DNA from: Gemmatimonadota bacterium
Lineage (GTDB): Bacteria; Gemmatimonadota; Gemmatimonadetes; Palauibacterales; Palauibacteraceae
Direction of reading: 5' to 3'
DNA: 40,998 nt
NCBI GenBank assembly: GCA_046758745.1
Contig: JBHIAV010000027.1
Coordinates: forward strand, 1-40,998
Made by a program: the position numbers and the translations under genes. Below, one piece after another: positions 1 through 40,998 of the stretch. Numbering within the stretch: the stretch's first letter is position 1; the number at the start of each line of letters is the position of its first letter. A model generated the notes under the pieces. It made no database searches, had not been told where the DNA came from, and saw only the letters and a program-made list of their open reading frames with translations.

Positions 1-53
1 GCGGCGGCAGCGCCGAGGGCCCGATCGTCAAGGTGCTCCGCTTGATCGAATAG
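1..53 (+). CDS. possible 3' end of a gene truncated by the window edge (…GGSAEGPIVKVLRLIE*)
   Basis: Frame from position 3 is open to TAG at 51-53 with GC3-rich codons; too short to identify. Confidence 0.3.
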   Translation, partial: GGSAEGPIVKVLRLIE

Positions 54-576
54 CAGATCGAACCATGGCGGCGGCGGGCTTTCGGGCGCCTTTCGACCCA
101 CCGCGAGAGAAGAGGCATTCCAGAGGCTCTCCTCTTCCCCGATCTTGCCATCGAAGATGCGGCCTTGTGCCATGCCCATCGTCGTGACCCGTCTGCCGGC
201 GGGAGATGCGCGGGAGGGGCTCCGGTCCAACCCACCCGTTCGGGCGCGCCCTTGTCCGCAGGACCGGGGCAGGCGCCGATCCGCTACCCGCAGCTTTCCC
301 CGTGGCCGATGAAGGCGAGATGCTCCCCGGCCTCGAACCGCAGGAGGGGACGCTCGCACGCACACCGCTGGCTGCGGGGGCCCTGCCGGAAAGACCGCGC
401 GGCGCTGGCGTGATGCGCGCCGGTGGCCCGAGCGGCTCCGAGGCGCGGAAACTTGCCTACCGGCAGCCGGACGACGAGACTACGTTGAGGGCTGTCGAGC
501 AGTAGGCCGCACGCCGCTCGCCGGCACCGACCTGCCCCGCTCGCGGAATCCTGGGATACGGCAGGTTGGACCTCAC

Positions 577-660
577 GCGAAAGTGGCGGAATCGGCAGAC
601 GCGCCAGCCTTAGGAGCTGGTGGCCCTACGGCCGTGGGGGTTCGAGTCCCCCCTTTCGCA
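577..660 (+). tRNA. tRNA-Leu(TAG)
   Basis: Acceptor stem GCGAAAG/CTTTCGC plus discriminator A; D arm TGGCGGAATCGGCAGACGCG; anticodon stem CCAGC/GCTGG with loop CT-TAG-GA; long variable arm; T loop GGTTCGAGTCC; CCA not encoded; typical position upstream of tig. Confidence 0.97.
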
Positions 661-780
661 TCCCGGCAGGCACTCCCGAGCGAAGCGGTGGCGGGCTCCT
701 CGCCGGTCCGGGAGGGATGATTCGCCGGCGGGGCCCGGCTTGCTTCGTCGTTGATCCAGAATTGAGAGACGCTGGGGAAG

Positions 781-2058
781 ATGTCCGCGAAGTCCGGCTC
801 CGGGAGCGATAGCCCCTACGAGGTAGCGATCGAAGAGAGGGAGGGCTGGTCGCGACGCCTGACCATCACGGTGGCGCCGGAGCGAGTGGCCCGGACCCGC
901 GTGGCGGAAAGAGCGAAGCTGGCCCGCTCGCTCAACCTCAAGGGCTTTCGACGGGGGAAGGTTCCGCCTCAGATCGTCGAGCAGCGCTTCGGTGATCTGC
1001 TAAACGATCGCGCCATGCGCGCCCTCGTCGACGAGGCGTACCGGGACGTCGTTCGCGAGCAGGGTCTGCGGCCGGTTGGCGACCCGAGCGTCGGGAACGT
1101 GCAATACACGCCGGGCGAGAGCCTCACCTTTCAGGTCGAGCTCGAGGTAATGCCGACGCTCGACCTCGAGCGAATCGGCGGATTCCGGCTGAAGCGGCCG
1201 ACCGTGGAGGTGAAAGAGGAGGAGGTCGACCGGATCGTGGAAGGGCTGCGCGAGGAGCACGCCACGTGGGAGCCGACGGATGTAGCCCCGCAGCTCGGGG
1301 ACATGGTATCCGTGCGAATCGCCCCCGCCGGTCAGGACGGCGGGGCGCCTGCTGAAGAGCCGAAGCCGTACCGCTTCCGTCTCGGCGAGGGACAGGCGAT
1401 CCCCGATGTGGAATCGGCCATTCGATCGCTTCGGCCAGGGGAGGCGGGGACCTTCGACGTGGCCTTTCCGCAGAACTTCGCCGACGCGGAGCGGGCGGGC
1501 TCGCGCAAGCCCCTGCACATCGAGCTGATCAGCGTCGCGGTGCACCGCCGCCCCGAGGTGAATGACGCGTTCGCGTCCGCGACAGGGGGCTTCGAGAGCG
1601 TGGAGGCGATGCGGGCGGCAATCCGGCAGGACCTCGCACGTCACCACGAGCAGGAGGCGGACGCCTTCGTGCGCAACCAGATCCTGGACTCCATCATCGA
1701 GGCGAACCCGTTCGTCGTGCCCCGCGCCATGGTCGACGACCTGGTGGGGCGCATGCTGGAGGTTCCCGAGGGGGCCGACCCGCAGGAGGTCGAGAAGGTG
1801 AGGGAGTCTCTTCGATCTCACGCCGAACGGGAGATTCGCCGCAACCTCGTGGTAGATCACCTGATCGAACGAGAGGGGCTGGCCGCCACTGCCGAGGAAG
1901 TCGAAGCTCGCATCGCCGAGCTGGCGGAGCGGGAGGGAAAGGATGCGGCGGAAGTGCGGCGACGTTTAAGAAAGGAGCGGCGCCTCCCGACCCTGGAGCG
2001 GCAGGTTGCGGTCGAGAAGCTGTTCGATTACCTGAAATCTCAGTCGACTGTGGGCTGA
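781..2058 (+). CDS. tig: trigger factor
   Basis: Ribosome-binding signature GFRRGKVP, central FKBP-like domain, 425 aa, upstream of clpP-clpX. Confidence 0.96.
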   Translation: MSAKSGSGSDSPYEVAIEEREGWSRRLTITVAPERVARTRVAERAKLARSLNLKGFRRGKVPPQIVEQRFGDLLNDRAMRALVDEAYRDVVREQGLRPVGDPSVGNVQYTPGESLTFQVELEVMPTLDLERIGGFRLKRPTVEVKEEEVDRIVEGLREEHATWEPTDVAPQLGDMVSVRIAPAGQDGGAPAEEPKPYRFRLGEGQAIPDVESAIRSLRPGEAGTFDVAFPQNFADAERAGSRKPLHIELISVAVHRRPEVNDAFASATGGFESVEAMRAAIRQDLARHHEQEADAFVRNQILDSIIEANPFVVPRAMVDDLVGRMLEVPEGADPQEVEKVRESLRSHAEREIRRNLVVDHLIEREGLAATAEEVEARIAELAEREGKDAAEVRRRLRKERRLPTLERQVAVEKLFDYLKSQSTVG

Positions 2059-2198
2059 TCCGGCAGGAACCATCGGCAGGGACCGGGTAGGATCGGGGGT
2101 GGTCGCCCGGGCCCTCGAACGGGCTGCGGCCACCCGGATGGGAGAGGGGTCCCGGGGAACGGGAATTGCGCGCAGGTCGCTGCATCACGGATTGAACG

Positions 2199-2822
2199 AT
2201 GCCTATCTATGCCCCGTACGTGATCGAGCGTTCGAGCCGCGGCGAGAGGAGCTACGACATCTTCTCGCGGCTGCTGATGGACCGCATCGTCTTCCTCGGC
2301 TCGCCGATCAACGACGACGTGTCCAACGTCATCATCGCCCAGCTGCTCTTCCTGCAGGCGGACAATCCCGAGCGGGACATCAACATCTACATCAACTGTC
2401 CGGGTGGCAGCGTCTATTCGGGGCTGGCCATCTACGACACCATGCAGTACGTGAGCGCGCCCATCAACACGATTTGCATGGGGATGGCCGCGTCGATGGG
2501 GGCCTTCCTGCTGGCCGCGGGATCGCCGGGGAAGCGTTCGGCCCTTCCCAACTCGCGTATCATGATCCACCAGCCCTCGGGCGGGTCCCAGGGGAGCGCC
2601 GCAGACATCGAGATTCAGGCGAAGGAGGTGCTGTTCGCCCGCGAGCGGCTGAACGAGCTGCTCGCCCATCACACGGGGCAGTCCGTGGAGAAGATCGCCG
2701 ACGACGTAGATCGGGACCGCTATATGTCGCCCCGGGAGGCCGTCGAGTACGGATTGATCGACCGGATCATCGAACCGAGCCTGGTCGCCAAGAGCAGCGC
2801 GGCGGAGGCGGCGGTCGGTTGA
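2199..2822 (+). CDS. clpP: ATP-dependent Clp protease proteolytic subunit
   Basis: [12 protein letters not shown], catalytic GMAASMG (Ser), RIMIHQP (His), DRDRYMS (Asp region). Confidence 0.98.
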
Positions 2823-2870
2823 GCCGCCACGACGGGCGGGATCACCCCGCGGGACCGAAGGAGATCGAGC

Positions 2871-4112
2871 ATGCCTAGCGACAAGCACCTGCGGTGCTCG
2901 TTCTGCGGCAAGTCGAAGGACAGCGTCAAGAAGTTCATCTCGGGGCCCAACGTCTACATCTGCAACGAGTGCATTGCGCTCTGTAACGAGATCCTCGCCG
3001 AGGAGGAGGAGCGTGAGTCGGCAGGCCGCATCGCGGACATCCTGAACCCGGCGGAGATCAAGGCCGTTCTGGACGAGTACGTGATCGGGCAGGAGGAGGC
3101 GAAGAAGTCCCTCGCCGTGGCGGTGTACAACCACTACAAGCGGATCAACCACCAGAGCCTGATCGATGAGGTCGAGATAGAGAAGTCCAACATTCTGCTC
3201 CTCGGCCCCACCGGCGTGGGGAAGACGCTTCTCGCCCAGACGCTCGCCCGCATGCTCCAGGTCCCCTTCACGATCGCGGACGCCACCACCCTCACCGAGG
3301 CAGGTTATGTCGGCGAGGATGTGGAGAACATCCTGGTTCGCCTGCTGCAGGCAGGAGACTACAACGTCGCGGAGTGCGAGCGGGGGATCGTCTACATCGA
3401 CGAGCTCGACAAGATCGCCCGCAAGAGCGAGAACCCGTCGATCACGCGGGACGTGTCGGGGGAGGGCGTGCAGCAGGCGCTCCTCAAGATACTCGAGGGG
3501 ACCGTCGCCTCCGTTCCGCCGCAGGGAGGGCGCAAGCACCCGCAGCAGGAATACATTCAGATCGACACGCGCAACATCCTCTTCGTGTGCGGGGGCGCGT
3601 TCGACGGCCTTGAGAGCATCATCGAGAGCCGGCTCGGCAAGGGGCAGATCGGTTTCGGCGACGACCAGCAGGGGCCGGGAATGTCGGGCACGGACGACCC
3701 GCTGGCGGATGTCGAGCCGGAGGATCTGCTCCGCTACGGGCTGATCCCCGAGCTGGTGGGTCGCCTGCCGGTCGTGGTCACGCTGCACGACCTGGACGAG
3801 CAGGCACTGATCGAGATCCTCACACGGCCCAAGAACGCGCTGGTCAAACAGTACCAGAAGATGTTCGAGCTCGAGGGCGTCGGGCTCACGTTCGATCCCG
3901 AGGCCCTCAAGGCGATCGCCTGCATGACAATCGAGCGCGGAACGGGGGCGCGGGGTCTGAGGGCCGTGCTCGAGCGGATCATGCTGGACATGATGTTCGA
4001 GCTGCCATCGCGCGAGGACGTGCGGGAGGTCGTGGTCACCCGGGAGACCATCGAGGACGGCACTCCGCCGCTGCTGATCCTCGAGCCCGAGGTCAAGCGG
4101 AAGGAGGCCTGA
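2871..4112 (+). CDS. clpX: Clp protease ATP-binding subunit ClpX
   Basis: Zn finger CSFC…CNEC, Walker A GPTGVGKT, pore loop GYVG, Walker B YIDE, RKH loop, IGF loop, GARGLR. Confidence 0.98.
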
Positions 4113-4131
4113 CCGGCGGGCGCCGAGCGCC

Positions 4132-4749
4132 ATGCCAGCCGCCCCCAAACGCATCGGGCGCGCGGGATTCGTCGGCGCCATCGGTCGGCCGGGCCAGCCG
4201 GTTCCGATGCGCCTGCCGCAGATCGCCTTCGCCGGCCGTTCCAACGTCGGCAAATCCAGCCTCATCAACGCGCTCGTCGGCCGGAGGAACCTCGCCCGGG
4301 TAGCCAAGGCGCCGGGGCGTACGCAGGAGATCAACTTCTACGCGATAGACGGGCGATTCCTGATCGCCGACCTGCCCGGCTACGGGTTCGCGCGGGCACC
4401 CGAGGAGGTACGAAGGTCTTGGGGACTGCTCATCGAGTCCTACCTGGCGACGAGCGCCGACCTCCTGGGCCTGATCCTGCTGGTCGATGCGAGGCGCGGA
4501 GCCTCGCCGGAAGATCGACGCATGCTCGAGTACCTGTCCCGGATGGAGTTGCCGACCTTGTTCGTGCTCACGAAGGTGGACAAGCTGAGTCGGGAGCGTC
4601 AGCGAGCCGCGCTCGCGGCCGCCGGGAAAGATCTAGGAGCGGCTGCCGACCAGATCCTGGCCACGTCGGCCCGTACGGGCGCAGGGATCGAGTCCCTGAG
4701 AGAGAGCGTGCGCGCCCTGGTGAGCGCACGCGGGGGGAGGGGGCGATGA
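4132..4749 (+). CDS. engB: ribosome biogenesis GTPase YihA/YsxC
   Basis: G1 GRSNVGKSS, G2 PGRTQ, G3 DLPGYG, G4 TKVD; follows clpX. Confidence 0.95.
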   Translation: MPAAPKRIGRAGFVGAIGRPGQPVPMRLPQIAFAGRSNVGKSSLINALVGRRNLARVAKAPGRTQEINFYAIDGRFLIADLPGYGFARAPEEVRRSWGLLIESYLATSADLLGLILLVDARRGASPEDRRMLEYLSRMELPTLFVLTKVDKLSRERQRAALAAAGKDLGAAADQILATSARTGAGIESLRESVRALVSARGGRGR

Positions 4750-5453
4750 GCCTCGAGAGCCGGCCCGCAGCGCGGCGGGTGGCCCTCTTCTCCGCTTTCC
4801 TGGGCCTCGTGGGATGCGGCGGCCAGCCGTCCCCGGGCTTGCCGCTCGGCGCCCGCACCGCCGCGGCTCAGGATCGACCGACCTGGGCGGACTCGATCGA
4901 GACGACACGCGGCGAGGCCCTGCCGCCTGCCGGGTACGGGACCCTCGAGCAGGACGACGTCACCGTGCCGCTCGAGGCAGGCGACCTCCTGATCAAGGTC
5001 GTGCCGCTCGCGGAGTCGGTGATCCGCATGACGGCGCCGGACACGTACCGGAGGCTCAACGGCTACAAGGCAGCCCTGACCGAGACGATCCAGGAGCTCG
5101 CACGCGGGGCCGGGGAGAGTGGCTGGCCTCAGGTGCTGTTCGTGACCCTGTTCACGCGTTCCGTGGAGGCGAGCTTCCAGCCTCACGACCTGCAGATCCG
5201 GACCCAGAACACCACCTACCGCCCGCTCGACATCATCCCCGTCACCGCCGACTTCGGGAGGGGAAGACTGGACCAGCAGGAGACGCAGATCGCGCTGTAC
5301 CTCTTCTCGGCCGACATCGACCTGGAGCTTCCGCTGACCGTGGTCTACCAAGGCACGGAGAGCTCGCGGTGGAACGCGATCCGCAACCGTTTGGACGCCG
5401 AGCTCTCCCGCGTCCTGTCGCGGGCCGGCGCGGGTGATTCGGAGGGCGGCTGA
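4746..5453 (+). CDS. hypothetical lipoprotein (~235 aa)
   Basis: ATG at 4746 overlaps the engB stop (ATGA); positively charged N-terminus, hydrophobic stretch and lipobox LVG-C; host-like codon usage. Confidence 0.7.
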   Translation: MSLESRPAARRVALFSAFLGLVGCGGQPSPGLPLGARTAAAQDRPTWADSIETTRGEALPPAGYGTLEQDDVTVPLEAGDLLIKVVPLAESVIRMTAPDTYRRLNGYKAALTETIQELARGAGESGWPQVLFVTLFTRSVEASFQPHDLQIRTQNTTYRPLDIIPVTADFGRGRLDQQETQIALYLFSADIDLELPLTVVYQGTESSRWNAIRNRLDAELSRVLSRAGAGDSEGG

Positions 5454-5524
5454 GCGCCGGCCCTCGGGAGTCTGCCGAACGCCCCGCCGCGCGCCTTGGC
5501 GTGGTGCCGCTCGGCGGCCGGCGG

Positions 5525-7111
<1,587 letters not shown>

Positions 7112-7118
7112 CTCGACC

Positions 7119-7619
7119 TCAGCCGTGATCCGTCTCCGCGCCTCGCAGGAGGGCGACGGCGTGGCTCACCACCTCCCCGAGGACGGTCAGCCCGTCCTCC
7201 ACGCCGCGAGGGCTGCCCGGGAGGTTGACGATCAGGGTCCTGCGGCGCAGCCCCGCCACTCCACGGCTCAACATCGAGTGGACGGTCGTCTTGAGACCGG
7301 CCGCCCGGATCGCCTCGGCGAGACCGGGAGCCTCCCGCTGGATGACGGCGCGGGTAGCCTCCGGCGTGACGTCGCGCTCCGTGAAGCCCGTCCCGCCGGT
7401 CGTCAGCACGACATCGCACCCCCTCTCATCGACCCACTCGGCGAGCAGGGCGGCGATGCGAGCCCGCTCGTCGGGGCTCACCGCCCGGACGGCGAGCTCG
7501 TACCCCCGGTCCATCGCCCAGGAGGCGATGAGATCGCCCGACCGGTCCGCCCGAGCCCCCGCGTGCACCCCATCGGAGACGGTGAGCACGCCTACGCGGA
7601 TCGGATCCACCTCGCTCAC
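7119..7619 (-). CDS. MogA/MoaB family molybdenum cofactor biosynthesis protein
   Basis: LTVSD, DRSG, TTGGTG…RDVTPEA, SRGVAG, NLPGSP; GTGA overlap with the gcvT stop. Confidence 0.92.
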
Positions 7620-8722
7620 CGGCGCAACGACCCGTTCGTGTAGAAGGGGAGCCGATGCACCTCGCCGGGCACGTCGCGGCTCCGGATTCGCACCGCCAAC
7701 GCCTCCCCGATCTGTGCGTCGGCGGGGAGGTAGGCCATTCCGATCCCGCAGTCGAGGGAGGGGCTCAGCGTGCCGCTCCGTACGAGTCCGGCGTCCTCGT
7801 CGCGGAAGCGTACTTCGTAGCCCGCCCGGGGGAAGCCCCGCTCGACGAGCCGGAAGCCGCGCAGTCGACGCTCCAGGCCATGTTCTTTCTGACGCGCCAG
7901 CGCCTCCCGACCCACGAAGTCGCCCTTGTCAAGCTTTACGAGCCAGCCGAGGCCCGCCTCGAGCGGCGTCGTCTGCTCATCGATGTCGCTGCCGTACAGG
8001 GCGTATCCCATCTCGAGGCGGAGCGTGTCGCGGGCCCCGAGCCCGGCTGGTATCAGGCCGTCCTTTTCTCCCTCGCCGAGGAGGAGGCGCCACACGGCCG
8101 CGGCCCGGTCCGCGGGAAGGTAGAGCTCGAAACCATCCTCGCCCGAGTACCCGGTGCGGCTGATGACTCCGGGCACGCCGCCGACTTCCCCCTCGGCGAA
8201 CTCGTAGTAGCCGATGGACTCCAGCTCCAGCGAGGCGAGGGGCTGCAGGATACTGCCGGCGGCCGGGCCCTGCAGGGCCAGGAGAGCGATCCGGTCGCTC
8301 TCATCCTCGAGCCGCACGTCGAAGCCGGAGGTCGCGCCATTCAAGTGCTCCCAGTCCTTCTCGAGGTTCGCGGCGTTGACGACGAGGCGAAAGCCTTCAC
8401 CACCCATCCGGTACACCAGCAGGTCATCCACGATGCCGCCGCTGTCGAGGCACATCACGCTGTACTGCGCCTGACCGATCGCGAGCCGCGTCGGATCGTT
8501 CGTCGTCATCCGGGAGACGAACGCGAGAGCACCCGGTCCGCTCACGAAAAACTCGCCCATGTGCGACACGTCGAACAGCCCGGCCGTCTCCCGCACGGCC
8601 TTGTGCTCGGCTCGAATTCCGGATGGATACTGAACCGGCATGGCGAAACCGGCGAACGGGACCAGCTTCGCGTTGAGCTTCACGTGCTCCTCGAAGAGGG
8701 GCGTCTTCTTGAGTTCGCTCAT
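7616..8722 (-). CDS. gcvT: glycine cleavage system aminomethyltransferase T
   Basis: KTPL, MPVQY, FDVSHMG, ALQGP, SRTGYSGEDGFE, GLGARDTLRLEMG. Confidence 0.97.
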   Translation of the reverse strand: MSELKKTPLFEEHVKLNAKLVPFAGFAMPVQYPSGIRAEHKAVRETAGLFDVSHMGEFFVSGPGALAFVSRMTTNDPTRLAIGQAQYSVMCLDSGGIVDDLLVYRMGGEGFRLVVNAANLEKDWEHLNGATSGFDVRLEDESDRIALLALQGPAAGSILQPLASLELESIGYYEFAEGEVGGVPGVISRTGYSGEDGFELYLPADRAAAVWRLLLGEGEKDGLIPAGLGARDTLRLEMGYALYGSDIDEQTTPLEAGLGWLVKLDKGDFVGREALARQKEHGLERRLRGFRLVERGFPRAGYEVRFRDEDAGLVRSGTLSPSLDCGIGMAYLPADAQIGEALAVRIRSRDVPGEVHRLPFYTNGSLRR

Positions 8723-8773
8723 GTGCGTCTCGCCGGCTTGCCCGGGAGGGGGGCGCGGCGGCGCCCGGCCGGC

Positions 8774-9787
8774 TCAGCGTTCCTCGGCCAACAGGAGGGC
8801 CAGGATCGCCTTCTGTACGTGTAGGCGATTCTCGGCTTCCTCCCACACCCGGGACGCCGGGCCGTCGATGACCGAGGCCGCCACCTCCTCGCCCCGATGG
8901 GCCGGCAGGCAGTGCATGAAGATCGCGTTCGCGGCCGCGCCTCGCATCAGGGCATCGTCCACGAGGAACCCGCGGAACGCGGCCCTGCGTCGCTCCACCT
9001 CCTCCTCGTGTCCCATCGAGGCCCACACATCGGTCGTCACCACATGCGCGCCGGCCGCCGCCTCACGGGGGTCCCGGACCAGGGAGACGGAGGTCTCGTC
9101 GGACGCCGCCGCCAGGATCGCCGGGTGGGGCTCGTAACCCTCCGGGCATGCGAGGCGCACGCGGAAGCCGAAGCGGCGGGCGGCGTTGAGCCACGAGTTG
9201 GCCATGTTGTTGCCGTCTCCGATCCAGGCCACGGTGAGCGCGCCGAGGTCTGAGCCGAACTCTTCCCGGGCCGTCATGAGATCCGCCATCACCTGGCACG
9301 GGTGGAACAGGTCCGTAAGGCCGTTGATCACGGGAACCGTGCCGTGCGCTGCGAGCGCTTCGGCGTCCGCCTGCGCGAAGGTGCGAATCATGATCCCGTC
9401 GACGTAGCGAGACAGGACGCGGGCCGTGTCGGCGATCGGCTCGCCACGCCCCAGCTGGATGTCCCGCGAGGACAGGAAGAGAGCGTGTCCGCCAAGCTGG
9501 TACATTCCCACTTCGAAGGAGACTCGCGTGCGGGTGGAGCTCTTGGCGAAGAGCATCGCCAGGGTCTTGCCGGCGAGCGGTCGGTACCCTTCCGGGGGCT
9601 CTGCCGCCTTCAGCCGCATCGCGAGATCGAGAGTCTCCTCGAGTTCCGCGACGGTCCAGTCCGCAATGGACAGGAAGTGCGCGCGCGGCTCGTAGACGGA
9701 CCGTCCCGCCTCGCGGAGGGTGGATTTCCGCCCGACCGCGCAGGGGTCGAGCCGCGCTGTCGCGCGCCTCGGCACCCCGCGGCTCAC
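8774..9787 (-). CDS. argF: ornithine carbamoyltransferase (start uncertain)
   Basis: STRTRVSF carbamoyl-phosphate motif, HPCQ, DVWASMG, FMHCLP; GTG start overlaps the hslU stop. Confidence 0.95.
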
Positions 9788-11469
9788 AGGATGTACCGCC
9801 GCAGGTCTTCGTCCTCCACCACGTTCATCAGGCGTGCACGCACCACGTCCCGGTCGATGGTGATGGGCTCTCCGCCCCCCGTCTCCGGGAGATCGAACAT
9901 CACCTCCTCGAGCAGAGTCGTGAGAACGGTGTGGAGTCTTCTCGCGCCGATGTTCTCCATTCGGCCGTTCAGCTCGGCCGCGAGGTGGGCGATCTCGCGA
10001 ATCCCGTCTTCGGTGAAGTCGAGCAGGGCGCCTTCGGTCCGCACCAGTGCCTCGTACTGGCTGAGGAGGGCGTTCTTCGGCTCCAGGAGAATGCGTACGA
10101 AATCCTCCTCGTCGAGGTGCTTCAGCTCGACACGTATGGGGAATCGGCCCTGTAGCTCGGGGATGAGATCGGACGGCTTCGACACGTGGAAGGCGCCGGC
10201 CGCGATGAACAGGATGTGGTCGGTGTTGACCATCCCGTATTTGGTCTGGACGGTCGAACCCTCGATGATCGGCAGGAGGTCCCGCTGCACCCCCTCCCGC
10301 GACACATCCGGCCCGACCCCCCCGCGCTCTCCGGCGATCTTGTCGAGCTCGTCGAGAAAGACGATGCCCATGTTCTCGACGCGGTCGAGCGCCTCGTCGA
10401 CCACGGCATCCATGTCGACCATCCTGTCCAGCTCCTCGGAGAGGAAGATCCGGCGGGCCTCGGCGACCGACACCTGCTTGCGCCGGGTGCGCTTGGGCAT
10501 CATCTCCTGCAGCATCTCGCCGACGTTGAAGTCCATCCCTTCCATGCCGAGAGCGCTCACGTCGAAGAGGGGAACAGCGCTCTCCGTGACCTCGACCTCT
10601 ACCGTGCGCTCTTCGAGCTTCTCCGATCGGAGGAGGCCGCGCAGCTTCTCGCGTGTGCGACGACGCCGGGCGGCCGCGGCGTCTTCGACCTCCTCCTGGT
10701 GGGCCTCGCCCAGGCCCGTGACGACGAACGTGCGCCCCTTCTTATCCACAGGGGGCGGGGGCTCCGCGACGGGCGGAAGCAGGAGGTCGAGGAGGCGCTC
10801 CTCGACCCGCCCCTCGGCGAGCTCGCGGCACTCATCCTCCCGCTCGGTGCGTACCATGCTCACCGCGATCTCGACCAGGTCACGCACCATCGACTCCACG
10901 TCGCGCCCGACGTAGCCCACTTCGGTGAACTTCGAGGCTTCCACCTTGACGAACGGTGCGCCTGCGAGTCGAGCCAGCCGACGGGCGATCTCCGTCTTCC
11001 CGACGCCGGTGGGCCCGATCATGATGATGTTGTTCGGGAGGATCTCCTCGCGGAGATCGGCCTCCACGTTCTGCCTGCGCCATCGATTGCGCAGCGCTAT
11101 CGCCACCGCCTTCTTCGCTTCGTTCTGCGCGATGATGTACTGGTCGAGCTCGGCCACGATCTGGCGGGGCGTCAGGGAGGCGAAGTCCGGGATCGTCTCC
11201 GCCACCTCCGCCGGCAAGTGCTCGGGCGGACCCGGGTCTGGGCCGTGCGTCGCCCAGCCCTCCGCCGGCCCCTCTTTCCCAGCCCCTCGCTCAGCTGCGG
11301 GCTGCGCTTCCCCCTTCGGCGGCTCTGTGCCAACCGGTCGCGAAGCCGTCTCGCTCGTCCCCGCGTCGGCAGCCGGTTCCGGCTCGGCGGCCTCGGCGGG
11401 CCCGGAAGCCGCACGCCGCTCGGACGCTTCGGACTCGATCCCGACCTCGATTCGTTCCACGGTCCCCAT
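9784..11469 (-). CDS. hslU: HslUV protease ATPase subunit with long N-terminal extension
   Basis: [28 protein letters not shown]-domain, [21 protein letters not shown]-terminal RYIL. Confidence 0.97.
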
Positions 11470-12009
11470 TCAGTCTTCCAGCTCCAGCACGGTGATGTTC
11501 CAGTTGGTATACACGCAGATCTCGGCTGCGATCTCCAGCGCCGTGCGCACCACGTCCCTCGCCGAGAGGTCCGACTGCGCCACCAGGGCCCTCGCCGCGG
11601 CGAGGGCGTACGTTCCTCCCGAGCCGGCCGCCAGGATCCCGTCATCGGGCTCGATCACCTCGCCGTCACCCGAGATGAGGAAACTCCGCTCCCGATCCGC
11701 CACGGCGAGCAACGCCTCGAGTCTGCGGAGATACCGGTCCGTGCGCCACTCCTTCGCCAGCTCCACGGCGGCACGGGTCATGTTCCCCGGAAAGCGCTCC
11801 AGCTGTGCCTCGAACTTCTCGAACAGGGTGAAGGCGTCCGCCACCCCGCCCGCGAAGCCAGCGAGGATCCGGCCCTCCCTCATCTTGCGAATCTTCTGCG
11901 CCTTGGCCTTGACGACCGTGTCGCCCATCGTGACCTGTCCATCTCCACCGATGGCAACCCGTCCGTCCCGGCGCACACACAGGATCGTCGTTCCGCGAAG
12001 CTCGCTCAC
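11470..12009 (-). CDS. hslV: HslUV protease peptidase subunit
   Basis: Ntn threonine motif G|TTILCV, GDGQVT, GFAG, GSGG, ICVYTN; GTG at 12009 preceded by a GGGGG SD-like sequence (track ORF starts at 12030). Confidence 0.97.
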
Positions 12010-12037
12010 CGCTGTTCCCCCCTTGCTCAAGGGTCCT

Positions 12038-12958
12038 CTACTCGGCCCGGGGGTGCGCCCGGCGATACGCCCTGCGGAGCTGCTCGACGGAGGTGTGCGT
12101 GTAAATGCGCGTCGTGGACAGGCTCGCGTGGCCGAGCAGCTCCTTGACCGCCATGAGGTCCGCCCCTCGATCGAGCATGTGGGTGGCGAACGTGTGTCGC
12201 AGGGCGTGCGTCGAAAGCCCCTCCCCCCTCGCCACCAGATCGAGCATCCGGGAGACGGAGCGCTGGATCTGCCGGCGCGACAGCCGCCCGCCGCGACTCG
12301 ACAGGAAGAGCGCGCTCTGCGACGGAGGCCCTCCTGATGTCGAGCGCACGCTCAGGTATAGGCGGAGAGCCGCGATCGCCTTCTCCCCGACGGGCACGAT
12401 GCGCTCCTTCCGTCCCTTGCCCTGCACGCGGACGAGTCGCCCCCGCAGGTCGAGGTCCATGACGTCGAGGCGTTGCGCCTCCGCCAACCGCAGTCCCGAG
12501 GAATAGAGGAGTTCGAGGAGCGCCAGGTCGCGCGCGGCGGTGAATCCCCCATCCGCGTCGGCATGTCGCTCTAGCAGCCCGAACAGCCGATCCGCCTCCG
12601 TCGCCGTCAGGTAGCCCGGCAGCTCTCGGCGACCGCGAGGCGTTCGAACGTTGCCGGCAGGATTCGACGCCACGCGACCCGTCCTGTGTAGGAATCGGTA
12701 GAGCGCTCGCACCGCCGAGAGCTTGCGCGCCACGGTGGCACGCCGGCGGCCGTGGACGGCCAGATCGCCCAGGTACGAGCGGATGGCCAGACGGTCCACA
12801 TCGCCCCAACCCCAGTCCCGAGTGGCCAGATACCGGTCGAGAAAGTCCGCGAAGGAGGCCAGGTCCGTTCGGTACGCGGAGATGGTGTGTGGGGAGAGGC
12901 GGCGCTCCGACTCCGCGTAGCGGAGGAAATCCCCGGCGAGCCGCCGCGACTCACCCAC
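12038..12958 (-). CDS. xerC: tyrosine recombinase XerC
   Basis: [53 protein letters not shown]; probable GTG start at 12958 overlapping the trmFO stop; position between trmFO and hslV. Confidence 0.9.
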
Positions 12959-14324
12959 GTGCGGCGGCGCCGGCCGCGGCGACGGCTCTGGCCTCGGACC
13001 GCTCGCGGCGCAGCTGCTCTGCCCAGCGATCGATGACCTGGAGCGCCCGCCGGAAGATCGCTTCCCGCCGGGCCTTCCGCCCGCCCGGGCGTTCGAGTCC
13101 ATCCACCAGACCGAAGTTCGCGTTCATCGGTTGGAAGTGCTTGGGTTCGGCGTCCCGCAGATAGCGGTAGAGCCCACCCAGCATCGTTTCCGTCGGCGGC
13201 ACGACCGGCGGGAGACCATGGAGGAGCCGGTCGATGTTGAGGGCCGCGATGAGACCGCTCGCCGTCGACTCCGTATAGCCTTCGACGCCGGTGAGCTGTC
13301 CAGCGAAGATGATGTCCGGGCGGTCCGGTAGCCCTCCATGCGGCGCGAGAAGCTTCGGGAAGCAGAGATAGGAGTTCCTGTGGATCGACCCGAAGCGCAG
13401 GAACTCCGCTTCCGCCAGCCCGGGGACCATCGGGAACACGCGCTTCTGCTCCCCGATCTTCAGACGCGTCTGGAATCCGACCAGGTTCCACATGCGTCCA
13501 GCGCGATCCTCACGACGCAGCTGCACGACCGCGTGGGGCCGCGCGCCTGTACGCGGATCCGGAAGTCCGACCGGCCGCATCGGCCCGAAGCGCAGGGTGT
13601 CGCGCCCCCGCCGTGCCATCACCTCGAGCGGCAGGCATCCCTCGAAGTATGGAACGGCGTCCCACTCGTGGCCCTCGTGCACGTCAGCCGCCAGCAGGGC
13701 ATCCACAAAGGCTTCGTACCTTCCGCGGTCCATCGGGCAGTTCAGGTAGTCGGCCTCGCCCTTGCCGTAACGTGAAGCGAGGTAGGTGACCCCCTCGTCG
13801 ATGGATTCGCGGGAGACGATCGGGGCAATGGCGTCGAAGAAAGCGAGACCGTCCGCACCGAGCCGCCCCCGGATCGAGGCCGAGAGCGCGTCCGAGGTGA
13901 GCGGTCCGGTAGCCACGATCGCCGGACCGTCGGGCAACGTGGTGACTTCTTCCCTCCGCACGTGGATCCGTGGATGGGCGGTCAGCCGTAGCGTCATCTC
14001 GTCCGCGAACAAGGCCCGATCCACCGCCAGGGCATTTCCGGCCGGCACCCGGCAGCGCTCCGCCACCTCGAGGAGCAGGCAGCCCAGAGCCCGCATCTCC
14101 GCCTTGAGGAGTCCGTGCGGGGTGTCCGATGCCTCCGACTTGAAGGAATTCGTGCACACGATCTCGGCGAGCCGGTCCGTCTGATGCGCCGGCGTGCTCC
14201 GCCCCGGACGCATCTCGAACAGCTCCACGTGGTGGCCGAGCTCCGCGAGCTGCCAGGCCGCCTCGCTCCCGGCGAGCCCGCCGCCGATCACCGTCACTCT
14301 ACGGGCGGGAGCGACCGCGCTCAT
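12951..14324 (-). CDS. trmFO: folate/FAD-dependent tRNA U54 methyltransferase
   Basis: GGGLAGSEAAWQ, AEIVCTNS, YFEGCLP, VGFQT, AGQLTGVEGY, FQPMN. Confidence 0.97.
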   Translation of the reverse strand: MSAVAPARRVTVIGGGLAGSEAAWQLAELGHHVELFEMRPGRSTPAHQTDRLAEIVCTNSFKSEASDTPHGLLKAEMRALGCLLLEVAERCRVPAGNALAVDRALFADEMTLRLTAHPRIHVRREEVTTLPDGPAIVATGPLTSDALSASIRGRLGADGLAFFDAIAPIVSRESIDEGVTYLASRYGKGEADYLNCPMDRGRYEAFVDALLAADVHEGHEWDAVPYFEGCLPLEVMARRGRDTLRFGPMRPVGLPDPRTGARPHAVVQLRREDRAGRMWNLVGFQTRLKIGEQKRVFPMVPGLAEAEFLRFGSIHRNSYLCFPKLLAPHGGLPDRPDIIFAGQLTGVEGYTESTASGLIAALNIDRLLHGLPPVVPPTETMLGGLYRYLRDAEPKHFQPMNANFGLVDGLERPGGRKARREAIFRRALQVIDRWAEQLRRERSEARAVAAAGAAARG

Positions 14325-16918
14325 CGTCCTTTCCTCCGCGTCGGAGCGCCCTTCGCCACGGATTTCTTCTCCGACTTCTTCGGCGTTCGCTTCTTACGCG
14401 AGGCTCGGGCTCTTCTGGCAGCCAGCAGATCGAGCGCCTCCTCCAGGGTCACATCCTCGACCTCCAACTCCTTTGGCAAGGAGGCGTTGACCTTGCCGTG
14501 CTTCACATACGGCCCGTACCGGCCCTCGAAAATCTGCACGGCCTGACCGTCCTCGGGATGGGAGCCGAGATCACGGACCGGCCTCGCCGCGGTCCGCCGC
14601 CGGCTGCCGCGCCTCGGCTCGGCGAGCAGTTCGAGCGCCCGCTCGAGCGAGATCGAGAGCACGTCATCGCCCTCCCGGAGCGATCGGTAGTCGCCCTGGT
14701 GCACGACGTACGGCCCGTACCGTCCGATCCCGACACGCACCGGCTCCCCCGTCTCGGGATGCCGGCCGAGCTCGTACGGCATGGCGAGCAATCTGAGCGC
14801 GACCCCGAGCGTGACCTCTTCAGGGGGCATGTCCTTAGGCAAAGACGCCGTTCTCGGCTTCGTCTCCCCCTCGCCCGACGCGCCGAGCTGCACATAGGGT
14901 CCGAACCGGCCGATTCGTAGATACACCGGCTTACCGGTCTCGGGGTCCCGGCCGATCTCATCGGGTCCCTCCGCCTTCCGGCGGAGCCACTCCATGGCGA
15001 GCTCGTTGGTCAGCTCCGCCGGCGCGACGCCGTCGGGGATGGTGGCGGTGAGCGAGTGACCGTCGCGTACCAGCTCGAGGAAGGGGCCGTAGCGACCGAT
15101 TCGGACTCGCGGCTCGAGCTCCTCGAGCGCGACGGTGGACGCCTCACGCGGGTCGATCTGGCTCTCGTGTGTGGTGAGCTGCGCCTCGAAGCCGTCCTCC
15201 CCGTGGTAGAACGAGCTCAGGTACGACCTCCACTCGATCTGCCCGGCGGCTATGTCGTCGAGCGCGCTCTCCATCCTGGCCGTGAAGCCGACGTCGACCA
15301 GGTCCGAGAAGTGGTCTTCGAGGAGCCTCGTGACCGCGAACGCCGTGAAGGTCGGGACCAGCTGCTTCCCCTGCCGCACGGCATACCCGCGCGCGACCAC
15401 GTTCGAGAGGATGGTGGCGTACGTGCTGGGACGGCCGATTCCGTCGGCCTCAAGCTCCTTCACGAGCGAGGCTTCCGTGTAGCGCGGAGGCGGCTTGGTC
15501 TCGTGGCTGCGGACCTCGAGCCCGCGGCACTCCACCTCGTCCCCTTCCTGCATCTCCGGGAGGATCTCCTCGCGATCCTCCAGCGCCGCCTCCGGGTCGT
15601 CGGAGCCCTCGACGTATGCGCGGAAGAACCCGGCGAACTCCAGGAACTTCCCGGTCGCCCTGAAGACGGCATCCTCGCCCGCGATGAGGGCGGTAAGGTG
15701 GCGCTGGCGGGCGTCGGCCATCTGGCAGGCCACGGCGCGCTTCCAGATGAGGTCGTACAGCGCTCGGTCGCGGCCCGTGAGGCCGACCTCATCCGCCCTG
15801 CGCATCTCCGTGCCGGCCGGTCGGATCGCTTCGTGCGCTTCCTGCGCGCCTTTGGTACGGGTCCGGTAGCGGCGCGGCTCGGGGCTCAGGTACGCCGTGC
15901 CGTACAGGGCCCGTACCTTGTCACGGGCCGCCGCGATCGCCTGGCTCGACAGATGAACGGAGTCGGTCCGCATATAGGTGATGTGGCCGGCCTGATAGAG
16001 TCGCTGGGCGATGCTCATCGTCTCCCTGGCCGACATGTTGAGCTTGCGGTTCGCCTCCTGCTGCAGGGTGGAGGTGGTGAACGGCGGATACGGGCTGCGC
16101 GTCGACCGGCGCTGCTCCAGGGAAGAGACCTCGAACGATGCGGCCCGAAGGCGCTCCGCGTGCGAGCGCGCCGTCTCCTCATCCAGCAGCAGGACCTCCC
16201 GGCCCGTCAGCAGGCGGCCCGTCGACTCGTCGAAGTCCTTCCCGGTGGCCACTCGCAGGCCCCCGAGCGACAGCAGCCGTGCCCGGAACTCCGCTCCACG
16301 GACCGCCAACGTGGCCTCAAGGTCCCAATACGCGGCTGTGTGGAATCTTCTGCGCTCCCGCTCCCGTTCCACCATGAGACGCACCGCCACCGACTGGACG
16401 CGCCCGGCCGAGAGCCCGCGACTGATCTTCTTCCACAGGAGGGGAGACAGCTTGTATCCGACCAGGCGGTCCAGGACGCGTCGCGCCTGCTGCGCGTCGA
16501 CTTTCAGGAGGTCGATCTCACCCGGATTGCGAATCGCCTCCAGCACGGCAGCCCGTGTCAGCTCGTTGAAGGTGACGCGGCGAAACCGCCCTCCGTTCTC
16601 TCCGTCGTAGCCGAGGTGACGGGCGATGTGGTACGCGATGGCCTCTCCCTCTCGATCCGGATCGGTGGCCAGGAGGATCTCCTCCGCGCCCTTCGCCATT
16701 CGGCGGAGCTTGCGGATGACCGAGGCCCGCCCTTCGGTCGTCACCCACTGGGGCTCGAAGCCGCGCTCGACGTCCACCCCGAGCTCACTCTCGGGGAGAT
16801 CCATCACGTGGCCGACCGAGGCCTCCACCACGTAATCGTCCCCCAGGTACCGCTCGAGAGTGCGCGCTTTGGCGGGCGACTCTACGATGACCAGGTGTTG
16901 TATCTTCTTTTCGCCCAT
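14321..16918 (-). CDS. topA: DNA topoisomerase I, zinc-finger-less type with C-terminal repeats
   Basis: IVESPAKA, ATDPDREGE, SAGRVQS, catalytic ITYMRTD, GIGRPSTY; four GR(Y/F)GP(Y/F) C-terminal repeats; basic tail. Confidence 0.97.
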   Translation of the reverse strand: MGEKKIQHLVIVESPAKARTLERYLGDDYVVEASVGHVMDLPESELGVDVERGFEPQWVTTEGRASVIRKLRRMAKGAEEILLATDPDREGEAIAYHIARHLGYDGENGGRFRRVTFNELTRAAVLEAIRNPGEIDLLKVDAQQARRVLDRLVGYKLSPLLWKKISRGLSAGRVQSVAVRLMVERERERRRFHTAAYWDLEATLAVRGAEFRARLLSLGGLRVATGKDFDESTGRLLTGREVLLLDEETARSHAERLRAASFEVSSLEQRRSTRSPYPPFTTSTLQQEANRKLNMSARETMSIAQRLYQAGHITYMRTDSVHLSSQAIAAARDKVRALYGTAYLSPEPRRYRTRTKGAQEAHEAIRPAGTEMRRADEVGLTGRDRALYDLIWKRAVACQMADARQRHLTALIAGEDAVFRATGKFLEFAGFFRAYVEGSDDPEAALEDREEILPEMQEGDEVECRGLEVRSHETKPPPRYTEASLVKELEADGIGRPSTYATILSNVVARGYAVRQGKQLVPTFTAFAVTRLLEDHFSDLVDVGFTARMESALDDIAAGQIEWRSYLSSFYHGEDGFEAQLTTHESQIDPREASTVALEELEPRVRIGRYGPFLELVRDGHSLTATIPDGVAPAELTNELAMEWLRRKAEGPDEIGRDPETGKPVYLRIGRFGPYVQLGASGEGETKPRTASLPKDMPPEEVTLGVALRLLAMPYELGRHPETGEPVRVGIGRYGPYVVHQGDYRSLREGDDVLSISLERALELLAEPRRGSRRRTAARPVRDLGSHPEDGQAVQIFEGRYGPYVKHGKVNASLPKELEVEDVTLEEALDLLAARRARASRKKRTPKKSEKKSVAKGAPTRRKGR

Positions 16919-16961
16919 TTGATTCGCTGTCCGTGACGCCCGATGGGGCGCTGCGGCGGCT

Positions 16962-17567
16962 TCACGTTCCCGCGCGGGCCAGCAGCTCGAGGACGCACTC
17001 GGCCACCTCTACCGCGGTCCTCCCGTCCGTGTCAACCCGAAGCTCGGCCAGCCGGTACGAGGCACGGCGGCCCTCCAGGAACGTCCGGATGGCGCGCTGC
17101 GGGGGCTCCCGGCCGAGCAGCGGGCGCGTCTCTAGGTGGCTGCCGAGCCGCTCCAGCACGCTCTGCTCGCTCACCTGCAACCACACCCGCACGGCGGCGG
17201 TCCACCGGTCACGGAGCTCGGGGCGCGCCATCCACCCTCCGCCCGCCGCGATCACGATACGGCACCTATCATCGAGGCGTGAGGTAACTTCGGCCTCGAG
17301 GGCGCGGAAGGCCGCCTCCCCCTCCGACCGGAAGATCTCCGGTATCGTGCGGCCGGCGAGCCGCTCCACCTCCTCGTCCAGATCCACGAAGTCGTAGCCG
17401 AGTCGCCGCGCCAGGAGGCGGCCGACCGTGGTCTTTCCGGCGCCCATGAAGCCGACGAGAACGATCCGGCCGGGGAGGTCCCCGCGCGTCCCCGCGGCGG
17501 GCGGCTCGGGGGAGGCGCCCTGCACGCGGCGGGATCGTCCCCCCGAGCCCTGCGACTCACCGCGCAT
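16962..17567 (-). CDS. aroK: shikimate kinase (start uncertain)
   Basis: GFMGAGKTT, DLD, EGEAAFRALE, AGGG, RPLL. Confidence 0.93.
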   Translation of the reverse strand: MRGESQGSGGRSRRVQGASPEPPAAGTRGDLPGRIVLVGFMGAGKTTVGRLLARRLGYDFVDLDEEVERLAGRTIPEIFRSEGEAAFRALEAEVTSRLDDRCRIVIAAGGGWMARPELRDRWTAAVRVWLQVSEQSVLERLGSHLETRPLLGREPPQRAIRTFLEGRRASYRLAELRVDTDGRTAVEVAECVLELLARAGT

Positions 17568-18765
17568 CCGGGAAGCGCCGGGCGTTCACGCGGTCCAGAT
17601 AGGCGGCATGGTTCGCCTTCATCTCCCCCAGCGAGTCGCCCCCGAACTTCTCCCGCATGGCGTCGGCGAGCACCAGCGCCACCATCGCCTCGCCGACGAC
17701 GCCCGCCGCCGGGACGGCGCACACATCGCTTCGCTCGCGCACCGCTTCCGCCCGCTCGCCCGTCTTCACGTTCACGCTCTCCAGGGGCCGCCTCAGCGAG
17801 CTCAGCGGCTTCATGGCCACCCGTACGACGAGCGGCTCACCCGTGGTCGCCCCGCCCTCCAGCCCCCCGGCGTTGTTGCGCCGTCGCCGGTACCCCCCGG
17901 CCCGACGTCGGGAGGGATCGCGCTCGATCTCATCGTGCACTTCAGAGCCCCGGATTCGAGCCACCCCGAACCCCAGCCCGATCTCCACGCCTTTCATCGC
18001 CTGGATCGACATCAGGGCGCCGGCGAGTCGACCGTCCAGACGCCGGTCCCAGGAGATGTGGCTCCCCAGCCCCACAGGGAGACCGCGCGCCACGACCTCG
18101 AACACCCCGCCGACGGTGTTCCCTTCGCCCGCCGCCGAGTCGATCTCTCGGATCATCCGCTCCGTCGCTTCAGAATCCAGGCAGCGGAGAGGGGATTCGT
18201 CCGCGAACCCGTTCAGGTCGGTCGGCAGCTCATCGGGCACCCGTGCCTCGATGCCGCCGAGCGCCGTGACGTGACTCCCGATCGTGACGCCGAACTCGTC
18301 CAGAAGACGCTTCGCGATCGCTCCCGCCGCCACCCGAGCGGCCGTCTCGCGGGCGCTGGAGCGCTCGAGCACGTCCCGTGCGTCCCGCCGGTCGTACTTG
18401 AGGAGCCCTACCAGGTCGGCATGGCCCGGGCGGGGGAGGTACACGCGGCGAAGGGCCTGCTCGTCCGCCTCCGGGCGCGGTTCCACCGACATCGCGATCT
18501 CCCAGTTGGCGAAATCACGATTCCGGATCCAAACCGTGATCGGCGAGCCCAGCGTCTCACCGAGTCGTACGCCGCTCAGCAGCTCTCCGGCGTCGCGCTC
18601 GATCCTCATCCGCTCGCCGCGCCCGTAACCCTGTTGGCGCCGGGCCAGTTCCCGGGCGATGTCCAGCGGCTCCAGCGATAGACCGGCCGGGACGCCGTCC
18701 ACGATCACGGCCATTCCCTTCCCGTGCGACTCACCGGCTGTGGTGAAGCGAAAGTGTGTCAGCAT
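17557..18765 (-). CDS. aroC: chorismate synthase
   Basis: TAGESHG, RRQQGYGRG, RPGHAD, SARETAARVA, AGGLEGG, MKP, RSDVC; ATG at 18765. Confidence 0.97.
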   Translation of the reverse strand: MLTHFRFTTAGESHGKGMAVIVDGVPAGLSLEPLDIARELARRQQGYGRGERMRIERDAGELLSGVRLGETLGSPITVWIRNRDFANWEIAMSVEPRPEADEQALRRVYLPRPGHADLVGLLKYDRRDARDVLERSSARETAARVAAGAIAKRLLDEFGVTIGSHVTALGGIEARVPDELPTDLNGFADESPLRCLDSEATERMIREIDSAAGEGNTVGGVFEVVARGLPVGLGSHISWDRRLDGRLAGALMSIQAMKGVEIGLGFGVARIRGSEVHDEIERDPSRRRAGGYRRRRNNAGGLEGGATTGEPLVVRVAMKPLSSLRRPLESVNVKTGERAEAVRERSDVCAVPAAGVVGEAMVALVLADAMREKFGGDSLGEMKANHAAYLDRVNARRFPDAR

Positions 18766-18781
18766 CGCCCCTGCGGCTCCC

Positions 18782-18815
18782 AAATGAAACGGGGCCCGGC
18801 AGCTGCCGGACCCCG
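18782..18815 (-). terminator. intrinsic terminator after pilQ
   Basis: Minus strand CGGGGTCCGGC-AGCT-GCCGGGCCCCG (11-bp stem with one G·U) followed by TTTCATTT. Confidence 0.7.
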
Positions 18816-18906
18816 CGATCCGCCCCGTCCGCACCGGCCACCCGGGCCGCCCCCGCGCGGCCCGACGGGCCGCGCCTCACATCCGGCCGCCTCCGAGCGT
18901 CGCCAC

Positions 18907-20643
18907 CTAGCTCGGATGCACGATGTGGGGCGTCACCAGGATGATCAAATCCTGCTTCGTCTCTTCGCTCTTCGTCGTTCTGAAGAGCTTACCGACGAGC
19001 GGGATATCCATCAAGACGGGAATCCCGCTCTCGCTGCGGGTCACCTCGCTCAGGGTGAGCCCGCCGATCACCGCCGTCTCCCCGTCATCCACGAGCAGCC
19101 GGGTCCTTCCGATCTGCTTCTCGAAGGTGAAGCCGACGTCGGAAAGCCCCACCCTGAGCCCGGAGCGCTCGGCGGACAGGTCGAGCAGGATCTGGTTGTT
19201 GTTCGTGACGTGCGGCGTGACCTCGAGGATGATCCCCGTGTTCTCGAACTGCACGTTGACTGTCGCCTCCTGCACCTGCGCCGCCCGCTCGAGAATGCGG
19301 ATCGGGGTCTTCTCGCCCACCTGGAGGTAGGCCTTGTGGTTGTCCACCACCTGGACAGCGGGGGCGGCCTGCACGTCGGAGAGCTGGTGCTGCCGGAGCG
19401 CCTCAAGGAACACCGCCAGAGAGAAATCGCCGAACGCCGTGGAGGCCAGGATCTGAAGCGCGGGTGCGAGCAACCGGTCGTTCGCGTTCGCCAGGGCGGC
19501 GATCGAGCTGCCGCTGAGGTCGACGAGGGTCTCGTTGGTCGGCTGGCCCGGGTTGAACGGATCCTCGACCGCGATCACGTCGTTGATGGAGTTCCCGGTC
19601 CGATCCTTGAGGTCGTAGATGATCCCCAGCTCGTTGACGTCCGTGCGATCGACAAAGATGATCTTCGCTTCGATGGACACCTGCGGGGTGCGGATGTCGA
19701 GCAGGCGGACGAGGGTGTCCATGCGAGCCACGACCGACGGCACATCGGTCACGATGACGGAGTTCACGCCCTGGTAGGCGACGACCTGGCCGCGGTTCGG
19801 GGTCGCGAGCTTCTGCAGCGTGGCCGCCACGGAGTCCGCGCTCGCGTAGTTGATGCGGAGGACGCGGGTCTCCGTCAGCAGCGTGTCCCTGTTACGGAGG
19901 CCCTCCAGCCGATCGACGAGGAGGATCCCCTCGGCCTGCCGTCGCCAGCCGAGACCCTGAGAGGCGAGGATCGCATCCAGGGCGACATCCCACCGCTGAT
20001 CACGGATGTCGACGCCCCGCACCGCGAGGGCCGCCGCCTCCGCGCTGGGCACGATCGAGATGCCCGCGAACTCCGAGAATCCGGCCAGCACATCCAGCAT
20101 GCTGGCGCTGTCGTACGACACGGTGATGCGCGGTTGCTCCTGCATCGGCTCGCCGGGCCGCGAGGCCGCGGGGGGCGGTGCCGCGGAGGCCGGGGAGGAC
20201 GCCGGACTCCGCGTCTCCATCGCCACCTCCCGACGTTCCCGGCGGGCGGTGGTCCACGGTTCGAACGCTCCTCCGGGGTTGGCGAAACGGAGAGCGAAGC
20301 GACCGGGGGCCTCTTCGATCGTGTACAGCGGGTCCACCGTGAGGTCGAAGACGAGGCGCACGACTTCGTCGCGGAACTGGCTGCTCCGCAGGCGCACCAC
20401 CCCGCCCCGTCCGATCCCGTCGAACGTATGACGCGGCAGCGCGTGGGCGGCCCCATGGATGTCGACGATCATGCGGGGCGGGTCGGTGAGCCGGAACTCG
20501 GTCACCGTCACGTCTCCCTCCGTGAGCACGGCGATCTCCGTCTCGTCCCCGACCGGCGAGATGCGCACCTCCTGGACGCTGCCCGGTGTCCCGACCCACG
20601 TCCAGGCCGCCGCGATCACGGCAAGCACATGCAGCGCGAACAT
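18907..20643 (-). CDS. pilQ: type IV pilus secretin with N-terminal AMIN domain
   Basis: Signal peptide; AMIN motif FRLTDPPRMIVD; QVSIEAKI; GIILEVTPHV; GIPVLMDIPLVGKLF; LIILVTPHI. Confidence 0.95.
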   Translation of the reverse strand: MFALHVLAVIAAAWTWVGTPGSVQEVRISPVGDETEIAVLTEGDVTVTEFRLTDPPRMIVDIHGAAHALPRHTFDGIGRGGVVRLRSSQFRDEVVRLVFDLTVDPLYTIEEAPGRFALRFANPGGAFEPWTTARRERREVAMETRSPASSPASAAPPPAASRPGEPMQEQPRITVSYDSASMLDVLAGFSEFAGISIVPSAEAAALAVRGVDIRDQRWDVALDAILASQGLGWRRQAEGILLVDRLEGLRNRDTLLTETRVLRINYASADSVAATLQKLATPNRGQVVAYQGVNSVIVTDVPSVVARMDTLVRLLDIRTPQVSIEAKIIFVDRTDVNELGIIYDLKDRTGNSINDVIAVEDPFNPGQPTNETLVDLSGSSIAALANANDRLLAPALQILASTAFGDFSLAVFLEALRQHQLSDVQAAPAVQVVDNHKAYLQVGEKTPIRILERAAQVQEATVNVQFENTGIILEVTPHVTNNNQILLDLSAERSGLRVGLSDVGFTFEKQIGRTRLLVDDGETAVIGGLTLSEVTRSESGIPVLMDIPLVGKLFRTTKSEETKQDLIILVTPHIVHPS

Positions 20644-21077
20644 CAGCCTGGCTCCTGTTCCTGTTTCTTGACCCGGAGCGTCTCTCGCCGGCTGACTCCG
20701 AAGCCGGAGACGAGAAAATCGACCTCGGTCTCGCGAATCGCGAGCAATCGTGCGTCCCCGAGGCTGTCGCCTTCGCGGGCGCGATAGCGCTTCAGCGTGG
20801 CTCGATCGACCAGGACGGCCACGCTCCCGGCGGACGGACTGTAGATGACGCCCGTGAGCTCGAGGTCGTCGAAGCGAGGGCCCAACCCCTCGCCCGCCGT
20901 GAGCGGGACGAACGGATCCCGGCGGCCACCTCCCGGATAGACGAACACCTCTCGACGGAGGATGGCGGACGTGTCCGCTTCGACCTGACCGCTCGCCCCC
21001 GCTTGTTGGGCGTGCACGGGCGAAGTTGCCGCGGCCGCAAGCAGGAGGCCGATCACGGTTCGTACCGACCTACTCAC
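20643..21077 (-). CDS. pilP: PilP-like pilus assembly protein (start 21077 or 21089)
   Basis: Located between pilO and pilQ; Y…GRRDPF.P motif and LELTGVI beta-domain; signal peptide without Cys. Confidence 0.72.
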   Translation of the reverse strand: MSRSVRTVIGLLLAAAATSPVHAQQAGASGQVEADTSAILRREVFVYPGGGRRDPFVPLTAGEGLGPRFDDLELTGVIYSPSAGSVAVLVDRATLKRYRAREGDSLGDARLLAIRETEVDFLVSGFGVSRRETLRVKKQEQEPG

Positions 21078-21669
21078 TGCTCCCCTCATCCAGAGCGAGG
21101 TGTTCGGGCGGTGGAAGAACGAAGGTCTCGAGCCCGAACGTCGCCTCGACGAGCTGCCGTCCGCTCGGCGTCGTCTCGGCGGGCCGGATCTCCTGAATCT
21201 GCGGGCGGACGATGCGGTCGAAGGAGGCCACCCTGGTTAGGAGGTTTCCGATCGCATGGTACTCGCCCTGCACCTGCATCTCCCAGTCCTGTCGCAGGAA
21301 GTAGGCACCGCTGTCCGCGACCGGGGCCGCGGGGGCCACGTTGATCAGCCGAAGACCCAGAGCCTGCGTTTCGGTGGCGATCGCCTCGAAGATCGCGGGG
21401 ACCTCGGCGCGAGACGGAACGAGACGCTCGAGCGAAGCGAAGACGCGCTCGCTCCTCCTCAGCCTTTGCCGAAGCTCCTCCAGGTCGCCGATCCTCGACT
21501 CGGCCAGCCGGTTCTGGTGCTCCAGCTCGGCCAGGCGATCCTCCATCTCCCGAAGCTCCTCCAGCTTGTCCCGGTACGGGCGCATGTAGCCGAAAACGCC
21601 GGCGGCGAGAGCCAGAACGACGACCAGGACGTACACCTGCTGACGCGGATCTTGTGGAAGAAGCGCCAT
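21070..21669 (-). CDS. pilO: type IV pilus inner-membrane alignment protein
   Basis: N-terminal TM, coiled coil, LVPSRAEVP, G.YH…F.RIV. Confidence 0.9.
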   Translation of the reverse strand: MALLPQDPRQQVYVLVVVLALAAGVFGYMRPYRDKLEELREMEDRLAELEHQNRLAESRIGDLEELRQRLRRSERVFASLERLVPSRAEVPAIFEAIATETQALGLRLINVAPAAPVADSGAYFLRQDWEMQVQGEYHAIGNLLTRVASFDRIVRPQIQEIRPAETTPSGRQLVEATFGLETFVLPPPEHLALDEGSSE

Positions 21670-21673
21670 CCGC

Positions 21674-22327
21674 CTAGAACTCCTCCACCCGCAAGGGCTC
21701 CGTTCGCACGAGCGCCGGTGGCGGCTCCGTGTACGACACGACGAGGGTGAAGGCTTGGGCGACCAGATCCCGCACGATCTGTTGCTGGCTCCCCATGATC
21801 GACACCTCCCCGATGTAGGGAGATTCCCCGAGCCCGCGGACGAACGCGGTGATCGCGAGGGGGCTGGCGGCCACTCCCTGAATCTGCACCTGTAGGTCGG
21901 GCAGCGGGCTCTCGCGCTTGATCGCGGTCAACCAGGTGAACTCCGGCAGCGCCCGGCTGATCTCGTCGATCATGTGCGGCCACACGAAGCGGTCGCCATC
22001 CAGTCGGGAGACGAGATCCACGCGCTCACGGATCAACCGCTCGCGCTCCAGCAGGCTGTCGCTCAGCAGCCTGAGGTCCGAGAGGCGCGCCGAGTCCGCC
22101 GTCGCGCTCGCCAGGCGCGCCTCCACATCCCGCACATCCGCACGCTGCAGTACCCAGAGGAGCGCCAAGCTCAACACCACCAGCACCGGGACGGCCACCG
22201 CGGCCAACCCCCACGGCTCTCGGCCGACCAGGCCGCCTCTGAACCGCGCGCGCAGGACGAACGAGAGACGACCCCGCCGCCTCGCGGCTGCCTTTGCGCC
22301 GGCCGGGTGGAGGTTGACCTCGATCAT
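21674..22327 (-). CDS. pilN: type IV pilus alignment protein
   Basis: N-terminal IEVNLHP (INLLP variant), TM, coiled coil, W…ISRALPEFTWL. Confidence 0.9.
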   Translation of the reverse strand: MIEVNLHPAGAKAAARRRGRLSFVLRARFRGGLVGREPWGLAAVAVPVLVVLSLALLWVLQRADVRDVEARLASATADSARLSDLRLLSDSLLERERLIRERVDLVSRLDGDRFVWPHMIDEISRALPEFTWLTAIKRESPLPDLQVQIQGVAASPLAITAFVRGLGESPYIGEVSIMGSQQQIVRDLVAQAFTLVVSYTEPPPALVRTEPLRVEEF

Positions 22328-22385
22328 GCCGTGTCCGCCGCTCCCCCGCCCCGTGGCCGATACGGCGCCACCGTCCGACCCACCG

Positions 22386-23432
22386 TCACGCCGCCCGGCG
22401 CAAGGCCAGTCCGACAGAGAGCATCAGCATGGGGGCGATCTCGTCGGCCCGTCGGTCGTCCAGAGCCCCCGGATTCACCTGGAGCCTCTCCACCGGGCTC
22501 GCGATCTTCGTCTCGACGCGGAGCCGCTCCGCCAGCGCTTCGGCGAGACCCGGCACACGGACGCCACCGCCGCACAGGTAGAGGCGTCCGAGACGGGCCC
22601 CCAGCTCCTGCGTCTCCAGGAAGGCGGTGGCCCGCTCGACGCCCCGCGCCACTTCCTGCGCCCGCTCGAAGAGGAACTCCCGAAGCCGCTCGTCCGGGCC
22701 CTCCCCACGGAGGATGGACTCCGCCTCGTCCGCCCGCATCCCCCTCTCCCGCTGCAGATCGAGCGAGAGCCGGCGGGTGCCGAAGGTCAGGTCGCGGGTG
22801 AGGACGGGGACCCCTTCCTCGAGCAAATTCACGTTGGTGGTCTCGTGACCGATGCTCACCAGACCGGCGAGGCCCGTCATCGCCTCAGGATAGTTGACCT
22901 CGAGCCCGTTGTGCAGGGCGAACGCGTCGACGTCCACGATGAGGGGGTTGAGGTTGGCCTCCTCGAGTAGCGCGATCTTGTTCTCGACCAGCTCGCGCTT
23001 GGCAGCCACGAGGAGGACGTTCATCTGCAACCCCTCGCCGTCCGGATCGGTGATCTCGAAGTCGAGCTGCACGCTGTCCATGTCGAATGGGACGTGCTGC
23101 TCGGCTTCCCAGCGGATCACGTCGCGCGCGTCCGACTTCTTCATCCGATCCATCTGAATCGGCTTGATGATGACGTCGCGCCCACCCACGCTGGCGACCA
23201 CGTCGCGATCGGCGATCGCTTCCTCCACGAAGATCGCATCGATCGTCTCGGCGACCAGGCCGGGATCCATGACCTCACCCTCGACGATGGCGTCTCCACC
23301 GAGAGGCCGGACGACCACCCGTTCGAGCTGCGGTTCTTCCTTGGAGTGATCGATGATGGCGACCTTGATGAACCCGCTTCCGACGTCAAGGCCGACCGTT
23401 CGCTTCCTGCGGCCGAGACCGAACAAGGTCAT
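22386..23432 (-). CDS. pilM: type IV pilus actin-like protein
   Basis: VGLDVGS, EAEQHVPF, LLVAAK, DVDAFAL, LCGGG, SVGLALR; ATG at 23432. Confidence 0.95.
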   Translation of the reverse strand: MTLFGLGRRKRTVGLDVGSGFIKVAIIDHSKEEPQLERVVVRPLGGDAIVEGEVMDPGLVAETIDAIFVEEAIADRDVVASVGGRDVIIKPIQMDRMKKSDARDVIRWEAEQHVPFDMDSVQLDFEITDPDGEGLQMNVLLVAAKRELVENKIALLEEANLNPLIVDVDAFALHNGLEVNYPEAMTGLAGLVSIGHETTNVNLLEEGVPVLTRDLTFGTRRLSLDLQRERGMRADEAESILRGEGPDERLREFLFERAQEVARGVERATAFLETQELGARLGRLYLCGGGVRVPGLAEALAERLRVETKIASPVERLQVNPGALDDRRADEIAPMLMLSVGLALRRAA

Positions 23433-23483
23433 CGGGGCACACCGCCGCTGAACGAGACATTCGCGGCAAGGCGGGACCGGGCA

Positions 23484-23513
23484 ATCATAGGCTCCCTGTC
23501 TTTCCTCTGTCAA
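23484..23513 (-). promoter_or_regulatory. sigma70-type promoter for pilMNOPQ
   Basis: -35 TTGACA (23513-23508), 18-nt spacer, -10 TATGAT (23489-23484), ~50 nt upstream of the pilM ATG. Confidence 0.75.
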
Positions 23514-23694
23514 TCACCGCCGCGGTCCACCGCGTGCGCACGCAGAAGGGTTCCGTCGCCGGCCCGGACGCGAAGTTCGGCTTTCGTGGCTCGCAGTCGT
23601 GGGAGCCATCCGGCCGGCGGCGCCTAACCTGCCGCCGGTGGATGCGGCACGCAACCGTCCGCCGCCGCCCGCCGCGGTCATCGCTCTGCGTTCT

Positions 23695-24564
23695 CTAGTT
23701 GCGAAGGGGTATGTCGTACTGAATCGAGCGCTGCACGTTGAAGCGGTTCGCCTGATCACCCAGCGCCACGGCCGTGACGCGCACCGAACGCACGTTGGGG
23801 AAAGCGGCGACGGCCACCGTGGACTGTACGGTACTATCGGCCATCACGTAGCTGAACGCGGCTCCGTTCTGGAACGGCGAGACGAGCTCCTGCGAGCCGC
23901 GCCACAGCGCCTGCCCGGTCCCGAACCCGGAGGAGGCGAAGCGATAGGTGAGGCGCCCGTACTCACGCACGAGCGATCCGCGGTCCGGCACTCCCTGAGC
24001 GAAGTTGCCCTGCCAGCCGGTGACAGTGCGGTAGTAGACGTCCGCCGACGTCGCAGGCGCGCCGAGGCCGGTGCACGTGGCCTTCGGCGTGGCGCCGGTC
24101 GAACCGACCACGCCCGTCCAGCCGTCGGCGTACACGAAGGCGGAGTCGTACGGCCCGGAATAGGCCGTTCCGGAAAATCCGGTGACCAGGTTGGCGTTGG
24201 AGACGCTGTCGTACACGAACAGCGTCGCTTCATCGGCCCCGGTCGAGTCGCACACCACGGCTCGGAGGACGTCGAACCGGAAGGAGACCGAGTCCGGCGT
24301 GGCCGCGAGGAGGTCGCCCGGCGAAGCCATGCGTAGCTCGGCGGACATCAGGTCCACCGCCGCGCGCAGGCTCTGCTGTGCGTAGATCACATCGTCGTTC
24401 TTGCCATAGAAGCGGTTCTGGCTGAGAAGCAGGGACATCACCGCGGCGCCCAGAACCCCGGTGATCACGATGGCGATGAGCATCTCGACCAGCGTGAAGC
24501 CGCCGTGGTGGCGTCCGCCGCTCGGCGGCAAGATCCGATTGCTCTTCATCCTCATCCTCGGCAT
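23695..24564 (-). CDS. PilW-like minor pilin (start uncertain among three ATGs)
   Basis: Class III signal G|FTLVEMLIA; long pilin-like helix; Cys pair; order fimT-pilV-pilW. Confidence 0.8.
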   Translation of the reverse strand: MPRMRMKSNRILPPSGGRHHGGFTLVEMLIAIVITGVLGAAVMSLLLSQNRFYGKNDDVIYAQQSLRAAVDLMSAELRMASPGDLLAATPDSVSFRFDVLRAVVCDSTGADEATLFVYDSVSNANLVTGFSGTAYSGPYDSAFVYADGWTGVVGSTGATPKATCTGLGAPATSADVYYRTVTGWQGNFAQGVPDRGSLVREYGRLTYRFASSGFGTGQALWRGSQELVSPFQNGAAFSYVMADSTVQSTVAVAAFPNVRSVRVTAVALGDQANRFNVQRSIQYDIPLRN

Positions 24565-24576
24565 CCCTCCGACGGC

Positions 24577-24975
24577 CTACGGCGGTCCGGGAAGCGGCCG
24601 CGGCTGATAGAGCCGCGTGCTGAAGGAGCGCGCTTGGAGCGTCCCCACGCCGGGCACGACGGCGTCCACCTGCTTCACCCGCGCGCTCGGGTTGGTCACC
24701 GTGAGCGTCACGAAGTAGGTGTTGCCGCCCAGCGTGATGGTGTCGACACCGCTCACGGCGGCGGCGTAGCCGCCCCGGTGGATGCGCTCCAGGGCTTCCT
24801 GGCCTGCGAGCGCCTGATCCGTCTGCCAGGCGGCCAGCCGCGTCTGGGAGGCCACGGTCATCGCCAGGCCCGTGATCGCCATCAAGCCGATGGCCAGCAT
24901 GATCAGCGCGATCATGGCCTCGACCAGGCCGAAGCCGGCCTCGTCGCGCGGCTTCCGGAGCTTCCTCGTACTCAC
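24577..24975 (-). CDS. PilV-like minor pilin
   Basis: G|FGLVEAMIALIMLAIGLMA. Confidence 0.8.
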   Translation of the reverse strand: MSTRKLRKPRDEAGFGLVEAMIALIMLAIGLMAITGLAMTVASQTRLAAWQTDQALAGQEALERIHRGGYAAAVSGVDTITLGGNTYFVTLTVTNPSARVKQVDAVVPGVGTLQARSFSTRLYQPRPLPGPP

Positions 24976-24991
24976 CCCCTCGCTCCCGAGA

Positions 24992-25447
24992 TCATAGCTT
25001 AAGGATCTGATGCCGCCCGAGGGCGTTGAGCTGGACCCGAAAGGCTCGGTCGTACCGCGTCACGTCGATCTCCACCTGTGCAGCGCCGACCAGCAGCCCC
25101 CGCGAGTTGAAGGTGAGCGAGTCCCCTGCCGTGTCGACATCCAGGGCCGTGAGGGGCAGCTCCGAGGATGCGTCGAACGACCGACTGGAGAGCACGGCGC
25201 CCCCGGCCTCGCGGATGACGTAGCTCCGCGTCGCCTCGTCGGCGACCAGCGAGACGTTGGCGCGGCGCCTGATCGCGTAGCTCCGCGTCAGGGTGGCATC
25301 CCCTGCCACCAAACGGGCCGCCTTGCTCGCGGTGGTGGCCTCCGTGAACTCCCGGTAGGAAGTGGTTCCTACCCCCAGGATGACCGCTCCGATCGTGAGC
25401 ACGATCAGCAGCTCAATCAGTGTGAAACCCGCTATTCGGTCTTGCAT
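24992..25447 (-). CDS. FimT/FimU (GspH-like) minor pilin
   Basis: G|FTLIELLIV, TFNSRG, LNALGR; ATG at 25447. Confidence 0.82.
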   Translation of the reverse strand: MQDRIAGFTLIELLIVLTIGAVILGVGTTSYREFTEATTASKAARLVAGDATLTRSYAIRRRANVSLVADEATRSYVIREAGGAVLSSRSFDASSELPLTALDVDTAGDSLTFNSRGLLVGAAQVEIDVTRYDRAFRVQLNALGRHQILKL

Positions 25448-25532
25448 ATCTCGTCCGGGACATCCGAGCCCGTTCAGGTGTTCTTCCTCACCTTCTCCAT
25501 TGGCGCCGCGACGGCGCCTGAAGTTTCCCTGC

Positions 25533-25548
25533 CGCAAGATGTTTACCA
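25533..25548 (-). promoter_or_regulatory. candidate sigma54 -24/-12 promoter for the fimT-pilV-pilW minor pilins
   Basis: TGGTAAACATCTTGCG: GG-N10-GC spacing with TTGC; two mismatches to TGGCAC. Confidence 0.5.
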
Positions 25549-25670
25549 CAGCTTACTGCCTTACGCCGCAATCGGTTATGTTACCGAGAGCGGCCGGCCG
25601 GCCGGCAAACCCTTACCGGCCGGGAAAAGCTTTCAACGCGCCCGCGTCCTCGGGGACACGGACTCCGGTC

Positions 25671-26168
25671 TCAGCCGCCCCCCACGACGAACGTTTCCCG
25701 CCGGACGCGGCCGAGGAAATTGCTCACCAGCCGCACGCCTCGGCGGCCCCGGTACAGGTAGACGCTCCCGGGGGCTGCCTGGCCTCGGGCGTTGAAGCGG
25801 AGCGTCGCCGGACGCACCCGAAGCGAGTCCAGGGCGAGGGGGCCGCCTCGTCCCACGGGCGCGACGGCCACCACGCTGTCCCGTGGGTCCAGGAGCAGCA
25901 GATCTCCGAGGGGCGAAGCCCTCACCCGCATCGTCTCCCGGCGCGCCACCGCCACCATCCGGGCGAGCCCCAGATGGCTCCGCACGAGATCGGCCGCCCC
26001 ATCAAGCGCGGCCGCCGCTGCGTACCGCCGGTATCCCTGCACCCCCGCGCCGATCGCGATCCCCAGAATGCCAAGGACGATCAGCAGCTCCAGCAGCCCG
26101 CCCCCGGCTACCGCCCCGGCCGGCCGCCCGAGGGAACGCCGACTCCTCCGGCTTCCGCCCTCCTCCAC
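25671..26168 (-). CDS. FimT/GspH-like pilin-family protein with atypical cleavage site
   Basis: AG|GGLLELLIVLGILG hydrophobic helix; RFNARG; GSVYL; VSNFLGRVR; start uncertain. Confidence 0.7.
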   Translation of the reverse strand: MEEGGSRRSRRSLGRPAGAVAGGGLLELLIVLGILGIAIGAGVQGYRRYAAAAALDGAADLVRSHLGLARMVAVARRETMRVRASPLGDLLLLDPRDSVVAVAPVGRGGPLALDSLRVRPATLRFNARGQAAPGSVYLYRGRRGVRLVSNFLGRVRRETFVVGGG

Positions 26169-26286
26169 GTCGCGCCTCCCGTACGGAGCGCGGCTCCGGG
26201 CGCGGCTGTGCCTCGAGCTTCGGGAGCACGGATCACCGCTCGCTCAACCTTCGCGGCGAGCGGCGCGAGTGGCAGTGCGAGTCGGC

Positions 26287-26649
26287 TCAGTTGCCGCATG
26301 TGGGAGGCTGCGTTCCCGACGCACTGTCCGAGGCCGTGCAGGTGATGGTGGTCGCCTGGTGACTCGCGTGCGCTCCCCACCCGGTGGCGGTCGCGCTGTC
26401 GATCACCACGGTGACGCCCTCGCTCGTGTTGTACTCGCCGCTCGGCAGGGAGGCGGCGAAGGTGTCGTTGCGGGCGAAGTACGCCGCCTGCGCGGCGCCC
26501 AGGTTTCGAAGATCAGACTTCATGGCGGCGACGTAGGCCTTCTCCCGGGTCGCCGACACCTTCGGCAGGGCCACCCCTGCGAGGATCGCGACGATCAGAA
26601 GAACCACCAGCACCTCGATCAGGGTGAAGCCCCCCTCTCCGTGCGCCAT
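26287..26649 (-). CDS. second type IVa pilin (120 aa prepilin with a C-terminal Cys pair)
   Basis: GGAGG SD before ATG at 26649; G|FTLIEVLVV…P22; AMKSDLRNL…AYFA. Confidence 0.9.
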   Translation of the reverse strand: MAHGEGGFTLIEVLVVLLIVAILAGVALPKVSATREKAYVAAMKSDLRNLGAAQAAYFARNDTFAASLPSGEYNTSEGVTVVIDSATATGWGAHASHQATTITCTASDSASGTQPPTCGN

Positions 26650-26705
26650 TTCGACCTCCGTTCCGCGGGCCACGCAAGACCTGCGGGCCCCTCGACAGGG
26701 GGTGG

Positions 26706-26721
26706 AGCAACCCGCATGCCT
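26706..26721 (-). promoter_or_regulatory. sigma54 -24/-12 promoter of the second pilin
   Basis: AGGCATGCGGGTTGCT, close to consensus TGGCACN5TTGCW; 57 nt upstream of the ATG. Confidence 0.8.
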
Positions 26722-26876
26722 CGTTTACGCGGGACACTAACCCGTTCATCGGCAACGGATTGGAGAAGCCAGCGTTCGGCGGGGCCGGGATGGACGCGTT
26801 CGGAAGACGCAGAATGCCACACCCAGGGGTCAGCCGGGCGACGAAGCGCACCACAGACGAGACACGGTCCGCCACT

Positions 26877-28400
26877 TCACGGGGAACCCCTCGCCGGCAG
26901 CCAGATGAACGGAGGGGCGTCGTTGATGGGCTCGTAGTTCTCCATGATCGCCCCCCAGATCGTCGGGGCTCTCCACAGGTAGGCGAAGAGCAGTCGGCGC
27001 GCCTCGGCGTCGGCCGGGGCGGGTCCGAGCGCGAGGTCGATCTGGGTGACGATCAACGGAACACGGCGCGAACGGAGCTCGGCCGCCAGCCCGCTCTCAT
27101 CCCATCGGTCGCCCTCGAGCAGGACGCCGAAGGCGAACGGGTCGTTCAGGTACGGTCTCGTTCCCTCTCGCAGAACAGCCGGGAAGAGGATCGCGTCGAC
27201 GAGCGGGTAGCCGGGCTGTAGCCCTACAATCCGGTAATAATCCCGCTGGGCCGCCAGCTGCCGCAGATTCGCCACGCGGTCCGCGCCGAGCGCTACGCTG
27301 GCCGCACCGAGCCAGGCCACCAGAGCCCACACCAACGGGCGCGGCCCCGGGAACGCCCGGAGCTCGCCCTCCCCCGGGCTTCGGGCACGGACGATCGCGA
27401 GCAGCACCAGCGCGAAAAGGGGCTCCAGCAGATAGTTGACGCTCGCGCCGATCTTGCTCATCGCGGCCAGGTGCAGCGGCCAAGCGAGCGCCGCGTACAG
27501 CTCCGGGAATCGCGGCCGGAGGCCGCCGCGCACCATGAGGGCCACGAGGAGCAGAAGGGGGATCCACTGGGCGGGTACGCTGTCGGCGAGGGTGGATCGA
27601 ACACCGAAGAAACCAGCCGATCCCCGAAGCGATCCGAAGGCGTTGGCCAGGTAGCCGCCGCCGGTGGCGCGATCCAGGAGCAGGGTACCTAGCGTGGCCG
27701 CCGCGGCGAGCGCCCCCAGGAAGCCCACGGCGCGCAGGCGATGGCCGCCCACCAGCCAGGCGAGCCCGAGCGCGGCCGGGGCAGCCACGTAGCTCTGTTT
27801 CGTGAAGAAGGCGAGGAGGAAGAAGCCGGCGGCCGCGGCCCACCGGCCCGGGCTTCCGTCGCCCTTCTCCTCCCCGAGGACGCAGAGGATGCCCGCCGCG
27901 GTCCACAGCAGTCCCAGCGTGTCGACCTGGGCCGCACCCATCAGGTTGTATACGCCCGGATTGATGAGCAGCCCCCCGAGGAGCAGGGCGGTCCAGCTCC
28001 ACGGGACTCGCCTGCGGCGGGAGAGAGCCACCAGCATCCCGAGTACGCCGCCGGTTGCGGCAAGAGAGAGAAGACGCGGTGCGAAGTACGCCTCGGCCGC
28101 TCCGGTCACGGCCTGAAGCGCCGCCGACAGCCAGAAGAAGAGCGGGGGGTAAAGGGTGAGGACCAGGGGAGGGTGGGACCACGCATCGGCGGGATACATG
28201 GCACCGGTGGACCCCGTTTCCAGCAGGGCGGCCAGGCTCCCGAGCACCGGCCCCTCCGTGTACTGGAAGAGCACCTCGGACCGCAGGAGGCGGAGCGCGC
28301 CGTAGGCGAGTGCCACGACGACGAGGCCGGCGAAGACGCCGCCTACGACATGCGAGGTGACTCGGTCGGCGCGGCGGAGGGAAGCCCCGCCGTCATTCAC
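26877..28400 (-). CDS. polytopic membrane glycosyltransferase, probable GT-C fold
   Basis: Many TM segments; first-loop QYTEGP, YPPLF, QVD, FFTKQS; lies directly after the GT2 gene. Confidence 0.7.
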   Translation of the reverse strand: MNDGGASLRRADRVTSHVVGGVFAGLVVVALAYGALRLLRSEVLFQYTEGPVLGSLAALLETGSTGAMYPADAWSHPPLVLTLYPPLFFWLSAALQAVTGAAEAYFAPRLLSLAATGGVLGMLVALSRRRRVPWSWTALLLGGLLINPGVYNLMGAAQVDTLGLLWTAAGILCVLGEEKGDGSPGRWAAAAGFFLLAFFTKQSYVAAPAALGLAWLVGGHRLRAVGFLGALAAAATLGTLLLDRATGGGYLANAFGSLRGSAGFFGVRSTLADSVPAQWIPLLLLVALMVRGGLRPRFPELYAALAWPLHLAAMSKIGASVNYLLEPLFALVLLAIVRARSPGEGELRAFPGPRPLVWALVAWLGAASVALGADRVANLRQLAAQRDYYRIVGLQPGYPLVDAILFPAVLREGTRPYLNDPFAFGVLLEGDRWDESGLAAELRSRRVPLIVTQIDLALGPAPADAEARRLLFAYLWRAPTIWGAIMENYEPINDAPPFIWLPARGSP

Positions 28401-29373
28401 CCGCTGCCTCGCGACTCAGCGAAGAGGAATCTCCGTCCGGCCGACCCGGAGGGAGATTCCGGTACCGCCTGACCACGAAAGCGGGTCTCGCTTTCGTCTC
28501 GTTGTAGATCCGGCCCACATACTCGCCCATGATCCCGAGGGCGAGAAGCTGCACTCCCCCCAGGAAGAGGATGGAGGTCATCACGGAGGCCCACCCCGGT
28601 ATCGCCGCACCGGTGACCAGCTTGTGGTACAGGACGTTCAGCATGACCACGAAGGCGACTCCGGAAACGAGGAATCCGAGGACCGTGGCCAGACGAAGGG
28701 GCACCTCTGAGAAGGCGAAGAAGGCATCGGTGGCCAGGCGGAGCAGCTTGACCGGGCTCTGGCGCGGCGCTCCCGCGTAGCGGGCCGCCCGCTCGAACTC
28801 GATCCCGATTTGCCGCCCCCCCACGTACGCTCGCAGTCCGCTCACGTACCGACTGCGCTCGGGCATCCGGTTGATGAGCTCGACAACCGAGCGGTCCATG
28901 AGCGAGAAGTTCCCGGCGTTGGCCGGGATTTCCAGCGGGCTCAGCCGGCTCAGGATCGAGTAGAAGAGGGAGAAGAGCCGCCTCTTGACCCACCCTTCCT
29001 TCCGCTCCTTCTTGACCGCATACACCACATCGTAGCCCTCCTCCCATTTCTGCACGAGAGAGGGAATGACCTCCGGCGGGTCCTGAAGGTCCCCGTCGAG
29101 AAGAACCACCGCGTCCCCATCCGCCACGGAGAGCCCTGCTGCGATAGCCAGCTGCTGGCCGAAGTTGCGTGACAGGTGAACGGCGCTCACCCGTGAGTCG
29201 GCTTCTGTGAAGGCTTGGATGATATCCGGCGACCGATCGCTGCTACCGTCGTCCACGTAGATGATGCGCCACTCGTGCGGCAGCGACTCGAGCGCGGCGC
29301 AGAGGCGCCGGTGCAGCTCCTCGAGGATGGCCTCCTCCTGATAGATCGGAACGACAGCGTGTACCGACTTCAA
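28393..29373 (-). CDS. GT2 polyprenyl-phosphate glycosyltransferase (GtrB/CsbB/DPM1-like)
   Basis: VVPIYQEE, VDDGSSD, SRNFGQQ, DGDLQDPP, two C-terminal TMs, GEYVGRIY; TTG at 29373 overlaps the upstream stop after a GGAGG SD. Confidence 0.92.
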   Translation of the reverse strand: MKSVHAVVPIYQEEAILEELHRRLCAALESLPHEWRIIYVDDGSSDRSPDIIQAFTEADSRVSAVHLSRNFGQQLAIAAGLSVADGDAVVLLDGDLQDPPEVIPSLVQKWEEGYDVVYAVKKERKEGWVKRRLFSLFYSILSRLSPLEIPANAGNFSLMDRSVVELINRMPERSRYVSGLRAYVGGRQIGIEFERAARYAGAPRQSPVKLLRLATDAFFAFSEVPLRLATVLGFLVSGVAFVVMLNVLYHKLVTGAAIPGWASVMTSILFLGGVQLLALGIMGEYVGRIYNETKARPAFVVRRYRNLPPGRPDGDSSSLSREAAGE

Positions 29374-31088
29374 TGCTCCTCCTGCCTCCTCCGGGAGGCG
29401 GTTTTCGGGCCCGGCTGTCCGGGCTCGCCGGATTCCTTCCATACGTACAGCCCGACCAGCTCGACTTCGTCCACTGCGGCTGCGAGGACCGGTCTCACGT
29501 TGTTGTAGATCCCCCACTCCCTCGCCCCGAACACCGCCTTTCGCGCCACCAGGAGGTAGTACGGGGGGGGCCATTCCTGAGAGATGCGAATGTCTTCCCG
29601 TAGCAGGCGATAGGCCTGCAGGCTGCGGAAGTAGTCCGACCGCGGGAAGGTGGCGAGCTGCGCGTCCTCGGGAAGGTACTCGTTGACGCGCTCGAGGAAG
29701 TCGGGGGTCACCGCATCGTACCAGTAGCTGACCTCCATCCCGATCCTGGCCGCACCCCTAGGGCCGCCGATCACCTCGTTGTAGTAGGAGAGGTAGAACG
29801 GGGCGATCCGTGTCAGCTGCAGATAGGGGGGATAGAAGAAGAGCAGCCCGAGGAGCAGCGTGGCGAGGACGCCGGCCCGCGCCGGGAGCACCCTGCCGAG
29901 CCGGGCGTGGAACGCCCCGAAGCCGCGCCCGGCGAGCAGTGCCAGGAACGGGAACATCGGCAGGAAGAGACGAACGCCGTCGTGGTTCGGGGATGATGGG
30001 AGGGCGAGGAGCGCCCAGAAGAAGACGATCATCGCGAGGCAGAGCCCGCCCATCGCGTTTCGTCCTGGCCGCGCGAGCGACCGAGCCGCTCCAAAGATCG
30101 CCAGGACGAGGAGGGCGAGCGGGACGGTCACCACCGTCATGACGATCGGGTGGTGCCACGGAACCACGTACTCGTACTGCGTCCCCAGATAGTAGGTGTT
30201 GATCGGGACCGACTCCTGGCGGGAGAGGCTCTCGGAGAAGAGCCGGGCCGCGTAGCCGGCCGGATCGTGCCAGGCGAGCGGGTTCAGGAGGTACGAGACG
30301 GCCAGGCCGCCCGCGATCCACCCGACGAACGCTAGCGCTGCACGCGCGCTGCGTCGATAGACGAGGAGCCAGCCCAGCAGCGGAAGCGGGAGGAGGTATC
30401 CCGTGAACTTCGTCCCCATCGCCAGGCCGAGGCCGACCGCTCCCACGACCAGGTAGCCTCGCCTTCCCTCCAGCAGGTAGAGGGCGAGCCCGGCCGACGC
30501 GACGAACCAGAAGAGGGTGAGCGGCGTGTCGGTGGCGGCGATGTGCGCGTGTCCGACTGCCCGCGGTAGCAGGAGGAGGGAGAGACCGGCGGCCGCGCCG
30601 CTCGTCGTGCCCCAGACCCTTCCCCCGACCCAGGTCGCGCCGCCGACGAGGAGCGCGAACCACACGAGCGAAGCCAACCGGAAGCCGCGGATCGGGTCGA
30701 GCCAGCGCGACGAGATCCACTCCGCCAGCGCCATCCCCTCCTTGTACACCGGAGGATGCGGATTCCAGTAGTGCTCGGCGTCCCACACCTCCCGTATGCG
30801 TTCAGCGCTCGCGAGCGAGCGCCGCTCCGGCCCCCGGGTCACGGCCGCGGTCCACTCCTGGATGCGGCTGGCCGAGTCGAAGTACCGCGGTTCATCCCAG
30901 GTCAGCCCGACCCGCCCGAGACCGGGCAGCAGCCAGATGAAGGCGACGACCGCCAGCGCCACGCTCATCAGCACTGGAGATCGCGCCCGCTCCTCTCCAC
31001 CGTCGACAGAGCCGCCCCCCCCGGCGAACGGCCGTCCTCCCGGGTCCATCTGAGCCGCTCCCGCAGGAGCCCTCGTGCCGCCGGTCAT
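29370..31088 (-). CDS. ArnT/PMT-like GT-C membrane glycosyltransferase (paralog A)
   Basis: TWDEPRY, HPP, HIAATD, TKFTG, PWHHP, HDGVRLFLP, SYYNEVIGG; ~11-13 hydrophobic segments. Confidence 0.82.
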   Translation of the reverse strand: MTGGTRAPAGAAQMDPGGRPFAGGGGSVDGGEERARSPVLMSVALAVVAFIWLLPGLGRVGLTWDEPRYFDSASRIQEWTAAVTRGPERRSLASAERIREVWDAEHYWNPHPPVYKEGMALAEWISSRWLDPIRGFRLASLVWFALLVGGATWVGGRVWGTTSGAAAGLSLLLLPRAVGHAHIAATDTPLTLFWFVASAGLALYLLEGRRGYLVVGAVGLGLAMGTKFTGYLLPLPLLGWLLVYRRSARAALAFVGWIAGGLAVSYLLNPLAWHDPAGYAARLFSESLSRQESVPINTYYLGTQYEYVVPWHHPIVMTVVTVPLALLVLAIFGAARSLARPGRNAMGGLCLAMIVFFWALLALPSSPNHDGVRLFLPMFPFLALLAGRGFGAFHARLGRVLPARAGVLATLLLGLLFFYPPYLQLTRIAPFYLSYYNEVIGGPRGAARIGMEVSYWYDAVTPDFLERVNEYLPEDAQLATFPRSDYFRSLQAYRLLREDIRISQEWPPPYYLLVARKAVFGAREWGIYNNVRPVLAAAVDEVELVGLYVWKESGEPGQPGPKTASRRRQEEH

Positions 31089-32848
31089 TCGGTCCGGTAG
31101 ACCCGAAGCAGCGGCACCCCCCGCACTGCGAGCTTGTAGAACGGGGCACCGCCGAACCGAGTCAAAGCCCGGTCGATGGACGTGAACTGCGCCCTCCGGT
31201 TGAGCACGAAGACGTAGTCGGCATCGCGGGGAGGACGCAGGTGCGTCACGGCCACGAGGCTACGCGGATCCTCACAGGCGATCGTGCGAACCGTTCCGTC
31301 GGACAGCTCGAGGGCCGTCTCGACCACCCACGACCTCGGCGCATCTCCCACCGCCTGGTAGAAGCAGAGCTCCTCGGTCAAGAAGCCGCCATGGATCACG
31401 GCGTCCGGTGGGATCCGTTCGCGGAGCTCGGCGAGAACGGACGGGCTGAGCGCCTCCTTGAGGTTCGTGACCTCGAGCCCTCTGGCCGCGGCACCTCGGA
31501 TCCCACCGATCAGGACGTTGAAGTACGAGAGCTGATGGGGATGGTACTGAACCGTCCGCAGGCCCGGGAGGGCGAACAGCGCGAGGAACACGAGCGCGCC
31601 TACAAGGTCGCCGCTCGCACCCGTAGCGGCGCTGCGCCGTGTGATCCAGTCCGAGAGCGCGCCGCACCCGATCCCGCTCAGCACGCACAGGAAGGGGAAG
31701 AGGGGAAGAAACAGCCTGATGCCGTCGTGCAACGGCGCCGCCGGTACGAGAAGAGCGCCGTACAGAACGACCGCGTTGAGCAGCGTGAGGGGCACGAGGC
31801 GCGATCCGCGCCATCTTGACAAGCCGGCCGCCATGGCGAGCAGGATGGGGATCGGCACGACGATCGCCGTCCACACGAACGGATAGTGCCAGGGTGCACG
31901 AAAGACGTAAAGCTCACCAAAATATTCGGTTACGATCTGGGCCGCCTCGTCGGCCGATCGGTTCACGCCGGTGGCGAGGTATTCGCGTATCCCCTCCACG
32001 GGCCCGACCCACAGGGCCGGGTCCACCGCGAAGAAGACCACGATGGCGGCCGCGGCGAGGATTGCCGTGGCCCGCAGGTCGAGCCGGCGACGGTGCAGGA
32101 GCCAACCTCCGAGCACAACCACCAGGAGCACGCCCGAGAACTTGGTGGCGCAGGCGGCGCCGAGCAGAAGTCCCGAGGCAACCAGCCAGCGGTCGTCGTC
32201 CGTGCGCAGATACGCCTCCAGGGCGCTCACGCACCAGAACCAGAAGGCGGCGAGGAAGAGGTCGGTGTGAGCCAGGTGTCCGTACGCGAAGAGCGCGGGG
32301 ATCGTCAGGGTGCTCGCTCCCGCCGCGAGTCCCGAAAGGCGGGACCCGGTGGCCCGTGCCGTCACCGCGGCCACGGAGGCCACCAGCGCTCCGTACGTGA
32401 GGAGCACGGCCCCGCGATACGCGGTCAGGGGATCGACCCAACCCTTCAGCGCCAGGTAGGAAAGGCCGCTGAGCTCCCGCGACAGAGGCGGATGCGTCAC
32501 CCGGACGGGCAACCAGCGCCAGTGCTCGAAGACCTCGGTCCGACCCAGGGCCTCGGTGGGCGCTCCCCCCAGCACGGCCTCCAAGAGCTTGTGGGCCCAC
32601 GCGATCTGGCGCAGGGAGCTGTGGAAGTAGAGCCCCACGTCACTGGCGATCCCGTAGTCGCGAGCGGTGAGGAAGGCGGCCGCGGTAGCGAAGAGGAAGA
32701 AGCCGAGGACCAGCCACCCGGTCCCGCCGGGGGGGATCTCGAACTCAACGTGCCGAGAGTCGGGACCAGGCATGGGGCCACCGGGCGCACGGCGGGAGGC
32801 CGCGCCGCCTGCCGTCCGGTGCGAGCCGTGGTCGCCACGCAGTCCCAT
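31085..32848 (-). CDS. ArnT/PMT-like GT-C membrane glycosyltransferase (paralog B; start uncertain, 32848 or 32773)
   Basis: HPP, HLAHTD, TKFSG, PWHYP, HDGIRLFLP, SYFNVLIGG; colinear with paralog A. Confidence 0.8.
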   Translation of the reverse strand: MGLRGDHGSHRTAGGAASRRAPGGPMPGPDSRHVEFEIPPGGTGWLVLGFFLFATAAAFLTARDYGIASDVGLYFHSSLRQIAWAHKLLEAVLGGAPTEALGRTEVFEHWRWLPVRVTHPPLSRELSGLSYLALKGWVDPLTAYRGAVLLTYGALVASVAAVTARATGSRLSGLAAGASTLTIPALFAYGHLAHTDLFLAAFWFWCVSALEAYLRTDDDRWLVASGLLLGAACATKFSGVLLVVVLGGWLLHRRRLDLRATAILAAAAIVVFFAVDPALWVGPVEGIREYLATGVNRSADEAAQIVTEYFGELYVFRAPWHYPFVWTAIVVPIPILLAMAAGLSRWRGSRLVPLTLLNAVVLYGALLVPAAPLHDGIRLFLPLFPFLCVLSGIGCGALSDWITRRSAATGASGDLVGALVFLALFALPGLRTVQYHPHQLSYFNVLIGGIRGAAARGLEVTNLKEALSPSVLAELRERIPPDAVIHGGFLTEELCFYQAVGDAPRSWVVETALELSDGTVRTIACEDPRSLVAVTHLRPPRDADYVFVLNRRAQFTSIDRALTRFGGAPFYKLAVRGVPLLRVYRTE

Positions 32849-32873
32849 CTCGCCTTCCCGGCCTACCACCGGT

Positions 32874-33755
32874 CTACCATTCGAGGTCGGGCCGTCCAGC
32901 CGCCTGCTCCGATCCGCTCCGGGCGTCGCTTCCGGCATCGCGGCGCCCGGCGCACTCGGCCTCCGTGCCCTCATCCCCGGCGGCTGTGACGGTGCTCCGC
33001 CCACCGCCGTCGGTCGCGGGGCGGCACACCGCGACCAGGGAAAGGCCGAGCGGGAGCCGTCCCCGCCGCACCGACGTCACCTCCCACCGGCAGAGTCGGT
33101 AGAGTGCCTCGTTCGCCCATGCCGGCAGCGGGTAGAAATCATCCCGGCGCATCGCGCCGGGCAACAGGCGCGCCCGAACCCGCTTCGCCCAACGAACGAG
33201 CCAGGCGACCGGAAAGACGGTGGCAAACCCGTAGCACAGCTGCACGACCGACAGGCCGTTCTCACGCAGCTTTCTCTCCAGCTCCTTGCGGGTGTAGCGG
33301 CGTTTGTGGTGCAGCACCTCATCGTGGGGGGACCACAGGAAACGGTGCGCGGGCACCGTGATGAGGCAGACCGCACCGGGGCTCGAGATTCTCCGCATCT
33401 CCCGGATCGCCGCAGCGTCATCCTCCAGGTGCTCCAGCACGTCGAGCACCAGCACCGCATCGAGGCTGCCGTCGGCGATCGGGAGCTGCAGGCAGGAGGC
33501 CCGCACGAGCCGCTCCACGCGGCGGGCACTGGAGTAGCGGATCGCCTGCGGCTCGTGCTCGAAGCCGTAGGCCACGGCGGCGAGGGGGAGTCCCGCCAGC
33601 ATCTGCCCCGTTCCGCTCCCGAGGTCCGCGATCCGAGGCCTGGACCCCGGGACGACGAACTCCTCGAGGAGCGCGTACACGTAGTCCCGCTTGAGACGGA
33701 ACCACCAGTACCGTACCTCAATCTCGAACATCCCGCGGTATTGCTCGGGCTCCAT
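32874..33755 (-). CDS. class I SAM-dependent methyltransferase
   Basis: DLGSGTG, DVLEHLEDD, ITVPA, WSPHD…HKRRY. Confidence 0.88.
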   Translation of the reverse strand: MEPEQYRGMFEIEVRYWWFRLKRDYVYALLEEFVVPGSRPRIADLGSGTGQMLAGLPLAAVAYGFEHEPQAIRYSSARRVERLVRASCLQLPIADGSLDAVLVLDVLEHLEDDAAAIREMRRISSPGAVCLITVPAHRFLWSPHDEVLHHKRRYTRKELERKLRENGLSVVQLCYGFATVFPVAWLVRWAKRVRARLLPGAMRRDDFYPLPAWANEALYRLCRWEVTSVRRGRLPLGLSLVAVCRPATDGGGRSTVTAAGDEGTEAECAGRRDAGSDARSGSEQAAGRPDLEW

Positions 33756-36148
33756 CAGGGCGCTCGCAGTCTATGGCCGGTCGGTCGGCCGGCGAACAGG
33801 GCGATCGCCGCCAGGAGAGAGGCCGCGCTGATCCAGCCGCCGACCCGGAAGCTCGCCGGCGCGAAGCGGAACGCCACCTCGCTCTCGCCCGCCGGCACGA
33901 CCACGGCGCGGAAGACGCCGTTCGCCCGGTGGATCCGCGCCGGTCGGCCGTTCACCTCGACCCTCCACCCCGGGTAGAACCGGTCCGTGAGAACGAGGAG
34001 CATCGGGCGGTTCGCGCGGGCACGCAGACGGACTCGATTGTTCCGGAAGAGCATGCCCCAGAGCTCGCCCTCGGCCGATCCGCCGGCCGCGGATCCCGAG
34101 GGCAGCGGAGGCACCTCTTCCAGCACCACCCGCCGCTGGAGAGGAAAGTCCGGCTGAAGCGCCCGCCGCAGCGCCTCGGCGGGGGAGCCGGCCACCTCGT
34201 GCTGCGCGACGAGATACGCTCTCGGCACCGGGTCCTGGACCTCGTAGACCCGGATCGGGAGATCAGGGCTCGTGGCCACGAGCTCAAGTCCGTCCAGCGA
34301 GCCACCGAACTGCGTCGCGTCGGCGTAGTAGCGCACGTTCGTGGCCCGCAGGATCCGGACCGGGTCGGGGGTCCACTCGTGCAGCGCCGCCTCGATGAGT
34401 AGCGAGACCGAGGCGAGCTCCACCCCCTCGAGGCCATCCTGGGCCAGATGGCCGAACAGCAGACCCGCGTTGGGGCCGAGGGTCTGGAAGTCGAGATACA
34501 TGTTGGTGAGCTCCCACGCCCCCTTCACCGTCACGATGCTCCCCATGGCGGCGGAGAGGGAAGAGCCCCGGAACCGGTAGGCCTGCCGGTCGGGTCCCCG
34601 CTCGGTCAGCAGCTCCGACGTCCAGGGAGGAGTCTCGTACACTGCCGCGTCCACCATGGGGTTGACGGCCCGGTGCGCCAGGACCAGGTCGGCCGCCAGG
34701 AGGAGCGTCGCGACCAGGGCGAGCGCACGCGCGCCGAGGCGGGCCCGCGCCCGCACGGCCGCCAGGACGAGAATCGCCCCCACAGCGCCGCTCACCCCGA
34801 GCGCCTCCAGGGCGTACAGAGAACGCGAGCCATCCGGATCGCCGCACAGAAGCGCATCTCGAAGCCACGAGCCACAGGCGCGGGAGAGAGCGCCCCGGTC
34901 GAGGGCGAGGAGCGCGGCTACCGAAAGGTAGACGGCGAACAGACCGAGGCCGATCCACACGAGGCGTCGCGCTCGCTTTCCGCCAGCCAGCCAGGTCTCG
35001 ACGCCGTGCGCCGCCATCACCGGAAGCGCGAGGGCGGTGAGGAAGTAGAACTTCTCCGGATAGCGGAGAGGGCGGAGCAGCGGTACCCACTCGAAGAGGG
35101 CCGGATAGAGCGGCGTGTACCGGCCAAGCGCCAGAGCCACGCCCAGTAGCGCGGTGGCGCCCCAGAATGCGAGCCACCGGCGCGACTTCGGCTCGAGCGC
35201 TCCGTTGAGCGCGAACAGGATCACCAGCGAGCCGGGGTAGATGCTGAGGAGCCACGGAACGCCTGCCGTGGCCATGTTCCGCGTGGTGAACCCGTGCACC
35301 CCGGCGGCGAGCGCGGGCGGGAGAGCGAAGTGGAGCAGGCTCCTCGGCTCGAGCGAGCGCCGCGCCACATACTCCATGCCGATATCGAGCGTACGCACGG
35401 ACTCCCGGATGTACTCCAGGAACGGGAGGAGCTGGACCGCCGCGAGGCCGAGTGCCAGCGCGCCGACGCCCGCGAAGGCGACGAGCTGGCGCCTCCGACC
35501 CATGTCGGCCCGCTCCACCCCGACGAGCCCGTGCAGGAAGAGCAGGAGGAGGCCGATCGCCAGCATCTGGGGCGCTCCGCCGAGGAACGCCACCACGCTC
35601 AGTCCGGCGAACACGACGGCGTCGCGGCGGCGCCCGGCGCTTACGAAGCGGTCCCACACGAGCATCAGCCAGGGGAGCCACGCCACCGTCTGCAGGTTGT
35701 TCGGGAAGTTCGCGATCGAAACGAAGTACCCCCCCAGCATGAACCCGAGCGCTCCGAAGAGCGCTGGGGCGGGGGCATGACCCCAGCGTCGCAAGAGCGT
35801 CCACATCCCCACCCCTGCGAGCGGGAAGTGAAGGACGAGAAGGAGGTTGAACGCGAAAGGCAGCGGCAGGAGGTAGAGAACGGCGCTCGGCGGGTACAGG
35901 ACGCCCGGCTGGAGTGAGGCGAAGAAGGGCTCTCCGTTCACGACCCACGGGTTCCACAGCGGAAACTCTCCGGCACGCACCGATGCCGCCAGGTACACCT
36001 TCATCGGGTAGAAGAACGGGGCGATGTCTCGGCTGAAGAAGGCCTCTCCCCCGAACAGGGCGCTGTGGAAGAGGAGCCCGCACGGCAGCAGCAGCGCCGG
36101 GAGCGCTACCAATCCGACCCGCCATCTCCCCGAAACGGGCGGGATCAT
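33755..36148 (-). CDS. YfhO-like polytopic membrane protein (GT-C glycosyltransferase)
   Basis: RD…FYP, PLWNP…GEPF, LYP, LRYPEKF, C-terminal DRFYPGWRVEVNG…FRAVVVPAG and a final TM. Confidence 0.82.
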   Translation of the reverse strand: MIPPVSGRWRVGLVALPALLLPCGLLFHSALFGGEAFFSRDIAPFFYPMKVYLAASVRAGEFPLWNPWVVNGEPFFASLQPGVLYPPSAVLYLLPLPFAFNLLLVLHFPLAGVGMWTLLRRWGHAPAPALFGALGFMLGGYFVSIANFPNNLQTVAWLPWLMLVWDRFVSAGRRRDAVVFAGLSVVAFLGGAPQMLAIGLLLLFLHGLVGVERADMGRRRQLVAFAGVGALALGLAAVQLLPFLEYIRESVRTLDIGMEYVARRSLEPRSLLHFALPPALAAGVHGFTTRNMATAGVPWLLSIYPGSLVILFALNGALEPKSRRWLAFWGATALLGVALALGRYTPLYPALFEWVPLLRPLRYPEKFYFLTALALPVMAAHGVETWLAGGKRARRLVWIGLGLFAVYLSVAALLALDRGALSRACGSWLRDALLCGDPDGSRSLYALEALGVSGAVGAILVLAAVRARARLGARALALVATLLLAADLVLAHRAVNPMVDAAVYETPPWTSELLTERGPDRQAYRFRGSSLSAAMGSIVTVKGAWELTNMYLDFQTLGPNAGLLFGHLAQDGLEGVELASVSLLIEAALHEWTPDPVRILRATNVRYYADATQFGGSLDGLELVATSPDLPIRVYEVQDPVPRAYLVAQHEVAGSPAEALRRALQPDFPLQRRVVLEEVPPLPSGSAAGGSAEGELWGMLFRNNRVRLRARANRPMLLVLTDRFYPGWRVEVNGRPARIHRANGVFRAVVVPAGESEVAFRFAPASFRVGGWISAASLLAAIALFAGRPTGHRLRAP

Positions 36149-36180
36149 CGACCCACACGGAGGAACCGGAGCGGACTACG

Positions 36181-36216
36181 AGAAAAGGGGCGCAGTGACG
36201 GAACCACTGCGCCCCT
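36181..36216 (-). terminator. intrinsic terminator downstream of the major pilin
   Basis: Perfect 12-bp inverted repeat AGGGGCGCAGTG/CACTGCGCCCCT with a 7-nt loop, followed on the minus strand by TTTCT. Confidence 0.8.
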
Positions 36217-36254
36217 GTTCGACAGGCGTAGGGCGAAGAGCCCGCTCGTTCGCC

Positions 36255-36623
36255 TTACGGGGCCTTCTGGATCTTCCCCTCGATGGAGCTCCCCGACCCC
36301 GACTCCACCCAGAAAGTGTTTCCGGATGCCGTGTGCGACGCCGTGACGAGGTAGCCGGCGGCGGAGCCGCCCGAGCTGATCGCGATGCCCTGACTGGTGG
36401 TGAAGTTTCCGGTCGCCAGGGCCGCGGTGGCGTACGCTTGGTTGTCCGCGAAGTACGCCTCCATCGCCGACATCGCGTTCCGGACGTCGCTCTTCGCCGT
36501 GGCGTCGAACGCCTTCTCCTTGGTGCTGGCGAACTGCGGGATGGCGATGGCTGCCAGGATCCCGATGATCACCACCACGATGAGGAGCTCGATGAGGGTG
36601 AATCCCTTTGAGTTGCGGAGCAT
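36255..36623 (-). CDS. pilA: major type IVa pilin (122 aa prepilin, 115 aa mature)
   Basis: GGAGGG SD; MLRNSKG|FTLIELLIVVVIIGILAAIAIPQF; directly downstream of pilSR, with its own sigma54 promoter and terminator. Confidence 0.92.
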   Translation of the reverse strand: MLRNSKGFTLIELLIVVVIIGILAAIAIPQFASTKEKAFDATAKSDVRNAMSAMEAYFADNQAYATAALATGNFTTSQGIAISSGGSAAGYLVTASHTASGNTFWVESGSGSSIEGKIQKAP

Positions 36624-36716
36624 CTTCCCTCCACTGGTTCGTAGATTGTGAAACGGTCCCTCGCCCTTTTGCCTGGGTGGCAACCGGTGGAGGGCTGCCG
36701 CCCGCGCACGCCAAGC

Positions 36717-36732
36717 GGCAACCCGCGTGCCG
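36717..36732 (-). promoter_or_regulatory. sigma54 -24/-12 promoter of pilA
   Basis: CGGCACGCGGGTTGCC matches GGCACN5TTGC. Confidence 0.85.
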
Positions 36733-36819
36733 CCCTGTTTGGGATCGAGAGTGGCTTGCGTGGGCGTCACTTACCGGTAGACGGGGGGGGTTGTGGAGGG
36801 GCCGCCCGGAACTCCTGGC

Positions 36820-36853
36820 TTGCAGGTTGCAAGGAGCCATCCCCATCTGCAAC
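36820..36853. promoter_or_regulatory. candidate PilR upstream activating sequence
   Basis: TTGCA-GGT-TGCAA and GTTGCA-N16-TGCAAC inverted repeats ~90-120 bp upstream of the -24 element. Confidence 0.35.
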
Positions 36854-37014
36854 GCCGCGGATCGGAGAGAATCCGTGCCTCGACAGCCCGTCAGACCACG
36901 GGAGCCCTTCTGCGGCCCCGCCCGGGGAGGGCGACCACCGACGACCGGTCCCGGGCCCGTCCCGGCCCGCCGGCCAGCGCCCCCTCCCCCGGCCACCGGT
37001 CCCCGAATACCCCG

Positions 37015-38364
37015 TCAGCCGTCGAGGTCGTATCGCTTGATCTTGCGGTACAGTGTGCTGGGATCGATGCCGAGGACCTCGGCGGCCCGGGTCTTGTTGC
37101 CGCCCTCCGCGCGCAGGACATGCTCGATGTACGCGCGCTCGATGATCTCGAGGGTGGGGTTGGCCGGGGGACCCTGCTGGACGAGCGGCTCCTGGGGCTT
37201 TTCCCGCAGATTGTCCGGCAGCACGTCGGGCCGGATGACGTCGCCGGACGTGAGGACCCCGGCTCGCTCCATGACGTTCTCGAGCTCCCGCACGTTGCCG
37301 GGCCATCGGTACTCCTGAAGGACGACCAGTGCTTCCTTGGAGAGCTTCTTGGGACCGTGCCGGCTCAGGAAGTGCTCCGCGAGAAGCGGAATATCATCCT
37401 CGCGTTCCCGCAGCGGAGGCAGGTCGACGCAGATCACGTTGAGCCGGTAGTAGAGGTCACTCCGAAAACGACCGTCCTCGATGTCCCGATCGAGGTCCCG
37501 GTTCGTGGCCGCGATGAGGCGAACGTCCACCGAGATGGGCTCCGTGGCGCCGACCGGAACCACCTCTCGCTGCTGCAGCACCCGAAGTAGCTTGATCTGG
37601 GTGGAGGGGGCCATCTCCCCCACCTCGTCCAGGAAAAAGCTCCCGCCGGAGGCGGCGACGAACAGACCCTCCTTGTCCTTCACGGCGCCGGTAAAGCTGC
37701 CCTTCAGGTGGCCGAACAGCTCGGACTCCAGCAGGCCCTCCGGAAGAGCTCCGCAGTTGAGCGAGAGGAACCTCGCGTCGGCCCGGGTGGAGAGGTCATG
37801 GATGTACCGGGCGAACACCTCCTTACCGGTGCCGCTCTCGCCGCGAATGAGGATGGTGGAATCGCTCTCCGCGACGCTCTCGGCGAGCTCGAGCGCCTCA
37901 CGGAATGCCGGGCTGGTCCCGATGGGTCTGCCGGCGTCCTTCGTCCGCTGCTTCTTCAGCTCTGTCTTGAGCCCCTTGTTCTCCTTGACCACCCGGCCCC
38001 AGTCGAGCGAGCGCCGCAGGATCGCCAGTAGCTCCTCGTTGGCAAACGGCTTCTGCACGTAGTGCGTTGCGCCCAGGTTCACGGCCTGGATGGCGGACTG
38101 CAGGGAGGCCTGGGCGGTCATGAGCACGACCGGGGTTTCGGGACTCTTCTCGCGGATCGCTTGCAGCACCTCTACCCCGCTCATCCTCGGCATGCGCACG
38201 TCCGTGAGGACGATGTCGGGCCTCGCTTCGCCGAACTTCTTGAGGCCCTTCTCTCCGGTGAGAGCCGAAACGACCTCGAAGCCCTCTCGCTTGAGCAACA
38301 CCGACAGCGTCTCGACCAGGCTCTGCTCGTCGTCGATCAGCAGCAGGACAGGCTTGTCTCTCAT
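37015..38364 (-). CDS. pilR: sigma54-dependent response regulator, PilR-like
   Basis: Intact receiver (IDDE, VLTD, QKPF), [30 protein letters not shown]; lies between the kinase and pilA. Confidence 0.85.
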   Translation of the reverse strand: MRDKPVLLLIDDEQSLVETLSVLLKREGFEVVSALTGEKGLKKFGEARPDIVLTDVRMPRMSGVEVLQAIREKSPETPVVLMTAQASLQSAIQAVNLGATHYVQKPFANEELLAILRRSLDWGRVVKENKGLKTELKKQRTKDAGRPIGTSPAFREALELAESVAESDSTILIRGESGTGKEVFARYIHDLSTRADARFLSLNCGALPEGLLESELFGHLKGSFTGAVKDKEGLFVAASGGSFFLDEVGEMAPSTQIKLLRVLQQREVVPVGATEPISVDVRLIAATNRDLDRDIEDGRFRSDLYYRLNVICVDLPPLREREDDIPLLAEHFLSRHGPKKLSKEALVVLQEYRWPGNVRELENVMERAGVLTSGDVIRPDVLPDNLREKPQEPLVQQGPPANPTLEIIERAYIEHVLRAEGGNKTRAAEVLGIDPSTLYRKIKRYDLDG

Positions 38365-40284
38365 CTAGCTCCTCGGATCGGTGACGGGTCTCCATGTCGG
38401 CCCGTAGGCGACCGCCCCGGTGGACTCCGCCCGTTCTTCCCGTCTCGCGCCCGGAGGCGGAGACAGCGTGGTCCTGCGCGACTCGCGTGCCCGCCTCGGT
38501 AACACGATCACGAAGGTCGCCCCCCTACCCGGGGTGGAGCTGACGAGGAGCGCACCGCCGTGCGCCTGAACGGCGCGGTACGCGATCGACAGCCCGAGCC
38601 CGCTTCCTCCCTCCCTCCGAGTGTAGAACGGATCGAAGATGCGCGGGAGGTCGTCGGGCGAGATCCCGGGCCCGTCGTCGATCACCCGGATGCGCACCGG
38701 GTGCCCATACGACGGATCCGGAAGCATGAGCGAGGGCTGCAGGGAGTCCGCCACAACCTGGACGTGGACAGCCCCCGACTCCGCCCCCATCTGCACGGCG
38801 TTGAGCACGAGGTTGAACAGGGTCCTGTGAAGGAGCTCGGGATCCCCCCACAGATCGGTCATCCCCTCCTCCACGTCGACCGTCACACTGGCCGCCTCGG
38901 CCGCGGGGTGCTGCTTCACGACGTCCACCACCTCGGCGACCAGCTGCGCCAGATCGATCGGTACCCGCTCGGTGACATCGACGCGGGCGAAGTCTCCGAA
39001 CTCGCGGAGCACCCGATTGAGCCGGTCGCTCTCGCGGACGATCAGCTGGCCCAGCATCCGGTCGTCCGCGTCGGCCGCCTCGCGCCTGCAGAGCTGCTCG
39101 ACGGCGCTCCGAATCGAAGCGAGCGGGTTCTTCAGCTCATGGGCGAGCGAGGCCGAAAGCTCCGCTACGGCCTCCAGGCGACCGGTGCGGAGGCGCATCT
39201 CCTCGAGCTGGCGGACCATCCGGAGGTCCTGCAGGTGGAGGGTGAGGCTCGGCGGGGCATCGGGTCTGATGAGGAGGGTGGTGCTCACCCCGACCGGCGT
39301 TCCGACGGGGACCGGCGCCGCCGAGCGGGGTGTCTCGTCCGGTTGCGAGTGCGCCTTCGCCTCCCGCCCGGGGAGGCGGGCATCCGTCACGGCGTCCCTC
39401 CGGGAGCCTCCGGACAGCGGAGCCGGGACGGCGTCCGGATACACTTCCGTCTCGTAGTCCTTGATGTTGGCTCCGGAGGCGAGCGTCTGCCGGATCACGT
39501 ACGCCACGCCAGGCGCGCGCCGGTCCAGCTCGGACACGATGTCGCGCCCGAGCCACTCGTCGGTCGTCACCCCGAGAAGATCGGCAGCGGCCGGGTTCAT
39601 GTAGGCCATCGTCCCCTGCGCGTCGAGGGTCACGACGCCGGACGCCATGCTTCGGAGCACGTCCGTCGTGTCGAGGCGGAGGCGTTGCAGCTCCCCCTCC
39701 ACGGAGCGCAGCTCGTGGCCGACCTGCCGGAGGCGGGCCCCGATCATGCTCGTCGCCGAGGCGACGACGGTGAAGATCCCGATCTGAAGCAGAAGAAGAG
39801 GGTTCAGCTCGGCCGGAAACCACACGGCGATGTCCAGCAGATAGGCGACGCCGGTACACAGCGCTACCACGATCGCCGAGCTGAAGGGGAGAATGAGGGC
39901 GTACCCGCTCGCCAGCGCGATGTACAGCAGGGGTGGGAACGGACTCCGGAACCCGCCCGTGATATGGACGATCCCGGTGATGAGCGCGACGTCGATGATC
40001 GCCTGCGAGTAGAGGAAGCCGAGACCGACCGGGCGTGCTCGCAGGTGACTGTACCAGTACGCCACGGGGGTGAACAGAGCGGCGACGGCCAGGCCGGCGA
40101 ACCCCAGCGTCCGGATCTCGGGGACGAGGTCGATCCCCCGGGCGGCCCACACGTCACCGACCAGAACGGCGCTCCCGTACACGGCCACGCAGACGATGAG
40201 GCGCCCCGAGTAGATCCAGTACAGGACTCTGCTCGGGCGCAGGGCCGCCGCGGCTCGGCGGTCGCCTCTCCTGATCAGGACCAC
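38365..40284 (-). CDS. pilS: membrane sensor histidine kinase, PilS-like
   Basis: ~6 N-terminal TMs with TGG.SPF, PAS domain, H-box LAHELKNPL, N-box NLVLNA, DDGPG, GSGLGL. Confidence 0.85.
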   Translation of the reverse strand: MVLIRRGDRRAAAALRPSRVLYWIYSGRLIVCVAVYGSAVLVGDVWAARGIDLVPEIRTLGFAGLAVAALFTPVAYWYSHLRARPVGLGFLYSQAIIDVALITGIVHITGGFRSPFPPLLYIALASGYALILPFSSAIVVALCTGVAYLLDIAVWFPAELNPLLLLQIGIFTVVASATSMIGARLRQVGHELRSVEGELQRLRLDTTDVLRSMASGVVTLDAQGTMAYMNPAAADLLGVTTDEWLGRDIVSELDRRAPGVAYVIRQTLASGANIKDYETEVYPDAVPAPLSGGSRRDAVTDARLPGREAKAHSQPDETPRSAAPVPVGTPVGVSTTLLIRPDAPPSLTLHLQDLRMVRQLEEMRLRTGRLEAVAELSASLAHELKNPLASIRSAVEQLCRREAADADDRMLGQLIVRESDRLNRVLREFGDFARVDVTERVPIDLAQLVAEVVDVVKQHPAAEAASVTVDVEEGMTDLWGDPELLHRTLFNLVLNAVQMGAESGAVHVQVVADSLQPSLMLPDPSYGHPVRIRVIDDGPGISPDDLPRIFDPFYTRREGGSGLGLSIAYRAVQAHGGALLVSSTPGRGATFVIVLPRRARESRRTTLSPPPGARREERAESTGAVAYGPTWRPVTDPRS

Positions 40285-40530
40285 GCGGACCTCAGATGCT
40301 CCTCCCCGCGCGCCGTCCGCCGACGCTGTCGCGCCGGGGTGTTCGGCGTTTCTCCGGCGGACCGTCCGAACCGCTTCCCGGCAATATGCGAGAGCAATGA
40401 AACGAGATGTATTGCAGCATGCAAGAGGACACCGGCCCTTTCGGCGCGGCGCCCGGGTCGCCGTGGCTCGGTCGCTGCGGACGCGTGGCCGTCCGAACCG
40501 CGAATCCGGTGCCGGCCCGCGCCAGCGGGC

Positions 40531-40998
40531 TCAACGCCAGTCGGGCGGCTCGTCGAAGAGGGTGATCGCCGTGATCCGTCCCTCCCGAACCGTGGCCGTG
40601 AGGGTTCGGGCGCGCCCGGTCCCGGACGCGGGCAGCCCCCGCCTCACGAGGGGTGTTTGCACCGTGCCGGCCTCCTCGTCCGGAGCGCATGCAGGCCACA
40701 GACCGAAGGGGGCTGCCGCCTCGCGTAGAGTGCCGCGTCCGTTCTGGAGGGTGGCCGTCCACGAGGTGATCCGACCCTCCGGGCCCGCTCCGCCGCGTAC
40801 GCGAAGAACCACGTCCGTCCATTCGAAGACCAGCCAACGTTCCCGTCCGACCGTGCTGTCGGCGGGGGGCTCGCCGAGCACGCCGGCCCAGCGATCGTGC
40901 TCGACGGGCCGATCGGCAGCGGGCCGCGCTTGCCCCGAACGAGCCTCCAGGGTGTCGAGCAGCTCACCGACCGTGTGCAGCTCACCCAGATTGCTCTC
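40531..40998 (-). CDS. hypothetical protein, 5'-truncated by the window edge
   Basis: The frame of track ORF 40531..40881 stays open to 40998 (ESNLGELHTVGELLDTLEAR…WAGVLGEPP…FDEPPDWR*). Confidence 0.55.
   Translation of the reverse strand, partial: ESNLGELHTVGELLDTLEARSGQARPAADRPVEHDRWAGVLGEPPADSTVGRERWLVFEWTDVVLRVRGGAGPEGRITSWTATLQNGRGTLREAAAPFGLWPACAPDEEAGTVQTPLVRRGLPASGTGRARTLTATVREGRITAITLFDEPPDWR

Follow-up and report, generated by a model that had tools for sequence, protein, structure and literature searches.

We will start with the closest described systems. In Pseudomonas aeruginosa strains belonging to group IV (Pa5196/PA7) the GT-C enzyme TfpW is encoded directly after pilA and goes with one pilin allele. 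It uses a lipid-linked monosaccharide donor and modifies the pilin at T64/T66 (10.1101/2020.04.19.049825); the glycan that it makes blocks pilus phages (10.1101/150227). TfpW is a single enzyme with a C-terminal TPR domain, a DDX motif and an unlinked D-Araf pathway. In the streptococcal systems GtrB/PgtC2 and PgfS/PgfM1/PgfM2, a GtrB-type GT2 and a YfhO-family GT-C glycosylate Ser/Thr outside the cytoplasm (PMC11092751). These belong to Gram-positive bacteria and modify many proteins at disordered Ser/Thr tracts, with no extra ArnT-like enzymes and no link to pili. The same donor chemistry and enzyme folds are found in GtrA/GtrB/GtrC, CsbB/YfhO/GtcA and ArnC/ArnT (PMC5836110). Finally, the pilin PilA4 of Thermus thermophilus has three O-glycosylation sites, S59, S66 and S71 (PMC13039148); the accessible part of that work names no glycosyltransferase (0 occurrences), so that our locus is compared with it by the pilin.

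The locus studied here comes from an uncultured Gemmatimonadota bacterium, Palauibacterales-like, which hosts a cassette linked to pilA. The window, the whole stretch of DNA that we have analysed, has 40,998 nt. The cassette is made up of four GT-C-type membrane proteins, a GtrB-type GT2 and a SAM methyltransferase. All six open reading frames are intact, lie on the minus strand and are flanked by pilA (36255–36623) and a pilin-like gene (26287–26649). Their GC3 values, 0.82–0.87, match those of the neighbours. Overlaps of 1, 4, 4 and 8 nt are found at four of the five internal junctions; the fifth, from the methyltransferase to GT-C2, is a gap of at least 25 nt, with a size set by the start chosen. 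The original prediction of six co-directional genes behind pilA, most of them overlapping, is thus confirmed. It also placed them between two pilin genes, which is true in the window but does not hold as a conserved layout. The second pilin-like gene, on the minus strand, has an N_methyl Pfam match and two cysteines and is the first of a minor-pilin block; it is absent from most cassette loci and is no constant partner, so that we have rejected it as a defining feature. The constant borders in relatives are pilA upstream and fimT/minor-pilin genes downstream.

The gene closest to pilA (33755–36148, minus strand) codes for a YfhO-like GT-C of 797 aa, the proposed initiating pilin O-glycosyltransferase. 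It has 55.4 bits for Pfam YfhO (cut-off 28.5), and its predicted model (pLDDT 88.4) matches AftD with E 4e-9 and STT3 with Z 16.9. GT-C2 (31085–32848, minus strand, start at 32848 or 32773) and GT-C3 (29370–31088, minus strand) are ArnT/PMT_2-like; their GT-C class is predicted from sequence by the Pfam PMT_2 cut-off of 26.1, with scores of 35.9 and 37.4. They are paralogues, as had been proposed, with about 30% identity. GT-C4 (26877–28400, minus strand) has no Pfam family in the Pfam search, and its model (pLDDT 92.5) has the ArnT fold (Foldseek E 1.3e-5; VIA Z 20.4, rmsd 5.4, 423 residues aligned). The GT-C type claimed for the four membrane proteins is therefore borne out, in two of them by the predicted fold and in the other two by PMT_2. 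When the GT-C alignments were searched against PDB sequences, nothing useful came up: GT-C2/3 gave yeast Pmt2 at E 0.67, and YfhO and GT-C4 had no matches. When profiles were compared, YfhO could not be aligned with GT-C2/3 (probability 0.85%) and GT-C4 aligned weakly with them (89%). The prediction of a GT-C2/GT-C3 heterodimer had a score of 0.00.

In each of the four GT-Cs the first outside loop has a conserved acidic residue: D41 in the YfhO-like protein, D45 in GT-C2 (numbered from the 32773 start), D65-E66 in GT-C3 and E49 in GT-C4, all of them invariant in the alignments. Also invariant are H94-P95-P96, T170-D171, T210-K211 and H349-D350 in GT-C2 and T186-D187, T226-K227 and H369-D370 in GT-C3, whereas D160 and K201 of GT-C4 are near-invariant.

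The GT2 (28393–29373, minus strand; Glycos_transf_2) is of the GtrB/CsbB/PgfS type with C-terminal membrane helices and is the proposed polyprenyl-phosphate sugar synthase. Its GtrB-type character, already predicted, agrees with its PDB matches: the best is sll0501 (E 6e-82), which we take to be GtrB, and ArnC has E 6e-53. The methyltransferase (32874–33755, minus strand, 293 aa) is an accessory class I SAM enzyme (Pfam Methyltransf_11, E 1e-14); in the Atlas it has only unnamed class I methyltransferases as neighbours.

The cassette should work like TfpW and GtrB/PgtC2, yet it falls outside both groups. With the TfpW system it shares a GT-C gene that follows pilA immediately and is associated with one pilin allele. 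TfpW is a single enzyme with TPR and DDX, whereas here we have four GT-Cs, none with a TPR family in Pfam and with motifs RD, DV, DE and TE instead of DDX, together with a linked GtrB-type GT2 and a methyltransferase. No DprE1/DprE2 genes for a D-arabinofuranose donor were found in the cassette with Pfam. The pairing of a GtrB-type GT2 with a YfhO-domain GT-C is shared with the streptococcal systems, but the NCBIfam scores are far under the equivalog cut-offs: 226 bits vs 500 for PgfS, the top match of the GT2, and 29 vs 1500 for PgfM2. There is no epimerase among the six genes (Pfam and NCBIfam). The Arn modification of lipid A differs too, since the ArnC score is 199 bits vs a cut-off of 529 and the cluster has no arnA/B/D-type genes in Pfam and NCBIfam. 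GtrABC-type systems have one GT-C vs four here, and the acceptor of the cassette is likely a protein. As the original prediction stated, the six genes contain no Wzy_C, GT4 or nucleotide-sugar families in the Pfam search.

The proposed acceptor is PilA (minus strand), a major type IVa pilin with an N_methyl Pfam match and pilin matches in the PDB. The mature protein has 115 aa, zero cysteines and a T68-T69-S70 motif, which is kept in 30/30 cassette-type pilins. It aligns with Thermus PilA4 over about 100 residues (E 4e-15), so that T59, T64 and T68 fall on the glycosylated S59, S66 and S71; the TfpW sites lie in the same pilin region. Some features count against this reading: of 30 cassette pilins only 3 have Ser/Thr at the T59 position (21 of 30 at T64), and TTSxG is not exclusive, as L160, from another order and with a different cassette, also has it in a pilin. 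The content of Ser+Thr separates pilin types poorly, 0.29 vs 0.25 with overlapping ranges. N-glycosylation of the STT3/PglB/AglB type has been rejected: none of the four GT-Cs has a WWD motif, and position 66 is most often Ser (15/30 cassette pilins), so that the N-F-T sequon seen in the window lacks conservation.

The distribution in relatives is clearly related to pili. The GT-C2/3 pair is present in 16 of 61 related genomes, with exactly two matches in each, always in tandem and all in the pilus locus. A pil gene is visible in 40 of the 46 close-relative loci (hand count); the remaining 6 are contigs of <6 kb which end inside the cassette. In the genomes searched we found no instance of the close clade away from pili, nor any cassette where pilA is missing or of another allele. 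The neighbourhood expected by the original prediction is thus found. The wider families are not specific for pilins: distant relatives of GT-C3 (29–39%) have a pilin-like match nearby in only 2 of 27 cases (hand count), and an unlinked paralogue of GT-C4 is found on contig C54. The composition is variable, with six combinations of accessory genes among 23 loci; GT-C4 is present in 15 of the 23 complete cassettes and the methyltransferase in 6. In L053 the slot contains a Wzy_C+TPR gene, and in the sister family TMTC/TPR-type GT-Cs, which resemble TfpW more than the GT-Cs of the cassette do. TMTC_DUF1736 had no match in the genome studied, nor in any control genome.

The cassette also varies with the pilin allele, as had been expected: it coincides with a Cys-less, TTSxG PilA in 27/27 loci, vs 0/25 loci without cassette, a comparison in which starred branches provide just 3 independent contrasts (p 0.25). 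A branch with support 99/93 sets the cassette-type pilins apart from the others, and one with support 94 does so for their YfhO genes. This grouping is rejected by the tree of the flanking pilR+pilM (p-AU 1e-7, 25/54 rows). At matched pilR distance the C-domain identity of cassette-type pilins is 62%, vs 49, 43 and 32% in the other types. L032, nested among the carriers, has only a GT-C3 remnant of 86 aa and a two-Cys pilin without TTS. A point against the link with the pilin is G015, which has the sister pilin type and lacks its YfhO. Neighbouring genes are exchanged jointly whatever their roles, so that travelling together does not prove an enzyme-substrate pair.

The six genes behind pilA most likely make a putative pilus coat, sugar by sugar, outside the cytoplasm. 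Since the checks of fold, neighbourhood and pilA allele agree, a pilin target is likely. We consider it probable that PilA is O-glycosylated from a lipid donor, with the YfhO-like enzyme starting and the ArnT-like ones extending; this prediction is based on the genes and their linkage, on the folds with their conserved acidic residues and on the co-variation. The GT2 would load a single sugar onto polyprenyl phosphate in the cytoplasm, as its family does. An unlinked flippase would then export it: PF04138 (GtrA-type flippase) has no match in the cluster or the genome (87% complete), and a UPF0104-type protein on contig C4 may be guessed as a candidate. The YfhO-like GT-C would set the first sugar on a Thr/Ser after the long helix of PilA, most likely T68, possibly T64, T69 or S70; it is taken as the initiator because its gene always adjoins pilA and, in the sister allele type, occurs by itself. 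GT-C2 and GT-C3, which are inseparable, and the optional GT-C4 could extend the glycan or serve further sites, as could the fifth GT-C of some relatives. In the weakest step the methyltransferase, soluble and thus confined to the cytoplasm, probably modifies the donor sugar. There are observations which speak against the scheme, besides the missing GtrA match in the 87% complete genome: a single GT2 has to supply all four GT-Cs if no donors reach them from another source, and ArnT, the best fold match of GT-C4, is a lipid A enzyme.

Other explanations should be compared with the glycosylation of PilA. The cassette might be a general system of extracytoplasmic protein O-glycosylation, similar to GtrB/PgtC2 or Pgf, with many Ser/Thr-rich targets; its site at pilA would reflect the pilin as the most abundant substrate or a regulation in common. 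TMTC- and PMT-like relatives are protein transferases of a general kind, and GT-C2/3 belong to a broad family, with 16,531 representatives at E ≤ 0.001. The streptococcal YfhO-family enzymes also modify many proteins (PMC11092751). We find this unlikely, since each of three distinct GT-C sets follows a pilin clade of its own, and a housekeeping role fits better with a second, unlinked YfhO gene, present in 23/24 family genomes whatever their pilin type. It is more improbable still that the target of the cassette is LPS, lipid A or some other surface glycan, pilA being merely a hot spot for the exchange of surface genes. This would agree with the nearest folds, ArnT and AftD, with the glycosylation of lipoteichoic acid by CsbB/YfhO in Bacillus (PMC5836110) and with another YfhO/methyltransferase/GT2/GT-C cluster of the genome, which adjoins genes that read by eye as rpoN, lptB and kdsA. 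However, in the genomes searched the close clade is only seen at pili and is missing where pilA is lost or its allele differs; the cluster lacks arnA/B/D-type partners, and a search of the genome gave no YdjC.

It could also be that the YfhO-like enzyme alone modifies PilA, while the other GT-Cs serve minor pilins or PilQ or are partly non-catalytic. In 10 sister-type loci YfhO flanks pilA without the GT-C2/3 pair or a GT2, and GT-C2 has DV in the first loop where GT-C3 has DE. We give this very little probability: the GT-C2/GT-C3/GT2 block follows the major pilin allele whereas cassette loci differ freely in their minor pilins, and both paralogues retain the same invariant acidic and basic residues.

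If we come back to the glycosylation of PilA, the cassette is most likely a more elaborate form of a known pilus modification. The original prediction of something more elaborate than a single TfpW remains likely, but its singularity is reduced: in other orders of the class GT-C genes lie beside the major pilin in 18 of 25 main pilus loci, and the chemistry has tested precedents. The multi-linkage, possibly O-methylated glycan and the possible anti-phage role that it put forward are conjectural. If true, GT-C pilin glycosylation would grow from a single enzyme to a pathway of several enzymes with a modular build, in a phylum that is abundant and little studied; several GT-C families would gain a small, defined acceptor, PilA T68-S70, with natural minimal-to-maximal gene sets available for rebuilding. 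It would also offer a testable case of glycan variation replacing pilin sequence variation under phage pressure. A rather doubtful extension, by analogy, is a periplasmic assembly line on a Gram-negative pilin, in which a YfhO-family enzyme primes PilA and a branched, partly methylated glycan is built by three to four further GT-Cs, which add lipid-linked sugars singly, much as glycans are made in the ER or in mycobacteria. The pilin would be conserved and lose its disulfide, with variation shifted to the glycan; swappable pilin-plus-cassette modules would then form a class-wide system of phage evasion.

Some minor features should be mentioned. PADLOC gave only a generic methyltransferase match in the region, and no RNA holder is listed for it. 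Upstream of pilA and below pilS-pilR there is a sigma-54-type −24/−12 promoter-like site (36718–36732, minus strand), the sole match in the window to what we assume to be the consensus; 0.08 were expected, and 8 of 100 shuffles had one. In 20 of 54 related loci a looser pattern lies 124–175 nt upstream of pilA. A 14-pair hairpin with a T tract (36186–36216, minus strand) separates pilA from the cassette and is a likely partial terminator; the scan gave 6 sites vs 4.2 in shuffles, so that only its length and position stand out.

The window is a complete 41-kb contig from a 3.1-Mb genome which is 87% complete; to judge from homologues with a name, it comes from Gemmatimonadota, Candidatus Palauibacterales. 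On its minus strand we find, in this order, pilS, pilR, pilA (36255..36623), the six cassette genes (26877..36148), a second pilin gene (26287..26649), two fimT-like genes, pilV, pilW, pilM-N-O-P-Q, aroC and aroK. The cassette agrees with the original prediction of six co-directional, mostly overlapping genes after pilA: all six are intact, have a host-like codon use, and overlap at four of their five junctions. A sigma-54-type site upstream of pilA and a hairpin of 14 pairs with a T tract between pilA and the cassette would fit a strongly expressed pilA whose transcription runs on into the cassette. No pilX-like gene was seen between pilW and pilM (22386-24564), though one exists in several relatives. 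Contig C37 of the same genome has a second minor-pilin cluster.

Among solved structures the GT2 (28393..29373) is closest to sll0501 (E 6e-82), followed by ArnC (E 6e-53); it appears to be of the polyprenyl-phosphate glycosyltransferase type. GT-C2 (31085..32848) and GT-C3 (29370..31088) both pass the PMT_2 cut-off and have the same invariant positions: D, HPP, TD, TK and HDG. GT-C4 (26877..28400) has no Pfam family. The GT-C fold proposed for it and for the YfhO-like protein (33755..36148) is borne out by their predicted models: the top Foldseek match of GT-C4 is ArnT and the remainder are all GT-C enzymes (18 matches counted at E <= 0.001), while the YfhO-like protein, from which the WWD motif is absent, matches AftD and STT3. 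The methyltransferase (32874..33755) falls into a widespread class I group that has no name.

Of the 58 genomes in which pilR has a match, 46 were examined downstream of this gene, and they show three layouts. Type A, that of the window, has pilA, YfhO, GT-C2, GT-C3, GT2 and optional genes. All 23 complete type A loci have the four core genes of the cassette (YfhO, GT-C2, GT-C3 and GT2); 16 have a fifth GT-C, 15 have GT-C4 and 6 have the methyltransferase. Type B has pilA and then a more distant YfhO (33-36% identical to that of the window), sometimes with one further GT-C. In the sister family (L060-L070, L076) two to five multi-pass, GT-C-like membrane proteins lie between pilR and pilA; the last one has TPRs and weak TMTC_DUF1736 matches, below the cut-off. 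Of 11 pilins from these sister loci, 10 carry an N-X-S/T sequon at mature position 66-67.

The GT-C3 profile matches 16 of 61 genomes, each time as two tandem copies. Four GT-C2/3 pairs are on a different contig from pilR; inspection of their sequence places all of them within the pilus locus. A scan across named genomes gave 73 loci. In the close clade (46 loci) a pil gene is visible in 40, the other six being contigs under 6 kb (hand count). The 27 distant loci, from Planctomycetota, Nitrospinota, Glassbacteria, an archaeon and some Gemmatimonadales, have no partner genes, and only two show a weak pilin-like match (hand count). Thus the pilus link is specific to the clade and not to the enzyme family.

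Some loci have peculiar features. In L053 a Wzy_C+TPR protein gene (14692-17133) directly follows the pilin and occupies the cassette slot. L106 (262-2899) is a hybrid: a GT2 and a TMTC-like GT-C precede pilA, and a full type A cassette follows. L109 (2006-4789) and L118 (3348-5617), from a lineage with pilR about 54% identical to that of the window, have a reshuffled type A cassette preceded by four tandem Cys-less pilin genes. The type B locus L037 has extra genes between pilR and pilA (3478-6602 and 10628-11227), which code for a methyltransferase-like protein, an unknown membrane protein and a Uma2-family nuclease. L056 and L057 are reduced pilus loci without pilA, pilN, pilO, pilP, pilQ and cassette. 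In assemblies L034 (1603-1926) and L049 (1672-1902) pilA is frameshifted, which may be real or an assembly error.

The cassette also varies with the pilA allele. Ten duplicates were left out, then an eleventh, as well as three loci lacking a major pilin and two with a frameshifted pilA. In what remains, a cysteine-free pilin with the TTSxG motif is found in 27 of 27 type A loci and in none of the 25 others; type A is over-sampled here, because many loci were located via GT-C3, and independent contrasts reduce to three pairs, each pointing the same way (p 0.25). The pilA tree places type A (99/93), type B (98/88) and TMTC pilins (100/99) each on one side of a branch, and its type A group takes in two loci whose pilR shares only about 54% identity with that of the window. 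The pilR+pilM tree requires four changes for type A and rejects a single type A clade (p-AU 1e-7, 25/54 rows). Therefore pilin and cassette form one unit, which moves or is replaced as a whole. As support this has two limits, the small number of independent pairs and the fact that genes lying side by side are carried along with each other in any case. Of the single cases L032 says most: of its lost cassette an 86-aa remnant of GT-C3 is left (2214-2474); its pilin has two cysteines and no TTS, and a GT-C3 profile search found no GT-C2/3 match elsewhere in its genome.

T68, T69 and S70 are invariant in all 30 type A pilins. In a HMMER alignment to Thermus PilA4 (6XXD/8QQD), T59, T64 and T68 fall on S59, S66 and S71 (hand count), the three residues reported as O-glycosylated (PMC13039148); the sites reported for TfpW are T64 and T66 (10.1101/2020.04.19.049825). 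However S70 is shared by most pilins of the class, further Ser/Thr positions are likewise invariant, and another order has one pilin outside type A that also carries TTSxG.

Lipid-donor O-glycosylation of PilA is the probable role of the cassette. The YfhO-like protein would initiate it, since both type A and type B have it and the YfhO-family proteins PgtC2 and PgfM1 are reported to glycosylate proteins (PMC11092751). How the later steps follow one another, which sugar and flippase are used and what the methyltransferase does are matters of inference or guesswork. A general protein glycosylation system, with PilA as one target among others, is unlikely. Decoration of LPS or another glycan has a reported precedent in CsbB/YfhO (PMC5836110), and we consider it more improbable still.

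If it glycosylates PilA, the cassette works like TfpW and GtrB/PgtC2, but it is a member of neither. TfpW and TfpO glycans are reported to protect from phage (10.1101/150227), and an anti-phage role of the cassette may be suggested only by analogy. Our full-text literature search, mainly of open-access main texts, gave no paper on glycosylated pilins in Gemmatimonadota, nor one on a pilin cassette with a YfhO-type enzyme or with several GT-Cs.

The genome of the window (G000) has a second lipid-donor cluster in contig C4 (L071, G000:C4, 3403-12375), with two GT2, a UPF0104/LPG_synthase_TM protein, YfhO, a methyltransferase, a GT4 and a PMT_2 GT-C; its neighbours read as rpoN, lptB and kdsA. 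This YfhO is present in 23 of 24 family genomes; it may serve in housekeeping, or the cluster may be a source of donors and of a flippase. The genome also has stand-alone paralogues of GT-C4 (L195, G000:C54, 7220-8749) and of a sister-family GT-C (L196, G000:C6, 5215-7029); neither a pilin nor a GT2 was found next to either.

In other orders of the class we studied 35 pilin loci, picked from the best pilA matches, with home-made profiles. The main pilus loci contain a full-length GT-C candidate in 18 of 25 cases and the other pilin loci in one of 10, with a bias toward such matches, as the profiles derive from pilin-flanking families. Many candidates have no Pfam family; profile-profile comparison ties several to the GT-C2/3 family (93-98%). 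GT2 and methyltransferase genes are recurrent in these cassettes, in variable order. One pilR-pilA GT-C cassette (L181, 2177-5236) contains a membrane protein of 1019 aa that bears a spermidine-synthase-like domain.
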